Of a stretch of DNA of 64,000 nt, positions 1 through 64,000 are shown piece by piece. Under the pieces are notes generated by a model. The model was given only the letters and a program-made list of their open reading frames with translations, ran no database searches and had not been told where the DNA came from. The DNA lies in the sequence record MT446423.1; one strand, given 5' to 3'. The DNA comes from Escherichia virus TH58. Each line of letters starts with the position of its first letter. Positions within the stretch are counted from its first letter, which is position 1. A program made the position numbers and the translations under genes.

Positions 1-145
1 AGGTGTGTTCGACGATGAGAAAATTACTGAGCTTCTGGTTAAGCTTGGTCGTGAATCACAAGTCGGATTGACTATGCCTCAAGTGTTTGCTCCTGATGGA
101 ACTTCGATCGGTGGCTTTGACCAACTACGAGAATATTTTAAATGA
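1..145 (+). CDS. nrdC: NrdC thioredoxin/glutaredoxin, C-terminal fragment (gene begins upstream of window)
   Basis: Frame open from window edge to TGA 143-145; translation ..GLTMPQVFAPDG..GGFDQLREYFK resembles T4 NrdC C-terminus; position upstream of gene 49 as in T4. Confidence 0.7.
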   Translation, partial: GVFDDEKITELLVKLGRESQVGLTMPQVFAPDGTSIGGFDQLREYFK

Positions 146-489
146 CATATTCATTAAATCTTAAAGATTTCCAAGATGTATACGAAGTTTGTGCCAATGA
201 ACTTGGTCCTGATGCTCCAACTATTATTGAAGTTTTAAATGTGCTCCCTTCATCATTAGCTTACGAAGCCAAATCATGGGGTTGGAACGACACTGTCGTT
301 CGTGATGACCTTTACGTCCTGATGAACGATATGATGGTTAAAAAGCCTGAAACAATGGTTACTATTACTGTTGAAGAATATAATCGCCTGCAAGCCATTG
401 AAGAGCTTCTGTGGAACATTGAATGTGACCTGCCGTCAGGGCTAGAATCCTGGATTGATTATGAAGAGCTCAATAAACTCCGGGGCTAA
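142..489 (+). CDS. hypothetical protein (115 aa)
   Basis: Track ORF; ATG overlaps nrdC stop (ATGA); no recognisable motif. Confidence 0.5.
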   Translation: MTYSLNLKDFQDVYEVCANELGPDAPTIIEVLNVLPSSLAYEAKSWGWNDTVVRDDLYVLMNDMMVKKPETMVTITVEEYNRLQAIEELLWNIECDLPSGLESWIDYEELNKLRG

Positions 490-590
490 ACCGTGGTATT
501 CGGCTCGATGGGAGACAGTCGAGCCAGACGTCGAAACAGTTTACAATGACGAAGAAACGTGTTATGATGAACCTTCAATAAATGAATTAA

Positions 591-788
591 TTGATATGGA
601 AATGGGAAGAGATTATTATGCAAGTTAAATTATTGTACCGTTTATTAAAAAATGGCAAGCATGATTGGTATTTGCTTATTAAAACCGATCCGAATTTTTT
701 CTCTGGACAACCATTTACAGTTCGTCCTACTAAACGTCAGCTTCGCAAAGCTAAACGTTCTCATCGTAACTTTTATAGAGAATATTGA
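591..788 (+). CDS. small basic hypothetical protein (true start may be ATG 618)
   Basis: Track ORF; C-terminal basic tail FTVRPTKRQLRKAKR, shared with ORF 30409-30621. Confidence 0.3.
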   Translation: MIWKWEEIIMQVKLLYRLLKNGKHDWYLLIKTDPNFFSGQPFTVRPTKRQLRKAKRSHRNFYREY

Positions 789-789
789 T

Positions 790-1215
790 ATGAATATTTC
801 TGAAACTCGCGGTAAATGGTTCAAGATTGTTAAAGAAGACGAAGAACTCCAATATAAGTTTCCTGAATTAAAGAAAGATACGATCATCAAGGTAATTGGT
901 ACTACTGCCGAAGATGGTTATGGCGACCATGGAATTATCGAAGTGATGTTGAACACAGGTGAGAAACTTTGCATCTATGACCGTGATACTTCTCTTTGGT
1001 GCTTCTGGGAATCCCATTCAATAGATGAACTCGAAGAAATTGATTCGGCTGATATTGCTGGTGTGCTAGGTAGTAAACTTGGCGAATTCGAAGGTGAACG
1101 TATTTCTTATGCATTAGCTAAATTAGCCGGACAAGAAAATAACGACGGCTATGAAGGTAATCTGATGCAAGCCGCAGCGGAATACATTGAATATTTAGAA
1201 AGACGTTTAAGTTAA
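790..1215 (+). CDS. hypothetical protein (141 aa)
   Basis: Start refined to internal ATG (MNISETRGKWF) of track ORF 652-1215; upstream part of track ORF looks non-coding. Confidence 0.5.
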   Translation: MNISETRGKWFKIVKEDEELQYKFPELKKDTIIKVIGTTAEDGYGDHGIIEVMLNTGEKLCIYDRDTSLWCFWESHSIDELEEIDSADIAGVLGSKLGEFEGERISYALAKLAGQENNDGYEGNLMQAAAEYIEYLERRLS

Positions 1216-1250
1216 TAAATACCCTTATCTATTTAAGGTAAGGGTTTATC

Positions 1251-1724
1251 ATGTTATTATCAGGCGCAAAATATAAAGAAGAAAAACAAAAATTTTATGA
1301 TGCACAGAATGGTAAGTGTCCTATTTGCCACCGTGAATTAGACCCTGATGTTCAAGGTAACCATCTTGACCACGACCACGAATTAAACGGGCCAAAAGCA
1401 GGTAGAGTTCGTGGGTTACTCTGTAATCTGTGCAACGCAGCAGAAGGTCAAATGAAGCATAAGTTCAACCGTTCCGGTCTTAAAGGACGTGATGTTGACT
1501 ACCTCGAATGGCTTGAAGCTCTTCTTGCTTATTTGAAACAAGATTATTCTGATAATAATATCCATCCTAATTTTGTTCCAGACAAAACTAAAGAGTTCTC
1601 AAGACTAGGTAAAGAGGAAATGATGGCTGAGATGCTTCAAAGAGGATTTGAATATAATGAATCTGATACCAAAACACAATTAATAGCTTCATTCAAAAAG
1701 CAGCTTAGAAAGAGTTTAAAATGA
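1251..1724 (+). CDS. 49: endonuclease VII (Holliday-junction resolvase), gene 49
   Basis: 157 aa; CPICHRE..HLDHDH..CNLCN zinc/His motifs; matches T4 endo VII as remembered; adjacent to nrdD as in T4. Confidence 0.88.
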   Translation: MLLSGAKYKEEKQKFYDAQNGKCPICHRELDPDVQGNHLDHDHELNGPKAGRVRGLLCNLCNAAEGQMKHKFNRSGLKGRDVDYLEWLEALLAYLKQDYSDNNIHPNFVPDKTKEFSRLGKEEMMAEMLQRGFEYNESDTKTQLIASFKKQLRKSLK

Positions 1725-2258
1725 AAATTGAAAAAGAAATTGAAGGATTAATTCATAAAACTAATAAAGATCTTTTGAACGAGAATGCTAATAAAGATTC
1801 TCGTGTTTTTCCAACTCAACGGGACCTTATGGCTGGTATTGTGTCTAAGCACATTGCTAGAAATATGGTCCCGTCTTTTATTATGAAAGCACATGAAAGC
1901 GGAATTATCCATTTCCATGATATTGATTATTCCCCTGCTCTTCCGTTTACTAATTGCTGTTTAGTAGATTTAAAAGGAATGCTTGAGAATGGATTTAAAT
2001 TAGGCAATGCTCAAATTGAAACGCCTAAATCTATTGGCGTTGCTACTGCAATTATGGCACAAATTACTGCACAAGTTGCTTCACATCAGTACGGCGGAAC
2101 GACTTTTGCTAATGTAGATAAAGTACTTTCTCCTTATGTTAAACGCACCTATGCAAAACATATTGAGGATGCAGAAAAATGGCAAATCGCTGATGCGTTG
2201 AATTATGCCCAATCTAAAACAGAAAAAGACGTATACGATGCATTCCAAGCTTATGAGT
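1721..2258 (+). CDS. nrdD: anaerobic ribonucleotide reductase NrdD, exon 1
   Basis: N-terminal NrdD sequence; reading frame hits TAA 2264-2266 just inside a group I intron; 5' splice site placed after U2258 by P1 pairing (exon AUGAGU with intron GCUCAU at about 2272-2277). Confidence 0.85.
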
Positions 2259-2469
2259 TAATTTAATTCAGGCTCATGTAAAACCGGTCTAAACGGGGAA
2301 CCTCTCTAGTAGACAATCCCGTGCTAAATGTTCTTTTGAACTAAATGCCTAACGACTAACCGTGATGAATGTAGCGGTGTAGAATAGAAGCTAATGCTAT
2401 TCGAAACGGCCGGCATCGAAAGATGAAGATATAGTCTAATCTGCATGGCGACATGCAGCAGTCATCTTG

Positions 2470-2477
2470 TATAAATA
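2470..2477 (+). promoter_or_regulatory. T4 late-promoter motif TATAAATA upstream of intron ORF
   Basis: Exact TATAAATA about 30 nt upstream of ATG 2507, followed by GAGGTG Shine-Dalgarno. Confidence 0.4.
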
Positions 2478-2506
2478 AGATTATCTTATGAATACGAGGT
2501 GAAACA

Positions 2507-3277
2507 ATGAAATGGATAAAAAGACGTTGTACTAAAATAAAAGATAAAGACGCATTTACATACTTAGTTAAGTTTTCTAATGGCGACATTTATATCGGTT
2601 ATAAAAAATTTAGAACAATTAAAAACAAGCCCACAAACTGGAAAACTTACACAACGTCATCTAAGTATATAAATGAACGCTTAAAAACTGATACACCTAC
2701 TAAATGGATAATTTTAAAAACATTTGATAGTTATAAAGACGCATTAAAACATGAAGAAGAGGTCATACGTAAATATTTTTATAACAAAAAATGTTTAAAT
2801 AAATCCATAGGCGGTAAAAAGTTTTATAAGCATCCGGATACTGAAGAACATATTCAAAAATTAAGAGATGCTCATAAGGGTAAAGTGTTATCCGAATCTC
2901 ATAAAAACAATATAAAATCTTCTGTAGCTGAATATTATGCTAAAAACGGAAGATCTAAGGAACATGTGCAAAATAATATCAATAGTCGAAAAAGTAAAAA
3001 ACAAGTATCGATAAAGCTTAAAAATAAAACTTTTAGAAGTTTTAAAAAAGCGGCGGAATATTTAAATTGCACTGAAAGTGAAGTCGAAACTCATCCTCTT
3101 GTTTTGAGTATTAAGACTACTATTCATAAAGTTCCTGAATATGTGGTTGTTGACGGTATTAAGTATACGTCTTATATAGAAGCAGCTAAAGCGCTAAATT
3201 TTCATCCTAGCACTATAAAAGAACGTTGCATATCTATGGACTATCCAAATTTTGTTGTTTCATATAAACGGGCATGA
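2507..3277 (+). CDS. intron-encoded GIY-YIG homing endonuclease (I-TevII-like)
   Basis: 256 aa within nrdD intron; N-terminal GIY-YIG-like segment (..DIYIGYKK..), repeated NUMOD3-like basic repeats, C-terminal helix-turn-helix (VVDGIKYTSYIEAAKALN). Confidence 0.8.
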   Translation: MKWIKRRCTKIKDKDAFTYLVKFSNGDIYIGYKKFRTIKNKPTNWKTYTTSSKYINERLKTDTPTKWIILKTFDSYKDALKHEEEVIRKYFYNKKCLNKSIGGKKFYKHPDTEEHIQKLRDAHKGKVLSESHKNNIKSSVAEYYAKNGRSKEHVQNNINSRKSKKQVSIKLKNKTFRSFKKAAEYLNCTESEVETHPLVLSIKTTIHKVPEYVVVDGIKYTSYIEAAKALNFHPSTIKERCISMDYPNFVVSYKRA

Positions 3278-3291
3278 ATTTGCGACTCATG

Positions 3292-4583
3292 CTGAATATA
3301 ATGATGAAGTAAATACACTTTTCAGCTCTAATGGACAAACGCCTTTTGTAACAATTACATTTGGAACAGGAACTGACTGGACTGAACGAATGATTCAAAA
3401 AGCAATTCTGAAAAATCGTATTAAAGGTCTTGGACGTGACGGGATAACTCCTATTTTCCCTAAACTTGTTATGTTCGTTGAAGAAGGTGTTAATCTTTAT
3501 AAAGACGACCCGAACTACGATATTAAGCAGCTTGCTCTAGAGTGTGCAAGCAAAAGAATGTATCCTGATATTATTTCGGTTAAGAATAATAAAACTATCA
3601 CCGGTTCTTCAGTTCCTGTTTCTCCAATGGGCTGCCGTAGTTTCTTGAGCGTATGGAAAGATTCGACTGGTAATGAAATTCTTGATGGACGTAATAATCT
3701 TGGCGTTGTAACACTGAATCTTCCTCGTATTGCATTAGATTCTTATATTGGAACACAATTCAATGAACAGAAATTTGTTGAGTTATTTAATGAACGAATG
3801 GATCTGTGTTTTGAAGCCTTGATGTGTAGAATTAGTTCCTTAAAAGGAGTTAAAGCGACTGTTGCTCCTATTCTTTATCAAGAAGGTGCATTTGGGGTTC
3901 GTCTTAAACCTGATGATGACATAATTGAGTTATTTAAAAACGGTAGAAGTTCGGTGTCTTTAGGATACATTGGTATTCATGAATTGAATATTCTTGTCGG
4001 ACGTGATATTGGGCAAGAAATTTTAACTAAAATGAATGCTCGTCTTAAGCAGTGGACTGAAAGAACTGGTTTTGCTTTTAGCTTGTATTCTACTCCCGCT
4101 GAAAACCTTTGTTATCGCTTCTGTAAACTTGATACCGAGAAATATGGAAGTGTAAAAGATGTTACTGATAAAGGCTGGTACACTAATAGTTTCCATGTTT
4201 CAGTAGAAGAAAATATCACTCCGTTTGAAAAGATTTCTCGCGAAGCACCATATCATTTCATTGCGACCGGCGGACACATTTCTTATGTTGAACTTCCTGA
4301 TATGAAAAATAACTTAAAAGGACTTGAGGCTGTATGGGATTATGCCGCACAACATTTAGATTATTTTGGTGTTAATATGCCAGTAGATAAATGTTTTACA
4401 TGTGGAAGTACCCATGAAATGACTCCTACCGAAAACGGATTTGTTTGTTCTATTTGTGGAGAAACTGATCCTAAAAAGATGAACACAATAAGAAGAACAT
4501 GCGGTTATCTCGGAACTCCTAGCGTTGTTCCGTGGAATTTAGGTAAAATGAAAGAAATGGTAAAACGAGTAAAACATGCATAG
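3292..4583 (+). CDS. nrdD: anaerobic ribonucleotide reductase NrdD, exon 2
   Basis: Continues NrdD; zinc site CFTCGS..CSICG and C-terminal glycyl-radical motif RRTCGYLG; spliced protein about 609 aa. Confidence 0.85.
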
Positions 4584-5406
4584 GTATTATATAATTTATA
4601 AAATAACAAATATAATTAATTCAAAGGAATATATCGGTGCGCATAGCACCGATAACATAAATGACGGTTATATGGGGTCAGGAACATTGATTCGTGCCGC
4701 TTTATTAAAATATGGTAGAAAAAATTTTAATAAAGAAATTTTACATGTTTTTGATAATGAAAAACAAATGTATGATAAAGAAGCTGAACTTGTAACCGAA
4801 GAGTATTGTCTAAAAGAAAATACATATAATATTAAACCTGGTGGAAAAGGTGGAACTGCCTATGAACAGACACTTGAACATCGCCGCAAAAATAGTTTAG
4901 CAAATAAAGGTAAAAAGAGAACAGAAGAAACTAAAATAGCTATTTCACGTGCTTTAAAGAAATATAAACGTACGCCAGAGCATCAAGCAAATTTAAATAA
5001 AGCCGTAAGCATAGCTATGAAGCGAAAAGATGTTAGAAGTAAATTAGCTGGAGAGCGGTCTGAGAAAGATAAATTATCTATATCAAACGGTGTTAAAAAA
5101 TATTACAATTCTTTGAGTGAAGAAGAACGCGAACTTCATCGCAAGCGAATTATTGAAGGTAAAAAGAATTCTCCCATGTCATTGGAATCTAGACAAAAGC
5201 TTTCAAAAGCTTTAAAAGGACTTCAAGTTGGTTCAAAAAATCCAATGTATGGAAAAATTTCTCCGACTAGCAAAACCGTTTCAGTTGACGGTATTAAATA
5301 TGATTCAATTAAAAAGTGCTCAAATGCCATAAAAGTTTCTAGACATCTTATACTAAAACGCTGTAATTCTACTGATGAAGCTTGGAAAAATTGGGTATTA
5401 TTATGA
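4576..5406 (+). CDS. free-standing GIY-YIG homing endonuclease (Seg-like)
   Basis: 276 aa; classic YYIIYKITNIINSKEYIGAHST..GYMGSG GIY-YIG motif, NUMOD3 repeats, C-terminal HTH; inserted between nrdD and nrdG with overlapping start/stop. Confidence 0.8.
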   Translation: MHRYYIIYKITNIINSKEYIGAHSTDNINDGYMGSGTLIRAALLKYGRKNFNKEILHVFDNEKQMYDKEAELVTEEYCLKENTYNIKPGGKGGTAYEQTLEHRRKNSLANKGKKRTEETKIAISRALKKYKRTPEHQANLNKAVSIAMKRKDVRSKLAGERSEKDKLSISNGVKKYYNSLSEEERELHRKRIIEGKKNSPMSLESRQKLSKALKGLQVGSKNPMYGKISPTSKTVSVDGIKYDSIKKCSNAIKVSRHLILKRCNSTDEAWKNWVLL

Positions 5407-5873
5407 ATTATGATAGATTTTATCCTTGCGATTTTGTGAATGGTCCTGGTTGCAGGGTTGTTCTTTTCGTTACAGGGTGTTTGCATAAATGCGAAGGGTG
5501 TTATAATAAATCAACATGGAATGCTAGAAATGGTATTCCATTCACTGGTGAAACACTAGAGCAATTAATTGAATGTTTGAATAATGATTATATAGAAGGA
5601 TTAACTATAACTGGAGGAGACCCTCTCTATCCTGATAACCGAGATGTTGTTCATTGCATCGTTCAAACAGTAAAAAATCTTTGTCCCAATAAAAGCATTT
5701 GGTTATGGACAGGATATAAGTTTGAAGATATTAAACAACTAGAAATGCTTAAATATGTTGATGTTATTATTGATGGGAAGTATGAGAAAAATCTTCCGAC
5801 CAAAAAACTGTGGCGAGGATCAGATAATCAGCGACTTTGGTCAAATACCGATGGGGTGTGGAAACATGATTAA
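5403..5873 (+). CDS. nrdG: anaerobic RNR activating enzyme NrdG (radical SAM)
   Basis: Start refined to MNYDRFYPCDF; CLHKCEGC radical-SAM cluster motif; matches T4 NrdG. Confidence 0.9.
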   Translation: MNYDRFYPCDFVNGPGCRVVLFVTGCLHKCEGCYNKSTWNARNGIPFTGETLEQLIECLNNDYIEGLTITGGDPLYPDNRDVVHCIVQTVKNLCPNKSIWLWTGYKFEDIKQLEMLKYVDVIIDGKYEKNLPTKKLWRGSDNQRLWSNTDGVWKHD

Positions 5874-5987
5874 ATTGAATTATATTATGGATACTATAAA
5901 TGATATGATTTTTCATTTTGGTCCAGAATTTTATTCGCAGTATAGTTTGGTGTTTATCAATGTTTGGTTAATCAATTAAGGGTAAAT

Positions 5988-6203
5988 ATGTATAAATTTC
6001 GTAAAGGTTTAGCTGATTTTCTTACAACTGTAACGTTCTTTTTGTTTATGGCAGTTGGAGCTATTTTTCTTATTCCTTTTACTGTTGTATTTTTCGTGAT
6101 TAGTTTAATTTCTCCTGAAAAGGGTTTATCCTCCAGCGAATTCAATGAACGTTTGGACAAAATTACTAATAAACTGAATTCTGTTCTTGATAAAAAGGCT
6201 TAA
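5988..6203 (+). CDS. small membrane protein (71 aa)
   Basis: Internal ATG of track ORF 5964-6203 with AAGGG SD; one long hydrophobic segment. Confidence 0.4.
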   Translation: MYKFRKGLADFLTTVTFFLFMAVGAIFLIPFTVVFFVISLISPEKGLSSSEFNERLDKITNKLNSVLDKKA

Positions 6204-6205
6204 TT

Positions 6206-6517
6206 ATGATTAGATTTGAAGAATATGTTGTAACAAAATGGAATGAATGGGACAAGTTCGGTGATGAATGGTATTTCCATGATTGTGACCTGAACCCAGA
6301 GTTCTTTGTCGGTAAAGAAGACGACCTTAAAGACATCTATGCGTTGTCTGAGATTCATGGTATTAAGCCTACGGTTTATTTCAGCTTCGACGATACCGGA
6401 TTCCTTATCCAGGTTTATGTTCCTTATGAAACCGTTGATGAAGAAGCTGTTTGCGAAGAAGTTCTAAAAACCTGGAACTATCAAGGGGTAATTTCCTGTG
6501 GGTCAAAACTTAATTGA
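6206..6517 (+). CDS. hypothetical protein (103 aa)
   Basis: Track ORF, acidic protein. Confidence 0.5.
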   Translation: MIRFEEYVVTKWNEWDKFGDEWYFHDCDLNPEFFVGKEDDLKDIYALSEIHGIKPTVYFSFDDTGFLIQVYVPYETVDEEAVCEEVLKTWNYQGVISCGSKLN

Positions 6518-6806
6518 AATTTATGGCATCCCTGAAGAAGTAGGACGTTGTCCAGGATGTTATACTGTTACAAAACTTTTAAAGGAGCTCAATGCTCCTT
6601 ATACATTTTATAAAGTCCTCACTAATAATGGTAAGATTGAATATGACCGTCCTTTAATCGTATCTCTTGCTAAACGTGCAGGATTCACTTCACTTAATAT
6701 TCGTTATCCTGTCATATTTTTAAATGGTAAGAAACAAAAGAATATTGCAGAGTTTAAAAAGTCCTTGATTTCATTAGGATACGACTCTGATATCATAGAA
6801 GATTGA
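6498..6806 (+). CDS. nrdH: glutaredoxin-like protein (NrdH-like), apparent GTG start
   Basis: CPGC redox motif near N-terminus; no in-frame ATG before the motif so GTG 6498 is the likely initiator; position near nrd genes. Confidence 0.55.
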   Translation: MGQNLIEIYGIPEEVGRCPGCYTVTKLLKELNAPYTFYKVLTNNGKIEYDRPLIVSLAKRAGFTSLNIRYPVIFLNGKKQKNIAEFKKSLISLGYDSDIIED

Positions 6807-6830
6807 CCAGGTGCCGCCTGGTCTTCTTTA
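6807..6830 (+). terminator. putative rho-independent terminator
   Basis: Hairpin CCAGG-tgccg-CCTGG followed by TCTTCTTTA. Confidence 0.45.
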
Positions 6831-6971
6831 TCCCATTTCTAATATAATCCATTGGAATCTTCATTTCACTATCTCCTTGTGCCCCTCTCAAATCAAAAAT
6901 ATTTTCATAAAACAGTTTACATCCTCAATAGATGTGTTAAGATTAAACCATCTACTATAGAGGAAAACAAA

Positions 6972-7154
6972 ATGACAATTGAAGATAAAGAAATTAAGGT
7001 CGACCAGTACTATTCTGTCAACGGTAATGCAGTACAGATAACCAGAGTTTCAAGCCTGGATGTTTGGTACCGTTCGATCAAACATCCAGAAATTGGTGAA
7101 ATGCTTTGTGACCGTAGTATCTTCTGTTCAATTGCGAAGGAAATTAAGCCATGA
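6972..7154 (+). CDS. hypothetical protein (60 aa)
   Basis: Internal ATG (MTIEDKEIKV) of track ORF 6852-7154 preceded by AGGAAA. Confidence 0.35.
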   Translation: MTIEDKEIKVDQYYSVNGNAVQITRVSSLDVWYRSIKHPEIGEMLCDRSIFCSIAKEIKP

Positions 7155-7399
7155 CTAGTTTAGATTCAAAGAAAGTTGTTCTAACTCTTAATGTAAACAA
7201 CGAACGTCTGATATTCATTACCATTTCCGATTTGAACGTTGAAATTGCTAATGGCGTCCGTACTTATCAAACGTCTAAAACACAATGGGACTATATCCCA
7301 ATGTTGACGCTTACTCAGCGTTTAGAATCAATCGGTCTTAAAGACCTTTCAGTAAGTGAAGTGAATTTTATCAAACGCATTGTATCAATCAACCTCTGA
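7151..7399 (+). CDS. hypothetical protein (82 aa)
   Basis: Track ORF, start overlaps upstream stop. Confidence 0.45.
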   Translation: MTSLDSKKVVLTLNVNNERLIFITISDLNVEIANGVRTYQTSKTQWDYIPMLTLTQRLESIGLKDLSVSEVNFIKRIVSINL

Positions 7400-7406
7400 G
7401 GTACTT

Positions 7407-7700
7407 ATGGGTAAAACGTATCGTCGTAAAGATTTGAAAGTTCGTGATTACGACTATTTTGGTAAACGTAAAGCTCCTGACGGTGTTAGCCACAAAGACA
7501 TGGTTGAAAATATTTTCCGCTCAGATAAATGGAAACGTATGAAAGGTGTTGATTCTGAAGTCAAGAACGAAATGAATCGACAACTTCGCAAAGAAGTTCG
7601 TAAGTTGAAAAAAGATGTTTACAGTAAAGAAGAGTATGATTATAATACTTCTCATACTGAAGCCAAACGTAAAGCTAACGAATGTTATCGTTACAGTTGA
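7407..7700 (+). CDS. hypothetical basic protein (97 aa)
   Basis: Internal ATG (MGKTYRRKD) of track ORF 7380-7700 preceded by GAGG. Confidence 0.45.
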   Translation: MGKTYRRKDLKVRDYDYFGKRKAPDGVSHKDMVENIFRSDKWKRMKGVDSEVKNEMNRQLRKEVRKLKKDVYSKEEYDYNTSHTEAKRKANECYRYS

Positions 7701-7707
7701 GGAAATT

Positions 7708-7842
7708 ATGAATATCAAACGAATGCTTTTTAAGCAGGGATTATATACTTTAAATGTTAATCCAAAGGGTGATACAACTAAATGGTCTGTAAATGACTGG
7801 ATTAAGTTCATCGATGAAAATGGGGCGTGGAACACAAAATGA
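7708..7842 (+). CDS. small hypothetical protein (44 aa)
   Basis: Internal ATG of track ORF 7615-7842 preceded by GAGGAAA. Confidence 0.3.
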   Translation: MNIKRMLFKQGLYTLNVNPKGDTTKWSVNDWIKFIDENGAWNTK

Positions 7843-8039
7843 ATCCTGAAAATATTGTGTCATGGCAACTTCGTGAAGAACGTGCCGAATTCTTTGCCAA
7901 TATGAAACTCAACGGCGTTGAGGACGAAGACTTCTTACGCTGGTTCTGGATTTACAAATACAAAGAATGCCAGCACGCTGTACTACTGACTTGTGCAGTT
8001 ATGTATGAAGGCTGGAAAGGCGCTAAAAAGTTCGGTTAA
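7839..8039 (+). CDS. hypothetical protein (66 aa)
   Basis: ATG overlapping upstream stop (ATGA); Trp-rich small protein. Confidence 0.4.
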   Translation: MNPENIVSWQLREERAEFFANMKLNGVEDEDFLRWFWIYKYKECQHAVLLTCAVMYEGWKGAKKFG

Positions 8040-8050
8040 TAATGTACAAC

Positions 8051-8080
8051 GATAGGAAGATAATAACATGTCTTCCTATC
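8051..8080 (+). other. perfect 10-bp inverted repeat (stem-loop) between genes
   Basis: GATAGGAAGA ..10 nt.. TCTTCCTATC immediately upstream of the RBS of gene 8103; weak T tract. Confidence 0.4.
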
Positions 8081-8102
8081 GTCTTAAAATGAGGAAAATA
8101 TC

Positions 8103-8342
8103 ATGACCCAAGAATTAGATTTTATCAAATTCAAAAAACACCTCGACGTTAAAATTGGGGATTCAAATGTTAGGATTGAGTATGACATTTTAACAGATGC
8201 TATTACTGTTAGTTGTGATGGAAATAGTTTCAGCTTCGATACAACCGAAAACAAATACCCAATCTATAAAGGCATCTTTGATATGGGTGTTGATATTACT
8301 CCACGTGATACAAATTACTTACTTTTCATGCTTAAAAAATAG
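8103..8342 (+). CDS. hypothetical protein (79 aa)
   Basis: Track ORF with AGGAAAATATC ATG. Confidence 0.45.
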   Translation: MTQELDFIKFKKHLDVKIGDSNVRIEYDILTDAITVSCDGNSFSFDTTENKYPIYKGIFDMGVDITPRDTNYLLFMLKK

Positions 8343-8372
8343 TATAACAAACTCTTGAGAGCAGAGTATAAT
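8343..8372 (+). promoter_or_regulatory. early-type promoter (weak -35, -10 TATAAT)
   Basis: aaactcttgagagcagag TATAAT; near-identical copy at 52575-52604. Confidence 0.4.
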
Positions 8373-8411
8373 TCTCTCTCATTGGATAATAAAATAACCG
8401 AGGAAAATAAT

Positions 8412-8744
8412 ATGTCTACTAAAATCAAAAACGTAGTTAATTCTTTCGCTTTCGATAAAGTTGTTGCTCTTCTGGAATCCGGCAATATTGTTACTCCTCA
8501 AGTTCTTGACGCGTGGGAATTCCGTCTTTATGAAAACATGCAAAAACACGATCAGAAAATTGGACGTAATTCTATTCGTGAAATTCTAGTACAATATATT
8601 CTTTCTGAATTTGACGTTGCTGCATTTGGTGTTGAATCTAAAGCTTATCAGAAACATGAAATCTCTGAAAAGACTATCCGTCGTATGAAAAATCAACGTA
8701 AGAAAAAATTCGTTGACCTGAAAATTGTTAAGGCGGTAAAATGA
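8412..8744 (+). CDS. hypothetical protein (110 aa)
   Basis: Internal ATG (MSTKIKNV) of track ORF 8355-8744 preceded by AGGAAAA. Confidence 0.5.
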   Translation: MSTKIKNVVNSFAFDKVVALLESGNIVTPQVLDAWEFRLYENMQKHDQKIGRNSIREILVQYILSEFDVAAFGVESKAYQKHEISEKTIRRMKNQRKKKFVDLKIVKAVK

Positions 8745-8968
8745 GCGTATTAACAGAAGCTTTGATTAATGACCTGCGTCTAGCTGGTTACGAAGTTGGT
8801 ACAAATAGCCTAGGTCTTCCTCAGATTGAAGGTCCTGGATTTATCCTAGAATATGAATTCAAACAATGGTGGTTATATGCTACGGTTGACGATGCGTTGA
8901 ATATTGATTTCGTTGACCAATTTGATTCGCTGGATGCTGCTCTTGAAGCAGCAAAGGAACTAGAATGA
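8741..8968 (+). CDS. hypothetical acidic protein (75 aa)
   Basis: Track ORF, ATGA overlap with upstream gene. Confidence 0.5.
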   Translation: MSVLTEALINDLRLAGYEVGTNSLGLPQIEGPGFILEYEFKQWWLYATVDDALNIDFVDQFDSLDAALEAAKELE

Positions 8969-9124
8969 AACCATCTCGAATCACTATAACCGAATAAAAG
9001 TTTAGGTGAATTTTAAGTCGTCAACTTTATGAAAGTTACGTATCTTTGATAGTATCTCGTGCTTTAAGATAGGTCTCTAAATATTATGATATAATAGACC
9101 TATGAATTGAGCTAAGAGGTACTT

Positions 9125-9682
9125 ATGACTGAACAAAAACCTAAAAATAATTATGTGAATAATAAAGAGCTTCTCGCCGCTATAATCGAGTGGAAAAAGG
9201 AGCTCTTAAATAATAAAGACCCAAACAAAATTATTCGTCAGAATGATACCATCGGTTTAGCAATTATGCTTATCGCCGAAGGCCTGTCCAAACGTTTCAA
9301 CTTTTCAGGATATACCCAGTCTTGGAAGCAGGAGATGATTGCAGATGGGATTGAAGCCTCTATTAAGGGACTTCATAATTTCGACGAAACTAAGTACAAT
9401 AACCCACATGCATACATAACTCGAGCTTGTTTTAATGCTTTTGTCCAACGTATCAAAAAAGAACGTAAGGAAGTTGCAAAGAAATATAGTTACTTCGTTC
9501 ATAATGTCTACGACAGTCATGACGATGATATGGTAGCGTTGGTAGATGAAACGTTTATTCAAGACATCTACGATAAAATGACGCATTATGAAGAATCCGC
9601 TTATAAAGCTCCTGGGGCTGAAAAGAAGGAAGTTGTTAGCGATTCGCCTAGTTTGGATTTTTTATATGAGGATGACAATTGA
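9125..9682 (+). CDS. 55: late-transcription sigma factor gp55
   Basis: 185 aa; sequence (..[50 protein letters not shown]..) matches T4 gp55 as remembered. Confidence 0.92.
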
Positions 9683-9881
9683 CATCTCTAACTACTTAGA
9701 AGAACCTTTTGACGAAGCAATCCCTTATTTGGTAAAACTGTTGGGTCGTGAATTTAAAATTAATTTTGACATCGACCCTTTGAACCCACATGACGTGTCA
9801 TTTTCGATAAATGGGACTCCAGTTGAGTATGAGTTCCGTATTGAAGAGGATGGACGTTTTTATTTTAATTTAATGAGATAA
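9672..9881 (+). CDS. hypothetical protein (69 aa)
   Basis: ATG overlapping end of gene 55; occupies the region where T4 carries alpha-gt. Confidence 0.4.
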
Positions 9882-9882
9882 T

Positions 9883-10206
9883 ATGACTACCGAGATTATT
9901 GAAAATAAAGAAGCAGAAGATGCAGTAGCTAAAATGCTACAAGAAATCCAAAAGAAAAATGAAGCTGAAGCACGTAAAAAATCTGAAAAGATTCTTAAAA
10001 AGAATCGTTTTGAACTAAACCGTCTTTATGCTCATGCTCAAGAAGCAGCAATTCAAAACAACTTCGAAGCTTACGAATATGCTATTAAGAAATCTCGGGA
10101 TATTCTACGACAACCATATAATGACAAGTTAATTAAAATCCAGTGGATTACTACTCGTCAGGCTATTGAGGACATCATTAATGGCGCTAGTTCAAACAAA
10201 GTTTAA
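9883..10206 (+). CDS. hypothetical protein (107 aa)
   Basis: Track ORF, charged helical-looking protein. Confidence 0.5.
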   Translation: MTTEIIENKEAEDAVAKMLQEIQKKNEAEARKKSEKILKKNRFELNRLYAHAQEAAIQNNFEAYEYAIKKSRDILRQPYNDKLIKIQWITTRQAIEDIINGASSNKV

Positions 10207-10387
10207 ACGTCTTAATCTGAACGCAGGATTCTCCCTTAAATTGGGAGGTCCTCTTTGTGTTAAAATCTCTGAAAAGGAATATCACGACGGTTCTATTACA
10301 GAAATTTGTCCGCCTATTGTAAAGGCAGACCCAAAACAACTCGTGTGGGTTGATTCATTTCAAGTTAAGAAATGGTGGAAACGATGA
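10181..10387 (+). CDS. hypothetical protein (68 aa)
   Basis: Internal ATG of track ORF 10166-10387. Confidence 0.35.
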   Translation: MALVQTKFKRLNLNAGFSLKLGGPLCVKISEKEYHDGSITEICPPIVKADPKQLVWVDSFQVKKWWKR

Positions 10388-10426
10388 GAGAAATCGATTT
10401 AGGTATTTTCTGAGAGGTGATTATGC

Positions 10427-10600
10427 ATGACGAACGACCTGACCTCTGAAAATTTCGATAAAATCCGTAAAGGCAAAGCAGAAAGAATGAGACGTTTTAA
10501 AGAGTCTTATGATAAAGCTAAAGCCGAAGGAACTATTACATACAAGCCTATTCGATTTAAAAGTTCAAATGAGCCTCTGTATGGTGTACTATGTGGATAG
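10427..10600 (+). CDS. small hypothetical protein (57 aa)
   Basis: ORF below track cutoff, read by eye; GAGGTGA SD 6 nt upstream; ends at terminator. Confidence 0.3.
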   Translation: MTNDLTSENFDKIRKGKAERMRRFKESYDKAKAEGTITYKPIRFKSSNEPLYGVLCG

Positions 10601-10626
10601 GAACTCTTCGGAGTTCCTTTTTTTTT
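10600..10626 (+). terminator. rho-independent terminator
   Basis: GGAACTC-ttcg-GAGTTCC hairpin followed by nine T. Confidence 0.8.
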
Positions 10627-10650
10627 GCTTTATATTTGGGATGATAAAAT
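10626..10650 (+). promoter_or_regulatory. putative middle (MotA-dependent) promoter upstream of gene 47
   Basis: MotA-box TGCTTTA, 12-nt spacer, -10 TAAAAT. Confidence 0.45.
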
Positions 10651-10673
10651 GAACCAACTAATGAGGAAAACAT

Positions 10674-10817
10674 ATGATTATATTTTTAGGTGTGACTATA
10701 TTGATATTAGCCTTCTATCTATTCACTAGGGCGTGTTGGATAGGTTTCTTTAGTACCCCAGATGGATTAATTTCTATGGTTTTATTTTGCATTGCGATAA
10801 TGGCGTTAGACTTATGA
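10674..10817 (+). CDS. small hydrophobic protein (47 aa)
   Basis: ORF read by eye; GAGGAAAA SD; stop overlaps ATG of gene 47. Confidence 0.35.
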   Translation: MIIFLGVTILILAFYLFTRACWIGFFSTPDGLISMVLFCIAIMALDL

Positions 10818-11833
10818 AAATTTTGCACTTAGGCGACTTCCATATCGGAGTCAAACAAGACGACCCATGGGTTCAAGATATTCAACGTGATGGTATTCGT
10901 CAAGCAATTGAATACTCTAAGAAACATGGGATTAAAACTTGGATTCAGTACGGTGATTGGTTTGACGTCCGTAAAGCAATAACACATCGTACAATGGAAT
11001 TCAATCGTGAAATCGTTGATATGATTTCTAAAGCAGGCATTCACGTTCATGTCACGATAGGAAACCATGACATGGCGTTTAAGAATACAATAACACCTAA
11101 CACTGTTTCTGAATTGTTAACTCAATTTGAAAACTTTACTATTTACGAGCATCCAACTACTGTAGATTTTGACGGATGTCTGATTGATATCGTTCCATGG
11201 ATGTGTGAAGAAAATACAGGTGAAATCTTAGAGCACATCAAGACTTCTTCCGCAGCGTATTGTGTTGGGCACTGGGAACTGAATGGCTTTTATTTCTATA
11301 AAGGAATGAAGTCTCATGGGCTTGAACCTGATTTCTTAAAGACCTATAAACAAGTCTGGTCCGGCCACTTCCACACAATCTCTGAAGCTGCTAACGTCAA
11401 ATATATTGGGACACCATGGACCCTTACTGCAGGCGATGAGAACGACCCTCGAGGATTCTGGGTATTTGACACTGATGTTGAACGTATGGAATTTATTCCT
11501 AATGAAACAACATGGCATCGACGAATCACTTATCCGTTTAAAGGCAAAATCAATTATTCTGATTATACTAATCTAGCCATACGTGTTATAGTATCAGAAA
11601 TTGATTCAGAGTTGACTAAGTTTGAATCTGAACTTGAAAAAGTAGTTCACTCTCTTCGTATGGTTTCTAAAGTTGATAACAGTGTTGAATCTGATGATGA
11701 CCAGGAAATCGAGATTAAATCACTTCAAGATATCATTAAAGAATATATTGACGCGATTCCAGATATCTCAGATGAAGATAGAGAAGCGCTGGTCAAATAT
11801 TCCAACGAACTTTATATTGAGGCAACACAATGA
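10814..11833 (+). CDS. 47: recombination nuclease subunit gp47 (Mre11-like)
   Basis: Start refined to MKILHLGDFHIG; calcineurin-like phosphoesterase motifs (GDFH, GNHD); 339 aa as in T4. Confidence 0.9.
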   Translation: MKILHLGDFHIGVKQDDPWVQDIQRDGIRQAIEYSKKHGIKTWIQYGDWFDVRKAITHRTMEFNREIVDMISKAGIHVHVTIGNHDMAFKNTITPNTVSELLTQFENFTIYEHPTTVDFDGCLIDIVPWMCEENTGEILEHIKTSSAAYCVGHWELNGFYFYKGMKSHGLEPDFLKTYKQVWSGHFHTISEAANVKYIGTPWTLTAGDENDPRGFWVFDTDVERMEFIPNETTWHRRITYPFKGKINYSDYTNLAIRVIVSEIDSELTKFESELEKVVHSLRMVSKVDNSVESDDDQEIEIKSLQDIIKEYIDAIPDISDEDREALVKYSNELYIEATQ

Positions 11834-12087
11834 CTTTAGATGAATTTAACAATGCTGGTCTCAGGCTTGAAGTCGAAATGGACGTTAAAGATGATGATGG
11901 ATTCGAGAACACTATCAAGTATTGGATTGAGCCGTTACGCGTTGAAGGCAATGAAGTTAAAGCAGTTCATGTCTGCACCGACTGGGCTATTGAATTTAGC
12001 TTTAATATAATGGACAACGATACTCCTGGCTCTATTCTTAAAATGGCTGAAGCATGTATTGAGGACGCGTATAATGACGAAGACTGA
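11830..12087 (+). CDS. hypothetical protein (85 aa)
   Basis: Track ORF between genes 47 and 46. Confidence 0.45.
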   Translation: MTLDEFNNAGLRLEVEMDVKDDDGFENTIKYWIEPLRVEGNEVKAVHVCTDWAIEFSFNIMDNDTPGSILKMAEACIEDAYNDED

Positions 12088-12313
12088 TTATGAAATCCAT
12101 CGTCATGAATTTAGTATTGGTGACGGTTATATTGGTGTCGTTGAATGGACTGAGAATTACGAGGAATCAACTCCTCGTTTCTTTGGAACAATGTATGTTA
12201 CCTGTGAGTACGCACCGGGTGTTGTTATGTATGCAGAACTAGATGAATATTTTGCTGATAGAGATGTCATGTTAAAATATGTAGAGGACTTCATTCGAAG
12301 AGAATACATATGA
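12074..12313 (+). CDS. hypothetical protein (79 aa)
   Basis: Internal ATG of track ORF 12059-12313. Confidence 0.4.
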   Translation: MTKTDYEIHRHEFSIGDGYIGVVEWTENYEESTPRFFGTMYVTCEYAPGVVMYAELDEYFADRDVMLKYVEDFIRREYI

Positions 12314-13998
12314 AATCATTTAAATTAAATCGTGTTCGTTATCAAAACATCATGTCGGTAGGTGGGAATCCTATTGATATCCAATTAGATAAAGTCCAAA
12401 AGACATTAATCACTGGTAAAAATGGCGGTGGTAAATCTACGATGTTAGAAGCCATTACTTTCGGACTTTTCGGTAAACCATTTCGTGATGTTAAGAAAGG
12501 GCAAATCATTAATAGCACGAACAAGAAAGAGCTCTTAGTTGAGCTTTGGATGGAATTCGATGGTAAAAAATACTTCATTAAACGTGGCCAAAAGCCCAAT
12601 ATTTTCGAAATCTCCGTTGACGGTGTTCGTCTTGATGAATCTGCCAGCAGTCGTGACTTCCAAGAAGAATTTGAACGTAGCATCGGAATGTCATACGCGT
12701 CTTTTAAACAAATCGTTGTGCTTGGGACGGCAGGGTATACCCCTTTCATGGCTCTTAGCACCCCTGCTCGCAGAAAACTGGTCGAAGACCTTTTAGAAGT
12801 CGGCACACTCGCTGAAATGGATAAAATCAATAAGTCTCTAGTTCGAGAACTTAATTCCCAGGGACAAGTTCTCGATGCCAAGAAAGATGGTGTTATCCAA
12901 CAAATTAAGATTTATAACGAGAATATCGAACGTCAAAAGAAATTATCTGGTGATAATGTAGCGCGTCTACAGAATATGTATGACGACCTAGCCAAAGAAG
13001 CTCGTTCATTAAAAGCAGAAATCGAAGAAGCTAATGAGCGACTACTTAATATCGTTCTTGATGAAGACCCTACTGAGGCATTCAACAAGATCGGACAAGA
13101 AGCATTCTTGATTAAATCTAAAATCGACTCATATAACAAAGTTATTAAGATGTATCATGATGGTGGCACATGTCCTACTTGTGCATCACAGTTGCACCAG
13201 GGTGATCCTATTGTCTCTAAGATTACCGATAAGCTTCACGAATGTAATCACTCATTCGAGCAACTTACATGTCACAGAGATAATCTGAGTGTCCTAGTGG
13301 ACGAATATAGAGCTAATGTTAAGACTAAACATGACCTTGCATCCGATATTCGTACCAAGAAACAAGCAATGATTGCCACTATTGATAAAGCTAAGAAAGT
13401 TAAAGCTGCAATAGAACAAGCCTCAGCTGAATTTATCGACCATGCCGATGAGATAGCTTTGCTTCAAAAAGAACTTGATAAAATCATTAAAACAAAATCT
13501 GATATCGTTCTTGAAAAATACCATCGTGGTATTATCACAGATATGTTAAAAGATTCTGGTATTAAAGGTGCTATCATTAAAAAATATGTGCCTCTGTTCA
13601 ACAAGCAGATTAACCATTATCTTAAAATCATGGAAGCTGATTATGTGTTTTCTATTGACGAAGAATTCAATGAATCTATAAAATCACGTGGTCGTGAAGA
13701 TTTTAGTTATGCTTCATTTAGTCAAGGTGAAAAGGCACGTATCGATATCGCATTGTTGTTTACATGGCGAGATATTGCTGAAAAGGTCTCTGGTGTTAGA
13801 ATCAATACATTAATTATGGACGAAGTCATGGATTCCGCTACTGATTCTGAAGGTATTAAAGCTATTTCAACAATTCTTAACTCTCTAACCGATGCAAACG
13901 TGTTTATAATTAGTCATAGAGACCATGACCCACAAGCTTATGGACAACATCTTCAAATGAGCAAAGTTGGACGATTTACAGTAATGACTGTTTCATAA
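12310..13998 (+). CDS. 46: recombination nuclease subunit gp46 (Rad50/SbcC-like ATPase)
   Basis: 562 aa; Walker A GKNGGGKST, central coiled coil with CPTCASQL zinc hook, C-terminal signature/Walker B region. Confidence 0.92.
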   Translation: MKSFKLNRVRYQNIMSVGGNPIDIQLDKVQKTLITGKNGGGKSTMLEAITFGLFGKPFRDVKKGQIINSTNKKELLVELWMEFDGKKYFIKRGQKPNIFEISVDGVRLDESASSRDFQEEFERSIGMSYASFKQIVVLGTAGYTPFMALSTPARRKLVEDLLEVGTLAEMDKINKSLVRELNSQGQVLDAKKDGVIQQIKIYNENIERQKKLSGDNVARLQNMYDDLAKEARSLKAEIEEANERLLNIVLDEDPTEAFNKIGQEAFLIKSKIDSYNKVIKMYHDGGTCPTCASQLHQGDPIVSKITDKLHECNHSFEQLTCHRDNLSVLVDEYRANVKTKHDLASDIRTKKQAMIATIDKAKKVKAAIEQASAEFIDHADEIALLQKELDKIIKTKSDIVLEKYHRGIITDMLKDSGIKGAIIKKYVPLFNKQINHYLKIMEADYVFSIDEEFNESIKSRGREDFSYASFSQGEKARIDIALLFTWRDIAEKVSGVRINTLIMDEVMDSATDSEGIKAISTILNSLTDANVFIISHRDHDPQAYGQHLQMSKVGRFTVMTVS

Positions 13999-14052
13999 AC
14001 GCTTTAACACGATGTGGTTATAATGACCACATCAAATTAAATGGAGAACAAC

Positions 14053-14241
14053 ATGGAGTATTCAACCGGCCAACATCTTCTCGTTGTCCCTGAAATTAAA
14101 AAATATGTTTTGACCAATACTTTTTCAGGTGAAGAACATATTGTTACTGAACAAATGCTCAAATCTGCTTTTAAAGATGAGTATAATAAAATAATGTCTA
14201 ATCGCAATTCCGCATGGACAGTTACCGACTTCTACGAATAA
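14053..14241 (+). CDS. hypothetical protein (62 aa), at the T4 45.2 position
   Basis: Internal ATG of track ORF 14041-14241; size and position only. Confidence 0.35.
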   Translation: MEYSTGQHLLVVPEIKKYVLTNTFSGEEHIVTEQMLKSAFKDEYNKIMSNRNSAWTVTDFYE

Positions 14242-14253
14242 GAGAGAAATAAT

Positions 14254-14670
14254 ATGTTTACTACTGCTAAAGGTTTCACTGCTGCTGATCTGAAAGTTAC
14301 TTCTATCCGTACTGACGCTAACCCACATAACCATAATCGTGTTCGTAAAGCATGGGTCCTGCATTGTGATGACGCAAGTGCTAAAAAACTCCAATCTTTG
14401 CCACAAGAAACTCGTTTTATGATTTATGGTTTTATTGATAACGATGTATCTGATATGTGGATTCATCTGATGCGTAAGCACTATAAAGATTCTATTGAAG
14501 CCGGCGGAAAAATCGTTCTTGATAAAGATGGTTCTGAGCGTCTGGAAGATTTCTACTGTGTTGATGCAGACGAACAACTAATTGCAGCCGGCGAAATTGT
14601 TGCTTCTAAAATTCCAGAATATATTGAATCACTGCCTGAAGCTATTAAAAAGCAGATGGTTTCTGCTTAA
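14254..14670 (+). CDS. hypothetical protein at the T4 rpbA position (138 aa)
   Basis: Track ORF immediately upstream of gene 45; assignment by synteny only. Confidence 0.4.
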   Translation: MFTTAKGFTAADLKVTSIRTDANPHNHNRVRKAWVLHCDDASAKKLQSLPQETRFMIYGFIDNDVSDMWIHLMRKHYKDSIEAGGKIVLDKDGSERLEDFYCVDADEQLIAAGEIVASKIPEYIESLPEAIKKQMVSA

Positions 14671-14712
14671 TAAATTTGTTATAAACTTTGAATTGTCTTG
14701 AAAGGAAATAAA

Positions 14713-15399
14713 ATGAAACTGTCTAAAGATACTATCGCTATTCTGAAAAACTTTGCCTCTATTAACTCCGGCATTCTGCTGAGTCAAGGTAAATTTATTA
14801 TGACTCGTGCAGTTAATGGCACCACTTATGCGGAAGCAAATATCTCTGATGAAATTGATTTTGACGTAGCACTTTATGATTTGAATAGCTTCTTAAGCAT
14901 TTTGAGTCTAGTGTCTGATGATGCTGAAATTTCAATGCACACCGATGGCAATATTAAAATTGCAGATACACGTTCCACGGTTTATTGGCCTGCCGCTGAC
15001 AAGAGCACCATTGTTTTTCCTAATAAGCCAATTCAATTCCCAGTGGCTTCTGTGATTACTGAAATTAAAGCTGAAGACCTTCAACAATTGCTTCGAGTTT
15101 CACGTGGACTTCAGATTGATACAATTGCTATTACAAATAAAGATGGCAAAATTGTTATCAATGGTTATAATAAAGTTGAAGATTCTGGACTAACTCGTCC
15201 TAAGTATTCTTTGACTCTTACCGATTATGATGGTTCTAACAATTTTAACTTCGTAATCAATATGGCTAATATGAAAATCCAGCCAGGTAACTATAAAGTA
15301 ATGTTGTGGGGAGCTGGTGATAAAGTTGCAGCCAAGTTTGAAAGCTCTCAAGTAAGTTATGTTATTGCGATGGAAGCTGATTCTACTCACGACTTCTAA
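14713..15399 (+). CDS. 45: sliding clamp gp45
   Basis: Start refined to MKLSKDTIAILKNF; 228 aa; matches T4 gp45 throughout. Confidence 0.92.
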   Translation: MKLSKDTIAILKNFASINSGILLSQGKFIMTRAVNGTTYAEANISDEIDFDVALYDLNSFLSILSLVSDDAEISMHTDGNIKIADTRSTVYWPAADKSTIVFPNKPIQFPVASVITEIKAEDLQQLLRVSRGLQIDTIAITNKDGKIVINGYNKVEDSGLTRPKYSLTLTDYDGSNNFNFVINMANMKIQPGNYKVMLWGAGDKVAAKFESSQVSYVIAMEADSTHDF

Positions 15400-15474
15400 G
15401 TCAAAGCTTTACGTTTAATGTAGTACTATTATGGAGGAGAAATCCTCCAGTTTAATGATAATGAGGAAAATTAC

Positions 15475-16437
15475 ATGATTACTATCAATTCCAAAGAACA
15501 CATTCTAGAACAGAAATATCGTCCTTCTTCCATTGACGAATGTATTCTGCCTGCGTATGACCATGAAACATTCAAGTCTTTAGTATCTAAAGGAAAACTT
15601 CCTCATATTATTTTACACTCTCCATCTCCTGGTACAGGTAAAACAACCGTAGCAAAAGCATTATGTAACGATATCAACGCCGAAATGATGTTCGTCAACG
15701 GTTCTGATTGTAAAATTGATTTTGTACGCGGCCCGTTAACCGCATTCGCTCGTTCAGTCTCAATGGAAGGCAAGCCGAAAGTTATCGTTATCGATGAATT
15801 TGACCGTAGTGGCCTTGCTGAATCACAACGGCACCTTCGTACATTCATGGAAGAATTCTCTAGTAACTGTTCTATTATTATTACTGCTAACAACATCGAT
15901 GGAATTATTGAACCATTACGTAGTCGTTGTCGAGTTATCGAATTCGGACGTCCAACCGAAGAAGATAAAATCTCGATGATGAAGAAGATGATTCATCGTA
16001 TGGTTGAAATCTGTAAGAACGAAAATATCGAAATCGCTGATATGAAAGTTGTTGCAGCTCTGGTTAAAAAGAACTTCCCGGACTTTCGTCGTACAATTGG
16101 TCAATTAGACCGGTACTCGTCTAAAGGTGTTCTTGATGCAGGTATTTTGTCGATTGTAACCAATGATCGTGGCACGGTAGATGATGTCATAGAAGCAATG
16201 AAAAATAAAGATATCAAACAGCTTCGTGCATTAGCTCCAAAATACGCCGCAGATTATTCATGGTTCATCGATAAATTAGTTTCAGAATGTTATGACAAAG
16301 TTGCACCTGGTAAAAGTATTATTTCACTTTACGAAATTGCAGGCGAAAACAATAAGTTTCATGGATTAGCAAGTAATATTGAATTACATGTTATGTATAT
16401 GCTTCTTCAACTAACCTGCGAACTGACTTGGAAATAA
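15475..16437 (+). CDS. 44: clamp loader large subunit gp44 (AAA+)
   Basis: Walker [11 protein letters not shown], Walker [12 protein letters not shown] motif; 320 aa. Confidence 0.92.
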
Positions 16438-16438
16438 T

Positions 16439-17002
16439 ATGAACTTATTCGATGATGACGTCCGGCTTAACGAGCACCAAATTGCATGGAAGTCTAATGA
16501 CGCTGATGCGATTCAAAAATGTGCTGATATGTTTAAAGAAAAACCTGAGAATGAATTCTTTAAAATCATTAATGCTATTAATGAAAAGAAATCTATGTCA
16601 ATTGCTCAGGTCGACTACTCAAAATTTATGGTTGAGAACTCATTATCCCAGTTCCCAGAATGTATGCCAGCTGTTTACATGATGAACTTAGTCGGTTCTG
16701 AATTAAGTGATGAAGCGCACTTCAACTATATGATGGCGGCAATTCCGCGTGGTCGTCGATTCTCTAAATGGGCTAAACTAGTCGAAGACACTTCAGAGTT
16801 ACTAGTTATCAAACTGTTGATGAAACATTACACAATCAACATGAATGATGCTACCGAGTATAAGCGGCTCCTTGAAAAAAATAACAAGTTGCCAATAGTC
16901 CTTAAAGAACTGAAGGCCATGGTCACTGATGAGTTTCTCAAAGAAGTTACAAAAAATGTGAAAGAACAAAAACAATTTAAAAAAATAGCATTGGAATGGT
17001 AA
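16439..17002 (+). CDS. 62: clamp loader small subunit gp62
   Basis: 187 aa immediately after gene 44, T4 synteny and size. Confidence 0.88.
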
Positions 17003-17004
17003 AA

Positions 17005-17373
17005 ATGATTGAAATTAAATTGAAGAACCCTGAAGATTTTCTGAAAGTCAAAGAGACTTTGACCCGTATGGGCATCGCTAATAACAAGGATAAAGTCCTT
17101 TACCAGTCTTGTCATATCCTCCAAAAGCAAGGTAAGTACTATATCGTCCACTTTAAAGAAATGTTGCGTATGGATGGACGTCAGGTTGATATTGACGGTG
17201 AAGATTATCAGAGACGTGATTCGATTGCCCAGTTGCTTGAAGACTGGGGATTGATTGTTATTGAAGACTCTGCTCGTGAAGATCTATTTAGCCTGACTAA
17301 TAACTTCCGAGTTATCTCTTTTAAACAGAAAGATGTCTGGACTTTGAAAGCAAAATATACAATTGGTAATTAA
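17005..17373 (+). CDS. regA: translational repressor RegA
   Basis: Start refined to MIEIKLKNPEDFLKVKETLTRMGIANNKDKVLYQSCHILQK; 122 aa as in T4. Confidence 0.92.
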   Translation: MIEIKLKNPEDFLKVKETLTRMGIANNKDKVLYQSCHILQKQGKYYIVHFKEMLRMDGRQVDIDGEDYQRRDSIAQLLEDWGLIVIEDSAREDLFSLTNNFRVISFKQKDVWTLKAKYTIGN

Positions 17374-17377
17374 AGCA

Positions 17378-17395
17378 ATGGGACTTCGGTCCCAT
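17378..17395 (+). promoter_or_regulatory. UUCG-loop hairpin between regA and gene 43 (terminator and/or gp43 translational operator candidate)
   Basis: ATGGGAC-ttcg-GTCCCAT then TTTGGAGTATAAT; lies about 60 nt upstream of gene 43 ATG. Confidence 0.4.
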
Positions 17396-17455
17396 TTGGA
17401 GTATAATAAGTTCCATCAACAAACAAAAGACAATAACTCGTCTAAAGGAAATTAA

Positions 17456-20167
17456 ATGAAAGAATTTTACCTAACGGTTGAACAGATTGGTGATTCAATT
17501 TTTGAACGTTACATCGATTCTAATGGCTGTGAACGTACTCGTGAAGTAGAGTATAAGCCATCATTGTTTGCACATTGTCCTGAAAGTCAGGCCACGAAAT
17601 ATTTTGATATCTACGGTAAACCTTGTACTCGTAAACTGTTCGCTAACATGCGTGATGCCTCCCAATGGATTAAACGCATGGAAGATATCGGACTTGAAGC
17701 ACTTGGTATGGACGATTTCAAATTGGCGTATTTGTCTGACACTTATAACTATGAAATCAAATACGACCATACAAAAATTCGTGTGGCTAACTTCGACATC
17801 GAAGTAACATCTCCGGATGGGTTCCCTGAGCCGTCGCAAGCAAAACATCCGATTGATGCTATCACCCATTATGACTCAATTGACGACAGGTTCTACGTAT
17901 TTGATCTATTGAATTCTCCATATGGTAATGTGGAAGAATGGTCTATCGAAATTGCAGCTAAGCTTCAAGAACAAGGTGGTGATGAAGTTCCATCCGAAAT
18001 TATCGACAAAATCGTTTATATGCCGTTCGATAACGAAAAAGAATTGTTGATGGAATATCTCAACTTCTGGCAACAGAAAACTCCTGTCATTTTGACTGGA
18101 TGGAACGTTGAGTCATTTGATATTCCATATGTGTATAACCGAATCAAGAATATTTTTGGCGAATCTACTGCGAAACGTTTATCACCACATCGTAAAACTC
18201 GTGTTAAAGTTATCGAAAACATGTATGGTTCTCGTGAAATCATTACATTGTTCGGTATCTCTGTTCTTGATTACATTGACCTTTACAAAAAATTCTCTTT
18301 TACCAATCAACCGTCGTATTCTCTGGATTACATTTCAGAATTTGAATTGAACGTTGGTAAACTGAAATATGACGGCCCTATTTCTAAGCTTCGTGAAAGC
18401 AATCACCAACGATATATTTCTTATAACATTATCGACGTGTATCGTGTATTGCAAATTGATGCTAAGCGTCAGTTCATCAACTTGAGTTTGGACATGGGTT
18501 ATTATGCTAAGATACAGATTCAATCTGTGTTTAGTCCAATTAAAACATGGGATGCTATTATTTTTAATAGCCTTAAAGAGCAGAACAAGGTGATTCCACA
18601 AGGTCGTTCTCATCCGGTTCAACCTTATCCTGGCGCTTTTGTTAAGGAACCTATTCCAAATCGATACAAATATGTAATGAGTTTCGACCTTACATCTCTG
18701 TATCCAAGTATTATTCGCCAAGTGAATATTAGCCCAGAAACAATAGCAGGAACGTTTAAAGTAGCTCCATTGCATGATTATATTAACGCTGTTGCTGAAC
18801 GTCCTTCTGATGTGTACAGTTGTTCTCCTAACGGCATGATGTATTATAAAGACCGTGATGGTGTAGTTCCAACTGAAATCACTAAAGTCTTTAATCAACG
18901 TAAAGAACATAAAGGTTACATGCTTGCAGCTCAACGTAATGGTGAAATAATTAAAGAGGCATTGCATAATCCTAATCTTTCTGTCGACGAACCATTAGAT
19001 GTTGATTATCGTTTCGACTTCAGTGATGAGATTAAAGAAAAGATTAAAAAGTTGTCTGCTAAATCTCTTAATGAAATGTTGTTTAGAGCTCAACGTACTG
19101 AAGTTGCAGGTATGACTGCCCAAATTAACCGTAAATTGCTTATCAACTCACTTTATGGTGCACTTGGCAACGTTTGGTTCCGTTATTATGATTTGCGTAA
19201 TGCTACCGCAATCACAACATTTGGTCAAATGGCTTTACAGTGGATTGAACGTAAAGTTAATGAATATCTGAATGAAGTTTGTGGTACAGAAGGTGAAGCT
19301 TTCGTTCTATATGGTGATACAGACTCTATTTACGTATCTGCTGATAAAATTATCGATAAGGTTGGTGAATCTAAATTCCGTGATACCAACCATTGGGTAG
19401 ACTTCTTAGATAAGTTTGCACGTGAACGTATGGAACCAGCTATTGATAGAGGTTTCCGTGAAATGTGTGAATACATGAACAATAAACAACACTTAATGTT
19501 CATGGACCGAGAAGCTATCGCTGGTCCTCCGCTCGGTTCTAAAGGTATTGGTGGATTCTGGACTGGTAAGAAACGTTATGCATTAAACGTGTGGGACATG
19601 GAAGGTACTCGTTACGCTGAGCCTAAACTCAAAATAATGGGTCTAGAGACTCAGAAATCTTCGACTCCTAAAGCAGTACAGAAAGCTCTTAAAGAATGTA
19701 TTCGTCGTATGCTTCAAGAAGGTGAAGAATCATTACAAGAATATTTTAAAGAGTTTGAAAAAGAATTCCGTCAATTGAATTATATTAGCATCGCGTCGGT
19801 ATCTTCTGCGAATAACATTGCTAAATATGAAGTAGGTGGATTCCCGGGTCCTAAATGCCCGTTCCATATTCGTGGAATTCTGACGTATAACCGGGCTATC
19901 AAAGGTAATATCGATGCACCGCAAGTTGTAGAAGGTGAAAAAGTATATGTTCTGCCTTTACGTGAAGGAAACCCATTCGGTGATAAATGTATCGCATGGC
20001 CTTCTGGTACTGAAATCACAGATTTAATTAAAGACGACGTACTTCATTGGATGGACTACACTGTTCTCCTTGAGAAGACATTTATTAAACCACTTGAAGG
20101 ATTCACATCAGCAGCGAAACTCGATTACGAGAAGAAAGCATCTCTGTTCGATATGTTCGATTTTTGA
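17456..20167 (+). CDS. 43: DNA polymerase gp43 (family B)
   Basis: 903 aa; exonuclease motif FDIEV, polymerase motifs DLTSLYPSII and YGDTDSIYV; sequence matches RB69 gp43 as remembered. Confidence 0.97.
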   Translation: MKEFYLTVEQIGDSIFERYIDSNGCERTREVEYKPSLFAHCPESQATKYFDIYGKPCTRKLFANMRDASQWIKRMEDIGLEALGMDDFKLAYLSDTYNYEIKYDHTKIRVANFDIEVTSPDGFPEPSQAKHPIDAITHYDSIDDRFYVFDLLNSPYGNVEEWSIEIAAKLQEQGGDEVPSEIIDKIVYMPFDNEKELLMEYLNFWQQKTPVILTGWNVESFDIPYVYNRIKNIFGESTAKRLSPHRKTRVKVIENMYGSREIITLFGISVLDYIDLYKKFSFTNQPSYSLDYISEFELNVGKLKYDGPISKLRESNHQRYISYNIIDVYRVLQIDAKRQFINLSLDMGYYAKIQIQSVFSPIKTWDAIIFNSLKEQNKVIPQGRSHPVQPYPGAFVKEPIPNRYKYVMSFDLTSLYPSIIRQVNISPETIAGTFKVAPLHDYINAVAERPSDVYSCSPNGMMYYKDRDGVVPTEITKVFNQRKEHKGYMLAAQRNGEIIKEALHNPNLSVDEPLDVDYRFDFSDEIKEKIKKLSAKSLNEMLFRAQRTEVAGMTAQINRKLLINSLYGALGNVWFRYYDLRNATAITTFGQMALQWIERKVNEYLNEVCGTEGEAFVLYGDTDSIYVSADKIIDKVGESKFRDTNHWVDFLDKFARERMEPAIDRGFREMCEYMNNKQHLMFMDREAIAGPPLGSKGIGGFWTGKKRYALNVWDMEGTRYAEPKLKIMGLETQKSSTPKAVQKALKECIRRMLQEGEESLQEYFKEFEKEFRQLNYISIASVSSANNIAKYEVGGFPGPKCPFHIRGILTYNRAIKGNIDAPQVVEGEKVYVLPLREGNPFGDKCIAWPSGTEITDLIKDDVLHWMDYTVLLEKTFIKPLEGFTSAAKLDYEKKASLFDMFDF

Positions 20168-20207
20168 TATAATGACATGGACGGTAAACTAATTAAATGA
20201 GAGAAAT

Positions 20208-20843
20208 ATGAAAACTACTCCTATTACTATCGCTATTGACGCAATCATAAAACAAGCTTCTTCTTTGGCCGCTATGGCCAAAGTAATTAGTCAAAACCCT
20301 GCTCGTTATAATGCTATTCTAGAAACTCTTCGACGCCCAGGACTTAGTAATTATGAAAGTCGTGTAATTATTACAGGTGTTGGTAAGAACGCTAATATCG
20401 CAACTAAAGCTTCTGAGACTTTTGCTTCATTAGGTATTCCTAGCATGTATTTGAACACCGGGCATTATTCTCACGGCGATGCAGGATTCATTGCGCCTAA
20501 TGATGTGTTGATTCATATTAGTCGTTCTGGTAAAACTGAAGAAATGATAGGCGTGGCTAAGCATCTTAAAATGATTCGTCCGAACGTCAAACAGATTCTG
20601 TTGCATTGTAACCCAGACATTCCACAAGAAAATGAAGCCCTTTTTGATTACTCTTTCTGTACAGGCATCGCAGTAGAGGTTGATGAGAATTCTCTGGCTC
20701 CGACTATGTCCACTACATTGTTGTTAGCGCTTATCGATACGTTTGCTATCAACCTTTCGTCTGAACGTGGATTTACCTCTAATGACTTCCTTAAGTTCCA
20801 CCCTGGTGGTGCACTAGGTGCCATGTTACGAGGCGAACAATGA
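20208..20843 (+). CDS. SIS-domain sugar-phosphate isomerase, arabinose-5-phosphate isomerase-like (no CBS domains)
   Basis: GVGKNANIATKASETFASLGIPSMYL..HGDAGFIAPNDVLIHISRSGKTEE matches the KdsD/KpsF/GutQ SIS signature; not found at this locus in T4. Confidence 0.8.
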   Translation: MKTTPITIAIDAIIKQASSLAAMAKVISQNPARYNAILETLRRPGLSNYESRVIITGVGKNANIATKASETFASLGIPSMYLNTGHYSHGDAGFIAPNDVLIHISRSGKTEEMIGVAKHLKMIRPNVKQILLHCNPDIPQENEALFDYSFCTGIAVEVDENSLAPTMSTTLLLALIDTFAINLSSERGFTSNDFLKFHPGGALGAMLRGEQ

Positions 20844-20983
20844 AAGCAATAACAATAGGACTTTTACTATTGATGCTTGTCATGACTATCTACTGGAGCT
20901 TAACGGCTCCAGTAATGATTCCAACACTTGTAATCGGATGGATTATGATTGGACTACAAGCAAAGTATGAATGCTTTAACTAG
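20840..20983 (+). CDS. small hydrophobic protein (47 aa)
   Basis: ORF read by eye; ATG overlaps stop of the SIS gene; two predicted TM segments. Confidence 0.3.
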   Translation: MKAITIGLLLLMLVMTIYWSLTAPVMIPTLVIGWIMIGLQAKYECFN

Positions 20984-20996
20984 AATAGTGTACAAT
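20970..20996 (+). promoter_or_regulatory. putative middle promoter upstream of nucleotidyltransferase-kinase gene
   Basis: MotA-box aaTGCTTTA, 12-nt spacer, -10 TACAAT. Confidence 0.45.
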
Positions 20997-21024
20997 ACTC
21001 CTACTTACCAATGAGGACCACAAC

Positions 21025-22710
21025 ATGAAAAAAGCTGTTATTCTTGGTGCTGGACTGGCAACTCGTTTGTATCCAATAACGCATCATATTCCTAAGGTGC
21101 TTGTTAACTATAAACAAGACACTATTCTGAGCAATTTGTATACAATTTATTCTGACCTTGGCGCAGATGAAATTATTGTAGTAGTTCATTCAAAATTTGC
21201 TGAAACCGTTCGAGCTTATTGTGAGCAAGAAGGGTTCAATGTGACTATTCGTACAGTTGATGAAGCATATGGTTCTGCTTATGCTCTTGCTAAATTGCAC
21301 AAAGATTTAGACGGTCATAATGTAATTGTTAACTGGTGTGATATTATTCCCGATTTTGGTTCATGGTCTTGGAATGTTAACGCAATCTATGTTAAGGGTG
21401 ACGAATGTCGATATAATTTCGACGGTGAAAATATCACTAACGTAGGTTCAACAGGTGGTAATGTTGTAGGAATTTATCAGTTCAAAGACTGGGAATTCTA
21501 TATGGGTTCTACTGATGAGGAAATTCATGAATACTGCAAAGGACGTGATTTCGTAGAATTCCTTTACGGCAGCGCATTCAATAAATCAGAGCTTATGAAT
21601 CTAATTGATTTAGGTGATATGCCTAAACTTGAAAAGGCTCATGAAGTTCGTGAACTTAATCGTAGTTTTAATGCGGTTGAAATTGGTGAAGAAACTGTAA
21701 CTAAATTCGCATTAACCGAACAGGGCCGATCTCTTCAGAAAGATGAGATTTCATGGTATCTTAAAGTGAAATCAGATTCAGTTCCTCAGTTAGTTTCTGT
21801 TAATGAAAATAACTTTGAAATGGAACGCATTAAAGGTAAGCCGGCATTTGAATATATTAAATCCAAATCGAGTCTTGCTCGTCCACAAATTGTTGATGCA
21901 ATTTTAGATGCACTGAAATTCAGCACAGACACTTATTTTGTAAGTCCTGAAACTGTTCGTCGTGATTTCACTAAAGAATTCTATACTAAAGTCATCGATC
22001 GTTGTGAAAGTATTCAACCATTGATTGATTCATTTGGTAAAATCACACATGTGAACTACACTAAGATTGGACGTCTGAAGCCAATGTTGAAACAAGCTTT
22101 AGAACACCTTATTCGTTATCATAACCGTTCTCAGGGACAGTACTCTGTTATTCATGGTGACCCGAACTTCAGTAATACTATGATTACTGATAATGGTGAA
22201 GTAAAGTTTATCGACCCTCGTGGATATTTTGGTGAAACCAAGATTTACGGGCCAAAATTGTATGACGAAGCTAAAGTGCTTTACGCTGTTTCAGGTTATG
22301 ATGAATTCAACGCCAATCCGACCTGGGGACAGTTTACTATTGATGAAATAACCTGTAATGTGACTATTAACATCAATCCATTAGTTTACAAATATGGAAA
22401 GATGAGTTCGTTTAACGTGTATCATCATTTGGCAGTGGCAATTATCTGGATTGCATTAGGTGGTTATTTCAAGAATAATCCACTTAAAGCGGTAGCCGCA
22501 TATTATAAAGGTATGGAACTTCTGACTAAGCAATTACGTAACATGGGCCGTGTACTTCAGGACGGCACTATTAGTTATGATGTAGCAGAACCTGTAACGG
22601 CTACTCTGATTACAAAAAATCCTGGTAAATGGGTACTAACTGATAAAGAAACTGGTGTTTCTTATCGTCCAATCGGTGGCGATAACACTCATCAATGGGA
22701 ACGAATCTAA
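21025..22710 (+). CDS. bifunctional sugar-1-phosphate nucleotidyltransferase / sugar kinase (561 aa)
   Basis: N-terminal GAGLATRL nucleotidyltransferase signature; C-terminal choline-kinase/APH-like kinase fold with HGDPNFSN catalytic loop and FIDPRGYF. Confidence 0.75.
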   Translation: MKKAVILGAGLATRLYPITHHIPKVLVNYKQDTILSNLYTIYSDLGADEIIVVVHSKFAETVRAYCEQEGFNVTIRTVDEAYGSAYALAKLHKDLDGHNVIVNWCDIIPDFGSWSWNVNAIYVKGDECRYNFDGENITNVGSTGGNVVGIYQFKDWEFYMGSTDEEIHEYCKGRDFVEFLYGSAFNKSELMNLIDLGDMPKLEKAHEVRELNRSFNAVEIGEETVTKFALTEQGRSLQKDEISWYLKVKSDSVPQLVSVNENNFEMERIKGKPAFEYIKSKSSLARPQIVDAILDALKFSTDTYFVSPETVRRDFTKEFYTKVIDRCESIQPLIDSFGKITHVNYTKIGRLKPMLKQALEHLIRYHNRSQGQYSVIHGDPNFSNTMITDNGEVKFIDPRGYFGETKIYGPKLYDEAKVLYAVSGYDEFNANPTWGQFTIDEITCNVTININPLVYKYGKMSSFNVYHHLAVAIIWIALGGYFKNNPLKAVAAYYKGMELLTKQLRNMGRVLQDGTISYDVAEPVTATLITKNPGKWVLTDKETGVSYRPIGGDNTHQWERI

Positions 22711-23096
22711 TGCACCGTGTAAAAAACATGCTTAATCTTTGTTTTGACGTCGATGATTGTATAACAGAGTGGAATAACAATCGTGATTACGTGAACTTCA
22801 AACCGGACGTCGAAATGGTGTCTGCCATTAATGCCCTGTATGATGCAGGGCATACCATAACGCTTTACACTGCTCGCGGTATGAAGTCAGTCGGTCCTGG
22901 TCGTATAGCAATTGACATTCTCCCAAGTCTGATTCAGAACTTGGCAAACATTGGATTGAAGTACCATAATTTGCTAACACATAAACCAGTATATGATTGG
23001 ATTATCGACGACAAAGCTATGCGTCCTGACGAATTCAAAGCTCTTATGAATAAAGGCGAATTCGAAACATTTAAATCATATAAACCGAATCTATAA
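22710..23096 (+). CDS. HAD-superfamily phosphatase (128 aa)
   Basis: HAD motif I FDVDDCIT, motif II LYTARG, motif IV IIDDKA; start may instead be ATG 22695. Confidence 0.65.
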   Translation: MHRVKNMLNLCFDVDDCITEWNNNRDYVNFKPDVEMVSAINALYDAGHTITLYTARGMKSVGPGRIAIDILPSLIQNLANIGLKYHNLLTHKPVYDWIIDDKAMRPDEFKALMNKGEFETFKSYKPNL

Positions 23097-23150
23097 TAAT
23101 TTAAGTAAGACCTGCAAAAACCATCGCAACAATTAACGCGAGATGCAAAA

Positions 23151-24311
23151 ATGAATACCTTTAAAATCGGAACGAATTTTGATTTAGCTCTTCTTGATAA
23201 AATCGTAGAGCTCAATAAAACTTATCCTAATAGCTTGATAAACGAAGTATACGGCTCTACAAGAGAAATGGCTTTTGTAGCAGCCAGACCTGATTTTAGG
23301 CTTCCTGACGTTGACAAAAAGATGTTAGAAGATTACGTTAAACGTTGTAACGAATTAGGTATTTGCTTTAACTATACACTCAACACGATAAATCCTGGTT
23401 CAAAAAGAGAACTAGTTGAGTGGAAGAAGAAAGCTATTCAGGATTATGTTCAGTATCTTTGGTCAATAGGTGTATGGCGTATTACTATCGCTAACCCTGT
23501 TGTTATGGAAATTGTTCGTGAAGTCAATAAAGACATTGAGATTGAAGTTTCAACAATTCTACATGTCGATGCTGTAACTCAAATCAAATACTTGCATGAC
23601 CAATATAATATCAAAAAGGTCTGCTGTGGAATTCACAAGAACCGTTCAGTTTCTTTCCTGAAGCGTGCAGCAGAGTTTTGCAATAAGAACAATATAATAT
23701 TTGAAGTTCTTGTAAATGAGTTCTGTTCTAATGCTGGTAAAGGGTATACAACACATTGTAGTTATCGTGACTCTTGCTATATTTTCCATAGCACCGATGT
23801 TACAGTAGATGATGCCAAATCCTTAAATGGATATCCAATGCAACACTGTATTAAAGCTCGTGATACAGATCCATTTAACTGGTTGAGAACTCGTTTTGTT
23901 CGTCCTCAAGATTTGAAACTTTATAATGATATTGGTATCACTCAATTCAAAGTTTCAGGACGTACAGGTAGCACAGACTACATTTTGAAAGTTCTTGAAG
24001 CATACGCTTCTGAAAAGTTTGAAGGTAATTTGTTAGAACTGTGGAAGCCTTTAGAGACTATTTTCACTCTTGAAAACGAAACTGAGTTTTCACATACAGT
24101 AAATATTGAAACCTCTTTGTTAGATGGCTTTTTAGAAAAAAGGTGGTTCAAACATCCAGATTTCGATTGTGCTAATGAAATCTGCGGGACGACGTGTACA
24201 TATTGTGAAAGATATTATAAACGTCAGTTATCTAAAAATGGGTTATCAGAAAACTCTATATCTATTATTGATATAACTAACTCTGACGACGCTTTGAGGT
24301 ACCCAGAATGA
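23151..24311 (+). CDS. Cys-rich enzyme of unknown function, possibly TIM-barrel / peptidase-U32-like (386 aa)
   Basis: Alternating beta-strand/helix pattern and EVLVNEFCSNAGKGYTTHC segment loosely resemble U32-family proteins; C-terminal CANEICGTTCTYC cysteine cluster; assignment uncertain. Confidence 0.55.
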   Translation: MNTFKIGTNFDLALLDKIVELNKTYPNSLINEVYGSTREMAFVAARPDFRLPDVDKKMLEDYVKRCNELGICFNYTLNTINPGSKRELVEWKKKAIQDYVQYLWSIGVWRITIANPVVMEIVREVNKDIEIEVSTILHVDAVTQIKYLHDQYNIKKVCCGIHKNRSVSFLKRAAEFCNKNNIIFEVLVNEFCSNAGKGYTTHCSYRDSCYIFHSTDVTVDDAKSLNGYPMQHCIKARDTDPFNWLRTRFVRPQDLKLYNDIGITQFKVSGRTGSTDYILKVLEAYASEKFEGNLLELWKPLETIFTLENETEFSHTVNIETSLLDGFLEKRWFKHPDFDCANEICGTTCTYCERYYKRQLSKNGLSENSISIIDITNSDDALRYPE

Positions 24312-24589
24312 TTTCTAGAAAAACTTTTAACCACCAACTTAATGAAGAGATTTTGACTACGAAAATTAACAGCAACGAACAAATTCTTAAAAAGGCCCTT
24401 ATTGGCCTGTTTGAAACTAAAGCGGCTAAAGTGATTAAAGAACCTGTTCAATTGTAATACTACGCTGATGCATTTCTTCATAGTGTTCTTGGAAATATCG
24501 ATGCTGAAGCTTTACGTTATATCAACACCGCTAAGAAATTCAAATAAGCTTTATGAATTGAGTATATAATAAATTGTATTGAGGTAAAC

Positions 24590-25306
24590 ATGGGAAAACA
24601 TAACACAATGAAATATATTAAAGCCGCAGATTTTCAATCCGCATTTAAAGCTGTCAATCGTGAAATTTTAGAAAACCCGGAATTCGTTACTGATTCTCGT
24701 ATTGGACGTTGTAATGAAATTGGGTCTATGACAGTAGTTGTTGACACTCCATCATCATTCAAAATGACCGACCCACGTATTAACCGCATCTCTTATGAAT
24801 ATGCTGAAGATTTCTGGAAGTTTATGATTTCTGGCGGTACCGACGCAGAAGAAGCATTTAAGGCATATCCTAATGTCGCTAAATTTATTTCTAAACCAAA
24901 ATCAGATGCTTTGCCTGCGAACTTCAACACTTTCTATGGTCCACGAATTGCGGCCCAGTTACCAGCTCTTCTCAAAGAACTTAAAGAGAAACCTAATTCA
25001 CGAAGAGTTGTGTTCCAAATTCTAGAAAGTTCAGATCAGGCTTTGCTTGATTCGGACGAAACACTTGAATATCCATGTACTGACTCAGTGACTTATTATA
25101 TTCGTGATGGTAAGCTTTATACCCACTGTCATATGCGTTCTCAGAACTGTGCTGTTGTTATGCAGTTGGATTTTTATCTCCAAGGAAAATTACTTCATTA
25201 TATCGCTAACGAATGTGGTGTAGAAGTTGGTGATTATACTCATACCATGGTAAGTGCCCATGTGTTTGAACGTGATTTTGATTATGTTAAAGGATTCCTT
25301 GACTAA
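24590..25306 (+). CDS. 42: dCMP hydroxymethylase gp42 (thymidylate-synthase fold)
   Basis: 238 aa; TS-family active-site region PCTDSVTYYIRDGKLYTHCHMRSQNCAVVMQLDF; position between gene 43 and uvsX. Confidence 0.82.
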   Translation: MGKHNTMKYIKAADFQSAFKAVNREILENPEFVTDSRIGRCNEIGSMTVVVDTPSSFKMTDPRINRISYEYAEDFWKFMISGGTDAEEAFKAYPNVAKFISKPKSDALPANFNTFYGPRIAAQLPALLKELKEKPNSRRVVFQILESSDQALLDSDETLEYPCTDSVTYYIRDGKLYTHCHMRSQNCAVVMQLDFYLQGKLLHYIANECGVEVGDYTHTMVSAHVFERDFDYVKGFLD

Positions 25307-26205
25307 TGGCTATTTTCCGCGTACCTATCTTGAGTATGCGGTCTTATGAAACTGGTCAGTATGCTATCCTTAAGGATGGTAACTTCCAACTTCATTTGCA
25401 CCGTGCTAATCCAGGTGATGTGATTACATATCCACGTAATGCATCTGATATTAAAGAATGTGAACGTCTTTTCCCAGAATTTAAGTTTGTTCCATTATGG
25501 TATAAAGATAACGCGTATAACACTCGTAAATATTTCTGGTCTGAAAATGAATTTGTGGTTGATTCATTAATTGCTTATTATGATTGTGATTTTCTAATCA
25601 CAGATATCACTGGATATGACGGCGCTTTTGATGTGGAATTCAATTTCAATATCACTGCAGACCCTAATAAACCGCGTTTTTATATTGACGAATTCTTAAA
25701 AACCGACATGTTGTCGGTTAATCGTTCACTTCAAACTACTGTGTTGAATGAACGTCAAAAGGAAGTGCTGGTTAACGCTGGTGCGGATGGTAATAAGATT
25801 ATCGTAACGCAGAAAGTTATACGTCCTTCCATCATGCAGCGTCTTGTAGGTGATTTGGCTCCTATTCATCTAGATGGTATTTTTCATCCATTTCGAATTA
25901 GTGACCCGTGCTATCGTTTTGAACAAGTGGTTGAATGTGCAATTCAATTAGGTCAACCGCTTTATATAACCGATCCAAATAATAGCTTCGACAGAAATAA
26001 GTATCCTGAAGAAGCGCTGATTCGAATTTTTAAACCAACTAAAACTGAGTACTATCAAATTCTTAAAGGTCGGCCGAAGATTCAATATTTCGAAAATCCT
26101 GAAGAAGTATTCCATCCAGGTCTTGGCGAGTTCATCTACTTTAACGCTTTAATTTCTTCGCCGTATAATATACCTAAATATGAAGATGTCGTAATCGAGG
26201 AATAA
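25306..26205 (+). CDS. putative glycosyltransferase at the beta-gt locus (candidate hmC-DNA arabinosyltransferase), 299 aa
   Basis: Occupies the T4 beta-gt position but is unrelated to beta-gt; C-terminal FEQVVECAIQLGQPLYITD resembles a GT-B donor-binding segment; function inferred. Confidence 0.5.
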   Translation: MAIFRVPILSMRSYETGQYAILKDGNFQLHLHRANPGDVITYPRNASDIKECERLFPEFKFVPLWYKDNAYNTRKYFWSENEFVVDSLIAYYDCDFLITDITGYDGAFDVEFNFNITADPNKPRFYIDEFLKTDMLSVNRSLQTTVLNERQKEVLVNAGADGNKIIVTQKVIRPSIMQRLVGDLAPIHLDGIFHPFRISDPCYRFEQVVECAIQLGQPLYITDPNNSFDRNKYPEEALIRIFKPTKTEYYQILKGRPKIQYFENPEEVFHPGLGEFIYFNALISSPYNIPKYEDVVIEE

Positions 26206-26206
26206 A

Positions 26207-26755
26207 ATGGCTAAAATTATTTTAGTAGATGGCCCGGATAATGCTGGTAAAACAACTTTCATTAATGACATAATGGAAATTAGTGAAAGATATGTAAAGA
26301 TTGATTTCCCTAAACGAACAGTTGACGGACGTTTCGATGTTAAGTCTCGAAATGAAGTTGGTTGTTTCGAAACGATGTTGAATTATTTAGATCCTACTAA
26401 GATTTATCTGTTAGACCGTGGATATATTAGTAACTGGGTTTATGGACGTATTCGTCAAGATGCTGACTCGGTTCTTGACGTTTATGAACAGGATTATGTT
26501 CGTCTTTGCCAAAACCACGATGTGTTCACAATTATTTTAACACGTAACGAAATGACTGAAAGTTTTGAAGACGACCTTATTACTTTGTCTTCATTCGGTT
26601 TTAATACAGTAATTTCATATTTTGAAGAGTTTGCAATCCATAACGAAATCCAAACGTATCAATTACTTAATCATGATGGTGCTAACAAAGTTATAGGATT
26701 TAATGCAAGCGAACGTAATAATTTGATTACAGAAATTATCAAATGGGCTCGTTAA
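26207..26755 (+). CDS. P-loop kinase, nucleotide-kinase-like (182 aa)
   Basis: Walker A ILVDGPDNAGKTT at N-terminus, LDRGYISN downstream; thymidylate/deoxynucleotide-kinase-like architecture. Confidence 0.6.
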   Translation: MAKIILVDGPDNAGKTTFINDIMEISERYVKIDFPKRTVDGRFDVKSRNEVGCFETMLNYLDPTKIYLLDRGYISNWVYGRIRQDADSVLDVYEQDYVRLCQNHDVFTIILTRNEMTESFEDDLITLSSFGFNTVISYFEEFAIHNEIQTYQLLNHDGANKVIGFNASERNNLITEIIKWAR

Positions 26756-26854
26756 GAGCCTGTTTAAAGTTTTAAATGCTGTATAACCCTTAGTATATAA
26801 TCGTCTTATCTTTTAAACATGAGTAAAATATAATGATGCCTATGGAAAAATACA

Positions 26855-28027
26855 ATGTCTGATTTAAAATCTCGTCTGATTAAAGCTTCTACTTCTAAAA
26901 TGACTGCAGACTTGACTAAGTCTAAGTTGTTTAATAATCGTGATGAAGTCCCTACTCGTATTCCGATGTTGAATATTGCATTAGGTGGTGCACTGAATGC
27001 TGGGTTGCAATCAGGCTTAACTATTTTTGCTGCTCCTTCTAAACACTTTAAAACGTTGTTTGGACTGACCATGGTTGCAGCATATATGAAGAAATATAAA
27101 GATGCAATTTGTTTGTTCTATGATTCAGAATTTGGTGCTTCAGAATCTTATTTTCGTTCAATGGGTGTTGATTTAGACCGTGTAGTTCATACTCCTATTC
27201 AATCTGTCGAACAACTTAAAGTTGATATGACTAATCAGCTTGACGCGATTGAACGCGGTGATAAAGTTATTATCTTTATCGATTCAATCGGTAATACTGC
27301 ATCTAAGAAAGAAACTGAAGATGCATTGAACGAGAAAGTCGTAGGTGATATGTCTCGTGCTAAGGCACTTAAATCTCTTTTCCGCATTGTGACTCCTTAT
27401 CTGACTATTAAAGATATTCCGTGTGTTGCAATTAACCATACCGCAATGGAAATCGGTGGATTGTATCCTAAAGAGATTATGGGTGGTGGTACAGGTATTC
27501 TTTACTCTGCTAACACTGTATTCTTTATCTCTAAACGTCAGGTTAAAGAAGGTACAGAATTGACGGGTTATGACTTCACGTTGAAAGCAGAAAAATCTCG
27601 CACCGTTAAAGAAAAATCTACTTTCCCAATCACGGTTAATTTTGATGGCGGTATTGACCCATTCAGTGGCTTGTTAGAAATGGCAACTGAAATTGGTTTT
27701 GTAGTTAAGCCTAAAGCTGGTTGGTATGCTCGTGAATTCCTTGACGAAGAAACAGGCGAAATGATTCGTGAAGAGAAATCGTGGCGTGCTAAAGCTACTG
27801 ATTGTGTAGAATTCTGGGGACCATTGTTTAAACACAAACCTTTCCGAGATGCAATTGAAACTAAATATAAACTAGGTGCTATCTCTTCTATTAAAGAAGT
27901 TGATGATGCTGTTAACGACCTTATTAATTGCAAAGCAACAACTAAAGTTCCGGTTAAAACTTCTGATGCTCCGTCTGCAGCAGATATTGAAAACGACCTT
28001 GACGAAATGGAAGATTTCGATGAATAA
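26855..28027 (+). CDS. uvsX: recombinase UvsX (RecA-like)
   Basis: 390 aa; Walker A APSKHFKT; acidic C-terminal tail; T4 synteny. Confidence 0.95.
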   Translation: MSDLKSRLIKASTSKMTADLTKSKLFNNRDEVPTRIPMLNIALGGALNAGLQSGLTIFAAPSKHFKTLFGLTMVAAYMKKYKDAICLFYDSEFGASESYFRSMGVDLDRVVHTPIQSVEQLKVDMTNQLDAIERGDKVIIFIDSIGNTASKKETEDALNEKVVGDMSRAKALKSLFRIVTPYLTIKDIPCVAINHTAMEIGGLYPKEIMGGGTGILYSANTVFFISKRQVKEGTELTGYDFTLKAEKSRTVKEKSTFPITVNFDGGIDPFSGLLEMATEIGFVVKPKAGWYAREFLDEETGEMIREEKSWRAKATDCVEFWGPLFKHKPFRDAIETKYKLGAISSIKEVDDAVNDLINCKATTKVPVKTSDAPSAADIENDLDEMEDFDE

Positions 28028-28361
28028 TCTCGATGATTTGAATCTAGAAATCGTTGATGAATCCCCTTCTTCGGAAGGGGAAGACATTCGCAAAGAACGA
28101 GTGTTTAATGAATCTCTTAAAATTATCCGTTCAGCAATGGAAAATGTCATTCAAGAGATTCTGATTACACTTGAAGACGGTTCCCATCATATAGTCTATA
28201 TTACAAAACTAGACTGGGTTGATGGTAAAATCGTAATGGACTTTGCAGTTCTTGACCAGGACAGAAAAGCAGAACTTGCACCACATGTTGAAAAATGTGT
28301 TACAATGCAAGTACAACAAGCTTTTAATGAACGGACCAAGAAAAAATTTAAATTCTTTTAA
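28020..28361 (+). CDS. 40: head vertex assembly chaperone gp40
   Basis: ATG overlapping uvsX stop; 113 aa; position between uvsX and 41. Confidence 0.7.
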   Translation: MNNLDDLNLEIVDESPSSEGEDIRKERVFNESLKIIRSAMENVIQEILITLEDGSHHIVYITKLDWVDGKIVMDFAVLDQDRKAELAPHVEKCVTMQVQQAFNERTKKKFKFF

Positions 28362-28370
28362 GGAGTTATC

Positions 28371-29813
28371 GTGGTAGAAATTATTTTGTCTCATCTAGTA
28401 TATGACCAGGCTTATTTTTCTAAGGTCTGGCCTTATATGGATTCTGAGTATTTTGAGCGTGGACCGGCAAAAAATGTCTTTAAAATTATAAAGAGCCACG
28501 TTAACGAATATAATGCAATGCCATCTATTAATGCGTTAAAGGTGGCTTTAGATAACAGTTCTTTAACTGAAGCCGAATACAAAGGAACTTCAGACCTAAT
28601 TGAAAAATTGGCTGATACTCCTGAAGACCACGAATGGTTGGTTAAAGAAACTGAGAAATATGTCCAGCAAAAAGCGATGTATAATGCTACATCCAAAATC
28701 ATTGAGATTCAGTCTAATGCTGAACTACCTCCAGAACAACGTAACAAGAAAATGCCTGACGTAGGAGCTATTCCTGATATTATGCGTCAAGCACTTTCAA
28801 TTTCGTTTGATAGTTATGTTGGGCATGACTGGATGGAAGACTACGAAGCACGCTGGCTTTCTTATCTAAATAAAGCACGTAAGGTCCCGTTCAAATTAAA
28901 CATTCTGAATAAAATCACTAAAGGTGGTGCTGAAACCGGTACGCTGAATGTTTTAATGGCCGGTGTTAACGTTGGTAAATCTTTAGGCCTTTGTTCACTT
29001 GCTGCAGATTATCTTCAAACAGGTCATAATGTTCTTTATATTTCCATGGAAATGGCCGAAGAAGTTTGTGCTAAGCGTATAGATGCAAACATGCTTGACG
29101 TATCACTCGATGATATCGATGATGGTAACGTATCTTATGCTGAATATAAAGCTAAGATGGAAAAATGGCGTTCAAAATCCACATTAGGACGTTTAGTAGT
29201 TAAACAGTATCCTACTGGCGGAGCTAATGCTAATACATTCCGTGCGTTGCTTAATGAATTGAAACTCAAGAAGAACTTTGTGCCATCTGTAATCATGGTT
29301 GATTACTTAGGTATTTGTGGGTCTTGTCGTATCAGAGTTTACACTGAAAATAGCTACACATTAGTTAAAGCTATCGCAGAAGAACTTCGTGCATTAGCAG
29401 TAGAATCTGAAACAGTTCTATGGACTGCAGCTCAAGTAGGACGTGCAGCATGGGATGCTTCAGACATGAACATGAGCGATATTGCAGAATCAGCAGGTTT
29501 ACCAGCAACTGCAGATTTCATGTTGGCCGTAATTGAAACCGAAGAACTTGCACAAGCTGAACAACAACTTATCAAACAAATCAAATCACGATACGGTGAT
29601 AAGAATAAGTGGAATAAATTCCTGATGGGTGTACGCAAAGGCAACCAGAAATGGGTTGAGATTGAGCAAGAAGGCATGAACACACCTAACACAGTAAATG
29701 AAAACGCAGGTGCTCAGATGCGTCAGGCAGAGGTGAATCGTACGGAACGCGTAGGTAAAGCCAAAGCAACACGTGCTGACCTAGATAGCTTAGCCAATGA
29801 GTTAAAATTTTAA
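28371..29813 (+). CDS. 41: replicative DNA helicase gp41 (DnaB-like), GTG start
   Basis: 480 aa starting VEIILSHL; Walker A AGVNVGKSLGL; matches T4 gp41 as remembered, which also begins MVEIIL. Confidence 0.95.
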   Translation: MVEIILSHLVYDQAYFSKVWPYMDSEYFERGPAKNVFKIIKSHVNEYNAMPSINALKVALDNSSLTEAEYKGTSDLIEKLADTPEDHEWLVKETEKYVQQKAMYNATSKIIEIQSNAELPPEQRNKKMPDVGAIPDIMRQALSISFDSYVGHDWMEDYEARWLSYLNKARKVPFKLNILNKITKGGAETGTLNVLMAGVNVGKSLGLCSLAADYLQTGHNVLYISMEMAEEVCAKRIDANMLDVSLDDIDDGNVSYAEYKAKMEKWRSKSTLGRLVVKQYPTGGANANTFRALLNELKLKKNFVPSVIMVDYLGICGSCRIRVYTENSYTLVKAIAEELRALAVESETVLWTAAQVGRAAWDASDMNMSDIAESAGLPATADFMLAVIETEELAQAEQQLIKQIKSRYGDKNKWNKFLMGVRKGNQKWVEIEQEGMNTPNTVNENAGAQMRQAEVNRTERVGKAKATRADLDSLANELKF

Positions 29814-29819
29814 TAAAAA

Positions 29820-29838
29820 GGAGACTTCGGTCTCCTTT
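29820..29838 (+). terminator. putative terminator hairpin after gene 41
   Basis: GGAGAC-ttcg-GTCTCC followed by TTTCGGGGTTT. Confidence 0.4.
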
Positions 29839-29842
29839 CGGG

Positions 29843-29872
29843 GTTTACATCTTCCTCTAGGCATGGTATGAT
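29843..29872 (+). promoter_or_regulatory. early promoter (-35 GTTTAC, -10 TATGAT)
   Basis: GTTTAC, about 18-nt spacer, TATGAT. Confidence 0.5.
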
Positions 29873-29901
29873 AGACTTACACCAACCAAGAGGAGAACAA
29901 A

Positions 29902-30219
29902 ATGAAAACCATCGATTGTAAAGCAGAATTTAAGATTTTTTATCACGGTTCAAGTAGTTCAGCTAACATCGAAAACATGCTTTGCCCTCCTGAAGAAACA
30001 GGAGTTCTGTCTGAAACTGGACGTAAGAAAAACTTGGATCGTGTATTCTTTACTGAAGATATCGGTTTAGCAAAGATTTATGCAGGACGAGCAGCACGCT
30101 CTTATGGAGGTGAACCACGTCTCTATCGAGTAATTTCTCCGGTGGACGTAGTTCAAATGAATAATACTAAAGGTGCTACAGTTTATCACGCTGAATGGGC
30201 ATTTTGCGAGGAAATATGA
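29902..30219 (+). CDS. hypothetical protein (105 aa)
   Basis: Track ORF with AGAGGAGAA SD. Confidence 0.5.
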   Translation: MKTIDCKAEFKIFYHGSSSSANIENMLCPPEETGVLSETGRKKNLDRVFFTEDIGLAKIYAGRAARSYGGEPRLYRVISPVDVVQMNNTKGATVYHAEWAFCEEI

Positions 30220-30407
30220 GCAAATTAACTAAAGTTACTTTTATCGGTTGGTTTAAAAGCGGCGAGATGTTCACTAAAGATATCATGTTATCAGGTGATC
30301 GCGAAGAAATCGAGTGGGTTGCGGTACAACTTGCTGAAGTGAACAACGCATTAGTTAAAGCATTTGTTAATGACGAGAAAGTTTTTGAAGCTGATTTCAG
30401 AGGATAA
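30216..30407 (+). CDS. dmd: Dmd-like antitoxin (discriminator of mRNA degradation)
   Basis: Internal ATG (MSKLTKVTFIGWFKSGEMFTKDI..) of track ORF 30195-30407; about 63 aa; resembles T4 Dmd as remembered; position between 41 and sp. Confidence 0.6.
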   Translation: MSKLTKVTFIGWFKSGEMFTKDIMLSGDREEIEWVAVQLAEVNNALVKAFVNDEKVFEADFRG

Positions 30408-30408
30408 T

Positions 30409-30621
30409 ATGTATTCAACTGTGTTTAAACCATCAACATACGAATTTGCATCAACTACACAATGGAAAGCTCTTATTCTGGAAGGATGGGAACTAATGAT
30501 GGACTGTGAAGCATCTGAAAAGTTTCCACACGGCAAAGTGGACTTCGTTAAATTTGCTGTACGTCCGACTAAACGACAGATTCGTCAAGAAAAACGCAAA
30601 TTTCGCAAAAGTTTAAAATAA
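30409..30621 (+). CDS. small basic hypothetical protein (70 aa)
   Basis: Internal ATG of track ORF 30364-30621; basic tail FAVRPTKRQIRQEKRKFRK, shared with ORF 591-788. Confidence 0.45.
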   Translation: MYSTVFKPSTYEFASTTQWKALILEGWELMMDCEASEKFPHGKVDFVKFAVRPTKRQIRQEKRKFRKSLK

Positions 30622-30623
30622 CT

Positions 30624-30653
30624 GTTTACAAGCATCGCATACTGTGTTACTAT
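30624..30653 (+). promoter_or_regulatory. early promoter (-35 GTTTAC, -10 TACTAT)
   Basis: GTTTAC, about 18-nt spacer, TACTAT; upstream of lipoprotein gene. Confidence 0.5.
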
Positions 30654-30681
30654 CTTTCTATCAACTACAGAGGAAATTGAA

Positions 30682-31050
30682 ATGAAAAAATTAATCGCTT
30701 TAGCAATGGTATTTGGATTAACCGGATGTGGTGCCCATGGCTTTATCCCTAATAACGTTGGCCAACTGATTTACAATCCGAATGTTAAACAGTATGACCA
30801 ACCTAAAGTTGAAGTGGAAGACCCGGTTACTGTAGGTAATCGAATGATTCAAGCTGATGCTCATGCTCAACGTTATCGTGACTCTGATACTGTAGCATTG
30901 TCAAAAGAACAACGCGTTAAAGAACATTGTCTACAGGCTACTGAAATCGCATTCATTCGCTATGTTGAAACAACTGGTAAAGAGCCTACCCAGAAACAAA
31001 TCGCGAATAACTACGTCCAGTGTATTGAACGTTTAAACAAATTTAATTAA
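30682..31050 (+). CDS. lipoprotein (122 aa)
   Basis: Signal peptide with lipobox LTGC (MKKLIALAMVFGLTGCG). Confidence 0.6.
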   Translation: MKKLIALAMVFGLTGCGAHGFIPNNVGQLIYNPNVKQYDQPKVEVEDPVTVGNRMIQADAHAQRYRDSDTVALSKEQRVKEHCLQATEIAFIRYVETTGKEPTQKQIANNYVQCIERLNKFN

Positions 31051-31053
31051 TTG

Positions 31054-31083
31054 GTTTACACCAAAGTTAAAATAAGATATTAT
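31054..31083 (+). promoter_or_regulatory. early promoter (-35 GTTTAC, -10 TATTAT)
   Basis: GTTTAC, about 18-nt spacer, TATTAT. Confidence 0.5.
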
Positions 31084-31111
31084 AAACATAACAAATCAAG
31101 AGGAAATTAAC

Positions 31112-31360
31112 ATGGAATTATTCGTAGCTAGTTCAGTAGCAGTTTTAATCGCAGGTATTGGTTCAATCATCATTTACATGTTGCCTTGGGTAATCGCACT
31201 TATTCGTGGCACAAAAAGCACAACAGCAATCTTCTTTGTATCTTTACTCTTTAACTGGACGATGATTGGTTGGATTGGAACTTTAATTTGGTCTATCGTT
31301 GCCGAAAAGAAATCTGCTCAGCAGCCTCAACAAGTAATTATTATTCGCGAAAAAGAATAA
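31112..31360 (+). CDS. imm: superinfection-immunity (Imm-family) membrane protein (82 aa)
   Basis: Two TM segments with IALIRGTKSTTAIFFVSLLFNWTMIGWIGTLIW, resembling the Imm superinfection-immunity family; not at the T4 imm locus. Confidence 0.55.
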   Translation: MELFVASSVAVLIAGIGSIIIYMLPWVIALIRGTKSTTAIFFVSLLFNWTMIGWIGTLIWSIVAEKKSAQQPQQVIIIREKE

Positions 31361-31363
31361 ACT

Positions 31364-31393
31364 TGTTTACATTATAGATGGACTATGGTATAG
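31364..31393 (+). promoter_or_regulatory. early promoter (-35 GTTTAC, -10 TATAGT)
   Basis: GTTTAC, about 18-nt spacer, TATAGT then AGTCCTATC. Confidence 0.5.
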
Positions 31394-31423
31394 TAGTCCT
31401 ATCAAATCAACTAAGGAGTTAAA

Positions 31424-31717
31424 ATGAAAAAGTTATCATTGGCAGCAATCTTACTTGCAGTATCATGTGCACCAGCTCCAGTTACGGCAGGTTATGATAA
31501 AGACCTCTGTGAGTGGTCAATGACTGCAAATCAAGAAGATGTTGAACAACAAATCTTCTCTGATATCATGAACATCACTAAACGAGACCGTCCTAATATG
31601 GTTAATAAAGTTGTTGGACAACTTAAGTCTGGCGGTATCATGCAGTACAACTATGTTTTGTATTGTGACCCTAATTTCGATAACAAAGATATCGTAACCG
31701 AAATCACAGGTGAATAA
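31424..31717 (+). CDS. sp: spackle periplasmic protein Sp (superinfection exclusion / lysis inhibition)
   Basis: 97 aa with signal peptide; GYDKDLCEWSMTA..SGGIMQYNYVLYCDPNF matches T4 Sp as remembered. Confidence 0.85.
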   Translation: MKKLSLAAILLAVSCAPAPVTAGYDKDLCEWSMTANQEDVEQQIFSDIMNITKRDRPNMVNKVVGQLKSGGIMQYNYVLYCDPNFDNKDIVTEITGE

Positions 31718-31718
31718 T

Positions 31719-32369
31719 ATGATTTATTATATGCACAAAAATGCACCGTTTAAATATGGTAAATTTCCTAATGCACAATGTTATAATATAACGCCGAATG
31801 AAAATAATAACGGATATCATATTGGTGTAATTTTTGTAATTGTTAAAGATAACGAAATCGTTGCCTGGGCAGATTTTAAAGGTACAACATATGATGTTAA
31901 TCCTGTGCCTTTCACATATTACAATATAATGGATTTGGCATATGATTATAATTGGTTTACTCATGACACGTTGGATCATATTGAAGGTGTAGGATTTGAC
32001 ATCTCTTATTCTAGCTATTCATTATGTCCTATGAGCCGAGCTCACGGTAAAGATGTATCATATCTTTCAATTCGGAAACGTGTAAACTTCAAACGTAGTA
32101 CAGAGTATGTTGGTGGTCTCTTTGTTAAAGATAATAAAATAACCCGTATTAGTTATCCTTTAAGTGTAGGTCAAAAAGATGTTGATGTTGATTTAGACTT
32201 AACTGAAAGTAACATTAATCGTATTGCTTCTGTATATTTTGATATCGATGAAAAAATTGTAGTGTGTGGATACGAATTACCACCTGAAGAAAAGGCTGAA
32301 ACAATTGAAGTCGAATTAGAAATTTCTGTTGATGACCAAATATTTAATGCATTTATGAATCGAGGTTAA
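31719..32369 (+). CDS. hypothetical protein (216 aa)
   Basis: Track ORF 31710-32369, start refined to first ATG. Confidence 0.5.
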   Translation: MIYYMHKNAPFKYGKFPNAQCYNITPNENNNGYHIGVIFVIVKDNEIVAWADFKGTTYDVNPVPFTYYNIMDLAYDYNWFTHDTLDHIEGVGFDISYSSYSLCPMSRAHGKDVSYLSIRKRVNFKRSTEYVGGLFVKDNKITRISYPLSVGQKDVDVDLDLTESNINRIASVYFDIDEKIVVCGYELPPEEKAETIEVELEISVDDQIFNAFMNRG

Positions 32370-32370
32370 A

Positions 32371-32568
32371 ATGACTACTGCAATTTGCACTGGTTCTAAA
32401 ATTAGTGTTTTTACAAGTTTTGAAGATTATGAAGTTGTTTCAAAACACCAATGCCATATTAGCGTAAAAGCTAATGATGGTGTAATTTGGAATATTCCAC
32501 ACTATGAAGACACTACATATGAAGTCACAGATGCGAACGGTGATAAAGCGATCTTTGTGATTGATTAA
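32371..32568 (+). CDS. hypothetical protein (65 aa)
   Basis: Track ORF. Confidence 0.4.
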   Translation: MTTAICTGSKISVFTSFEDYEVVSKHQCHISVKANDGVIWNIPHYEDTTYEVTDANGDKAIFVID

Positions 32569-32587
32569 ATATACTCAGGAGGTACCT

Positions 32588-33055
32588 ATGGGTATTATTA
32601 ACACTGCAATAGATTCTGTTTATGCATATAAGTTTATTCGACTAATGCAAAAACCTTTTACCGAATGGAAAGCATACGAAGCCAAAATCATCGATGAACG
32701 TGGAAGTGTTCTTAAACGCCCTTCCACTCCCGAAGAGAAAGCTGCGTATACACCTTTTCATGCTTCAGTTCGTTCAATGAAGCGAATGATGAGCACTATT
32801 CCAGGTCTTAATGGAATGGCCTCAATGATGTCTGCCTGGAGTGCTGTAGCTTCACGCTATAACATTACGGAAGAACAACAGAAAGAAATATTTAAAGAAC
32901 TCCCTTTATTTGAGGATATGGTTGCTGGTGATTCAGGTGGCAGCCCTCAAGCTATTGCATCAGGAACAACTACAGGTGCAGTCGTAAATAAAGGTCCAGA
33001 AAAAATTCCTTCCAAGAAAAGAAAGCGAATTAAAGTAAATATTAATAAGTTGTGA
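32588..33055 (+). CDS. hypothetical protein (155 aa)
   Basis: Internal ATG of track ORF 32561-33055 preceded by CAGGAGGT. Confidence 0.5.
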   Translation: MGIINTAIDSVYAYKFIRLMQKPFTEWKAYEAKIIDERGSVLKRPSTPEEKAAYTPFHASVRSMKRMMSTIPGLNGMASMMSAWSAVASRYNITEEQQKEIFKELPLFEDMVAGDSGGSPQAIASGTTTGAVVNKGPEKIPSKKRKRIKVNINKL

Positions 33056-33094
33056 TATGATGGCCTTATTAATTTAAGGCCTCTGGAGAATACT

Positions 33095-34117
33095 ATGGCT
33101 GAATGGATAGATAATGAATTTGCTTATCGTGCGTTTTCTCACCTACCTCGTTTTAGACAAATCAATAATTCAAGCACATTTAAATTAACATTTCGATGCC
33201 CAGTTTGTGGCGACTCCCAGACAGATGCAATGAAAGCTCGCGGATGGTATTATGGCGGTACTCCAGGTAATGTGCATTGCTATAACTGTCAATATCATAA
33301 TACGATTTCCGGATACTTAAAAGAGTATGACGAAGAGCTTTATCGTGAATATCTAATGGAAGTTCGTAAAGAAAAAGCTAGAATGGAACCAAAGATTGAA
33401 AAGGTTCCTGAACATAAACCAGAACCGGAGAAAAAGACTATAAATTCTTTGCCGTCTTGTTCTCGTCTGGACAAGTTGCCTGAAGAGCATCCTATTGTGA
33501 AATATGTTAAGTCTCGGTGTATTCCTAAAGAATCATGGAACAGATTATGGTTCACATTAGAATGGCCTAAATTGGTCAACAAGATTCAACCAGGCACGTA
33601 TAAGAAAGAGATTCCAGAACCGCGTTTAGTGATTCCTATTTTTAATAAAGACGGGAAGGCTGAGTCATTTCAAGGACGTGCACTTCGCAAAGATGCTCCT
33701 CAGAAATATATCACTATTAAAGCGTTTGAGTCTGCAACAAAAATTTATGGTGTTGAACGTGTTAAGGAAGGAGACGTCTGGGTAATGGAAGGCCCTATTG
33801 ATAGTTTATTCATACCCAATGCAATCGCTATTACAGGCGGCTCAATAGATTTAGATGTGGTACCATTTAAAGAACGTCGGGTATGGGTGATGGATAATGA
33901 ACCTAGGCATCCGGATACTATAGCTCGTATGAAGCGATTAGTAGATGCAGGCGAACGTGTTATGTTCTGGGATAGAGCTCCATGGAGTTCAAAGGATGTG
34001 AATGATATGGTAATGAAAGAAAATGCAACACCACAAGAAATTTTAGAATATATGAAACAGAATATTTCAAGTGGGTTGCATGCTAAAATGAGATTATCTC
34101 GTTATTCGAAGATTTAA
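33095..34117 (+). CDS. 61: DNA primase gp61
   Basis: 340 aa; N-terminal zinc ribbon CPVCGDS..CYNC; WIDNEFAYRAF..NNSSTFKL start matches T4 primase as remembered. Confidence 0.92.
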   Translation: MAEWIDNEFAYRAFSHLPRFRQINNSSTFKLTFRCPVCGDSQTDAMKARGWYYGGTPGNVHCYNCQYHNTISGYLKEYDEELYREYLMEVRKEKARMEPKIEKVPEHKPEPEKKTINSLPSCSRLDKLPEEHPIVKYVKSRCIPKESWNRLWFTLEWPKLVNKIQPGTYKKEIPEPRLVIPIFNKDGKAESFQGRALRKDAPQKYITIKAFESATKIYGVERVKEGDVWVMEGPIDSLFIPNAIAITGGSIDLDVVPFKERRVWVMDNEPRHPDTIARMKRLVDAGERVMFWDRAPWSSKDVNDMVMKENATPQEILEYMKQNISSGLHAKMRLSRYSKI

Positions 34118-34311
34118 ACAAGCCCTATAATAGCAAAGGCCAAATCAACTACAGTATCCAAAGGAACAGAAGGAACCATAACACCATGGGCAACTAACAA
34201 TGGTGCAATCCCGAAGTTCCATGAAATAATGCCACCTACAACTATTGCAGCGATAGCAGTTTTCTTTTTATTGCCTTTAATAGCGTTGATTAACGATGGA
34301 AGTTTAAACAT
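34114..34311 (-). CDS. small membrane protein on the opposite strand (65 aa)
   Basis: Track ORF; AAGGAG SD 5 nt upstream of ATG on - strand; hydrophobic TM-rich sequence; convergent with gene 61. Confidence 0.5.
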   Translation of the reverse strand: MFKLPSLINAIKGNKKKTAIAAIVVGGIISWNFGIAPLLVAHGVMVPSVPLDTVVDLAFAIIGLV

Positions 34312-34401
34312 AATATCTCCTTAGTTACCTTATTATTTATTACGCTTTATAAAATTAATGTTAGAATTAACTTCTCTTATACTGAATTGAAAGGAAAAAT
34401 A

Positions 34402-34923
34402 ATGGCGCACTTTAATGAATGTTCACAACTTATTTCTGGTGTTGATAAAGCAGAAGAAGCTTATTTTAATGCTCTGATTCACGAAGATAAAGACCCACTT
34501 CAGGTAATGCTTGATATGCAGAAATCTTTACAGGTTCGTCTGGCAAATGACAAGCCTGATCATAACAAACATCCTGATGAATTGGCCACTGCCGGCGATG
34601 TTGTTGATTGGTTGCGTAATCAGAAAGATTATATTGATGATGAATTCCGTGAACTGCTGACTTCACTTGGTGGTATGTCCAACGGTGAAAAAGCCGCTAG
34701 CTCTGTATGGAAGCCATGGAAAGCACAACATGCTGAATATCGAAATCGTCGTATCGATGAACTGTCTCCTGAAGACCAGCTTGAAATTAAATTCGAGATG
34801 ATTGATATCCTCCACTTTGTTCTGAATATGTTCCAAGGTCTGGGACTTTCCGCTGAAGAAATCTTTAAACTGTATTACTTGAAGAATGCTGAAAACTTCG
34901 CTCGCCAAAACCGAGGTTACTAA
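34402..34923 (+). CDS. 56: dCTP pyrophosphatase gp56 (MazG-like)
   Basis: Start refined to MAHFNEC; 173 aa; matches T4 gp56 as remembered. Confidence 0.9.
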   Translation: MAHFNECSQLISGVDKAEEAYFNALIHEDKDPLQVMLDMQKSLQVRLANDKPDHNKHPDELATAGDVVDWLRNQKDYIDDEFRELLTSLGGMSNGEKAASSVWKPWKAQHAEYRNRRIDELSPEDQLEIKFEMIDILHFVLNMFQGLGLSAEEIFKLYYLKNAENFARQNRGY

Positions 34924-35096
34924 TGGCTCGTTTAAATAAACGACAGCTTAAGAAAGCCCACAAGAAACGTATTGACCAGCTATTTAAAAATGATAACAGT
35001 GAGCTTATTTGTAAGCTCCTGTCTAATCAGCTTCAGCATGTTAGTCAATTATCAGACCATCTACATATGGTTGATTGGGTTGCAAATGAAACTTGA
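34923..35096 (+). CDS. small basic hypothetical protein (57 aa)
   Basis: ORF below track cutoff; ATG overlaps gene 56 stop (TAATG). Confidence 0.25.
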   Translation: MARLNKRQLKKAHKKRIDQLFKNDNSELICKLLSNQLQHVSQLSDHLHMVDWVANET

Positions 35097-35310
35097 TTTT
35101 TATGCATGGCAAAAAGCCGGGAGACCGGCTAATAAAGCATTCGGCTCTGATGGATATAGTACTAGACTCCACTGGAAATTTAATACTCCGGATGATTATT
35201 CTCCGGTAATAATTAACGGTGATGTTGTTATATTAGCTAAATTCGGATATTTTATTGTCCCGAAGAAATTTATTATAAATACACCTGTAATTAAACAACA
35301 AAGGAGTTAA
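35086..35310 (+). CDS. hypothetical protein (74 aa)
   Basis: Internal ATG (MKLDFYAWQKAG) of track ORF 34972-35310; contains the soc late promoter near its 3' end. Confidence 0.35.
   Translation: MKLDFYAWQKAGRPANKAFGSDGYSTRLHWKFNTPDDYSPVIINGDVVILAKFGYFIVPKKFIINTPVIKQQRS
35274..35281 (+). promoter_or_regulatory. late promoter TATAAATA for soc
   Basis: Exact TATAAATA about 32 nt upstream of soc ATG, followed by AAGGAG SD. Confidence 0.55.
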
Positions 35311-35312
35311 TT

Positions 35313-35549
35313 ATGGGTGGTTATGTAAACATCAAAACCTTTACGCATCCTGCTGGTGAAGGTAAAGAAGTTAAAGGCATGGAAGTTTCTGTACCGTTTG
35401 AGATTTATTCAAACGAACACCGGATTGCAGATTCTCATTACCAAATCTTTCCATCAGAAAAGGCAGCATATTCTACTGTAGTTTCTGATGCAGCTGATTG
35501 GAAAACTAAGAATGCTGCAATGTTTACGCCTACACCAGTAAGTGGTTAA
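35313..35549 (+). CDS. soc: small outer capsid protein Soc
   Basis: 78 aa; YVNIKTF..HYQIFPSEKAAYSTV matches T4 Soc as remembered. Confidence 0.88.
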   Translation: MGGYVNIKTFTHPAGEGKEVKGMEVSVPFEIYSNEHRIADSHYQIFPSEKAAYSTVVSDAADWKTKNAAMFTPTPVSG

Positions 35550-35557
35550 ATAATTTA

Positions 35558-35583
35558 AGGAATCCTTCGGGATTCCTTTTTTT
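35558..35583 (+). terminator. rho-independent terminator
   Basis: AGGAATCC-ttcg-GGATTCCT followed by TTTTTT. Confidence 0.85.
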
Positions 35584-35592
35584 GTTTCTACG

Positions 35593-35622
35593 GTTTACAA
35601 CCACTAAAAACTGTGTTAAGAT
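35593..35622 (+). promoter_or_regulatory. early promoter (-35 GTTTAC, -10 TAAGAT)
   Basis: GTTTAC, 18-nt spacer, TAAGAT. Confidence 0.45.
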
Positions 35623-35650
35623 ATTCTTACTTACTCAAGAGGAGAACAAT

Positions 35651-35878
35651 ATGTTAAATCGTTGGATTAAACCTAATAACACATTAGGTGCTTTGATTGC
35701 TCAAGAAGTTTCGTTGAAATACGGCCTTGGATATTATGATGATGTAGTCGTACACTCATTCATGATGGATGGTGAAGACGTCAAATTTAATGCCGAAATT
35801 CGTTGGGATGATGGTGGTGTTCGTTTTGTTCGAGGAACAATTAATGCTTACGATGCTGAAGAAGTTGTTTGCTGTTAA
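35651..35878 (+). CDS. hypothetical protein (75 aa)
   Basis: Internal ATG of track ORF 35582-35878 with AGAGGAGAA SD. Confidence 0.45.
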   Translation: MLNRWIKPNNTLGALIAQEVSLKYGLGYYDDVVVHSFMMDGEDVKFNAEIRWDDGGVRFVRGTINAYDAEEVVCC

Positions 35879-35891
35879 ACCAGGCGAAGGT

Positions 35892-36092
35892 ATGATGCCT
35901 ATTCCTGATACACACGAAAAAAGTTGGGAATATATCGGTGACGGAATGATGGAAGAAGTTGTTCGTCCAAAAGCAAAACATGTTAATGCTTCAAGCTCTT
36001 CCGATTATAATCATTCATACGTATCGTCTTGGCCTGGTGATTCTGGGCCAAGTTATTCTGATTGTGGTTCAAGCTCAGGGAGCTGCGAATGA
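35892..36092 (+). CDS. hypothetical Ser-rich protein (66 aa)
   Basis: Internal ATG of track ORF 35769-36092 preceded by GAAGG. Confidence 0.4.
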   Translation: MMPIPDTHEKSWEYIGDGMMEEVVRPKAKHVNASSSSDYNHSYVSSWPGDSGPSYSDCGSSSGSCE

Positions 36093-36268
36093 ACAAGATA
36101 GTTAAATGGTTTAAAAGCTGGAATGATGGAGTCGGTCCGGAAGATTGGCTGGATGTTCTTGAAGAGAATATGGCTAAAGAATTCCAGAAACACGAAGAGA
36201 AGCTCGTCGAAGATGAAGGCGAACGTATTGTAAAACTTTATATGGGTGAACCATCGAGGAAATTATAA
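36089..36268 (+). CDS. hypothetical protein (59 aa)
   Basis: Internal ATG of track ORF 36062-36268. Confidence 0.4.
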   Translation: MNKIVKWFKSWNDGVGPEDWLDVLEENMAKEFQKHEEKLVEDEGERIVKLYMGEPSRKL

Positions 36269-36732
36269 TGGATGCTATGTTATTTAAAATGTATTTGCTT
36301 GAAGCCAAGTCGTTTAAACATATACCAGTAGAAGATAAGACTCCACTGGAAATAGCTATTCTCATTAACAAAAGTCTAAATAACCCGCAATATATCGTAG
36401 AAGAATTCTGCAAATTGCAGATTCCTAAAGGTTACAAAATTCGTGTAGAGCGAGTTGGAGCTATTACTCGTTCTAAAAATTCTCCGTTTAGTCTTGAAGA
36501 AGGCATAAAGGACTTAGGTTATGAATCTACGGAAAATGCCGTTTATGTGAATCCTGAAAAGCGTTTAGACTTGTTTGAAAAGCGAGACCATAAGTATTTT
36601 GCCAAAAAATACTTTATTACATCATTAGCAGATTTAACCCATTTGCAACGAGCTATTTGGAAATTTTTTAAGACAAAAGGTGTAGCACTAGAAACATTCT
36701 CTGAACCTGCTAGTTTTTATCTCGGTGAATAA
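36268..36732 (+). CDS. hypothetical protein (154 aa)
   Basis: Track ORF, TAATG overlap with upstream ORF. Confidence 0.55.
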   Translation: MDAMLFKMYLLEAKSFKHIPVEDKTPLEIAILINKSLNNPQYIVEEFCKLQIPKGYKIRVERVGAITRSKNSPFSLEEGIKDLGYESTENAVYVNPEKRLDLFEKRDHKYFAKKYFITSLADLTHLQRAIWKFFKTKGVALETFSEPASFYLGE

Positions 36733-36733
36733 T

Positions 36734-36913
36734 ATGGACTTGATGAGTATGTTTGATGAGCCCGAAGTTGAGGCTCCTAAAGTGCATCGTAGTGAACTTG
36801 TTGATGAACTAGATAGTATTATAAAACGACACGGCTTTAGTTTACCTGTCGAAGCCCTGAAAGATCTTGCCTCTTATTATGACGACCCTCCACCATGGAG
36901 TCCTTGGAAATGA
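36734..36913 (+). CDS. hypothetical acidic protein (59 aa)
   Basis: First ATG of track ORF 36725-36913. Confidence 0.4.
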   Translation: MDLMSMFDEPEVEAPKVHRSELVDELDSIIKRHGFSLPVEALKDLASYYDDPPPWSPWK

Positions 36914-37074
36914 AAGAGAAATTTAAAGAGAAATTCTTACTAGAAATCAAGGAAAAAGACTTTGAGACATGGTATCGAATGGTGAAAGGGTTGACATTGC
37001 TTTTTAAAGCATCATTATTCATGCTAGAACAACCTGGACCTGACGGACCTTTAGTAGGAAAGCTTAAAAAGTAG
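36910..37074 (+). CDS. small hypothetical protein (54 aa)
   Basis: ORF below track cutoff; ATGA overlap with upstream stop. Confidence 0.3.
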   Translation: MKEKFKEKFLLEIKEKDFETWYRMVKGLTLLFKASLFMLEQPGPDGPLVGKLKK

Positions 37075-37102
37075 TTTACATTCCCTCCTCTCGTGTTATG
37101 AT
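37074..37102 (+). promoter_or_regulatory. early promoter (-35 GTTTAC, -10 TATGAT)
   Basis: GTTTAC, 17-nt spacer, TATGAT. Confidence 0.5.
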
Positions 37103-37129
37103 AGGCTTATCTTTAAATGGAGGTCTATC

Positions 37130-37711
37130 ATGACATGTCAATCTGAACTTCAAGAACGTGAATACCTAACAAATCTGATTGATAGCAAATTCACCCGCCA
37201 AGAACAAAACATTCTCTGGGCTTGCACTGATTCTAAGGAAGACCCGGATTTCCACTATGAATTAGACCATCTTGTTCGTAAGCATATGACTTCTACAGTA
37301 CCAGTAGAACTCTACCGTGGTGTAACTCCAGAAGAAGTAGAACGTCTTTCCCTTCTTTCTGTTGGATGTCATTGGTCTCCTGGACGAGTAACATCGTTCA
37401 CAACTGATTTCAGTACAGCTCGTCAATTCTCCGGGAGTTGGGAGTATCAGACGTACACTATTCTTAGTCTCAGGAATGCTCCATTCATTTTTGATTACTA
37501 CCAAAACATGATTAACATTGTACTTGCCGGAAAGAACCCTAAGCATGTTATGGAAGAAAAACGTGTTGACGTCCTAGATATGATTGAATCTGAACAAGAG
37601 TACATGGTCTCAGGTATCTCTAGATTTGAGATTGTGGAAATTGAAGACTTAGAATATGACCCTTTATCTCGATTATACAAAATCATTCATTTAAAAATGT
37701 TGAATTTTTAG
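37130..37711 (+). CDS. modB: ADP-ribosyltransferase, ModA/ModB family (193 aa)
   Basis: Arg (ELYRGV), Ser-rich segment (TSFTT) and EQE (ExE) catalytic motif; paralog of next gene; symbol assigned only from T4 gene order. Confidence 0.55.
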   Translation: MTCQSELQEREYLTNLIDSKFTRQEQNILWACTDSKEDPDFHYELDHLVRKHMTSTVPVELYRGVTPEEVERLSLLSVGCHWSPGRVTSFTTDFSTARQFSGSWEYQTYTILSLRNAPFIFDYYQNMINIVLAGKNPKHVMEEKRVDVLDMIESEQEYMVSGISRFEIVEIEDLEYDPLSRLYKIIHLKMLNF

Positions 37712-37740
37712 TGTACAAACTCTTCCGACGATGATACTAT
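37711..37740 (+). promoter_or_regulatory. early promoter (-35 GTGTAC, -10 TACTAT)
   Basis: GTGTAC, 18-nt spacer, TACTAT. Confidence 0.4.
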
Positions 37741-37768
37741 ACTTTTATCAACCACAGGAGAAACCTAA

Positions 37769-38377
37769 ATGTTTATGCCGTATAACGAGTGTGAAATTGA
37801 AGAAATGGTTCGTCGTGCTCAATGCCCGGATTATCAAGATATGCTTCAGTACAAAATCGATGAGCAATTCAGCGACATTGAACAAAGTGTACTATGGCAG
37901 TGTATGGAAAACAAGCCAGACAGCATCCAACAAGATTTAAGTGCAATTGTTCGTAGAAATTGGTCTTCTTCAGTTCCTGAGACAATGTATCGTGGAATCT
38001 CTAAGAAAACTATGGCCACACTTGATGATAAAGGCATAGGTAGTATTATTAAATTTGACAGAGTAATGAGCTTTAGTCCGGTGTTCGGTGTAGCACGTAA
38101 CTTCGCTTCATATAATTTTTACGGAACATTTAATATGTTCTGCATCAAAGATGCACCATTTGCTTTCAACTTCCGTGAACATATGCTTAACATGATTCTG
38201 GCTGCGCCATCTTGTGAGTTCAATGGAGCTTTCCCTGAAGCGACAAGACGGTCTAATGCTAGACTTATATCTGACGAATGTGAATTTATGCTCCCTATAG
38301 GGACTACACTGCGTGTAGATTCTATTATTCAAGATGGACGTTATACAATCTGGAATCTGTCTATTATCGGTTACTGA
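37769..38377 (+). CDS. modA: ADP-ribosyltransferase, ModA/ModB family (202 aa)
   Basis: Arg (TMYRGIS), ECE (ExE) motif aligned with upstream paralog; symbol assigned only from T4 gene order. Confidence 0.55.
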   Translation: MFMPYNECEIEEMVRRAQCPDYQDMLQYKIDEQFSDIEQSVLWQCMENKPDSIQQDLSAIVRRNWSSSVPETMYRGISKKTMATLDDKGIGSIIKFDRVMSFSPVFGVARNFASYNFYGTFNMFCIKDAPFAFNFREHMLNMILAAPSCEFNGAFPEATRRSNARLISDECEFMLPIGTTLRVDSIIQDGRYTIWNLSIIGY

Positions 38378-38451
38378 CTGGATTGGAATAACCGGATGGA
38401 ACTCAGAACCATTATAACACATAAAAAATTAAAGCATTTTACGAAAAAAGT

Positions 38452-38480
38452 GTGTACACTACCTGAGGGCGTGATATTAT
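38452..38480 (+). promoter_or_regulatory. early promoter (-35 GTGTAC, -10 TATTAT)
   Basis: GTGTAC, 17-nt spacer, TATTAT then AGACCTATCA. Confidence 0.4.
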
Positions 38481-38530
38481 AGACCTATCAGCTAAATGAC
38501 CTTAACGTCCGTAAGACAGAGGAAAATATT

Positions 38531-39277
38531 ATGTTATCAAATAATAAAATTAACAAAATCAATCGTCGTCTTGACCACACCAGAGCTTCTGCGAAGAGAC
38601 GCTCTAAGGATTTTAACTTAGACTTTAATTACCTTAAAAACATTCTTGATCAAAAGGTCTGCGCTTACTCAGGTGAATCTTTCAATAACTCTGTTGAAGG
38701 TGAGAAATTATCCTTAGAACGTTTTAATAACGATATCGGCTACATTAAAGGTAATGTTATCCCAGTTAAGAAAAAATATAACACGGCTCGTTCTGATTTA
38801 ACATTAGAAGAACTTATTGAGAAACGTGATGCCATTGCAAGACGTATCGCTAATCCTTCTGCCCGTAAAGTAGAGAAACTTAATCTCGACGAGAAGAAAT
38901 GGGCCCAAATTAAAAAGGTTTATGATACTATTTTAAAAATCCGAGCAAAACGTGAAAATCGTGTTAAGCATATGGCGAACATGATGAAAAATCAACCTTT
39001 ATCTAACGAATCTAAACTTAAAATTGTTGCTTTGAAAGCACGCATTAATGGCTCACATCAAGCAGAAGGCCATGAACTTACTAAACTCAACGTTCTTCTT
39101 AAAGGCTCTGACTGGAAAACTAAAACTAAATTAACTGACGCTGAATCGCTTTTCGATACATATGATAAAGTTATCAAAGGTCTGCAACGTTTTGAAAAGA
39201 TCGGTTTCATTGGTAAATTAAAATTGAAACGTGGCTTACCACTTAGCGCATCATTATTCCAACTGATTAAAGGTTAA
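38531..39277 (+). CDS. hypothetical basic protein at the T4 srd position (248 aa)
   Basis: Track ORF between mod genes and dda; Srd assignment is by synteny and size only. Confidence 0.45.
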   Translation: MLSNNKINKINRRLDHTRASAKRRSKDFNLDFNYLKNILDQKVCAYSGESFNNSVEGEKLSLERFNNDIGYIKGNVIPVKKKYNTARSDLTLEELIEKRDAIARRIANPSARKVEKLNLDEKKWAQIKKVYDTILKIRAKRENRVKHMANMMKNQPLSNESKLKIVALKARINGSHQAEGHELTKLNVLLKGSDWKTKTKLTDAESLFDTYDKVIKGLQRFEKIGFIGKLKLKRGLPLSASLFQLIKG

Positions 39278-39279
39278 TT

Positions 39280-39591
39280 ATGGTTTATGTATATGCAATA
39301 GTTTATCGAGATATGGAAGGATTTACTGTCCCGGTTCCACTCGATGAGCATCGTCCTGCAGTATTTTTTAGAAAGGATATTGCAGATAAAGTTTTCGATA
39401 CTTTGAAAACCCAGTATAAAACAGATTTAAAAATGGGAGCTCTAAGAATGGTCGAAACTCCGCGTAAGTTCTGGTTTAATAAGCTTGAAATGAAACACAT
39501 TAAACTAGATGCGGAGACGCAAAAATTGTATCAACGAATCCTGGATACAGGCCGTATTGTTAGTATTCCAATTGCAGGGACTTTACGATGA
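39280..39591 (+). CDS. hypothetical protein (103 aa)
   Basis: Track ORF immediately upstream of dda. Confidence 0.5.
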   Translation: MVYVYAIVYRDMEGFTVPVPLDEHRPAVFFRKDIADKVFDTLKTQYKTDLKMGALRMVETPRKFWFNKLEMKHIKLDAETQKLYQRILDTGRIVSIPIAGTLR

Positions 39592-40901
39592 CATTTGATG
39601 ATTTGACTGAAGGCCAGAAAAACGCCTTCAACGTTGTTATGAACGCTATTAAAGAAAAGAAACATCATGTAACTATTAATGGGCCTGCTGGTACAGGTAA
39701 AACAACCCTTACTAGATTCATCGTTGAAGCCCTTATTTCTTCTGGAGAATCAGGTATTATTTTAGCAGCCCCTACACATGCTGCTAAAAAGGTTCTAAGC
39801 AAACTTGCGGGTCAAGAAGCATCGACTATTCATAGCATTCTTAAAATCAACCCAACTACATACGAAGAAAACGTATTGTTTGAACAGAAAAAGGTTCCCG
39901 ACTTAGCCTTGTGTCGTGTACTGTTATTTGATGAAGCGTCAATGTGCGACCGTTCTCTGTTTAAAATAATGTTAGCTAGTATCCCTAAATGGTGTACAGT
40001 AATTGGAATCGGCGACAGATGCCAGATTCGTCCGGTAGACCCAGGCGAATCAACTGCGTATCTAAGTCCTTTCTTCACTCACAAAGACTTCGTGCAATGC
40101 AACCTTACAGAAGTTAAACGTAGCAATGCACCAATTATTGATGTTGCTACTGATATTCGTAATGGCAAATGGATCTACGATAAAGTAGTTGATGGGCACG
40201 GTGTTCATGGATATACAGACCTTAAATCGTATATGATGAACTATTTTAACGTCGTTAAAACTCCTGAAGACCTTTTCGAAAATCGAATGATGGCATTCAC
40301 AAATAAGTCGGTGGACAAGTTAAATTCAATTATTCGCCGAAAACTTCTTGAAACAGAAAAACCATTTATTAAAGACGAAGTCATTGTTCTACAGGAGCCA
40401 TTTACTAAGACATATAAGCTAGATGGTAAAAATATGACCGAAATGCTTTTCAATAACGGCCAATTCGTTCGTATTCGAGATGCTGTAGAAACGTCTACAT
40501 TCGTTAAAGCACGTGGTGTTTCAGGCGAATATATGATACGATACTGGAATCTTACAGTAGAAACATATGGGGATGATGAAGAATATATCCGTGAAGATAT
40601 AAAGGTTATTTCTTCTGAAGAAGAGCTTTATAAATTTAATTTGTTTTTAGCTAAGACCGCAGAAACATACAAATTTTGGAATAAAGGTGGTAAAGCTCCA
40701 TGGAGCGAATTCTGGGATGCTAAACGTATGTTCACTAAGGTGAAGGCACTACCAGTATCAACTTTCCATAAGGCCCAGGGTATGTCTGTTGACACGGCCT
40801 TTGTTTATACACCGTGTATCCATTATGCTGATTCAGAATTAGCTAAACAGTTATTGTATGTCGGCACAACTCGTGGTCGTTTTGACGTCCATTTTATTTG
40901 A
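39588..40901 (+). CDS. dda: DNA helicase Dda (SF1B)
   Basis: 437 aa; MTFDDLTEGQKNAFN start; Walker A GPAGTGKTT; matches T4 Dda as remembered. Confidence 0.95.
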   Translation: MTFDDLTEGQKNAFNVVMNAIKEKKHHVTINGPAGTGKTTLTRFIVEALISSGESGIILAAPTHAAKKVLSKLAGQEASTIHSILKINPTTYEENVLFEQKKVPDLALCRVLLFDEASMCDRSLFKIMLASIPKWCTVIGIGDRCQIRPVDPGESTAYLSPFFTHKDFVQCNLTEVKRSNAPIIDVATDIRNGKWIYDKVVDGHGVHGYTDLKSYMMNYFNVVKTPEDLFENRMMAFTNKSVDKLNSIIRRKLLETEKPFIKDEVIVLQEPFTKTYKLDGKNMTEMLFNNGQFVRIRDAVETSTFVKARGVSGEYMIRYWNLTVETYGDDEEYIREDIKVISSEEELYKFNLFLAKTAETYKFWNKGGKAPWSEFWDAKRMFTKVKALPVSTFHKAQGMSVDTAFVYTPCIHYADSELAKQLLYVGTTRGRFDVHFI

Positions 40902-40910
40902 GAGAAAATT

Positions 40911-41588
40911 ATGAGCACTGATGTTATTATAGATTTTGAAACATTCGGCAATACATCAAAAGCGGCTGTTATTGACCTTGCGGTTATTGCATATAATTCC
41001 GACCCTGAAGTTGTTGAATCATTTGAAGAACTTGTTCAACGAGGTAAGCGAATTAAATTTAATCTAGCTTCTCAGAAAGGGAAGCGAGTTTTCGCTAAAT
41101 CCACTATGAAATGGTGGAAAGAGCAATCGGCTGAAGCACGTAAAAACTTGGCTCCATCTGAAGACGATGTCACTACGCTTGAAGGCATTAAAATCTTTTT
41201 AGACTATTGCCGAGCTAATAAAGTTGACCAATGGAAATCACAGATGTGGTGCCGTGGTATGAGCTTTGACTTCCCGATCTTGGTCGATTTGATTCGTGAC
41301 CTCTATCGTGATGAAGGTGTTCTTGAACCGGATATTGATACTGATAAATTAGAACCGGTTAAATTCTGGGCTCAACGTGATATTCGTACGGCAATCGAAG
41401 CTTACTCGTTGACACGAGGATTAAGTATGTGTCCATTACCGATGGGTACACTAAAAGGATTCGTTGCCCATGATAGTATTCATGATTGTGCTAAAGATAT
41501 TTTGATGTTAAAATATGCTCAGCGTTATGCGCTTGGTCTTGAAGATGTCCCTGAGAATCCTGACCCGTTAAGTGTAAAACAGCGATAA
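40911..41588 (+). CDS. dexA: exonuclease A DexA (DEDD 3'-5' exonuclease)
   Basis: 225 aa; N-terminal IIDFETFG exonuclease motif; follows dda as in T4. Confidence 0.88.
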   Translation: MSTDVIIDFETFGNTSKAAVIDLAVIAYNSDPEVVESFEELVQRGKRIKFNLASQKGKRVFAKSTMKWWKEQSAEARKNLAPSEDDVTTLEGIKIFLDYCRANKVDQWKSQMWCRGMSFDFPILVDLIRDLYRDEGVLEPDIDTDKLEPVKFWAQRDIRTAIEAYSLTRGLSMCPLPMGTLKGFVAHDSIHDCAKDILMLKYAQRYALGLEDVPENPDPLSVKQR

Positions 41589-41593
41589 AACCA

Positions 41594-41623
41594 GTTTACA
41601 ACCAAGGATGGTTGGAGTATAAT
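41594..41623 (+). promoter_or_regulatory. early promoter (-35 GTTTAC, -10 TATAAT)
   Basis: GTTTAC-aaccaaggatggttggag-TATAAT; near-duplicate of promoter at 42151. Confidence 0.55.
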
Positions 41624-41653
41624 CTTTCTATCTTAACCAAACAGGAAAACATT

Positions 41654-42148
41654 ATGAACATCAATACTACGGCTACTTACATCCTGAAAGACGAAAAACA
41701 AATCAACTGGTACGGTGCTTCAGTGCGAGCTTATGAAAAGTTTTGTGAAATTTTAGGTGCCACTCAAGGTAATAGTTTCACTATTGTTAACTTCATCAAA
41801 CAAGCTGAAGGTCCTTGGTTATTCTTAGAAATTAAAAATTCATATGGTACAATTTCTACTACCGCCCTTCCAAGCACCGACTTTGAACTGTTGATTGAAG
41901 AAGCACCTGTTAAAGATGGTCTCCACTTTGATATGGATATCGCTTGTATGTACGGTACTCTGATTAAGCCTATTGAGCCTACTGATTTGTTGTGTAAAGC
42001 TGTTTCGATTCGTCGTCCGTTTGCAGGTCCAGTGAGTGGATGGGTAACTGATCAGTGGATTGAAGACGGCGTTGAACTTCTGAACGTTGTTCATGCAGGT
42101 GATTTTAGTGTAGTTCCACGTAGTGCTGTGGTTAATATCCTTAATTAA
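41654..42148 (+). CDS. hypothetical protein, tandem paralog 1 of 3 (164 aa)
   Basis: Internal ATG of track ORF 41612-42148; C-terminal domain ..GWVTDQWIEDGVELLNVVHAGDFSVVP shared with next two genes. Confidence 0.5.
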   Translation: MNINTTATYILKDEKQINWYGASVRAYEKFCEILGATQGNSFTIVNFIKQAEGPWLFLEIKNSYGTISTTALPSTDFELLIEEAPVKDGLHFDMDIACMYGTLIKPIEPTDLLCKAVSIRRPFAGPVSGWVTDQWIEDGVELLNVVHAGDFSVVPRSAVVNILN

Positions 42149-42150
42149 TG

Positions 42151-42180
42151 TTGTACATCCAAGGATGGATGGAGTATAGT
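42151..42180 (+). promoter_or_regulatory. early promoter (-35 TTGTAC, -10 TATAGT)
   Basis: TTGTAC-atccaaggatggatggag-TATAGT. Confidence 0.5.
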
Positions 42181-42210
42181 GAATTCAATTTAAACAAAGA
42201 GAGAGAAATT

Positions 42211-42708
42211 ATGATTACTATTGGTGAAATCCTTCGTGTATCTCCTGCTTCTCGTTCTAAAGCTGCAGGTCGTCTGGTTGAAGTAGCAGGGCTTCGTACT
42301 AACGGCATGGGACGTGTTAAAGAAGTTAAAGTTCGAATCATGCCCAGTTTTGGCGGACAAGAGGCCCAGTATGCTTACGTAAGTCCTAAATTCCTGGAAA
42401 AACATATACGAGTCCAATTTGCTTCAAGCGAAGAAGTTGCACCTGCACACTTTGCTTCAAACGATATCGTTGAGCCTACTACACAGTTCAAATGGGCCCT
42501 TTGCAAAGGCGTTGAATTTATAACCGATAAAGAATTTGATTACATCGACGAATACGGTTATCCAAGCAAAACTGATATTATGTGCGGCTTCATTAGTGAC
42601 CAATGGGTTGAAGATGGTAAAAAGTTATACAATATTGTATTTTTAGGTGACTTCCGAGTTGTTGAAGAATCTGAAATCACTCGCTATGTTTCTCCTCGTA
42701 AAGCTTAA
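42211..42708 (+). CDS. hypothetical protein, tandem paralog 2 of 3 (165 aa)
   Basis: Internal ATG of track ORF 42148-42708; N-terminal SPASRSKAAGRLVEV and C-terminal GFISDQWVEDGKKLYNIVFLGDFRVV shared with paralog 3. Confidence 0.5.
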   Translation: MITIGEILRVSPASRSKAAGRLVEVAGLRTNGMGRVKEVKVRIMPSFGGQEAQYAYVSPKFLEKHIRVQFASSEEVAPAHFASNDIVEPTTQFKWALCKGVEFITDKEFDYIDEYGYPSKTDIMCGFISDQWVEDGKKLYNIVFLGDFRVVEESEITRYVSPRKA

Positions 42709-42717
42709 GGAATTATT

Positions 42718-43137
42718 ATGAATATTGCAAATCTCTCTATTGGTGATTATGTACACGTATCAGATGCTTCTCGCTCTAAAGTTGTCGGGAAGTTGGTCGA
42801 AGTTCTTTCTGTGAGTGATCCGGTTTTTGGACGTAACGAAGTTAAAGTTCGTGACGCTGATGGTAACATTGGTTACGTTAAAAGCCAATTCATTGAACCA
42901 GAAGAAAAAGCGTTCAAATGGAAACTGTGCAGATCGGTTTTAGTTGTAAAAGACCATGAATTTACTATTGCTGCTGCAACTGACGGGTCTCCATGGAAAA
43001 CTAAGCAAATAGCCGGATTTATTAGCGACCGTTGGGTAGAAGATGGTGTTAAGCTTTATAACATCGTTTTCGCTGGGCAGTTCATGGTAGTTCCTGAGTT
43101 CCAAATCAAAAAATATTGTCCAGCATCTTTTGCATAA
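42718..43137 (+). CDS. hypothetical protein, tandem paralog 3 of 3 (139 aa)
   Basis: Track ORF; N-terminal SDASRSKVVGKLVEV and C-terminal GFISDRWVEDGVKLYNIVFAGQFMVV. Confidence 0.5.
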   Translation: MNIANLSIGDYVHVSDASRSKVVGKLVEVLSVSDPVFGRNEVKVRDADGNIGYVKSQFIEPEEKAFKWKLCRSVLVVKDHEFTIAAATDGSPWKTKQIAGFISDRWVEDGVKLYNIVFAGQFMVVPEFQIKKYCPASFA

Positions 43138-43141
43138 AGTT

Positions 43142-43170
43142 GTTTACTTCTCCTCTAGATGTGTTACTAT
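43142..43170 (+). promoter_or_regulatory. early promoter (-35 GTTTAC, -10 TACTAT)
   Basis: GTTTAC, 17-nt spacer, TACTAT then AGACCTATCA. Confidence 0.5.
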
Positions 43171-43198
43171 AGACCTATCAAAACAAGAGGAGAATATT

Positions 43199-43426
43199 AT
43201 GAAACGTCAAATCATTAAAAATGTAACTACTGATTCAAACATCGATGAGTTTGAAGATGTTCTGTTTAATCCTGATTTAGTTGTTGTACAGAAAAACTGG
43301 ACCGAATTTTTATGCTACACCGAAGTGGTTTACGTTTACGAAAAACTCGGTGATGAAATGCCTATCTACGGTATCTTCCGTGAAATCACTGAAAACGGTA
43401 CAACTTATTGGAAGGAAACTTACTAA
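43199..43426 (+). CDS. hypothetical protein (75 aa)
   Basis: Internal ATG of track ORF 43130-43426 with AGAGGAGAA SD. Confidence 0.45.
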
Positions 43427-43836
43427 TGGCTAATAAATTCCGCGTTAACTCATGGTACCAATTTATAGATAAACGTGCCCAAGAAGAGTTTATTAAAGAC
43501 CACACTGATAATGGGATTTATGCACGACGTCTTGGCATGGAACCATTTAAAGTATTAGATGTTGACCATCTTGGTCGTCCTACTAAAATTGTGACATCTA
43601 CTGGCATGGTTGGATATGCAACAGGCGGTGATATCCTTGATGAAAACTTTATCTGGCTCTCCACGAATGAAGCAGAGTTCTTTGAAGAAGTTGGAAATCC
43701 ATATCAAGCGTCTGAAGAGCAAGATTCTGGTGAACTTGACGAATTGTCTGAATTTCCTGTGATGACGATTACTATCGAAAATAATGACCAGGCATGGTCT
43801 TTGTATCAAATGTTGAAAGCACATTTTAAGGAATAA
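43426..43836 (+). CDS. hypothetical protein (136 aa)
   Basis: Internal ATG of track ORF 43408-43836. Confidence 0.5.
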
Positions 43837-43838
43837 TA

Positions 43839-44018
43839 ATGCCGTTATACGACTATAAATGCCAATCTGAAGATTGTGGTCATGAATATGAAAAAATTAA
43901 AAGGATTTCTGAACGAGAAAACGATGTTTGCCCTGAATGTCATCGTCTGTCTACTCGTCGGGTTTCTGCTCCTAAACATGTGAACGGTGGTTTTTACGAC
44001 TTACTTAAGAAGGGTTAA
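43839..44018 (+). CDS. small zinc-ribbon protein (59 aa)
   Basis: ORF below track cutoff; YDYKCQSEDCGHEYE .. CPECH two CxxC pairs; ATG just after upstream stop. Confidence 0.4.
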   Translation: MPLYDYKCQSEDCGHEYEKIKRISERENDVCPECHRLSTRRVSAPKHVNGGFYDLLKKG

Positions 44019-44020
44019 TT

Positions 44021-44446
44021 ATGGCTTTTAAAGGTTTTGAAGTTGGTAAGAAATATCGTATTATCAAAGGACAGGAAGATAATTTCTTGAGACTTCTTAA
44101 TACGACTGGTAAACGTCTTAATACTAATCTGCATACTACTTTATTGTCCAAAGATTTTATTGTGGAAAAGATGATTGGTTACGGTGTTTCTGTGATTGCT
44201 GTAGAAGCCGTAGGCGATTATGGCCGAACTATTCATAGTATGCAAGGTGATATTCTGCTTTATGGTGCAGAATTTAAATTCTTTGAAGAAGTTCCGGAAC
44301 CAGATACAGCTGTCGATTTCAAAAAAGGCTCTGTAGAATTTGTTGATGGTTCGGTGATCGTATCAGGTGATGTGGTCATTACAGTTAAAAGTGAACAAGG
44401 GCGTTTGGCTGCAATTGATGCACTTCAGAAAATTAAATTTAAATAA
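44021..44446 (+). CDS. hypothetical protein (141 aa)
   Basis: Track ORF. Confidence 0.5.
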   Translation: MAFKGFEVGKKYRIIKGQEDNFLRLLNTTGKRLNTNLHTTLLSKDFIVEKMIGYGVSVIAVEAVGDYGRTIHSMQGDILLYGAEFKFFEEVPEPDTAVDFKKGSVEFVDGSVIVSGDVVITVKSEQGRLAAIDALQKIKFK

Positions 44447-44468
44447 GGGCTTCGGCCCTTTTTGCTTT
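44445..44468 (+). terminator. rho-independent terminator
   Basis: GGGC-ttcg-GCCC followed by TTTTTGCTTT. Confidence 0.7.
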
Positions 44469-44487
44469 AGATTTCGGATGATAGAAT
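44463..44487 (+). promoter_or_regulatory. putative middle promoter for gene 39
   Basis: MotA-box TGCTTTA overlapping terminator T tract, 12-nt spacer, -10 TAGAAT. Confidence 0.4.
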
Positions 44488-44509
44488 ACCTTCATAACGA
44501 GGAGACAAC

Positions 44510-46330
44510 ATGATTAAAAATGAAATTAAGGTATTGTCAGACGTAGAACATATTAAGAAACGTAGTGGCATGTATATTGGTTCTTCGGCCAAAGAAGCCC
44601 ACGAGCGTTTTTTGTTTGGTAAATATCAACAAGTTGAATATGTTCCTGGTCTGGTTAAATTAATCGATGAGATTATTGACAACTCGGTTGATGAAGCTAT
44701 TCGTACATCATTTAAGTTTGCAAATAAAATTGATGTGCAAATTAAAAATAATCAAGTTTCTGTTGAAGATAACGGACGTGGTATTCCTCAAGGTTTAGTT
44801 ACCGACCAAACAGGTGAACAAATTCCTGGGCCTGTAGCAGCCTGGACTATTCCAAAGGCTGGCGGTAACTTTGGTGATGACTCTGAACGTAAGACTGGTG
44901 GTATGAATGGCGTCGGTAGTAGTTTAACTAATATCTTCTCTACGTTGTTTACAGGCATCACGTCAGATGGTGAAAATGAAATCACTGTTAACTGTTCAAA
45001 TGGAATGGAAAACAAATCATGGACTTCTAAGAAATCTAAAGGTAAAGGCACTAAAGTAATCTTCACTCCTGATTTCTCTTCATTCGAAGAGCATAATTTA
45101 TCTCAAATTTATTTAGATATTACTTTAGACCGACTTCAAACATTGGCAGTCGTTTATCCTGATATCAAGTTCACATTTAATGGTAAAAAGGTTGATGGTA
45201 ATTTTAAACGATTTGCTAAACAATTTGGCGAAGATAACATCATTCAAGAAAATGATAAAGTCTCTATAGCATTCACAACATCACCAGACGGCTTCCGTCA
45301 TTTAACTTATGTGAATAACATCCATACCAAAAATGGCGGTCATCATGTTGAATGTGTAATGGATGATATCTGCGAACATCTTTTGCCGGGTATTAAAAAG
45401 AAATATAAGGGTATTGAAGTCACTAAAGCTCGTGTTAAAGAATGTCTCACAATGTTGATGTTTATTAGAGACATGAGCAACATGCGTTTTGATTCTCAGA
45501 CTAAAGAACGTTTAACGTCAACGTATGGTGATATTCGTAATCATATCCAATTGGATGCTAAGAAAATTGCTCAGGCACTTCTTAAAAACGAAGCCTTGAT
45601 TATGCCTATTGTTGAAGCAGCATTAGCTCGTAAATTGGCAGCAGAAAAGGCTGCAGAAACTAAAGCAGCTAAAAAGGCAACTAAAGCTAAGGTTCATAAG
45701 CATATTAAAGCTAACCAATGTGGTAAAGATGCAGATACGACATTGTTTTTAACAGAAGGTGATTCGGCAATTGGTTATCTCATTGATGTTCGTGACCGTG
45801 AACTACACGGCGGATTCCCATTACGTGGTAAGGTGATGAATAGCTGGGGTATGTCATATGCTGATATGATGAAGAACAAAGAGCTCTTTGATATCTGTGC
45901 TATCACAGGTCTTATTCTTGGTGAAAAGGCAGAGAATACAAACTATCGTAATATTGCAATTATGACCGATGCCGATCATGACGGTCTTGGAAGTATTTAC
46001 CCGGCTTTGCTTGCTTTCTTTAGTAATTGGCCTGAATTGTTTGAACAAGGACGTATTCGCTTTGTTAAAACACCTGTAATTATTGCACAAATTGGCAAAA
46101 CTCAAAAATGGTTTTATACTGTAGCTGAGTATGAAGAAGCCAAAGATACACTGCCTAAGCATAGTATTCGATACATCAAGGGATTGGGCTCACTTCAGCG
46201 GGATGAATATAAAGAAATGATTCAAAACCCTGTGTACGATGTAGTTAAACTTCCTGAAAATTGGAAAGAACTATTTGAAATGCTCATGGGTAACGACCCT
46301 GAACTCCGTAAAGACTGGATGCTTGGTTAA
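44510..46330 (+). CDS. 39: DNA topoisomerase II large subunit (gp39 and gp60 as one continuous ORF)
   Basis: 606 aa; GHKL ATPase (IDNSVDEA), Toprim (LFLTEGDSA, IMTDADHDG); covers both the T4 gp39 and gp60 regions in a single frame. Confidence 0.9.
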   Translation: MIKNEIKVLSDVEHIKKRSGMYIGSSAKEAHERFLFGKYQQVEYVPGLVKLIDEIIDNSVDEAIRTSFKFANKIDVQIKNNQVSVEDNGRGIPQGLVTDQTGEQIPGPVAAWTIPKAGGNFGDDSERKTGGMNGVGSSLTNIFSTLFTGITSDGENEITVNCSNGMENKSWTSKKSKGKGTKVIFTPDFSSFEEHNLSQIYLDITLDRLQTLAVVYPDIKFTFNGKKVDGNFKRFAKQFGEDNIIQENDKVSIAFTTSPDGFRHLTYVNNIHTKNGGHHVECVMDDICEHLLPGIKKKYKGIEVTKARVKECLTMLMFIRDMSNMRFDSQTKERLTSTYGDIRNHIQLDAKKIAQALLKNEALIMPIVEAALARKLAAEKAAETKAAKKATKAKVHKHIKANQCGKDADTTLFLTEGDSAIGYLIDVRDRELHGGFPLRGKVMNSWGMSYADMMKNKELFDICAITGLILGEKAENTNYRNIAIMTDADHDGLGSIYPALLAFFSNWPELFEQGRIRFVKTPVIIAQIGKTQKWFYTVAEYEEAKDTLPKHSIRYIKGLGSLQRDEYKEMIQNPVYDVVKLPENWKELFEMLMGNDPELRKDWMLG

Positions 46331-46344
46331 TTGATAGATGTCCT

Positions 46345-46376
46345 AAGCTCCTGAAGGAGCTTCATTTTAATTTTTA
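46345..46376 (+). terminator. putative terminator
   Basis: AAGCTCC-tgaa-GGAGCTT followed by CATTTTAATTTTT. Confidence 0.5.
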
Positions 46377-46389
46377 ATAAGGCTTAATT

Positions 46390-47490
46390 ATGAAAGTTAT
46401 GTTTATCCCATCTCGTGCGGTCCCATTTAATCCTGACCGTGTACAAGGTGGCCTTGAAGCAGTACATTTAAATGTGTTGAAATATTTAGTTTCTATTGGT
46501 GCTGATATTGATTATATCGGTTTTGATAATGACACGTTTGGTGACTGGAAAGTTACACACCATCCTGTTGGTCATCTGACTAAATTCAGTCTAGGTATGA
46601 GTTATACTATGGCTCGTAAGATTGTTGAACTAGCCGGCATCCATGAATACGATTTTGTTGTTACTATGGAACCGACTAAACTAACCGTTCAGGCAATTAA
46701 AGACGCAGGTCTCTCTAAAGTTCATAAGAATTTTATGGCAACACCATTTGAACCGGTATCTCGTGGCATTGTTCAAATTTGGGACCAGACTATTCAAATT
46801 CATAAGAATGGTGGTAAGAGTTATGCTCCTACTAAAGCCTTCCGTGAATTTGAACGTAAATATTGTTATATGACTTCAGGTCTGACTGACAAAATTGATT
46901 ATGATTATTGGCGAGCAAATCCGTTGTTTGAAGCCGAAGATTATCCGGTTATTTGTTTGAATGAGAAACCTGAAGTTCTTCCGGCGACTGATTTGATTAT
47001 TAGTGCACAACGTTATGACACTAAAATGCGTCGTACTGATGTTGCTCTTGAAGCGATTAAAGCACTAGGCGAAAATGGTGTAGGATATTGTCCAAGCAAA
47101 TGGGCACCACCAGCTAAATATCCTGTTATTATTGATGCTCAACATAGTGAAATCATGGAACGTCTTAAAACAGCTAAAGCACTTATTAATACGTGTCCTG
47201 ACACAGGTACGGTAGAGAATAGTTCTATTGAAGCCATCTCTAAAGGTGTCCCTGTAATCCAGTTAGTTTTTAAGGATTATCCTCATGCGACATTCGAATA
47301 CGACCCAGATACTGTGCGTGTAGAAATTGATTCCTCTACTCCTAAGAAAGAAGTAGTTGCGCTTTACACAAAAGCTGTATTAGAATTCACTGACACATAC
47401 GAAGCTCGAGTTAAACGTGCTGAAGCAGTATGGAAGAAGTATAATCGAGATGCAGTTGTTGCGATGTGGGATAAAATCTTCACAGCGTAA
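46390..47490 (+). CDS. GT-B-fold glycosyltransferase (GT1/GT4-like), 366 aa; second candidate DNA-modifying glycosyltransferase
   Basis: N-terminal MKVMFIPSRAV..GGLEAVHLNV and C-terminal GTVENSSIEAISKGVPVI resemble GT-B donor-binding motifs; absent from T4 at this locus. Confidence 0.6.
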   Translation: MKVMFIPSRAVPFNPDRVQGGLEAVHLNVLKYLVSIGADIDYIGFDNDTFGDWKVTHHPVGHLTKFSLGMSYTMARKIVELAGIHEYDFVVTMEPTKLTVQAIKDAGLSKVHKNFMATPFEPVSRGIVQIWDQTIQIHKNGGKSYAPTKAFREFERKYCYMTSGLTDKIDYDYWRANPLFEAEDYPVICLNEKPEVLPATDLIISAQRYDTKMRRTDVALEAIKALGENGVGYCPSKWAPPAKYPVIIDAQHSEIMERLKTAKALINTCPDTGTVENSSIEAISKGVPVIQLVFKDYPHATFEYDPDTVRVEIDSSTPKKEVVALYTKAVLEFTDTYEARVKRAEAVWKKYNRDAVVAMWDKIFTA

Positions 47491-47506
47491 ATCCTGAATA
47501 GCCTGA

Positions 47507-47557
47507 GGCACTATTACACATAAGATGATAAATTATATGGTCTTTAGTAATAGTGCC
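47507..47557 (+). repeat. perfect 11-bp inverted repeat with 29-nt loop
   Basis: GGCACTATTAC ..29 nt.. GTAATAGTGCC between glycosyltransferase gene and ORF 47583. Confidence 0.5.
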
Positions 47558-47582
47558 CTAGCAATCTACTGAAGAGAATATT

Positions 47583-47783
47583 ATGAGAACGTATAACGTA
47601 GACTTGGAACTTTTTGATAAAGCAGTGCTCCGGGAATTCCGGCTTATCCAAAGATTTTTTGATATCGAATCAGCTGAAGCCTTTAAAGAACGCTTTAAGG
47701 AAATTCGATATAAAATACAAAACGATACAGCTACTAAAGAAGAACTTCTTGAAGTAGCAGAAATTTTTAAACGTAACTTGTGA
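47583..47783 (+). CDS. hypothetical protein (66 aa) upstream of rIIA
   Basis: Track ORF with GAAGAGAA SD. Confidence 0.5.
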   Translation: MRTYNVDLELFDKAVLREFRLIQRFFDIESAEAFKERFKEIRYKIQNDTATKEELLEVAEIFKRNL

Positions 47784-47795
47784 TGAGAGAAAAAT

Positions 47796-50009
47796 ATGAT
47801 TATTGAAACGGCTAAAGAAACGATTATTGGTTCAGGCGGTAAGAGCACAGCATTTACTATTCAAGGCAATAGCAAAGTTTATAAGATTTTGTCTAATGAC
47901 CTTTATACAAACAAAGAATTGGCTTGTGTACGTGAATTAATCACAAACTGTATCGATGGACAAATTCTTAACGGTTGCACTGATAAGTTTATTGTTCAGG
48001 CTCCAGGTCGTTTAGACCCGCGTTTTGTAGTTCGAGACTTTGGTCCTGGTATGAGTGATTTCACCATTCGAGGTAATGACGAAGAGCCAGGAATCTATAA
48101 CTCATATTTTGCTTCAACTAAAACATCGAGTAACGATTTCATTGGTGGATTCGGACTCGGCTCTAAAGCTCCACTAGCATATACCGATACGTTTAACCTT
48201 ACGTCTTATCACAACGGTGAAGTTCGTGGTTATGTAATTTATCAAGATGACAGTGGTCCACAAATTAAGCCAACCTTTGTAGATAAGATGGGCCCTGATG
48301 ACCGGACTGGCGTTGAAGTAGTTGTGCCTGTTAACCCAGAAGATTTTGAAAAGTTCGCATCTGAAATTGCATATGTTATGCGTCCTCTAGGTGATATTGC
48401 AGAAGTTCGTGGTGTTAAAGATATCAAATACTTCCCTGAATTTGACGATGTATATTTGGCCAAGGAAGCTCCATGGGGTGAACGCGGTAATATCATGGCT
48501 GTTTATGGCGGTATTGTATATCCAATCGGAAGTGTTATTAAAGAACAAACGTGGATGATGACGCGATGCACTACAGCTTATATTAAATTCCCTATGGGTG
48601 AACTAGATGTAGCTCCGTCTCGTGAAGCATTGTCATTTGATAAACGTACAGTAGCAAATATCCATAAACGTGTTGCAGAAATCGATGCTAAATTGTTCGC
48701 TGAAGATTCTAAGAAATGGATTGATTGTAAATACCCACGTCATGTGTTCCGTGAAATTGATTCTCTTGGCTATACCGCTCGTAAATACATGGAAAAGGCC
48801 GGGTCTAATATTGAATCACTGAAATACTCTAAAGAACAACTAACTTATTCTGAGTTGTACAAACGTTTTAAAATGGGGCCTGAGTGGTGTAATCTTGGTG
48901 TCGTATACGATATCGTTGAATCCCCTCGTCTTCGTCGTATTCGTGAAAGCGGTAGCTCAACGGCAACCATTTCAATTAACAGTCTGATTGGCATTAACAT
49001 TAAAAATGTTGAAATTGTTATTGACGACGTTAAGGGACGCGTTCCATTAATGCGAGCTCTTAATTCAATTGAAATGTCTAAAGACGAGGTTAAATTAACC
49101 GGTAAAGTTCCACGCGGTTTTGGTAAAAGCGTACTATTCGTTGACCCTACAGACGAAGATGCAATGAAACTTCTGGAACGCCTTAAAGTTATCTTTGATG
49201 GCGACAACATTAACATGTACAAGACTTCAGAGCTTTTACAAATCGTTAAGCCATGGATTGAAGTCAGGAAACGGACTAATGAGCCTCGTCCTAAATCGCC
49301 AAGTGCTCATCGATTCTTTAAGAATGAAAACGATGTTTGGGTATCAGAAGACCTCTTTATTCCGGCAAGTGAAGCAGATGAAATCCAAGGTTATGCTATA
49401 GTTCGTAATCGTTCTAATGCTGAATGTCTTGACGCAGATAAAGGTTGGTTGAACTATGACTCCAATTTCTTAACCCGTATTGCTGATTTGTCAGGTATTA
49501 AAGAGTTCACTGTAGTTCGTCCACAGATTGCTAAGAAAGTTCGTAAACTTGGTGAAGTAGAATGCTTGTTCGAAAAATCAATTAATGACTATATTACGCT
49601 AATCGATAAAGTGGATTATGATGAGTATGTATCACCAAGTCGTAGAGCACAGCCTTATTTGAATCATATTACTCGTAATGAAGAGCTTAACTTCCTTAGT
49701 AAGTATTTTAGCTCTAAGAACAAAGAAATCAGTAAAGACTTTGCAAAGCTCTCAACAGTAAATAATCGTTGGGGATGGAATCGATTCGCAGGTGCTACTA
49801 ATACAGACCTGAATAAGAAGTTAGAATTGTGTGCTAAAATTTTCGATAAGCTTAAAGATAATGCTTACGATAATGATGATAAAATGGTTATTGAATTTGA
49901 AACCAATTATCATATTGTGTCAGAATACATGGGACGACGTGGTACTCTTTCTAAAGAACAGGTCGCTCAAATCGTTAAATTCATGAAGGCCGTGGAAGCG
50001 GCCAAATAA
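47796..50009 (+). CDS. rIIA: rIIA protein
   Basis: 737 aa; N-terminal GHKL-like ATPase region; followed by rIIB as in T4. Confidence 0.9.
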   Translation: MIIETAKETIIGSGGKSTAFTIQGNSKVYKILSNDLYTNKELACVRELITNCIDGQILNGCTDKFIVQAPGRLDPRFVVRDFGPGMSDFTIRGNDEEPGIYNSYFASTKTSSNDFIGGFGLGSKAPLAYTDTFNLTSYHNGEVRGYVIYQDDSGPQIKPTFVDKMGPDDRTGVEVVVPVNPEDFEKFASEIAYVMRPLGDIAEVRGVKDIKYFPEFDDVYLAKEAPWGERGNIMAVYGGIVYPIGSVIKEQTWMMTRCTTAYIKFPMGELDVAPSREALSFDKRTVANIHKRVAEIDAKLFAEDSKKWIDCKYPRHVFREIDSLGYTARKYMEKAGSNIESLKYSKEQLTYSELYKRFKMGPEWCNLGVVYDIVESPRLRRIRESGSSTATISINSLIGINIKNVEIVIDDVKGRVPLMRALNSIEMSKDEVKLTGKVPRGFGKSVLFVDPTDEDAMKLLERLKVIFDGDNINMYKTSELLQIVKPWIEVRKRTNEPRPKSPSAHRFFKNENDVWVSEDLFIPASEADEIQGYAIVRNRSNAECLDADKGWLNYDSNFLTRIADLSGIKEFTVVRPQIAKKVRKLGEVECLFEKSINDYITLIDKVDYDEYVSPSRRAQPYLNHITRNEELNFLSKYFSSKNKEISKDFAKLSTVNNRWGWNRFAGATNTDLNKKLELCAKIFDKLKDNAYDNDDKMVIEFETNYHIVSEYMGRRGTLSKEQVAQIVKFMKAVEAAK

Positions 50010-50018
50010 GGAAACATT

Positions 50019-50966
50019 ATGTACAATATCAAATGCTTGTCCCAAGAAGAACAGTTAGAAGCTTACGGCCTGGTTGAATCAGGCAAATGGACTCGTAAAG
50101 AAATTGCTGATTACTTCGACATTTCAACAGATACTCTTCGTAAGATTGTTAAGAATTTTAAAGCTGAAGGCGTTGTCCCTGAAGCAAACGATGCCTCTTA
50201 TGTAATCGAAGAAGTTCCAGAAAATAATGAACCTATTATTACAGGTCACCGTCCAGAAATAGTATGGAACGCGTCATCTAAATTTATTTCAATCATTGAA
50301 GGACGCGTAGCATACAATGCGACCCCATCAAGTCATGCAAATTTTGAAGAAATTAAAGCTAATTTGGTCGCAGGAAACCTTAGTAAAGCTGTCGAACTTA
50401 TTAACATCAAGAAAGCTATTAGTAAGTTTGTTGACGGTAATGTTGTTATTGAAGGTGGTAGTTTATTTTATCAAGGTATAGAGATTCGTTCTGGTCTGGT
50501 TAATCGTATTATTGATTCTATGGAAAAAGGCGAAGACTTTAAATTCTATCTACCGTTCCTTGAAAACCTGTTAGAAAACCCAAGCGAAAAAGCTGTACAA
50601 CGTTTATTCGACTTCTTGGTTGCAAATGATATTGAAATCACTGAAGATGGGCATTTCTACGCGTGGAAAGTAGTTCGTAAAGATTATTTAGATTGCTATA
50701 GCGGTACATTTGATAACTCACCAGGTAAAGTTGTTTCAATGCCTCGTACTCGTGTTAACGATGATGATACACAAACCTGCTCCCGTGGTCTACATGTTTG
50801 CGCTAAATCGTATATTCGTTACTTTGGTTCTAGCTCAGATAAAGTTGTTAAGGTTAAAGTTCATCCACGTGATGTTGTGTCCATCCCAGTTGACTATGGC
50901 GATGCTAAGATGCGTACTTGTCGTTATGAAGTAATTTCAGACGTTACTGAATTATTTGCAGAATAA
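50019..50966 (+). CDS. rIIB: rIIB protein
   Basis: 315 aa directly downstream of rIIA; T4 size and synteny. Confidence 0.88.
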   Translation: MYNIKCLSQEEQLEAYGLVESGKWTRKEIADYFDISTDTLRKIVKNFKAEGVVPEANDASYVIEEVPENNEPIITGHRPEIVWNASSKFISIIEGRVAYNATPSSHANFEEIKANLVAGNLSKAVELINIKKAISKFVDGNVVIEGGSLFYQGIEIRSGLVNRIIDSMEKGEDFKFYLPFLENLLENPSEKAVQRLFDFLVANDIEITEDGHFYAWKVVRKDYLDCYSGTFDNSPGKVVSMPRTRVNDDDTQTCSRGLHVCAKSYIRYFGSSSDKVVKVKVHPRDVVSIPVDYGDAKMRTCRYEVISDVTELFAE

Positions 50967-50971
50967 TAATT

Positions 50972-50994
50972 GGGGACTTCGGTCCCCTTTTTTT
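50972..50994 (+). terminator. rho-independent terminator
   Basis: GGGGAC-ttcg-GTCCCC followed by seven T. Confidence 0.85.
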
Positions 50995-51008
50995 CTTTAG
51001 GGGTAATT

Positions 51009-51296
51009 ATGATTCATCCATTTGACGTATCAGAATCCAAAATTGCTAATCTTCGTGGTCATCATAAGTGTAAATCAGTTTATTGTGCTAAATTGGTAAA
51101 ACATCCTGGCGATGCACACTACGGTTGGTTAGAATGCGACGAAGTTGTTATTGAAATCCCACCGGTAGATGCAGAATATCTTGAAGAAGGTGACCGCATT
51201 TATTTTGGCGAACTACACATCAGAGGTATCTATGGTAAAGACGAACTTGGGACTGTTGAGACTGAAGAATCTTCCGACATTTATCCTGTCGAATGA
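51009..51296 (+). CDS. hypothetical protein (95 aa)
   Basis: Internal ATG (MIHPFDV) of track ORF 50970-51296; the track start lies inside the terminator. Confidence 0.45.
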   Translation: MIHPFDVSESKIANLRGHHKCKSVYCAKLVKHPGDAHYGWLECDEVVIEIPPVDAEYLEEGDRIYFGELHIRGIYGKDELGTVETEESSDIYPVE

Positions 51297-51312
51297 GTTT
51301 TTGACTAGTGAA

Positions 51313-51789
51313 ATGAAGGTGAAGATTGCTGACACTGCTCGGTATTCCCTGAGCCAAAATCCTGACCAAAACAAAGAAGATGTAGTTCGACGTTGTAAGG
51401 TTGCGGTCTTTGCAGAGTATGTAGTAGCAAATTGGCTAGACGGATATGTTAATAAAGGTATTGAAGATGTAGAAGACCCGTACACGTATGCATGGGACGT
51501 GTTAGCCCATCCCAAATATTGTGGAATTCGTGTAGAAGTCAAGACACACCAGATAGATTCTAAATGGATTTCTGTTACCACAGGATACAGTGGTGATTAT
51601 CCGGGTGGCAACGGAATCAATATAGGGCCCTTCTTGAACCATCGAGTCGCAGATTGCATTATTATATTAGATGTCAAAGAAACCTCACCTGACGTCTTCT
51701 CTTATTCTATAAAGTTCGTGGGAGACCATGAAGACCTAAAGAAAATCGTCCGCAAGAGCAACTACAATGGGTGGTATCTTCAACTTTAA
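51313..51789 (+). CDS. hypothetical protein (158 aa), at the T4 denB position
   Basis: First non-overlapping ATG of track ORF 51169-51789; start uncertain; no endonuclease motif recognised. Confidence 0.4.
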   Translation: MKVKIADTARYSLSQNPDQNKEDVVRRCKVAVFAEYVVANWLDGYVNKGIEDVEDPYTYAWDVLAHPKYCGIRVEVKTHQIDSKWISVTTGYSGDYPGGNGINIGPFLNHRVADCIIILDVKETSPDVFSYSIKFVGDHEDLKKIVRKSNYNGWYLQL

Positions 51790-51801
51790 TTTCATAAAAG
51801 T

Positions 51802-51831
51802 GTTTACAACTAAGTAGGACTATGATATAGT
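51802..51831 (+). promoter_or_regulatory. early promoter (-35 GTTTAC, -10 TATAGT)
   Basis: GTTTAC, 18-nt spacer, TATAGT then AGTCCTATC. Confidence 0.55.
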
Positions 51832-51857
51832 AGTCCTATCTAAAAGAGGATAACATC

Positions 51858-52121
51858 ATGAAATTTAAATTTTTCTACGCAAAACATAAAGTAACAGGCG
51901 AATTTGTTTCAATGTACAACACTGCAGATGACGAAGGGATGATTTATACCCATTTGGGACTATCTCATTGGGACTCAGACGTGCCTTATATGTCATCTGA
52001 AGCCGAAATAACTCGTCTGGTTAATGGACATATGAACGACCATTTTAGTGTTATTCTTTCTAAAGACCTTAAAGAGGTTATCAACAAAGGATATATGGAA
52101 CTCGCGGAAGTTGAGATATGA
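51858..52121 (+). CDS. hypothetical protein (87 aa)
   Basis: Track ORF with AGAGGA SD. Confidence 0.5.
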   Translation: MKFKFFYAKHKVTGEFVSMYNTADDEGMIYTHLGLSHWDSDVPYMSSEAEITRLVNGHMNDHFSVILSKDLKEVINKGYMELAEVEI

Positions 52122-52204
52122 GCTCTAAAATGTGGATCGGAATATGGTTGCTTAGTATCCCTATGATTTGTATAATATTTTCAATTGCATTGAGGTACTT
52201 ATGA
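52118..52204 (+). CDS. small hydrophobic peptide (28 aa)
   Basis: ORF read by eye; ATGA overlap with upstream stop; single TM-like segment. Confidence 0.25.
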   Translation: MSSKMWIGIWLLSIPMICIIFSIALRYL

Positions 52205-52311
52205 AAAATGCACTTCTTATTGTACTAAGAACAATTTGCGATACAGGTTTTTACATCGCATGTTCGTTCACCGGAACATGGTTGGCTTTAACATATTTTA
52301 ATGTAATTTAA
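52201..52311 (+). CDS. small hydrophobic peptide (36 aa)
   Basis: ORF read by eye; GAGG SD 6 nt upstream of ATG. Confidence 0.3.
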   Translation: MKNALLIVLRTICDTGFYIACSFTGTWLALTYFNVI

Positions 52312-52313
52312 TT

Positions 52314-52343
52314 GTTTACATCAAGGTAGGATTATGGTATAGT
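52314..52343 (+). promoter_or_regulatory. early promoter (-35 GTTTAC, -10 TATAGT)
   Basis: GTTTAC, 18-nt spacer, TATAGT then AGTCCTAC. Confidence 0.55.
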
Positions 52344-52371
52344 AGTCCTACTGAAACATGAGGAACACAAA

Positions 52372-52572
52372 ATGGCTAAGCTTTTTAAAGATGTTGAAAT
52401 TGGTGAAAAATTTGTTCTGAATAATGGTCAGCAGCTTATTCGTGTAGCTTCTATCGCCGGACAAACTCATAACTGTATCGCCCCAACGTGTTGGACTCGA
52501 TTCTTTATTGAAGATGATACTGAATGTTTAACTGTTGAAGAGCTTTTTGAACGTTCTGATATGGCCGAATAA
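52372..52572 (+). CDS. hypothetical protein (66 aa)
   Basis: Track ORF with GAGGAA SD. Confidence 0.45.
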   Translation: MAKLFKDVEIGEKFVLNNGQQLIRVASIAGQTHNCIAPTCWTRFFIEDDTECLTVEELFERSDMAE

Positions 52573-52574
52573 AA

Positions 52575-52604
52575 TTGTACAAACTCTTGAGAGCAGAGTA
52601 TAAT
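52575..52604 (+). promoter_or_regulatory. early promoter (-35 TTGTAC, -10 TATAAT) with -10 inside a short hairpin
   Basis: TTGTAC-aaactcttgagagcagag-TATAAT; TGAGAGCA..TGCTCTCA inverted repeat spans the -10; near-identical copy at 8343. Confidence 0.5.
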
Positions 52605-52648
52605 GCTCTCATGGATTACAAAAACATTAATCAATTGAGGAAATTAGC

Positions 52649-53095
52649 ATGTCCAAATATTTAACTCGTAAAGACCTTCTGGCAGTTGGCGGTGAAGTTG
52701 TTGCAGTAGTTCGTAATGGCGAATACGGTTCTGAAGTTTCTAAAGAGTTTCGTTCTCGTGAAGGTTTTTACTTCTTTGTTAAAGGTTCATCTGATTGGCG
52801 TCAAGTAGCAGCACGATTCTTTGTAGGACGTCAACGTTCTAAACAAGGGTTGGATGCAATTCTTTCTCACATTCGTCAAGGCCGTTCGCAACTAGCCCGT
52901 ACCATGGGCACTAACAATATTGAATATGATGTAATCTTTGTTGCAGCTAAGAACATGAAACCACTGACTACTGGTTATGGTAAAGGACAATTGGCTCTAG
53001 CATTCACTCGCAATCATACATCAGAATATCAAACACTCACTGAAATGAACCGTCTTCTGGCAGATAATTTCAAATTCATTCTGCAGAGTTACTAA
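52649..53095 (+). CDS. ndd: nucleoid disruption protein Ndd
   Basis: 148 aa; ..[61 protein letters not shown] matches T4 Ndd as remembered. Confidence 0.85.
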
Positions 53096-53102
53096 TTTAT
53101 AC

Positions 53103-53136
53103 GGGCCTATTAAGTTGGCCCTTTAATTTATTTTTT
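53103..53136 (+). terminator. rho-independent terminator
   Basis: GGGCC-9 nt loop-GGCCC followed by TTTAATTTATTTTTT. Confidence 0.6.
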
Positions 53137-53148
53137 GAGGTAATTAAA

Positions 53149-53295
53149 ATGGTAACATGGATTATTGCATTGCTGTGTTGGACGTTTTTATTCGTTAACA
53201 CTTTAGTTACAGGCGAAACAACAGTATTTCAACAGGCGGTGTCACAAGGTACTTTAGCGGTCTTAGCTCTTTTTAACGTATTAAAAGGCGAGTAA
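53149..53295 (+). CDS. small membrane protein (48 aa), possible ac-like
   Basis: ORF read by eye between ndd and gene 52; hydrophobic; T4 carries ac and stp here. Confidence 0.35.
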   Translation: MVTWIIALLCWTFLFVNTLVTGETTVFQQAVSQGTLAVLALFNVLKGE

Positions 53296-53435
53296 TGATT
53301 AAGAAAATCTTAGCAGGAGCCTTCGGGCTCTTGTTGTTGCTTATGGTTCTGTACTATGGTGTGATGTTTGGACTAATCCAAGTAGTGCTTTTCATTTCAG
53401 ATGTTATAATGACTATTCGTTCATTAATATGGTGA
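53295..53435 (+). CDS. small membrane protein (46 aa)
   Basis: ORF read by eye; TAATG overlap with previous small ORF; hydrophobic. Confidence 0.35.
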   Translation: MIKKILAGAFGLLLLLMVLYYGVMFGLIQVVLFISDVIMTIRSLIW

Positions 53436-53439
53436 AAAT

Positions 53440-54765
53440 ATGCAATTGAATTCTCGTAATCTAAAAAGTATTATTGATAACGAAGCCTTAGCATATGCTA
53501 TGTACACCGTTGAAAACCGTGCAATCCCAAACATGATTGATGGATTTAAGCCGGTTCAACGTTTTGTAGTTCATCGTGCATTAGATTTGGCTCGTGGTAA
53601 TAAAGAAAAATTTCATAAACTTGCGTCAATTGCAGGTGGTGTAGCAGACCTTGGATATCATCATGGTGAAATCTCTGCGCAAGACGCAGGTGCTTTGATG
53701 GCTAATACTTGGAATAATAACTTTCCTCTGTTAGATGGTCAAGGAAACTTTGGTTCTAGAACAGTCCAAAAAGCTGCAGCATCTCGTTATATTTTTGCTC
53801 GTGTAAGTAAAAATTTCTATAACGTATATAAAGATACTGAATATGCTCCAGCTCATGAAGATAAAGAACACGTTCCACCAAAATTCTATCTTCCTATTAT
53901 TCCGACAGTTCTTTTGAATGGTGTCTCCGGTATTGCAACCGGTTATGCAACAAATATTCTGCCTCATAGTTTTAAATCGGTCAAAAAGGCGGTATTACAA
54001 GCTCTTCAAGGTAAAAATGTCACTAAGCCAAAAGTTGAATTCCCAGAATTCCGTGGTGAAGTGCATGAAGTTGATGGGCGTTATGAGATTCACGGAACAT
54101 ACAAGTTCACATCTCGTACTCAAATGCAGATAACTGAAATCCCATATAAATTCGACCGTGAAACGTATGTGAGTAAGGTTCTTGACCCGTTGGAAGACAA
54201 AGGTCTAATCTCATGGGAAGATGATTGTGGTGAACACGGCTTTGGGTTTAAGGTGAAGTTCCGTAAAGAGTACTCGCTTCCTGATGATGAAGAGCTACGT
54301 CATGAAAAAATCATGAAAGATTTTAGTCTCATCGAACGTCGCTCACAAAACATCACAGTGATTAATGAAAAGGGTAAATTAGCGGTCTACGATAACGTAG
54401 TGGACTTAATCAAAGATTTTGTTGAAGTCCGTAAGACTTACGTTCAGAAACGTATTGACAACAAAATCCTTGAATCTGAAAAAGCATTTAAACTGGCTTT
54501 TGCTAAGGCACACTTCATCAAAAAAGTTATCAGTGGCGAAATTGTGATTCAAGGCAAGACCCGTAAAGCTTTGACTGAAGAGCTAGCACAAATCGAAATG
54601 TACAAAGAACATGTCGATAAACTGGTGGGTCTTAACATCTTCCATATCACTTCTGACGAAGCACGTAAACTGGCAGAAGAAGCTAAAGCTAAGAAAGAAG
54701 AAAATGAGTATTGGAAGTCTACTGATGTTGTGACAGAGTACACTAAAGACTTGGAGGCGCTTTGA
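53440..54765 (+). CDS. 52: DNA topoisomerase II medium subunit gp52 (GyrA-like)
   Basis: 441 aa; N-terminal ..TVENRAIPNMIDGFKPVQRFV.. topo IIA DNA-cleavage domain. Confidence 0.9.
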   Translation: MQLNSRNLKSIIDNEALAYAMYTVENRAIPNMIDGFKPVQRFVVHRALDLARGNKEKFHKLASIAGGVADLGYHHGEISAQDAGALMANTWNNNFPLLDGQGNFGSRTVQKAAASRYIFARVSKNFYNVYKDTEYAPAHEDKEHVPPKFYLPIIPTVLLNGVSGIATGYATNILPHSFKSVKKAVLQALQGKNVTKPKVEFPEFRGEVHEVDGRYEIHGTYKFTSRTQMQITEIPYKFDRETYVSKVLDPLEDKGLISWEDDCGEHGFGFKVKFRKEYSLPDDEELRHEKIMKDFSLIERRSQNITVINEKGKLAVYDNVVDLIKDFVEVRKTYVQKRIDNKILESEKAFKLAFAKAHFIKKVISGEIVIQGKTRKALTEELAQIEMYKEHVDKLVGLNIFHITSDEARKLAEEAKAKKEENEYWKSTDVVTEYTKDLEAL

Positions 54766-54841
54766 GTGCCCTAGCCTTAGGATTTCTCGGTGCAATAGCT
54801 GCACTAGTGATTTGGCTGTATTGGTTAGACAAACATGATTA

Positions 54842-54861
54842 GGGAGCTTCGGCTCCCTTTT
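54842..54861 (+). terminator. rho-independent terminator
   Basis: GGGAGC-ttcg-GCTCCC followed by TTTTGTGCATTTTTTT. Confidence 0.8.
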
Positions 54862-54884
54862 GTGCATTTTTTTCTCACAAAACA

Positions 54885-54913
54885 GTTTACATGTGCTTCA
54901 AACATGATATTAT
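54885..54913 (+). promoter_or_regulatory. early promoter for motA (-35 GTTTAC, -10 TATTAT)
   Basis: GTTTAC, 17-nt spacer, TATTAT then AGACCTATCA. Confidence 0.55.
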
Positions 54914-54952
54914 AGACCTATCAAAACAAAACAACCAAATTGGAGAAATAAA

Positions 54953-55585
54953 ATGTCTAAAGTTACTTACATCATCAAAGCTTCTGAAAACGCTCTGAAT
55001 GAAAAAACTGCTGCAATAATGGTTTATATCATTAAGAACAACTTCACCACTGCTGCCAATGTCCGTGAAGCTCTGGAAGCAGAATACAATGCATCAGTTG
55101 TTAACTCTAACATTGGTGTATTGATTAAGAAAGGTTTAGTCGAAAAATCAGGTGATGGACTTGTAGCAACAGGCGAAGCAATGGATATTATCCAAAAAGC
55201 CGCAGACCTCTTTGCCCAAGAAAATGCTCCAGAACTTCTTCAGAAACGTAACACCAGAAAAGCACGTGGAGTTACTCCTGAAATGCATGAATTAGCAAAC
55301 TTTGTTTTTGAAAATATTAAAGATAAAGTTGAAGTTAAAGAAATTGGCGAAAACCGTAGTAACTTAGAAGTTCGATTTGCAAAACGAGTTCTAGGTATTC
55401 GCCAGATCGAAATTCGTCGAGATGGTTCTCTTAGAATCTTTGCGTACAACATGTCAGAAACTGAATCAAAGCTGTTTACTTCTCTTGAAAATGATGTTAA
55501 GATTAAAATCGGTGGTAAATATACTTACATTGACTTCCCTAATGTGTCCAAAGAAATCATTACCCTTGTAACTAACGTACTGTGA
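54953..55585 (+). CDS. motA: middle-transcription activator MotA
   Basis: 210 aa; MSKVTYIIKAS..NSNIGVLIKKGLVEKSGDGL..QENAPELL matches T4 MotA as remembered. Confidence 0.9.
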   Translation: MSKVTYIIKASENALNEKTAAIMVYIIKNNFTTAANVREALEAEYNASVVNSNIGVLIKKGLVEKSGDGLVATGEAMDIIQKAADLFAQENAPELLQKRNTRKARGVTPEMHELANFVFENIKDKVEVKEIGENRSNLEVRFAKRVLGIRQIEIRRDGSLRIFAYNMSETESKLFTSLENDVKIKIGGKYTYIDFPNVSKEIITLVTNVL

Positions 55586-55595
55586 GGAATACATA

Positions 55596-55925
55596 ATGAA
55601 TAAGCTGAATATTATTAACGAACTTCGTAAATGCGCAGAACCTACTCAGGAAGGATGGGATATTTGGTACCACGGAGCTTATCTTGGAACTATTGTAAAG
55701 ATTAAGACTGGTAAATACATGATTATTCGTGAATGTAAAGATGCTCCAGTAGGTATTCGCAATAATTTCATGGCAGCGATAAGTTCCTTTACAGATTCAG
55801 CTTACGAAATTTACCTTGCTGATTATAAAGAATTCCAGGAATCTCAACCAGTTATTCGCTCAATTGGTGTTAACAAAGCTCAACAGAAAACTTTGTGGCA
55901 ACGTATTAAAGGATGGTTTAAATGA
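55596..55925 (+). CDS. hypothetical protein (109 aa)
   Basis: Track ORF with GAGGAA SD. Confidence 0.5.
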   Translation: MNKLNIINELRKCAEPTQEGWDIWYHGAYLGTIVKIKTGKYMIIRECKDAPVGIRNNFMAAISSFTDSAYEIYLADYKEFQESQPVIRSIGVNKAQQKTLWQRIKGWFK

Positions 55926-56215
55926 ATATAAAGACAATCGAAGAGCAGTATAAAGATTACTCTAAGTTGGTTCATTCAGTAAAAACAATCAGCATTATTA
56001 ATCTTCAGGTTAATAATTTAACTCTTAATTTTGGTAATGAACTGGCTAAATATTGTTGTATTATTAATACAAATCTAACACCAGTTGATATGTATGGTTC
56101 ACGCCAAACTGCTGATATCAAGATTTCAGGTGAATCACTGAATGATGTATTAGATACCGCCGCCAAGATTCGAGCTTTCTGTGCAGTTAACAATTATGAG
56201 GCCTTAATCAAATGA
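55922..56215 (+). CDS. hypothetical protein (97 aa)
   Basis: Track ORF, ATGA overlap. Confidence 0.5.
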
Positions 56216-56673
56216 AAACTTTTAAAGAGCGCCTTGAACTTTTAGACCAGGCTTTATCGCGTGAGACTCCTGAAAGCCTAGCAGCTAAATTACAGTCCTA
56301 TGGTTATAATTATTCTGCTGATGATGTAATGAATGAAGTTCCTGAAATCTGTTGGCAAACGTGCTATTGGAATAATGACCAAAAAGTTCAACGTGTTATA
56401 GTATGTGCAGCTAATAGGTTTAAATTGAAGAGTGGTGGAACTCTGGTTATTCCTGGAGTTCGTCATTACTCTAAAGATATGGCTGAAGTACTTGATATAG
56501 TTGGTCCTCAATTAGTCTCGCAACAAGTTTGTGGTGACGACCAAGGCTTTATCGATCAATACTCTAATTACTGGACTCGTGAAGAAGCAATGATTATTGC
56601 AACGTATGCTGGACAGGTACGTATTGAACGTGGCGGAAGTGAGAAAGAACTTTATTCAGAGGACCTTTATTAA
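56212..56673 (+). CDS. hypothetical protein (153 aa)
   Basis: Track ORF, ATGA overlap; no motif recognised. Confidence 0.5.
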
Positions 56674-56954
56674 TGAATATTAAACAACTGCAGAAAGATG
56701 CTATTGAATCACGTATCCAAGATATCAAACGTCTTAATCATATGATGGAAGAAAACTATGGTATGTATGCTAATCAGCCTGGTTGGGATGCTTTAGACCA
56801 TCCTTATTTGGTTAATTTATGTAAAGGTGATACGTTAGCAATTATTCGTGATGGGTTAAAACCTTTCTTGCGTGACATGTATATTAAAATGAACGAAGAA
56901 ATTATTAGCTCGTTGCAATATCAATTAAGGAAATTAGATGATGAGAATAATTGA
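56673..56954 (+). CDS. hypothetical protein (93 aa)
   Basis: Track ORF, TAATG overlap. Confidence 0.5.
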   Translation: MNIKQLQKDAIESRIQDIKRLNHMMEENYGMYANQPGWDALDHPYLVNLCKGDTLAIIRDGLKPFLRDMYIKMNEEIISSLQYQLRKLDDENN

Positions 56955-57156
56955 TTCTAAAGCAGATTATTTTAATTCTGTTAATGATAAGAATAAAGCT
57001 TTAATTCGTCACTTTATTACTGAGATGGGATATACCGACTCTAAAGATTTGAAAGAGCACATTGTCGAATGTTCTGTGGCTAAAAAGTTTTCTTTCACAG
57101 ACAAATGTTTAAACGAGGTTATAAATCATTATGAACAATCTTGTAGCAAAACATGA
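56938..57156 (+). CDS. hypothetical protein (72 aa)
   Basis: Track ORF overlapping upstream gene end. Confidence 0.4.
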   Translation: MMRIIDSKADYFNSVNDKNKALIRHFITEMGYTDSKDLKEHIVECSVAKKFSFTDKCLNEVINHYEQSCSKT

Positions 57157-57239
57157 TTTCAATAAGGCTTCCGTCCATAAGGACAAGAAGAAATCAGAAC
57201 TTCAATCTAAACGTAAACAAAAACATAAGGGTAAAGACT

Positions 57240-57539
57240 ATGCTTACTAAAATCAAAGAAAATCCTGCCACTGAACTTGTTATTCGATGTGAAGAACTTG
57301 CAGAGCTTTATCAGGTTAACCGAGAAGTGTATCGTAGTGTTGTTGCAGATATGGCAGACGAAGTATGTTCTCGTATTCCTTTTAGTGTCGATTTCAATCA
57401 CATGAAGCCTGGTGAAATCACTATCGTCTTTGGTTCTGACTATACTGAAGAACGGGCTCTTAATGCCCTAGAATATGAAATGTCATTCTTTGACATACAG
57501 GACTATATTGATAGTTATAAGGAACGATATGAGTCATAA
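57240..57539 (+). CDS. hypothetical acidic protein (99 aa), at the T4 arn region
   Basis: Internal ATG of track ORF 57153-57539 preceded by AAGGG; acidic composition; Arn identity not verifiable by eye. Confidence 0.4.
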   Translation: MLTKIKENPATELVIRCEELAELYQVNREVYRSVVADMADEVCSRIPFSVDFNHMKPGEITIVFGSDYTEERALNALEYEMSFFDIQDYIDSYKERYES

Positions 57540-57693
57540 TCTTCAGAACGTAGTAGAGGCCGAACGTGAGCGTGAGGCTTTAGTCTATAATGAACTATTA
57601 GTTCCGTTCTTGGCCTTACACTCGTACGAACAAGAAGACTACATTGATTACGTTAAAAGCGTAGAAAAAGCCGTTTACAATCAACACCGATAA
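57529..57693 (+). CDS. small hypothetical protein (54 aa)
   Basis: Internal ATG of track ORF 57475-57693 overlapping upstream stop. Confidence 0.3.
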   Translation: MSHNLQNVVEAEREREALVYNELLVPFLALHSYEQEDYIDYVKSVEKAVYNQHR

Positions 57694-57736
57694 TGGTACT
57701 ATATCCATATCAACTAAGTGGAATGAATAAAACGTT

Positions 57737-58009
57737 ATGAATAAAGATATTGAAATCGTGCGTGAAATTATTACTATTGCTTCTATTTTGATTAAATTCT
57801 CTAGGGAAGATATTGTTGAAGACCGAGCAAGTTTCATCGGATTCTTGAATGAGATTGGAATTAAAAAAGATGGTCGGCAGCTAAATCAGAATTCGTTCAG
57901 AAAACTAATTACAAATTTAACTGCCGAAGAAAAGAAAACACTGATTAGTGAATTCAATGAAGGTTTTGAAAATATTTATCGTCATTTAGCGATGTATTCT
58001 AACAACTAA
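57737..58009 (+). CDS. asiA: anti-sigma70 factor AsiA
   Basis: 90 aa; ..VREIITIASILIKFSREDIVE.RA.FI.FLNEIG..NQNSFRK..EFNEGFE.IYR matches T4 AsiA as remembered. Confidence 0.92.
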   Translation: MNKDIEIVREIITIASILIKFSREDIVEDRASFIGFLNEIGIKKDGRQLNQNSFRKLITNLTAEEKKTLISEFNEGFENIYRHLAMYSNN

Positions 58010-58669
58010 TTATTTAGCCCTTCCTAGTATTCGGACCGCTTGGTTGCATATAGCCGCTAAGCGATCCTCCTCAAGTATATTACTCCCCTTATACCAATAC
58101 ATCGTCACAGTTCCAGCATAGATGTTATCCAAATTAAAGTATGGGCAACTATACATATAAGAAAGTTCGGCAGTCTTAGATTTTGTAGGCAAAAATGCAA
58201 ATTCTGATTTAGATGAGAAATGACGGCCACTTAAATGAATTATATATTCATTAGCCGTTTTATCCACCGGGAATCCGCCAAGGGACTTTTCAGAAATTGT
58301 GCTAGGTAGTTTGCCTTCATAAGCTATAAGGTCGACGAAATAATTTAAGTTTTTAGGTCTGAAAGAATACACAGCACTAAAATCTGCACCAGATGAGATA
58401 TGAACTATTTGCAGTTGTTCTAGAGCCGCAGATTCAAAACGTAAAGCTCGTTCTTTTTGGATTACTTCAGTATAAGTATCATACTTAGCTCTTACATAAT
58501 AATCCAGCAAAATACTTCCTTTGTACCATATTAGTGCCATTAGGAACAAAAGAATAATTACCGCTACTCGGGATATTAAGACTTTCCCAGTAGCGTTATC
58601 TTTGAAAATACGATCTAGCAACCCAAATAGAATATCACTAGGCGAAAATGATACTTTTGGTGTTGCCAT
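58010..58669 (-). CDS. t: holin T (lysis inhibition holin)
   Basis: 219 aa; single N-terminal TM segment plus large periplasmic domain; matches T4 T as remembered; GAGGAGG SD. Confidence 0.92.
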   Translation of the reverse strand: MATPKVSFSPSDILFGLLDRIFKDNATGKVLISRVAVIILLFLMALIWYKGSILLDYYVRAKYDTYTEVIQKERALRFESAALEQLQIVHISSGADFSAVYSFRPKNLNYFVDLIAYEGKLPSTISEKSLGGFPVDKTANEYIIHLSGRHFSSKSEFAFLPTKSKTAELSYMYSCPYFNLDNIYAGTVTMYWYKGSNILEEDRLAAICNQAVRILGRAK

Positions 58670-58678
58670 AATACCTCC

Positions 58679-59230
58679 TCACTTAAAGATATTTATAATC
58701 GCTTTAATAATAGATTTGTTTTCAAGGTCAGGGAATTTAGGGAACTCGCCGCCAAGATGCTTGTGTTTTTCTAAAAGGGCAAAGAATTTTTTGAGCTCTT
58801 TAAATTTTTGTTTTTCTTCTCTATTAGCAACCTCAGCATCAATAAGAGAACTTAAAACACTGAATAATTTATAGAGTTCACGAATTTTCTTATCGCGTTG
58901 AACTGTGCGCTTATACACTTCATCTTCCTTCCATCCGTTGCCTGTCCAAAGGTCAAATTCACCCGGTTCTTCTGTGGTGACATTTTGAAGAGGGCCCAGA
59001 GTGTCAATAACAATTTTTTGCTTATCATAAGTCCATACTGTTTTTCCACGATGGTCTTCGATGTATTCCCAGTCCTTTTCACGTTCATTAAAAATAACAG
59101 CGTATCCATCTTTAGGTTCTAAAGGTGGTATTTCCGAGGAGTGTGCCGGTAATCCTAATCCCGGGATTACCGTATGGTCGGTTTCTTTATAAAATTCAAA
59201 TGTGTCATAATAATAGTGATAAATTTTCAT
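58679..59230 (-). CDS. 38: long tail fibre assembly/adhesin protein gp38
   Basis: 183 aa; MKIYHYYYDTFEFYKE..GLGLPAHS..EPGEFD.WT..GWKEDE..FFALLEKH.HLGGEFP matches T4 gp38 as remembered. Confidence 0.9.
   Translation of the reverse strand: MKIYHYYYDTFEFYKETDHTVIPGLGLPAHSSEIPPLEPKDGYAVIFNEREKDWEYIEDHRGKTVWTYDKQKIVIDTLGPLQNVTTEEPGEFDLWTGNGWKEDEVYKRTVQRDKKIRELYKLFSVLSSLIDAEVANREEKQKFKELKKFFALLEKHKHLGGEFPKFPDLENKSIIKAIINIFK
58690..58697 (-). promoter_or_regulatory. late promoter TATAAATA for holin t
   Basis: TATAAATA on - strand about 20 nt upstream of t ATG, inside the 3' end of gene 38. Confidence 0.5.
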
Positions 59231-59256
59231 AATTAAAGGGGCTAACGCCCCTCTCC
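59231..59256 (-). promoter_or_regulatory. hairpin-interrupted ribosome binding site of gene 38
   Basis: mRNA reads UAA-GGAGA-GGGGC-guua-GCCCC-UUUAAUU-AUG: SD about 22 nt from AUG with an intervening 5-bp stem-loop. Confidence 0.55.
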
Positions 59257-62200
59257 TTAGGCTAAGCGAACGATATAGTTAAAAGCAATGTTTTTAACAG
59301 TGTTTTCGGTGTTACCGGTGCTGTTAACAGTAATTGTATGGCCATGAGCAGCAATAGAAAACGTGTGAGTATGTGAACCTATAGCCACTGTATGGTTATG
59401 TGTACCGATATCAGTATAGTGACTATGTTCTGGAGCGACTGATGTAGTACCTGACCACGTGTGTGAGTGTAGACCATCCTCGTTAGTCCATGTCGTTGCT
59501 GTCTGACCGGAACTGGATGCTGCAAATCTACCGGACTGAACGTTAGCGTTGTTACCAAGTGAAGCAGTGTGTGCGTGCCTACCGTCAGTACTCGTTGTAC
59601 CGGATACTGTATGAGTATGTGCACCAGCGGTGTTAGTATGTTTACGGCCTAGATCTGTTGTACTAACAGTTTTAGTCCCTAAATCAGTAGCGCTTGTAGT
59701 ACCAGACAAAGCAGTAGTGGATGCAGAAGCAATATGGGTATGGGACTTAATACCATCAGCTTCAGCACTCAACACTGCGCGACCGCTCGGTTTACCCTTA
59801 ATAGTCTGCCCTCGCATATCAGGAATTACGCCACTAGGATACGCAACAGCTAGCTTTGGATATGCAGACTTATCAAAGGTCTGGCCTTCCATTAAAGCAA
59901 ATCCGGCTGGAACTGAATCACTCGGCCATGGAATCGGAGCACCGACCGGATAAGGTATCTGGGCATCAGAATACATCATATACACTTGTCCGAGTATATG
60001 GCCTGCAGGTAATTCTTCTACTGGTGTTTGGGCGCCGCTGTTAATCCCAACAACTGACACGGTGGAGTTGGCTGAGCACTCATATTCAACCACCAACGAG
60101 TTTGCATAGGCCCCAACATATACATAAACATCATACACATCACCGGAGGTATTCATGGTAGCAATATTAGTGAAACCCTTATCGGTACGAGACCATAAAG
60201 TAGCGTTAATGGCTTTAGGATTATTATTGCCTGTACGAAGAACAATTTCTGTAATAGTAGCTTGTTCCGGAGAATTGGCATTAAATCCACTACCACCCAT
60301 TACTTTAAAGCTTGCAGTCCCTACAGATTGTGGAATATTTACTGTAGCAAATTTATACCATCCAGCGCTTGCGCCTGCGGCACTCCAACCACCCGTATTA
60401 ACCTTACGGTCTAAAGTGGTGTTCAAGTTAGAAAAGTTACCAGTACCGCCAGTAATATTACCATCAGTTCCTAATTTAGTATTTCCTATTTTAAGAGGCT
60501 TAGTAATATCGACAGTATCAGAGTTTAATGCAATACCATGGGCGTAGGTGTAATTATGCATACGAACAATGTTTCCACCATCACCAATACCTACATACCA
60601 TTTTGTAACATCTGCTTTGCGTCCTTGGATGAAGTTAGAAGACTCTTGTGTTGGAGCATTTATTCTAATAGCATCGGCGGCAGTATTAACTGTTATACGC
60701 TGAGATGCTGTAGTACCTGATGTATCTACTTTAAACTTGCCCGCACCAATATCAACAACGTGATTCATAGAAACTGCGCCGGTGCCTAACTCAATACTAA
60801 ACGGGCGAAGGTTGTTTATTTCACCATTTTCCCCTTCATTTTCGTTAGTTGGGATAATATGTAATGATGTTTCTGAGCGTCGGAAAATGGCACCATAACG
60901 AGAGTTCCAAATTCTTAATGCATTGATGATGCCACCGATTTTAACTGGTCCATTTGCAGTTAAATTGTTGGTAAGTAAATTACCAAATGTCACAGTTTGA
61001 CCTTCACCGACGCCAAGGTTATTACGGGCAGCAGCTACAGAAGTCGCTCCAGTACCACCTAAATTAATCGGTTGAACACCAGATACAACTTCCTGCCATG
61101 CAGTCCACGATCCGCCTTGTCCGTAGCGAACATATACGCCTAAAGCATTACCGCTCTTTGTAGTAAAGGTCTGCTTACATGACCAGTCGCTATCGGAAAC
61201 TTTACGCAAAGACAGAACTTCGAGAACAAAGTTTCCATCAGAGGTAGGTTTGTTCAATATATTAGAACCACCACCAGAAGATGTACATTTATACAGCTTA
61301 CGAGTACCTAAATCTGAACGTCTAATAATCAGGCTATTAAGGTCAATAGTCTGGTCAGTAATATCAACTGCTTCTTCAACACCACGGTAAGTTTGCTTAA
61401 AAACTAAATCACCTTCTACTTCAAGACCGTTAGGTTTAATTAGAATATACTTACTAGGAGATGGAGTAACAACTGTAGGTTGATAACCAAATTGCACGTG
61501 TCCTTCAGGAGTAATTTTAAGCATTGCTACACCAGCGCCATCTCCAATTTTACGAGCAAGAGTTAATCTGCTATACTTATCAGATTCCTCTGAACCTAAA
61601 TCAACAAACGTTCCGTTGGTGTTTTCGACTTTTAAGTTAGCGTTAATAGTCAAGTTACCGGTCATGGTATCGCCGGTTTTACTTACTTTCTTATTATCAC
61701 CAGCAACAATGTCATTTTTAATAGAAGTCAAATAGTTGTTAAGGTTACCACCAAACAATGAACCTGACGTAATGTTACCGTCTTTGGTTAGCATCGCAGC
61801 CCCGCCGATTTTAACTGCTACAGGAACCTCAAATTGGCCATCAGAGCGGAAACTGTACTCGCCGGCAGAAACACCACCTGTGGTTTTTGCCCGAATACGT
61901 ACAGTGCCTAGGTCTGAGGTGTTTGGAGTAGCCCAAATCACACCACGTTCTATACCATTGTTATTTTCAAACCAAACATGTGTATTCGCATCGACATCTG
62001 GAGCACGAGCATAATAAGAACCAGACCGAGCATAATAAGTTGTTGCAATTATAGCGGCTCCAGAATTAATACCGCCCGTGGTATTAATACCAGCTAGAGT
62101 CTGAACATACGCACCATTTAATGTTAATTTACCGTTGATAGTCACATCACCATCGACTTGCCCACCTTTAGCGAAGCCAAGGTCGATAATTTGACCTGCA

Positions 62201-62328
62201 TCATCTTTAGTAAAAATTGTTCTATCTTTTAAGTTTATAGCCAATTCACCTTCGGCTAATACTGAAGCAGCAGGACGTGCACCTGCGGTTTTGCTTCTTT
62301 TAAATTGTATTTGTTTTAAAGTAGCCAT
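59257..62328 (-). CDS. 37: long tail fibre distal subunit gp37 (receptor-binding)
   Basis: 1023 aa; C-terminal HxH repeat region (HTHTVSG, HAHTAS, HSHTWSG, HNHTV, HTHTFS, HGHTI) and terminal NYIVRLA. Confidence 0.92.
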
Positions 62329-62336
62329 AAGTCCTC

Positions 62337-63002
62337 TTAATAATAGCCGAAATCTTGAACAGAATCCTTAATTACGATTTGGTCAAATCGTGGAACATGC
62401 GAAGGTTGAGATGCAGGATTCTGTGAGAAAAAGTTTGGCGCTGTTAAGTTACCTGTCATGGTATCACCTGACCGTAGCACCCTGGAATTTGCGTTATCTG
62501 TAACAATATTTATTCGTCCATCAACGTAATCTTTTCTTGTGAGATCATTCGCTGCTATAGGAGCAGTCGCATCACTTCTTACTTGACCAGCTGCCGACAC
62601 AACACCTTTTGTATTAATATCACCATTACGTGCATTAATTACAACAGTTCGGGCTGCTGAACCCTGTGATGATTTAAAACCAATGCCATTCCACGAAACA
62701 ATATCGATATTTGCTACAGCAAAAGTAGCATTATCACCGTTACCTGGATAAATACCACATGGGTTTGTATTGTTTACAGCATATGGTACTTGAACACCAG
62801 CATTAAATGTTACCTTTGATGCATAAGTACCGCCATTAGCTTTAGAAACGAAATCGTTATCAGCAGCTTGTGGTTTATTATATTCTGAATAAAGTTTAAA
62901 CGTTTTATACAGGACGTCATCACCTGCCGGCATTAAAGGGAAATTACCTTGATGCCATATAACGGCACCACCAGCTGTACTACCAGCTTTTAAATCGGCC
63001 AT
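62337..63002 (-). CDS. 36: long tail fibre distal connector gp36
   Basis: 221 aa directly upstream of gene 37; AAGGAGA SD. Confidence 0.88.
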
Positions 63003-63026
63003 AGTTGTCTCCTTATATGTATACCA

Positions 63027-63034
63027 TATTTATA
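63027..63034 (-). promoter_or_regulatory. late promoter TATAAATA for genes 36-37-38
   Basis: TATAAATA on - strand about 25 nt upstream of gene 36 ATG, immediately after the gene 35 terminator. Confidence 0.55.
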
Positions 63035-63035
63035 C

Positions 63036-63059
63036 AAAAATGGGAGACCGAAGTCTCCC
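63036..63059 (-). terminator. rho-independent terminator after gene 35
   Basis: On - strand GGGAGAC-uucg-GUCUCCC followed by AUUUUUG. Confidence 0.7.
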
Positions 63060-63064
63060 TAAAT

Positions 63065-64000
63065 TTATTCTGATGCTTCTTTAAATTCTTGTCCAAATAC
63101 CTTACCAGTATCAGTTGAAGATTGAGTAGGTAATGTCATTATGTCTGGGGCACTTAAAGATTCTGAAACATAATTTACACGAATACCATTTATACCAAAC
63201 TCAGCAGGTTTTGAAACGCTTCCATTACCTGATACTTCAGTGAATATAATGTTTCTTAATCCGCCTTGTCCTATTGGAGCTGTACGATAACAATAAATCG
63301 TGAACCCGTCAGCACCAGCAGGAATTTCTATGTAGTCTTCATATATCTTCCATTCACCTGCGGCCCCATCAAAGTTTATATCCTTAAATGAAATAGGTGA
63401 AGTAGAAGGAGATTTAAAGAAACGAATAGAAAGACGTGTCGTTCCTTGTGCTAACAAATCAGCATCTGCCGTTAGTTGGAATTTCGTATAAAGGAAATTT
63501 CCGGGCTTCAATTTGTACCCAGCGAGAGGTGTAATAAGGGATGTTGTAGGCATCCTTTTAATTTCGTTATTAGTACCTCCAACAGCAGATAAAAATGTGT
63601 CTATCGATTCATACATACGTCTAGGGAAGCCAGTAGCACCAATATCATCAATCGTGTCATACACAACGTCAAGTGGTGTACTATAGTCAGTTGAAGTTTT
63701 CTTATTACTGTACTTAATATGTTCTAATGCTATAGCATTCTTACCGGAAATATAAAATGCTGAATAAGAAATGTCCACTATATTTAAAACTTGTTGTGCT
63801 AATGGAATAACAGAACTCCCGACTTTAGTAAACCATGCAAGAACTTCAGGAGGAAAGTTTGTTTTAGCATTAGTAACAAGGGCAAATATAAAATTAGAAG
63901 CATATGTGTCCATGTAAGTAACGAATGCACTCGACGTGGCGTCATTTACAGTAGAGAAATTATATGACTTAGATTCAACTACCGCACCTGTTGTAGGATT
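63065..64000 (-). CDS. 35: long tail fibre hinge protein gp35, 3' portion (gene continues beyond window end)
   Basis: Frame open on - strand from stop at 63065 to the window edge; the track ATG at 63913 is internal; position upstream of gene 36. Confidence 0.75.
   Translation of the reverse strand, partial: NPTTGAVVESKSYNFSTVNDATSSAFVTYMDTYASNFIFALVTNAKTNFPPEVLAWFTKVGSSVIPLAQQVLNIVDISYSAFYISGKNAIALEHIKYSNKKTSTDYSTPLDVVYDTIDDIGATGFPRRMYESIDTFLSAVGGTNNEIKRMPTTSLITPLAGYKLKPGNFLYTKFQLTADADLLAQGTTRLSIRFFKSPSTSPISFKDINFDGAAGEWKIYEDYIEIPAGADGFTIYCYRTAPIGQGGLRNIIFTEVSGNGSVSKPAEFGINGIRVNYVSESLSAPDIMTLPTQSSTDTGKVFGQEFKEASE

What the first reader, a model, noticed from the sequence alone, without database searches (positions are those of the whole stretch)
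41594..43137. Tandem array of three paralogous genes with duplicated promoters
ORFs 41654-42148, 42211-42708 and 42718-43137 share a conserved C-terminal domain (G[FW][IV][ST]D[QR]W[IV]EDG..L.N[IV]V..G.F.VV); the last two also share an N-terminal S.ASRSK..G.LVEV segment. The first two are each preceded by nearly identical early promoters (..ccaaggatgg.tggagTATA.T), so the unit duplicated was promoter plus gene. Function is unknown.
Basis: seen in the sequence. Interest (0 to 1): 0.6.

Follow-up and report, generated by a model that had tools for sequence, protein, structure and literature searches.

The report
Known T4-type motB.1–motB–motB-like gene cluster
The three similar genes are real, but they are the already described motB.1 / motB / second-motB early genes of RB69-like T-even phages (small DNA-binding host-takeover proteins), and their look-alike promoters are copies of a dispersed promoter cassette, not evidence that promoter and gene were duplicated together.

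Summary
Observation confirmed. ORFs 41654-42148 (g1), 42211-42708 (g2) and 42718-43137 (g3) share a non-low-complexity C-terminal domain (BLASTP E 3e-10, 7e-11, 8e-30). All pass Pfam PF17613 (MotB) and are under purifying selection (dN/dS 0.01-0.25). The window is an RB69/Mosigvirus-like T-even phage. The genes lie between dexA and cef, where T4 has motB.2-motB.1-motB. g1 is MotB.1 (different N-terminal domain plus MotB-type C-terminal domain). g2 is MotB. g3 is the 139-aa second MotB copy, RB69 ORF010c. This architecture, and the idea that motB and motB.1 arose by duplication, is published (PMC7827196). T4 MotB is a non-specific DNA-binding, H-NS-associated, toxic early protein. The two promoters are unusually alike (25/31). 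But the same variant, with a hairpin in its spacer, sits upstream of unrelated genes in relatives. T4-type phages have no promoter before motB.1. So "promoter plus gene duplicated" is not supported; a dispersed promoter cassette (PeSL-like) fits better. By-products: the T4 reference motB.1 (119 aa) carries a 1-nt insertion absent from 13 other T4-group records (T4 re-sequencings, T4T, RB55, RB59), where the gene encodes 143 aa. The window also lost motB.2 through a promoter-to-promoter deletion. Low novelty.

The parts
41594..41624 (+). Early sigma-70-type promoter P1 (-35 TTTACA at 41595-41600, 17-nt spacer, -10 TATAAT at 41618-41623). The spacer holds a 6-bp stem / 4-nt loop hairpin, CAACCA-AGGA-TGGTTG, at 41599-41614.
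   Evidence: Consensus scan gives 11/12 matches. DNA fold -5.5 kcal/mol, z -4.0. The equivalent site is annotated as a promoter in phage NBG1. The same cassette precedes unrelated genes in relatives.
41654..42148 (+). g1, a MotB.1 orthologue (164 aa, pI 4.65). It has an N-terminal domain unrelated to MotB and a MotB.1-type C-terminal domain (..DPTDLLCKAV.IRRPF..GWVTDQWIEDGVELLNVVHAGDFSVVPRSAVVNILN).
   Evidence: phrog_2333 E 1.5e-81 over the full length. PF17613 E 4.4e-9 on residues 88-159 only. 47% identical to the 143-aa T4 MotB.1 cluster representative P0011. AF2 pLDDT 82.6. dN/dS 0.01-0.13.
42151..42181 (+). Early promoter P2 (-35 TGTACA at 42152-42157, -10 TATAGT at 42175-42180). It starts 3 nt after the g1 stop codon. 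The spacer hairpin CATCCA-AGGA-TGGATG lies at 42156-42171. The two spacer differences from P1 are compensatory within the stem.
42211..42708 (+). g2, a MotB orthologue (165 aa): basic KOW-like N-terminal domain, 32-aa linker and acidic MotB-type C-terminal domain.
   Evidence: PF17613 E 3.2e-36 over residues 1-160. phrog_1671 E 6e-62. tblastn identity 78.8% to RB69 MotB and about 44% to T4 MotB. Domain charges.
42415..42477 (+). An imperfect 33-nt tandem repeat inside the g2 interdomain linker (QFASSEEVAP / AHFASNDIVEP). It accounts for the 165-aa form here versus the 151-aa form in RB69.
   Evidence: the repeat finder family D2. Length comparison across loci.
42718..43137 (+). g3, a second MotB paralogue (139 aa, orthologue of RB69 ORF010c). 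It has the same two domains, but a 5-aa linker and a non-basic N-terminal domain. It has no promoter of its own: the gap after g2 is 9 nt and the SD sequence AAGGA overlaps the g2 stop codon.
43142..43172 (+). A hybrid early promoter in front of cef. Its 5' half matches the motB.2 promoter of AV111/RB69 and its 3' half plus UTR matches their cef promoter. It marks a deletion of the motB.2 homologue.
   Evidence: Upstream-region comparison. Relatives carry a 174-aa motB.2 gene at this position.

Best explanation
This is the motB.1 - motB - motB-like early-gene cluster of an RB69-like (Mosigvirus-type) T-even phage. It lies in the dispensable dda-dexA...cef-goF-gene 39 region.

Shown here:
- All three products are small two-domain, mostly beta proteins whose C-terminal domain belongs to Pfam PF17613 (MotB).
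- g2 and g3 also share the KOW-like N-terminal domain of MotB. g1 carries a different N-terminal domain, the one reported as LSm-like in T4 MotB.1.
- All three genes are under purifying selection.
- In each of the 25 loci where the position could be read, a motB.1-type gene sits immediately upstream of a MotB-type gene; the 26th, the T4 reference record, carries the frameshifted copy described below. The extra 139-aa copy is present in 9 of the 26 loci surveyed.
- g1 is preceded by a strong sigma-70-type early promoter (P1). g2 and g3 are preceded by a second one (P2). No terminator-like site lies between them, so g2 and g3 can be read from both promoters.

Inferred from T4 experiments:
- g2, and probably g3, are made in the first minutes of infection.
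- They coat DNA without sequence specificity and change how H-NS/StpA sits on DNA. This relieves or remodels H-NS-dependent structures and modestly raises burst size.
- g1 (acidic, pI 4.65) probably does not bind DNA in the same way. More likely it modulates or partners the MotB proteins, or their target, through the shared C-terminal domain.

The resemblance of P1 and P2 reflects membership of a dispersed subclass of early promoter cassettes that carry a hairpin in the spacer. These cassettes are PeSL-like and act as recombination substrates. The resemblance is not a relic of a promoter-plus-gene duplication.
For: - Identity of the locus: megablast gives 95-97% identity to phages F2, ST0, HX01, AV111 and NBG1. 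Annotated relatives show the order dda, dexA, motB.1, motB, motB-like, (motB.2), cef, goF. T4 has dexA, motB.2, motB.1, motB, cef.
- Family hits: PF17613 and phrog_1671/phrog_2333.
- Selection: dN/dS 0.01-0.25. The MotB.1 C-terminal domain has dN 0.10 between the window and T4, lower than Dda helicase at 0.155.
- Census of 26 loci.
- No terminator-like site on the + strand between 41.3 and 43.7 kb.
- Literature: T4 MotB is a non-specific DNA binder, is toxic, copurifies with H-NS/StpA and gives a 2-fold burst effect (PMC6070864). It alters the H-NS footprint and up-regulates host genes. MotB and MotB.1 share the C-terminal domain, and RB69 has two motB plus one motB.1 (PMC7827196). The MotB.1 N-terminal domain is LSm-like, as in GoF and Frd.2, and a motB.1 deletion has no phenotype (PMC12152347).
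- Promoter cassette. PeSL concept: PMC2839356, PMC4122927.
Against: - No experiment exists for this phage or for the g2-type, g3-type or 164-aa g1-type proteins.
- g2 is only about 44% identical to T4 MotB. It is not basic overall (pI 6.2 against 9.2 for T4 MotB) and its C-terminal domain is acidic at net -4. DNA binding equal to that of T4 MotB is therefore not guaranteed.
- The N-terminal domain of g3 has lost the positive charge seen in every first-copy MotB.
- T4 transcriptomes were hardly changed by a motB knock-down (PMC6070864), so the physiological role is still uncertain even in T4.
Confidence: 0.8

Rival explanations
1. A single promoter-plus-gene unit was duplicated in tandem, and the first two genes with their promoters are the two copies.
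For: P1 and P2 are 25/31 identical and 19/20 identical in the core. This is closer than any other promoter pair in the window. A 61-nt direct repeat of 74% identity runs from the -35 element to the ATG, with 557-nt spacing. g1 and g2 share the C-terminal domain.
Against: - The N-terminal two-thirds of g1 and g2 are unrelated.
- The C-terminal domain clades are only about 30% identical, so the split is ancient, while the non-coding spacer is 88% identical.
- The identical promoter variant precedes unrelated phrog_1435 and phrog_2351 genes in other phages. P1 resembles those copies, 5' UTR included, more than it resembles P2.
- T4-type phages have motB.1 without a promoter, and a different promoter before motB.
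- g3, the true full-length duplicate of g2, was copied without any promoter.
Confidence: 0.07
2. The shared C-terminal domain is not the DNA-binding part. It is a common partner-binding or hetero-oligomerisation module, for example for H-NS/StpA or for each other. The variable N-terminal domains (KOW-like, LSm-like and others) supply different nucleic-acid specificities. On this view the three proteins work as a mixed assembly, not as redundant copies.
For: - The C-terminal domain is acidic in g1 (net -2) and g2 (net -4), while the g2 N-terminal domain is strongly basic at +6.
- The MotB.1-type C-terminal domain is 65-98% identical across four or more different N-terminal architectures of 143, 164, 181 and about 250 aa.
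- It evolves more slowly than Dda helicase.
- motB.1 and motB are adjacent in every locus where this could be read.
- Distant relatives combine a KOW-like N-terminal domain with a MotB.1-type C-terminal domain.
- T4 MotB copurifies with H-NS/StpA (PMC6070864).
- MotB.1 runs partly as a dimer (PMC12152347).
Against: - No interaction data exist. The copurification with H-NS may be mediated by DNA (PMC6070864).
- AlphaFold3 gave no confident homomultimers for MotB.1 (PMC12152347).
- In T4, HP3 and the g3-type proteins the C-terminal domain is basic. Charge alone is weak evidence.
- SH3-like and Tudor-like barrels bind nucleic acids as well as proteins.
Confidence: 0.2
3. g1 (MotB.1) acts on RNA through its LSm-like N-terminal domain, as proposed for the GoF/Frd.2/MotB.1 group. 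It is functionally unrelated to MotB despite the shared C-terminal domain. On this view the array is a cluster of convenience in a hyperplastic region.
For: The N-terminal domains of the 181-aa and 248-aa MotB.1 variants hit the goF-like phrog_622 (E 3e-4 and 6e-6). The window gene at 43426-43836 belongs to phrog_622. An LSm-like fold is reported for this group (PMC12152347).
Against: Wild-type GoF and MotB.1 showed no effect in the RNA reporter assay (PMC12152347), although the MotB.1 tested there was the 13.8-kDa truncated form. The strict motB.1-motB adjacency in every readable locus argues for a functional link. g1 itself did not hit phrog_622.
Confidence: 0.15

Closest known systems
T4 MotB (Pfam PF17613, phrog_1671; NP_049626)
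   Same: g2 and g3 have the same two-domain plan: a KOW-like N-terminal domain with the SRSK..G.LVEV motif and a C-terminal domain with the DQWVEDG.KLYN.VF core. They occupy the same position between dexA and cef and are early genes.
   Different: Identity to T4 MotB is only about 44% for g2 and about 47-50% in the C-terminal domain for g3 and g2. pI is 6.2 and 7.7 against 9.2. The g2 C-terminal domain is acidic and the g3 N-terminal domain is non-basic. g3 lacks the 25-30-aa linker. There are two copies here instead of one.
RB69 motB.1 / motB / ORF010c trio (NC_004928; described in PMC7827196)
   Same: Identical gene order and orthology: g3 is 95% identical and g2 85% identical to the RB69 proteins, and g1 is 95.8% identical by tblastn. 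The P1 and P2 promoters are the same.
   Different: The window has an intact 164-aa motB.1, whereas the RB69 record has it split into 132 aa plus 29 aa by two 1-nt insertions. The window g2 linker is longer (165 aa against 151). The window lacks motB.2.
T4 MotB.1 (phrog_2333; LSm-like family with GoF and Frd.2, PMC12152347)
   Same: g1 matches phrog_2333 over its full length and lies immediately upstream of motB. Its C-terminal domain is 82% identical to that of T4 MotB.1.
   Different: The N-terminal domain is strongly diverged (dN 0.72) and g1 is 21 aa longer. The reference T4 protein is truncated by a frameshift. In the window g1 has its own promoter; in T4 it follows motB.2 without one.
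PeSL regulatory cassettes of T4-like phages (PMC2839356, PMC4122927)
   Same: P1 and P2 are conserved early-promoter cassettes with a stem-loop. They lie in a hyperplastic region, recur before unrelated genes and are associated with an indel: the motB.2 deletion with a hybrid promoter.
   Different: The published PeSLs have the stem-loop, a terminator, upstream of the -35 element. Here the hairpin lies inside the spacer between -35 and -10 (or, in other window promoters, around the -10), and no T-run terminator is seen.
Other phage proteins that counter H-NS (recalled from my own knowledge, not tested here: T7 gp5.5, T4 Arn; also the phage protein of PMC8501957)
   Same: Proposed functional class: early phage proteins that alter H-NS-DNA complexes.
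   Different: No sequence or fold relationship was found or tested. MotB acts by binding DNA, not, as far as is known, by binding H-NS directly.

Membership tests
MotB family (Pfam PF17613) | Whole-protein score above the Pfam gathering threshold of 25 bits | tested here: met
   g1 36.8 bits (C-terminal part only), g2 125.1 bits, g3 82.8 bits.
MotB proper (T4 MotB-like, phrog_1671; Category 1 of PMC7827196) | KOW-like N-terminal domain (..SRSK..G.LVEV..) joined to the C-terminal domain, with a full-length profile match | tested here: met
   g2 matches residues 1-165 at E 6e-62. g3 matches residues 5-139 at E 5e-51. The motif is visible. It is NOT met by g1, which matches phrog_1671 only over residues 126-163.
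MotB proper | Position between dexA and cef in the dda-gene 39 dispensable region, downstream of motB.1 | tested here: met
MotB proper | Basic protein (T4 MotB pI 9.2) that binds DNA non-specifically, is toxic when over-expressed and copurifies with H-NS/StpA | tested here: inconclusive
   Only charge could be computed: g2 pI 6.2 (N-terminal domain +6, C-terminal domain -4) and g3 pI 7.7. Binding, toxicity and H-NS association cannot be tested with these tools.
MotB.1 family (phrog_2333; Categories 2 and 4 of PMC7827196) | Full-length match to phrog_2333, a MotB.1-type C-terminal core (PTDLLCKAV..GWVTDQWIEDGVELLNVVHAG) and a position immediately upstream of motB | tested here: met
   g1 E 1.5e-81 over residues 1-164. 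C-terminal domain 79-82% identical to T4, HP3 and pSe MotB.1-type domains. Adjacency in every readable locus.
MotB.1 / GoF / Frd.2 LSm-like fold group (PMC12152347) | N-terminal five-stranded bent antiparallel beta-sheet (LSm/SH3-like) | tested here: inconclusive
PeSL (promoter-early stem-loop) cassettes | Strong sigma-70-like early promoter matching the T-even consensus TTTACW-N17-TAYWAT | tested here: met
   P1 is TTTACA-17-TATAAT. P2 is TGTACA-17-TATAGT, with one mismatch in the -35 element.
PeSL cassettes | Adjacent stem-loop terminator just upstream of the promoter | tested here: not met
   No terminator-like site lies upstream of P1 or P2. Folding of the upstream 45 nt gives nothing above shuffles for P1 (z -0.6). 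The only stable hairpin lies inside the spacer. These are therefore PeSL-like, not canonical PeSLs.
PeSL cassettes | Recurrence at several loci before unrelated genes, and association with indels | tested here: met
   The same variant sits upstream of phrog_1435 and phrog_2351 genes, with four copies in one 121-kb contig. A hybrid promoter marks the motB.2 deletion.

The most novel reading that the evidence does not exclude
The invariant MotB/MotB.1 C-terminal barrel is a dedicated partner-binding or hetero-oligomerisation module. Possible partners are H-NS/StpA or the paralogues themselves. On this reading the acidic MotB.1, the MotB with a basic N-terminal domain and the MotB' with a basic C-terminal domain form a mixed phage 'chromatin' complex. 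Its composition would be tuned by swapping N-terminal domains and linkers. The published T4 MotB.1 work used a frameshift-truncated 13.8-kDa product lacking this module, so the function of MotB.1 would be effectively untested.
Probability: 0.15. Interest if true: 0.55.

Novelty: already known. Interest (0 to 1): 0.22.

Why it matters
The array itself adds little. MotB, MotB.1 and the second MotB copy of RB69-like phages are catalogued, and T4 MotB has been studied biochemically. Three by-products are more useful.

1. Every independent T4 sequence examined encodes a 143-aa MotB.1 with an intact conserved C-terminal domain. The 119-aa, 13.8-kDa reference product stops inside the most conserved motif. 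The negative results reported for "MotB.1" may therefore concern a truncated protein.

2. The MotB.1-type C-terminal domain is one of the most conserved protein segments in this "non-essential" region. It is always paired with motB, which argues for a joint function worth testing.

3. This locus gives a clean example of promoter-to-promoter recombination, with a hybrid promoter and a dispersed hairpin-bearing promoter subclass. That supports the PeSL model in Mosigvirus-type phages.

Tried and rejected
- Chance or low-complexity similarity: rejected.
- Non-coding or spurious ORFs: rejected by dN/dS and by conservation in more than 700 phage records.
- Opposite-strand genes: only ORFs of 84 aa or less, none with support.
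- Structured RNA: only a sub-threshold Y_RNA hit (26.6 bits against a gathering score of 38, E 0.04), judged to be chance.
- Solved structure of a relative: none by sequence.
- motB.2 as a fourth paralogue (AV111 annotates it as 'transcriptional regulator'): rejected. It belongs to a different PHROG (1106) and shows no alignable MotB motif.
- Charge partitioning between g2 and g3 as evidence of subfunctionalisation: only partly upheld. Single-copy MotB proteins of the JS98 type also have neutral or acidic C-terminal domains. The one robust point is the loss of positive charge in the g3-type N-terminal domain.
- Search for the loop-inverted promoter variant seen in AV111 (CCATCCTTGG) in IMG/VR: no hits.
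- Wider distribution of the C-terminal domain: a profile search of 1.84 billion proteins gave only 27 representatives. All are small proteins of 251 aa or less with the domain at the C terminus and no informative fusion partners.
- Canonical PeSL stem-loop upstream of P1 and P2: not found.
Full report
**What is there**

The window region 39.6-44.5 kb is read entirely on the + strand. The genes and their Pfam/PHROG assignments are:

| Gene | Coordinates | Length | Assignment |
|---|---|---|---|
| dda | 39588-40901 | 437 aa | annotated Dda / DNA helicase in relatives |
| dexA | 40911-41588 | 225 aa | exonuclease |
| g1 | 41654-42148 | 164 aa | MotB.1 |
| g2 | 42211-42708 | 165 aa | MotB |
| g3 | 42718-43137 | 139 aa | second MotB copy |
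| cef | 43199-43426 | 75 aa | Cef |
| goF-like | 43426-43836 | 136 aa | phrog_622 |

Megablast of 40900-44100 finds 584 phage records. The best are Escherichia phages F2, ST0, HX01, AV111 and NBG1 at 95-97% identity, so the window comes from an RB69-like T-even phage. In those records the order is dda, dexA, motB.1, motB, motB-like, (motB.2), cef, goF. T4 has dexA, motB.2, motB.1, motB, cef.

**Check of the observation**

- The three ORFs and the shared C-terminal motif are as described.
- BLASTP with compositional adjustment gives g1-g2 E 3e-10, g1-g3 E 7e-11 and g2-g3 E 8e-30, the last at 41% identity over the full length. This is not low-complexity similarity.
- All three pass the Pfam PF17613 (MotB) gathering score. 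g1 does so only through residues 88-159.
- In PHROGs, g2 and g3 are phrog_1671 ('MotB-like transcriptional regulator'). g1 is phrog_2333, with a secondary hit to phrog_1671 over its C-terminal domain.
- Against orthologues in three to five relatives, dN/dS is 0.01-0.13 for g1, 0.21-0.25 for g2 and 0.10-0.21 for g3. All three are functional genes.

**Identity of each gene**

- g1 aligns along its whole length with T4 MotB.1 and is 47% identical to the 143-aa T4-type cluster representative P0011.
- g2 is 78.8% identical to RB69 MotB by tblastn and about 44% identical to T4 MotB.
- g3 is 95% identical to RB69 ORF010c and 88% identical to the 139-aa copy in Salmonella phage pSe_SNUABM_01.
- The C-terminal domains fall into two clades.
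  - The MotB.1-type domain (PTDLLCKAV..GWVTDQWIEDGVELLNVVHAG..) is 65-98% identical across proteins of 143, 164, 181 and about 250 aa with different N-terminal parts.
  - The MotB-type domain (G[FY]I[ST]DQWVEDG.KLYN.VF) splits into T4-type, g2-type and g3-type, each 45-53% identical to the others.
- I surveyed 26 loci: the window, 8 annotated records and 17 IMG/VR loci. In 25 of them a motB.1-type gene lies immediately upstream of a MotB-type gene; the 26th, the T4 reference record, has the frameshifted copy described under "Seen in passing". Nine carry the extra 139-aa copy.
- A profile of the three window C-terminal domains, run against 1.84 billion representative proteins, finds only 27 clusters. 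All are proteins of 43-251 aa with the domain at the C terminus. Pfam recognises nothing else in them.
- Some distant members join a KOW-like N-terminal domain to a MotB.1-type C-terminal domain. This fits a KOW-plus-C-terminal-domain ancestor in which the N-terminal domain of motB.1 was later replaced.

**Structure**

- AlphaFold2 models built with 41-sequence alignments reach mean pLDDT 82.6 for g1 and 83.7 for g3. Both show two mostly beta domains joined by a less confident linker.
- No relative has a solved structure by sequence search.

**What is already known**

- Patterson-West et al. showed that T4 MotB is an abundant early protein that binds modified and unmodified DNA without detectable specificity. 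[quoted passage not shown]
- The follow-up paper showed that MotB changes the H-NS footprint and up-regulates host genes. It described four categories of homologues. [quoted passage not shown] It also reported that RB69 has two motB copies, one motB.1 and a 29-aa peptide (PMC7827196).
- Kim et al. assigned the MotB.1 N-terminal domain to an LSm-like fold shared with GoF and Frd.2, and found no phenotype for a motB.1 deletion (PMC12152347).
- The array in the window is therefore the known RB69-type arrangement.

**The promoters**

- P1 (TTTACA-17-TATAAT, 41595-41623) and P2 (TGTACA-17-TATAGT, 42152-42180) are good T-even early promoters. P1 is annotated as a promoter in phage NBG1.
- They are more alike than the early-promoter consensus requires. 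They differ at 6 of 31 positions, against 10 or more for any other early promoter in the window. The 20-mer CCAAGGATGGNTGGAGTATA occurs only at these two sites, with 0 expected.
- This does not show that promoter and gene were copied together. Exact-pattern scanning of IMG/VR finds the same variant upstream of unrelated genes of about 320 aa (phrog_1435, phrog_2351). One 121-kb contig has four copies.
- In the alignment, P1 matches the phrog_1435 copy through the 5' UTR (..TATAAT-4 nt-CTATCTTAAC..) better than it matches P2. A P2-like variant precedes another phrog_1435 gene.
- In T4, HP3 and pSe_SNUABM_01, motB.1 follows motB.2 with no promoter, and motB has a different promoter (GTTTACAAACTCTTGGGACCAGAGTATAAT). 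A near copy of that one sits at 52575 in the window, in front of something else.
- g3, the only full-length duplicate, has no promoter.
- The spacers of P1 and P2 fold as DNA into a 6-bp stem with a 4-nt loop (z -4.0 and -3.4). The two spacer differences between P1 and P2 (A/T and T/A) are complementary stem positions. AV111 carries the same stem with the loop inverted.
- The best reading is that P1 and P2 belong to a dispersed subclass of early-promoter cassettes. These resemble the PeSL elements that mediate modular shuffling in T4-type phages (PMC2839356, PMC4122927), although the hairpin here is inside the spacer and not an upstream terminator.
- The same locus shows such shuffling directly. 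The promoter in front of cef (43142-43172) has the 5' half of the motB.2 promoter and the 3' half plus UTR of the cef promoter of AV111/RB69. The 174-aa motB.2 gene that lies between them in those phages is missing here.

**Mechanism**

Shown:
- Three early-promoter-driven genes are under selection.
- They encode two-domain beta-barrel proteins of the MotB family.
- No terminator-like site lies between P1 and the end of g3, so g2 and g3 can be read from both promoters.
- g3 follows g2 after 9 nt, with its SD sequence overlapping the g2 stop codon.

Inferred from T4:
- g2, and probably g3, bind DNA non-specifically early in infection and remodel H-NS/StpA-DNA complexes.

Caveats:
- g2 is not basic overall (pI 6.2; N-terminal domain +6, C-terminal domain -4).
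- The N-terminal domain of g3 has lost the positive charge found in every first-copy MotB: net -1 to 0 in all nine 139-aa copies, against +2 to +9 elsewhere.
- g1 is acidic, with pI 4.65.
- The MotB.1-type C-terminal domain is very conserved. Between the window and T4 its dN is 0.10, against 0.72 for its own N-terminal domain, 0.155 for Dda and 0.28 for DexA.
- A rival view is therefore that the C-terminal domain is a partner-binding or oligomerisation module and that the N-terminal domains carry the nucleic-acid contacts. I rate this at about 0.2.

**Seen in passing**

- The T4 reference (NC_000866 / AF158101) annotates MotB.1 as 119 aa ending ..DQWIGRWR. Compared with the window and all relatives it has one extra G in TGGATT(G)GAAGATGG.
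- Thirteen other T4-group records lack that base. They are 10 independent T4 records (KJ477684-6, MT984581, OZ209023, OZ209057, MZ375356, OL964735, OL964745, OZ035787) plus T4T, RB55 and RB59. OL964735 encodes a 143-aa, 16.2-kDa protein with the complete C-terminal domain.
- The 13.8-kDa size quoted for MotB.1 in PMC12152347 equals the mass of the truncated reference product, 13,804 Da.
- The RB69 record has two single-base insertions in motB.1. These produce the 132-aa ORF and the 29-aa 'Category 3' peptide.

**Verdict**

The feature is a known gene cluster, so its novelty and interest are low. The side observations are worth passing on to people who work on T4 early genes.

Noticed in passing
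L003 (T4 NC_000866) 1291-1306 on the minus strand, i.e. T4 coordinates about 7290-7305; compare window 42058-42072: The T4 reference motB.1 (119 aa, 13.8 kDa) has a 1-nt insertion (an extra G in TGGATTGGAAGATGG) inside the most conserved C-terminal motif. Thirteen other T4-group records (10 T4 re-sequencings, T4T, RB55, RB59) lack it and encode a 143-aa, 16.2-kDa MotB.1. Published work on 'MotB.1' quotes 13.8 kDa, which is the mass of the truncated form.
   Followed up: yes
L004 (RB69 NC_004928) 2300-2445: The RB69 reference motB.1 carries two single-base insertions relative to the window, F2 and mar005P1. These split it into a 132-aa ORF and the 29-aa peptide that the literature lists as a separate 'Category 3' MotB homologue. 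This is probably a sequencing error or a laboratory-strain lesion.
   Followed up: partly
window 43138-43198: The motB.2 homologue (174 aa in AV111, RB69, mar005P1 and NBG1) is missing. The remaining promoter is a hybrid of the motB.2 promoter (5' half) and the cef promoter (3' half plus UTR). This indicates a deletion by recombination between two early promoters.
   Followed up: yes
window 41599-41614 and 42156-42171; L002 (AV111) 2198-2217: The spacers of P1 and P2 form a 6-bp / 4-nt-loop DNA hairpin. The two P1/P2 differences are compensatory in the stem. In AV111 the loop is inverted (AGGA to TCCT) and the stem is kept. It is not known whether the hairpin is selected or maintained by quasipalindrome correction.
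   Followed up: partly
window 31365, 51802, 52314, 52575 (+ strand): A second class of early promoters has an 8-9-bp inverted repeat that encloses the -10 hexamer (e.g. GGACTA..TATAGT..TAGTCC). T4 PmotB is of this class, and a near copy of it sits at 52575 in the window in front of a different gene.
   Followed up: partly
window 42415-42477: An imperfect 33-nt tandem repeat lies inside the g2 interdomain linker. Linker length is the most variable feature of the MotB family: 5 aa in g3, 18 aa in RB69 MotB, 32 aa here and 50 aa in the JS98 type.
   Followed up: partly
window 42148-42210: The F2 and AV111 records annotate g2 from an upstream ATG (186 aa) that overlaps the g1 stop codon and lies upstream of P2. 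Alignment with T4, RB69 and NBG1 MotB, and the SD sequence before 42211, favour the 165-aa start.
   Followed up: partly
P0228, P0231, P0236, P0237 (metagenomic proteins): These distant family members combine a MotB-like KOW N-terminal domain (MK..RVYVS.LS.SKVAGE) with a MotB.1-type C-terminal domain (PTDLL..GWVSDQWIEDGVELLN.VH). This suggests the ancestral protein was of this form and that motB.1 later swapped its N-terminal domain.
   Followed up: no
window 41975-42148 compared with L008 (T4) 959-1129: The MotB.1-type C-terminal domain has dN 0.10 between the window and T4. That is lower than Dda helicase (0.155) and DexA (0.28) in the same region. Its dS (0.8-1.1) is also lower than the saturated values of its neighbours. 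This points to strong constraint or more recent exchange of this 56-codon module.
   Followed up: partly
L015 (IMG/VR contig 2974739009) 3734-4773; L009, L010, L011: Paralogous genes of about 320 aa and unknown function (phrog_1435, phrog_2351), with coiled-coil-like C termini, are each driven by the same hairpin-bearing promoter variant as motB.1 and motB.
   Followed up: no
window 41803-41896 (+): A sub-threshold Rfam Y_RNA match (26.6 bits against a gathering score of 38, E 0.04) lies inside the g1 coding sequence. It is most likely chance.
   Followed up: no

Follow-up and report, generated by a model that had tools for sequence, protein, structure and literature searches.

Positions 44510..46330 (+) of the Escherichia virus TH58 DNA analyzed here (a stretch of 64,000 nt from sequence record MT446423.1, in the following called the window) almost certainly represent the ancestral one-piece gene 39 of Mosigvirus, which is predicted from its sequence to encode the GyrB/ParE-like subunit of a type IIA topoisomerase acting together with gp52 and which the mobile MobA element seems never to have entered in this lineage. 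This assignment is directly supported by the integrity of the ORF, its domains and motifs, the colinearity at both sites at which the T4 locus is interrupted, the orthology and synteny with RB69, and the presence of the gene for gp52. The one-piece gene 39 of TH58 is the ordinary default state and T4 is the exception, as was already known. New to this analysis is the mosaic 3' end of the gene, which is endonuclease-linked and carries a scar; both readings of its origin that are discussed below are standard homing-endonuclease biology.

Reading frame, domains and coding constraint of gene 39

The ORF listing of the window contains a frame with ATG start at 44510..46330 (+) that encodes 606 aa, and its translation revealed no in-frame stop within this interval. 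The sequence-only reading of this DNA had proposed precisely such a single, uninterrupted ORF, had identified it as the topoisomerase large subunit and had let it span from the GHKL ATPase to the Toprim domain. All three statements agree with our results: the exact coordinates were recovered, the domain order and motifs are those expected, and the identity is supported by matches to PHROGs, to PDB structures and to the T4 proteins gp39 and gp60. From the N- to the C-terminus, Pfam returned HATPase_c (aa 47-189, E=3.6e-11), DNA_gyraseB (aa 249-385, E=2.7e-14), Toprim (aa 411-519) and TOPRIM_C (aa 520-603), with the Toprim match at 17.5 bits being under the curated cut-off of 23.1 and TOPRIM_C just under its own cut-off. 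The Toprim domain was nevertheless assigned, because the far stronger PHROG and PDB matches span it fully; the former, phrog_543 'DNA topoisomerase II large subunit', covers aa 1-604 with E=1e-286. The GHKL ATPase motifs are present as N-box EIIDNSVDE (54-62), G1 EDNGRGIP (86-93) and G2 GGMNGVGSS (130-138), the lysine of the transducer QTK loop is found in SQTKERL (329-335), and the Toprim motifs TEGDSA (415-420), which holds the catalytic Glu, and DADHDG (487-492), which forms the acidic cluster (DxDxD) for metal binding, reside on one polypeptide. Hence, the GHKL fold, transducer and Toprim domain that characterize the B-type subunit of type IIA topoisomerases are all found, as is the partner gene. 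Beside the conserved QTK loop, codons ~326-328 of gp39 in the T4 reference NC_000866 read NMRLIRQTKERL, where TH58 gene 39 and the structure 8ylu_C read NMRFDSQTKERL; this is possibly a sequencing discrepancy of the old reference.

The comparison with T2 gene 39 yielded 222 codons with synonymous-only and 113 with amino-acid-changing differences, and the nucleotide differences were distributed as 97/59/301 over the three codon positions. Because the substitutions are mostly synonymous, this pattern indicates a genuine and constrained reading frame. It also bears on the possibility that the true gene is interrupted and that the continuous ORF merely reflects an error of assembly or sequencing. 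Such errors do occur in records of this gene family, as illustrated by the RB69 reference, whose gene 39 contains small indels within its first 150 nt that compensate each other. However, the search of phage records with the gene 39 protein detected the same uninterrupted frame in 144 independent records at an identity of at least 95% and in 23 at an identity of at least 99%, the ORF length of 1821 nt is identical in five independently sequenced relatives, and the substitutions are those of a translated gene, which makes an artefact hardly credible.

Colinearity with the split T4 locus

According to the T4 annotation, gene 39 encodes 516 aa, and the locus further contains the mobA pseudogene, 60.1 and gene 60, the last of which includes the 50-nt bypass region. 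This agrees with the earlier statement that the subunit is divided in T4 between genes 39 and 60, with a mobile-element insertion and a translational bypass in gene 60. The alignment with both T4 genes, which had been suggested as a check, showed by BLASTP that aa 1-474 of the TH58 protein correspond to T4 gp39 1-473 (79% identity) and aa 473-604 to T4 gp60 27-158 (83%). The junction is gapless, with no unmatched TH58 residues between the gp39 and gp60 parts in this comparison. T4 alone possesses 43 extra C-terminal aa on gp39 and ~30 extra N-terminal aa on gp60, which have no counterpart in TH58. From the ends of the BLASTP matches, the position equivalent to the T4 gene 39/mobA/gene 60 split was placed at A474/E475 (45929..45934, +), where the TH58 gene is contiguous and colinear with T2 and RB69. 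This colinearity with T2 (605 aa) and RB69 (606 aa) extends over aa 465-500.

The second T4 interruption was localized by placing both DNA sequences side by side. The equivalent of the gene 60 take-off and landing sites is G492 GGT followed by L493 CTT at 45983..45988 (+). T4 gene 60 reads GAT GGA, then the 50 nt, then TTA GGT, whereas TH58 has the contiguous GAC GGT CTT GGA at 45980-45991; the T4 take-off codon GGA is followed by a stop, while the TH58 position reads GGT CTT. Thus, neither a 50-nt coding gap nor a stop follows the Gly codon at 45983..45988 in the comparison with T4 gene 60, and CATGACGGT is joined directly and in frame to CTTGGAAGT. The earlier claim that a bypass element is lacking holds at this site. 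Moreover, a blastn search with the whole T4 39-mobA-60 region aligned the coding flanks alone and detected no mobA/60.1 insert or bypass remnants in the gene 39 ORF. None of the hallmarks of the MobA/bypass-cassette split, i.e. the split with terminal extensions, a MobA ORF or pseudogene, and the 50-nt gap, is found in TH58 gene 39. The T4 arrangement of split genes and 50-nt bypass derives from a mobile MobA cassette, which probably never entered the TH58 lineage.

A single ORF might also arise secondarily, if the lineage had once been split by MobA and the two halves were later rejoined, which would make the TH58 gene a derived form. Clades in which the halves were fused again after a MobA insertion have indeed been described as rare cases (bioRxiv 10.1101/2022.08.31.505936), but such re-fused genes keep the cassette-encoded C- and N-terminal extensions (~70 aa within the Toprim domain). 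TH58 gene 39 has no added residues compared with T2 and RB69 over aa 465-500, the T4 match is gapless at the junction, and the listed matches to the T4 insert include none in gene 39 of a Mosigvirus. Re-fusion is therefore regarded as very improbable, and we retain the interpretation of an ancestrally continuous gene.

The region 45920-46010 corresponds to the part of the T2 gene for which nicking and insertion by MobA have been described; it is intact in TH58, with 88 of 114 nt identical to T2, and its protein sequence is near-identical to that of T2. Judged from this sequence, TH58 gene 39 could in principle serve as an unoccupied target for MobA-type cassettes, and it adds one more example of such a target. 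MobA-type cassettes have not been reported in Mosigvirus.

Distribution of the one-piece gene

According to the literature, the unsplit large-subunit gene is ancestral and prevails by far over the split form (PMC3014915; bioRxiv 10.1101/2022.08.31.505936), and a review on mobile elements agrees on the single gene as ancestral (PMC2988022). According to the 2022 preprint, the MobA/bypass cassette occurs in 28 genomes belonging to six clades, each of which has close relatives without the cassette (bioRxiv 10.1101/2022.08.31.505936). Our searches in 50,697 phage records point in the same direction. The gene 39 protein matched 2198 records and was full-length in 2006 of them, a figure that takes in a few split genes joined from nearby pieces (e.g. 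HY03, Pm5461) and, like all record counts given here, is drawn from a redundant and E. coli-biased collection. Only 41 records contained the T4 insert at a coverage of 80% or more; the sampled ones were T4-like phages infecting E. coli or Salmonella, and no Mosigvirus was among them. Among the listed insert matches with less than 80% coverage, those in Escherichia and Shigella phages fell on different mob-type genes (e.g. mobE), and those next to topoisomerase genes belong to Salmonella, Proteus and Acinetobacter phages. Hence, outside T4-like phages the T4 insert occurs in only a few clades of this collection. In addition, a 201-nt probe covering both sites at which T4 is interrupted matched 1125 records and was contiguous in 1000 of them, among these all sampled Mosigviruses.

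The noteworthiness implied by the sequence-only reading could thus not be upheld, since the unsplit form is ancestral and commonest and RB69, which is the type phage of the genus, had already been annotated with the same 606-aa gene. The RB69 gene product, NP_861694 'DNA topoisomerase II large subunit', is annotated as unsplit in a record that already notes the insertion splitting the subunit in T4, and the gene is called 60plus39 in some annotations. The practical value of the present assignment lies in correct annotation, because several relatives are mislabelled as 'parE', 'gyrB' or 'hypothetical protein'.

Relationship to RB69 and the partner subunit gp52

The window belongs to a Mosigvirus (RB69-like) genome. 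The gene 39 protein is 99.8% identical to that of the Shigella phage phi25-307, also a Mosigvirus, and 94.9% identical to RB69 gp39 with the same length of 606 aa. The 12 kb around gene 39 are 96-97% identical to many Mosigvirus genomes, and the gene order gene 39 - ORF003c - rIIA.1 - rIIA - rIIB matches RB69. Identity, length and synteny with RB69 consequently all identify the gene as the Mosigvirus orthologue of gene 39. RB69 also shares with TH58 the layout of upstream hairpin, promoter-like sequence and Shine-Dalgarno sequence, and differs from it in the last ~170 nt, where the C-terminus is EWMS* in RB69 and DWMLG* in TH58. Most other differences between both gp39 proteins fall in aa 14-47. 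In the RB69 reference NC_004928 (5330-5483, gene 39 codons 14-47), several indels of 1-2 nt within the first ~150 nt differ from TH58 and from all other Mosigviruses, and the amino-acid sequence is locally scrambled. These differences resemble sequencing errors of an early record that compensate each other, rather than real divergence.

For several relatives, the annotation reads 'parE: DNA topoisomerase 4 subunit B' or 'gyrB', which might indicate that a bacterial parE or gyrB gene was captured instead of a T-even gene 39 being inherited. There is next to no chance that this is correct. Bacterial GyrB/ParE proteins and the N-terminal halves of eukaryotic Topo II share with the TH58 protein the succession of GHKL ATPase, transducer and Toprim domains as well as the motifs, but they are only distantly similar to it (134-213 bits versus 1151 bits for the phage structure). 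A captured bacterial gene is difficult to reconcile with scores of 1151 bits for T-even gp39, 168 for ParE and 134 for GyrB, and eukaryotic Topo II (213) even exceeds both bacterial proteins. Furthermore, the partner is the short 441-aa gp52 and not a ParC or GyrA protein, the gene order is that of RB69, and the labels are pipeline names for a shared superfamily. Gene 39 is therefore treated further as the T-even large-subunit gene.

The partner, gene 52, is located at 53440..54765 (+) and encodes a 441-aa topoisomerase II medium subunit (GyrA/ParC-like, DNA breakage-reunion), as supported by Pfam (DNA_topoisoIV, E=7.6e-77), PHROGs (phrog_551), the PDB and a motif. Its aa 1-440 match 8ylu_A/8yo3_A 'DNA topoisomerase medium subunit' with E=1e-266, and the catalytic-tyrosine motif AASRY contains Tyr116. 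The gene 39 protein matches over aa 1-604 the single chain 8ylu_C (611 residues, 1151 bits), named 'DNA topoisomerase (ATP-hydrolyzing)' by the depositors, which is T6 gp39 solved by cryo-EM in complex with gp52 (PMC11461880). The T2 and T6 topoisomerases consist of two subunit types, ATP-dependent strand passage has been shown biochemically for the T4 and T6 enzymes, and the ~70-aa Toprim insertion of T4 hangs outside the domain with little effect on relaxation activity (PMC11461880). The gp39 proteins of T2 and T6 resemble that of TH58 in being single chains, ~81% identical end-to-end over aa 1-604, with catalytic motifs kept and a gp52 partner; they differ in belonging to Tequatrovirus instead of Mosigvirus, in ~19% amino-acid divergence and in a one-residue length difference.

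By analogy with these homologues, the A2B2 stoichiometry, the enzymatic activity and the replication role might be transferred to the gp39-gp52 pair of TH58, and the 81% identity suggests that its enzyme likewise performs ATP-dependent strand passage. Two gp39 and two gp52 subunits would assemble into an A2B2 enzyme, in which the ATPase gate of gp39 would capture the transport duplex, and the metal-binding Toprim domain together with the gp52 tyrosine would cleave the gate duplex. ATP hydrolysis would then drive strand passage, by which the phage DNA would be relaxed or untangled in replication. TH58 thus appears to possess a standard two-subunit T-even topoisomerase II in a MobA-free and bypass-free genome, as expected for Mosigvirus.

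Mosaic 3' end and insertion scar of gene 39

In phage phi25-307, a gene for a homing endonuclease (HNH/NUMOD3, 265 aa) begins directly at the stop codon of gene 39 (TAATG). A free-standing endonuclease gene also follows this stop in p000v, BYEP01 (Tequatrovirus) and AV118, where it is annotated as two ORFs and is 1 nt longer than the intact copies. Altogether, the endonuclease gene was found in ~28 records and an endonuclease-free junction in ~134. The TH58 window contains no HNH/NUMOD3 endonuclease gene after gene 39. Hence, the earlier claim that an endonuclease insert is missing stands for the interior of the ORF, where none was found, but it does not extend to the 3' end, which carries a haplotype and a 19-nt remnant tied to the HNH endonuclease.

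The haplotype became apparent when identities were compared by segment. Gene 39 nt 151-1650 are ~98% identical to all Mosigviruses of both groups, with and without the endonuclease. From nt 1651 to the end, corresponding to a mosaic tract at 46160..46330 (+) that is endonuclease-linked in relatives, the identity is 97-99% to endonuclease-bearing phages of three gene 39 backgrounds and only 81-82% to endonuclease-free Mosigviruses. The 97-99% identity in the tract is found in AV118 and BYEP01 despite the bulk of their gene 39 being only 81% and 78% identical to TH58, respectively. With the tract, the C-terminus changes from ...EWMS* to ...DWMLG*.

The comparison of three states between fixed anchors further identified a 19-nt insertion relative to RB69-type phages, CTTGGTTAATTGATAGATG, at 46322..46340 (+), which supplies the last two codons and the stop of gene 39; the former gene end ATGTCCTAA is still present at 46338-46346. 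The site measures 26 nt when empty (GAATGGATG directly followed by TCCTAA), 826 nt when endonuclease-bearing and 45 nt as scar, the latter reading TGGATG-CTTGGTTAAT-TGATAGATG-TCCTAA in the TH58 window. The 19 extra nt of the scar resemble both ends of the endonuclease cassette joined together (its first 10 and last 9 nt), with 15 identical positions, and the scar is common to only five database phages, phiEC1, OLB35, LF82-4, CCU7 and TH12. By sequence comparison, tract and 19-nt remnant form a haplotype that is otherwise seen only beside a free-standing HNH endonuclease gene.

Because the endonuclease-linked tract and the remnant are present while the endonuclease gene itself is absent, invasion followed by loss is suggested. 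In a full homing cycle, a mob-type HNH/NUMOD3 cassette would have invaded the lineage with co-conversion and would then have been mostly deleted, leaving the tract at 46160-46330 and the remnant at 46322-46340; we consider this scenario somewhat better than an even bet. The cassette would move between T-even genera with replacement of ~170-400 nt of the gene 39 3' end and provide a new stop, and possible stages of such a cycle are found in the database as intact (phi25-307, p000v, BYEP01), frameshifted (AV118) and deleted forms (the TH58 window and five phages). Alternatively, the 3' tract could have been gained by recombination from an unsampled lineage. An endonuclease-free source lineage was not seen among the sampled ones of the 34 records that are at least 95% identical to the tract, a sample comprising only two of them, one with scar and one endonuclease-bearing. 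The number of 34 agrees with the ~28 endonuclease-bearing plus 5-6 scar genomes. Invasion with co-conversion and subsequent deletion of the endonuclease is thus favoured over recombinational acquisition of the tract. The mosaic end and its scar would then illustrate on a small scale how the termini of essential genes are altered by free-standing homing endonucleases that later disappear, which fits established ideas on the homing cycle and does not change them.

Flanking elements and gene neighborhood

Between the upstream 141-aa ORF and gene 39, the scan for terminator-like structures detected a GC-rich hairpin with TTCG loop, AAGGGCTTCGGCCCTT, followed by a T run at 44445..44460 (+). The same architecture precedes gene 39 in RB69, T4 and T2, and the element might be terminator-like or RNA-stabilising. 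It is directly followed by a sequence resembling T4 middle promoters at 44461..44487 (+), which consists of the MotA-box-like TTTGCTTTA (44461-44469), found by regex for the MotA-box consensus, a 12-nt spacer and the -10-like TAGAAT (44482-44487). RB69 has TTTGCTTTA and TAGAAT identical to TH58, and T4 and T2 show the same layout with the variant box TAGCTTTA and TATAAT; a function as middle promoter is plausible. The Shine-Dalgarno sequence GAGGAG, read directly from the sequence, is situated at 44499..44504 (+), 5 nt before the ATG. Downstream of gene 39, the terminator scan revealed the hairpin AAGCTCC-TGAA-GGAGCTT followed by a T-rich run at 46345..46362 (+), which is kept in relatives with varying loop. 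Over the region 43800-47900, terminator-like hairpins are enriched (7 versus 2.2 in shuffled controls), and the sigma-70 promoter scan was not informative (10 matches versus 14.2 in shuffled controls). Rfam searches at gathering thresholds and a tRNA scan over the whole window returned nothing.

Gene 39 and rIIA.1 are separated by a 366-aa ORF (46390-47490, +) that shares 99% identity with RB69 ORF003c; it gave no Pfam match and belongs to phrog_8302 of unknown function. RB69 ORF003c has been proposed to be a GT-B arabinosyltransferase for DNA containing arabinosyl-hydroxymethylcytosine (PMC6024577), and because of this close homology the sequence suggests that TH58 has ara-hmC DNA as well. 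The 366-aa ORF is followed by an rIIA.1-like ORF of 66 aa (47583-47783, +), rIIA with 737 aa (47796-50009, +; phrog_612, E=3e-226) and rIIB (50019-50966). The stretch from ORF003c over rIIA.1 and rIIA to rIIB corresponds to the 'genome start' region of T4 in reversed orientation relative to reference records. Finally, three tandem ORFs of 178, 186 and 139 aa at 41612-43137 (+) have the common C-terminal motif …SDQWVEDG.KLYN(I/V)VF.G.F.VV… and correspond to the MotB-like/motB.2 region of RB69. In phi25-307 only two ORFs are found in this region, which aligns poorly over window positions ~41660-42150, hence the number of MotB-like paralogues varies among close relatives.

Follow-up and report, generated by a model that had tools for sequence, protein, structure and literature searches.

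What does a second glycosyltransferase gene, lodged between the topoisomerase and rIIA genes and well away from the other sugar genes of its genome, contribute to an RB69-like phage? The question was raised by a 64,000-nucleotide stretch of DNA (the window) from Escherichia virus TH58 (MT446423.1), a Mosigvirus, that is, an RB69-like T-even phage. RB69-like phages are common in phage-therapy collections, and the answer bears on the way in which their DNA is shielded. The gene, here designated GT2, most probably supplies the second DNA arabinosyltransferase in the pathway by which Mosigviruses hypermodify cytosine. The gene is real but not new, being the already described second arabinosyltransferase gene of RB69-like phages. 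Thus, the contribution made here is supporting comparative evidence only, namely agreement of GT2 copy number with the number of sugars, linkage to the arabinosylation cluster outside Mosigvirus, and purifying selection.

The gene and its locus

The GT2 open reading frame runs from ATG to TAA at exactly 46390..47490 on the plus strand and encodes 366 aa. Both motifs quoted in the first-pass annotation are present in this frame, MKVMFIPSR...GGLE as residues 1-23 and GTVENSSIEAISKGVPVI as residues 273-290. PHROG 8302 was matched across positions 1-366 of 366 (E=7e-222), ~155 near-identical orthologues occur among sequenced phages, and pairwise dN/dS for five orthologues was 0.03-0.11; GT2 is therefore a real gene rather than a chance ORF. 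The same ratios point to strong purifying selection.

Upstream of GT2 lies the gene for the topoisomerase II large subunit (44510..46330, plus strand; Pfam GyrB/HATPase/Toprim). Its 606-aa product is an unsplit gp39+gp60 fusion, residues 1-474 matching T4 gp39 and residues 473-604 matching T4 gp60 by tblastn. The downstream neighbor is a 66-aa rIIA.1 homologue (47583..47783, plus strand; 71% identical to T4 rIIA.1, E=7e-34), followed by rIIA (47796..50009). The original placement between gene 39 and rIIA thus describes the flanks correctly, although the topoisomerase gene is a 39+60 fusion and the rIIA.1 homologue intervenes before rIIA. A related statement, that nothing but small ORFs occupies this locus in T4, needs correction. 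The T4 genes between 39 and rIIA are mobA, 60.1, 60, and rIIA.1; because the topoisomerase gene of the window is unsplit, the GT2 site truly corresponds in T4 to the 54 bp that separate gene 60 from rIIA.1.

The topoisomerase gene and GT2 are separated by 59 nt, and this spacer contains a terminator-like hairpin (AAGCTCC-TGAA-GGAGCTT; 46345..46362, plus strand) followed by a T-rich tail. No sigma-70-like promoter was found in this spacer, where the scan gave no excess over shuffles, so GT2 is probably transcribed by read-through from upstream. In some Mosigviruses, a NUMOD3 homing endonuclease gene sits at exactly the topoisomerase/rIIA.1 junction.

A described protein with a GT-B fold

GT2 is 98.9% identical to RB69 ORF003c/gp3 (NP_861693.1), which is found in the same synteny. 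ORF003c was proposed as a DNA arabinosyltransferase on the basis of HMM/HHpred analysis (Thomas et al., 2018; PMC6024577), and the gene between rIIA and topoisomerase has been named "arabinosyltransferase 2" in papers from 2025-2026 (PMC13326640; PMC13390438), two independent studies that propose this gene and locus as the second transferase. A mark for confirmation by experiment is given in one of them only to the 5-hydroxy-dCMP (5hodCMP) synthases and DLP3 gp76/gp77, and RB69 gp3 is listed without it (PMC13326640). In the BASEL annotation, the Bas46 counterpart bas46_0103 is a "putative hmC-arabinosyltransferase". Bas46 lacking "the arabinosyltransferase Aat", which may be the GT2 counterpart, is sensitised to a plasmid-encoded defence system. 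Frameshifts in the gene in LH01 and EP32B, if real, would be natural null alleles.

Combined sequence and structure searches revealed 99% identity between GT2 and the crystallised glycosyltransferase of phage HY126 (9iqz/9ir0; E=1.4e-196). These structures were released in 2025, 9IQZ being the apo form and 9IR0, by its title, the form with UDP. An AF2 model of GT2, built on a 6-sequence alignment, was of low confidence (pLDDT 61.5, with N-domain region 116-187 below 50) and was used for fold-level matching only, with no residue-level claims. The model displays alternating beta/alpha elements and matched 262 PDB chains at E<=0.001, those listed being of GT-B type; 9iqz/9ir0 ranked first and enzymes of the GT4/GT1-type GT-B families next. 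GT2 is thus a GT-B fold glycosyltransferase at the structural level, and the identity to the crystal entries together with the fold matches bears out the call first made from its motifs.

No Pfam family matched GT2 even at E<=10, and no NCBIfam model matched at E<=1; the family was accordingly assigned from structure rather than from sequence models. The gathering scores of Pfam Glycos_transf_1 and Glyco_transf_4 (CAZy GT4) were not reached by GT2, and its relatives gave only sub-threshold Pfam matches to GT4-conflict, Glyco_trans_1_4, and Glycos_transf_1. The family is too narrow for a deeper alignment: 5 clusters were recovered from 5.8 billion proteins, 11 representatives from 1.84 billion, and 7 loci from IMG/VR. 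Seven residues are invariant across it: G20, R208, R214, E281, G286, P288, and V289. The second Glu of the EX7E motif corresponds to E281, with G273 at position -8 and E276 five positions before E281. Predicted isoelectric points were 6.3 for GT2 and 5.1 for GT1, the second transferase of the genome described below; GT2 is not basic, so its charge does not argue for DNA binding.

The arabinosylation cluster in the same genome

The genes for the 5hodCMP synthase, GT1, and UDP-arabinofuranose formation all lie on the plus strand between DNA polymerase and uvsX (20208..26755). The donor pathway begins with a SIS-domain arabinose-5-phosphate isomerase equivalent to RB69 gp55 (20208..20843; PMC13326640) and continues with a bifunctional sugar kinase and nucleotidyltransferase that makes UDP-arabinofuranose (21025..22710), the equivalent of RB69 ORF53_52c and HY126 AfhE, recognised by Pfam NTP_transferase and weak kinase matches (PMC6024577; PMC13326640). 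A 133-aa ORF (22695..23096), whose product is 56-64% identical to its DLP3/Acj61 counterparts, occupies the position of the HAD-like sugar phosphatase RB69 gp51/HY126 AfhF, the role being taken from PMC13326640. The single sugar-donor pathway postulated in the first-pass annotation is thus present at 20208..23096. Next comes a gene for a Peptidase-U32-like protein equivalent to RB69 gp50 (23151..24311; PMC13326640, Table 1), which lies inside the Mosigvirus cluster and for which no match was found in the Acinetobacter-phage loci.

The acceptor base is made by a thymidylate-synthase homologue, a 5-hydroxy-dCMP synthase (24590..25306; Pfam Thymidylat_synt), which is near-identical to the HY126 structures 9iqc/9ir2 (E=1.8e-162), of which 9iqc is a 5-hydroxy-dCMP synthase; this activity has been demonstrated for RB69 gp48 (PMC13326640). 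Its stop codon overlaps the start codon of GT1 (TAATG). GT1 (25306..26205; 299 aa) is the orthologue of RB69 gp46:47, 99.3% identical to ORF046c/047c, and is the proposed initiating (alpha) arabinosyltransferase (PMC13326640). No Pfam match and no PDB sequence match were obtained for GT1. A paralogous relationship between GT1 and GT2 was considered and rejected, as hhalign assigned a homology probability of 0.1%; the two distinct glycosyltransferases suspected at the outset are therefore indeed present, and unrelated. The last cluster gene before uvsX encodes a thymidylate-kinase-like nucleotide kinase equivalent to RB69 gp45 (26207..26755; PMC13326640).

Chemistry of the modified DNA

Mosigvirus DNA contains mono- and di-arabinosylated 5-hydroxycytosine (5hoC), not hydroxymethylcytosine, and an ether bond joins the sugar straight to C5 (PMC13390438; PMC13326640). 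The acceptor first suggested for GT2, arabinosyl-hmC, is accordingly unsupported, in line with the near-identity of the thymidylate-synthase homologue to 9iqc. NMR showed that the RB69 base carries beta-D-Araf-(1->3)-alpha-D-Araf (PMC13326640), and in Mosigvirus NP the ratio of mono- to di-arabinosyl forms is 1:4 (PMC13390438). The DNA of Bas46 and Bas47 is doubly arabinosylated. Phage Thanatos is mono-arabinosylated and Acinetobacter phage DLP3 tri-arabinosylated (PMC13326640). DLP3 encodes two paralogues of GT2, gp76 and gp77, which in combination extended RB69 DNA by another arabinose in vitro, with UDP-Araf as donor; individually the transferases showed no activity, both being required together, and these paralogues extended arabinosylated DNA but did nothing on 5hoC DNA (PMC13326640). 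As a bulkier group, the disaccharide presumably shields phage DNA from a wider range of attacks, including restriction, CRISPR-Cas, and modification-dependent defences and nucleases.

Two options had been offered for a pair of transferases sharing one donor pathway, sequential addition and sequence-context specificity. The RB69 di-arabinosyl chain, the 1:4 ratio in NP, and the proposal of GT2 as second transferase in both papers favor the former.

Distribution and gene context

GT1 was detected in 348 phage records from many genera, Thanatos included, whereas GT2 was found by tblastn in only ~210. Approximately 137 records contain GT1 and the cluster with no detectable GT2; at tblastn E<=1e-3, GT2 was not detected in Thanatos or other GT1-only phages, and its absence from Thanatos is also stated in PMC13326640. 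T4 and Tequatrovirus-type genomes likewise gave no GT2 tblastn match, with the exception of the mislabelled JK45. Mosigviruses carry one copy, and RB69, NP, and Bas46/47 among them have been shown to be di-arabinosylated. Two tandem copies lie inside the cluster in 55 Acinetobacter phages, among them the tri-arabinosylated DLP3. In phages of known chemistry, then, GT2 copy numbers of 0, 1, and 2 track sugar numbers of 1, 2, and 3.

Gene context points the same way. GT2 occurs only in phages carrying the 5hoC/UDP-Ara cluster, and in every non-Mosigvirus lineage with recoverable context it is located within that cluster or borders on it. Five Acinetobacter-phage loci share the order thymidylate-synthase homologue-GT1-kinase-GT2a-GT2b, and in a metagenomic relative GT2 is directly upstream of uvsX; two such relatives (P0008 and P0010) are on short contigs, and useful context came from one only. 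The Mosigvirus copy, by comparison, is ~20 kb from the cluster.

Proposed mechanism and alternatives

In the proposed pathway, dC would be replaced by 5-hydroxy-dC, made as the dNMP by the thymidylate-synthase homologue (as shown for RB69 and HY126), while the genes at 20208..23096 would build UDP-D-arabinofuranose (as shown for HY126 AfhE/AfhF). GT1 would then place the first, alpha-linked arabinofuranose on the C5 oxygen. GT2 would bind UDP-Araf in its GT-B cleft and join another arabinofuranose to O3 of the sugar already on the DNA, yielding beta-D-Araf-(1->3)-alpha-D-Araf-O5-dC on most, not all, cytosines. UDP binding is shown for the 99%-identical HY126 protein by the title of 9IR0. The acceptor and linkage are suggested by the phyletic pattern, by the product chemistry, and by what the DLP3 paralogues do in vitro. 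Family invariance combined with GT4 motifs suggests that R208 and R214 bind phosphate and that E281 binds ribose.

Could GT2 instead be the initiating transferase, with GT1 extending the chain or doing something else? This was the original assignment of RB69 ORF003c by HMM/HHpred (Thomas et al., 2018; PMC6024577), which the BASEL annotation follows. It is GT2, moreover, that is the pathway transferase crystallised with UDP, GT1 lacks any Pfam or PDB sequence match, and no GT1 homologue has demonstrated in vitro activity on 5hoC DNA (PMC13326640). Set against this are the ~137 records that have GT1 and the cluster yet lack detectable GT2, among which Thanatos still carries one arabinose, the tracking of sugar number by GT2 copies, and the failure of the DLP3 paralogues to act on 5hoC DNA, although they extend arabinosylated DNA (PMC13326640). 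An initiating role is thus improbable. The same chemistry weighs on the idea that GT1 and GT2 are alternative first transferases serving different cytosine subsets in the manner of T4 alpha-gt and beta-gt. T4 does provide a precedent in two unrelated GT-B enzymes with a common donor; however, NMR revealed a single base-proximal alpha linkage with the second sugar on O3 of the first, that is, a chain (PMC13326640), and a PDB profile search at E<=10 recovered neither T4 enzyme. Because only one base-proximal linkage (alpha) has been reported, the T4 analogy drawn in the first-pass annotation is a misfit, and we give a context-specific first transferase almost no credence.

A third reading detaches GT2 from DNA altogether, making it an unrelated accessory gene at the topoisomerase/rIIA junction that acts on the host envelope, a phage protein, or a small molecule. 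The ~20 kb between GT2 and the Mosigvirus cluster would fit such a role, as would a protein that is not basic and whose best structural neighbors act on lipids, thiols, and LPS. Its confinement to phages with the 5hoC/UDP-Ara cluster, its linkage to that cluster in every other lineage with recoverable context, and the action of its paralogues on DNA in vitro (PMC13326640) nonetheless make a non-DNA acceptor very improbable.

The preferred assignment, a second DNA arabinosyltransferase, can be elaborated further. On this view, GT2 would be a beta-(1->3)-arabinofuranosyltransferase with an inverting mechanism on a retaining-GT4-like scaffold. Its action, incomplete in that ~20% of cytosines stay mono-arabinosylated, would depend on sequence context and create a patterned mono/di landscape. 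The gene itself would be a portable "extra sugar" module, able to pass from one T-even phage to another during co-infection through endonuclease-linked co-conversion. Portability is suggested because the gene has been displaced from the cluster to a junction where some Mosigviruses carry the NUMOD3 endonuclease. As a joint proposal, this elaboration is speculative and on the whole unlikely.

Comparison with known systems

The closest known proteins are RB69 gp3, the HY126 glycosyltransferase, and Bas46 bas46_0103. Each has 366 aa and is 98.9-99% identical to GT2, differing from it by a handful of amino-acid substitutions only. They share its locus (topoisomerase large subunit, then the glycosyltransferase, rIIA.1, and rIIA) and are accompanied by the same 5hodCMP-synthase/GT1/UDP-Ara cluster; the DNA of the window phage is ~97% identical to that of its nearest sequenced relatives. 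More distant are DLP3 gp77 and gp76 (arabinosyltransferases 2/3), which are 44% and 41% identical to GT2 over the full length and have the invariant G20, R208, R214, and E281 in common with it. They form a tandem pair within the cluster, whereas GT2 is a single displaced copy, and their product is a trisaccharide, both enzymes being needed for the third sugar, in contrast to the Mosigvirus disaccharide (PMC13326640).

Beyond this family, the best non-self fold matches were the bacterial GT4-type GT-B enzymes BshA, PimA, MshA, and WaaG (Foldseek E ~1e-8), with 11-14% sequence identity and, for GT2, no Pfam GT4 match. GT2 shares with GT4 enzymes the N-terminal GG loop, the Glu of "...EA..xGxPV", and an RYD...R element similar to their R/K phosphate-binding pair. 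At the position of the first Glu of the GT4 EX7E motif, GT2 has G273, and the proposed acceptor is a DNA-borne sugar. Inverting enzymes of the GT1 family scored as well as GT4-type enzymes in the fold search. The nearest fold neighbors include retaining GT4 enzymes, yet the second linkage is beta; whether inversion is needed depends on the donor anomer.

The T4 alpha-glucosyltransferase (GT72) and beta-glucosyltransferase (GT63) resemble GT2 in their GT-B fold, UDP-sugar donor, and, as proposed for GT2, phage DNA acceptor. In contrast to the role proposed for GT2, they are alternative first transferases whose direct target is the hydroxymethyl group of the base. HHpred similarity of ORF003c to 1XV5 has been reported (PMC6024577). 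When all PDB sequences were searched with the GT2 family profile (HMMER, E<=10), only 9iqz was returned, and no homology to either T4 enzyme was found. The beta-glucosyl-HMC-alpha-glucosyl transferase of T2 and T6 is a second DNA glycosyltransferase that extends the base sugar and leaves a mixture of mono- and disaccharides. Its product, gentiobiosyl-mdC, has been described in T2/T6-like phages (PMC13390438). This enzyme uses UDP-Glc to add glucose on hmC, in contrast to arabinofuranose on 5hoC, and the comparison is one of function. In converting glucosyl-hmC to gentiobiosyl-hmC, the T2/T6 enzyme offers a better analogue of GT2 than the T4 pair does.

Genomic Context of the GT2 Gene

The open reading frame under study, hereafter GT2, runs from ATG to TAA on the forward strand (46390..47490, +) and encodes 366 residues, exactly where the first-pass annotation had placed it; its product contains both motifs quoted there, GGLE (residues 20-23) and GTVENSSIEAISKGVPVI (residues 273-290). 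GT2 is a real gene, because its product matches PHROG 8302 ("unknown function") over its full length (E=7e-222), has about 155 near-identical orthologues, and shows a dN/dS of 0.03-0.11 (pairwise Nei-Gojobori; window plus four orthologues). The surrounding 5.5 kb are 97-97.5% identical to many genomes of Mosigvirus, the RB69-like T-even phages infecting E. coli and Shigella, and the protein shares 98.9% identity with RB69ORF003c. Its orthologue in Bas46 and Bas47, both BASEL phages, already carries the annotation "putative hmC-arabinosyltransferase".

On its 5' side, GT2 is preceded by the gene for the topoisomerase II large subunit (44510..46330; 606 aa; Pfam GyrB, HATPase, and Toprim matches), and downstream lie a 66-aa rIIA.1 homologue (47583..47783; 71% identity to T4 rIIA.1, E=7e-34) and then rIIA (47796..50009). 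The topoisomerase is a single protein corresponding to T4 gp39 (residues 1-474) and gp60 (residues 473-604), unsplit; thus, the window phage has neither the mobA/60.1 insertion of T4 nor its 50-nt translational bypass in gene 60. T4 itself has no GT2 homologue, and its gap between gene 60 and rIIA.1 measures just 54 bp; a defective mobA endonuclease, which splits the T4 topoisomerase gene, occupies the same general region. The 59-nt spacer before GT2 (46331-46389) contains a terminator-like hairpin (46345..46362), and no promoter-like site was found in it; GT2 is probably co-transcribed with the topoisomerase gene. Whereas the window has merely this short hairpin-bearing spacer, several Mosigviruses (p000v, NC_055781.1, 2331-3128; phiC120; phiE142; vB_Eco_F27; SQ17) carry a 265-aa NUMOD3-motif homing endonuclease at the same junction.

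In two deposited Mosigvirus genomes, GT2 is frameshifted. LH01 (PP434429.1) has lost one nucleotide from an AAAA run (window ~47163-47166), which cuts the protein off ahead of the TGTVEN...E281 motif, and vB_EcoP_EP32B (OR544955.1) has a 16-nt deletion (window 46974-46989) past about residue 195. Both frameshifts could stem from errors in sequencing or assembly, or they could represent natural null alleles; if they are real, both phages would be expected to be mono-arabinosylated. Shigella phage JK45 (NC_054940.1, 298-1901), a record filed under Tequatrovirus despite its Mosigvirus GT2 locus, has an intact GT2 and, after it, a 136-aa ORF in which the opening residues of rIIA.1 (MRTYN) are joined to GT2 residues 237-366, reflecting either a tandem partial duplication of roughly 0.5 kb or an assembly artefact.

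The Arabinosylation Cluster

The partner genes of GT2 lie elsewhere in the window, between DNA polymerase (17456..20167) and uvsX (26855..28027). In order, they encode a SIS isomerase (20208..20843), a nucleotidyltransferase/kinase (21025..22710), a 133-aa equivalent of RB69 gp51 (22695..23096) described as a HAD-like phosphatase (PMC13326640), a peptidase-U32-like protein (23151..24311), a ThyA homologue related to 5-hydroxy-dCMP synthase (24590..25306), the 299-aa glycosyltransferase GT1 (25306..26205; 99.3% identity to RB69 ORF046c/047c), and a nucleotide kinase (26207..26755). Structures 9iqc/9ir2 of phage HY126 are near-identical to the ThyA homologue; the HY126 structures come from the work of He et al. 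(2026, Nat Chem Biol). No similarity was detectable between GT1 and GT2 (hhalign probability 0.1%), and the view that two distinct glycosyltransferases accompany a single donor pathway (20208..23096) is thus upheld. The U32-like gene is just a putative "sugar or heterocycle reductase" in the literature (PMC13326640), and tblastn found no counterpart of it in five Acinetobacter-phage loci.

The ThyA homologue and GT1 genes share one base (TAATG, 25304-25308), and GT1 stops one base short of the kinase gene (26205-26207). Spacing this close suggests that base synthesis, first glycosylation, and phosphorylation are translationally coupled. Neither transferase is basic (pI 6.3 for GT2, 5.1 for GT1, and 4.7 for the GT1 of Acinetobacter phage DLP3). 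An acidic GT1 adjoining a nucleotide kinase is compatible with addition of the first arabinose to a mononucleotide rather than to DNA, a question raised by Lee et al. (PMC13326640).

Distribution and Copy Number

Homologues of GT1 are present in 348 phage records, spanning Mosigvirus, Dhakavirus, and phages of Klebsiella, Serratia, Yersinia, Proteus, Edwardsiella, Shewanella (Thanatos), and Acinetobacter. Those of GT2 are present in only 210-211 records, of which about 155 are single-copy Mosigvirus-type genomes and 55 are Acinetobacter phages carrying two copies. Among phages of known chemistry, the number of sugars follows GT2 copy number, with one arabinose on the base in Thanatos (no GT2 detected), two in RB69, NP, and Bas46/47 (one copy), and three in DLP3 (two copies).

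Outside Mosigvirus, wherever its surroundings could be recovered, GT2 sits physically within or at the edge of the arabinosylation cluster. Five Acinetobacter-phage loci read polymerase, SIS, NTP-transferase/kinase, HAD, ThyA homologue, GT1, kinase, and the tandem copies GT2a and GT2b. A metagenomic relative (35% identity; ENA contig k141_689949, 72-1516) lies directly 5' of a uvsX homologue (61% identical), which puts it at the final position of the polymerase-uvsX variable region of this uncultured T4-like phage. The Mosigvirus gene is displaced about 20 kb from the cluster. In Acj9, unlike in other Acinetobacter-phage loci, the ThyA-homologue/GT1/kinase block is 5' of the SIS, NTP-transferase, and HAD genes, and one of the two tandem paralogues (6846-7951) is frameshifted into two ORFs, as also noted by Thomas et al. 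(2018; PMC6024577).

Fold and Conserved Residues

Pfam and NCBIfam scans of the GT2 protein gave no match, and GT2 falls outside strict membership of the Pfam GT4 models. A GT2 family profile searched against all PDB sequences matched a single entry pair, 9iqz/9ir0 (E=1.4e-196; 99% identity; released 2025-07-16), labelled in Foldseek "phage HY126 glycosyltransferase" and "phage HY126 glycosyltransferase with UDP". An AF2 model built from only six sequences was mediocre (pLDDT 61.5); with it, Foldseek ranked 9iqz first (TM 0.72), followed by GT-B enzymes (E about 1e-8, 11-14% identity) of both the retaining GT4 type (BshA, PimA, MshA, WaaG, tll1591) and the inverting GT1 type (GtfA and others). 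The GT-B assignment of the first-pass annotation was therefore sound. Invariant across the ten most diverse members are G20, G142, R208, R214, E281, A282, G286, P288, and V289, which we take to fit a GT4-like GG loop, R/K phosphate-binding pair, and ribose-binding Glu; R208 and R214 would form the phosphate-binding pair and E281 would contact ribose. The EX7E motif lacks its first Glu.

Proposed Reaction and Alternatives

In RB69 DNA, the base that bears one or two arabinoses is 5-hydroxycytosine rather than hydroxymethylcytosine (hmC), the disaccharide being beta-D-Araf-(1->3)-alpha-D-Araf in ether linkage at C5 (Lee et al., 2026; PMC13326640). GT2 most likely catalyzes UDP-D-Araf + alpha-D-Araf-O5-dC (DNA) -> beta-D-Araf-(1->3)-alpha-D-Araf-O5-dC (DNA) + UDP, and it probably acts in the second arabinosylation step, not the initial one. 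The first sugar is alpha-linked and the second beta-linked; the enzyme may be of the retaining or the inverting kind, both of which occur among its fold neighbours. UDP binding is shown for the 99%-identical protein by the title of 9ir0, and the product structure is established in RB69 (PMC13326640). For the DLP3 paralogues, UDP-Araf as donor and DNA as acceptor have been demonstrated: gp76 and gp77 together add a third arabinose to RB69 DNA in vitro, and the single enzymes are inactive on 5hoC DNA (PMC13326640).

The candidate arabinosyltransferase of Thomas et al. (2018; PMC6024577) was the 366-residue RB69 ORF003c, selected with custom HMMs, HHpred, and Phyre2, which would make GT2 the initiating enzyme; however, phages with GT1 alone still arabinosylate, and the copy-number pattern also disfavors this view. 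A non-DNA acceptor is likewise improbable given the linkage of GT2 to the arabinosylation cluster and the activity of its paralogues on DNA.

The proposed role of GT2 as second arabinosyltransferase is already in print (PMC13390438), in the Durham-collection paper that reports a mono:di ratio of 1:4 for Mosigvirus NP. Lee et al. attribute the di-arabinosylated species, as a proposal, to gp3, and they list RB69p003 as "beta-arabinosyltransferase 2" and gp46:47 as "arabinosyltransferase 1" (PMC13326640). Bas46 and Bas47 are doubly arabinosylated, and deletion of "the arabinosyltransferase Aat" in Bas46 sensitized that phage to a plasmid-encoded defence system.

Of the two readings offered in the first-pass annotation, sequential addition survives, with 5-hydroxycytosine replacing hmC as the base. 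The other, specialization by sequence context as in the T4 alpha/beta pair, is disfavored, as there is a single base-proximal anomer and the product is a chain. GT2 is better compared with the T2/T6 enzyme responsible for gentiobiosyl-hmC.
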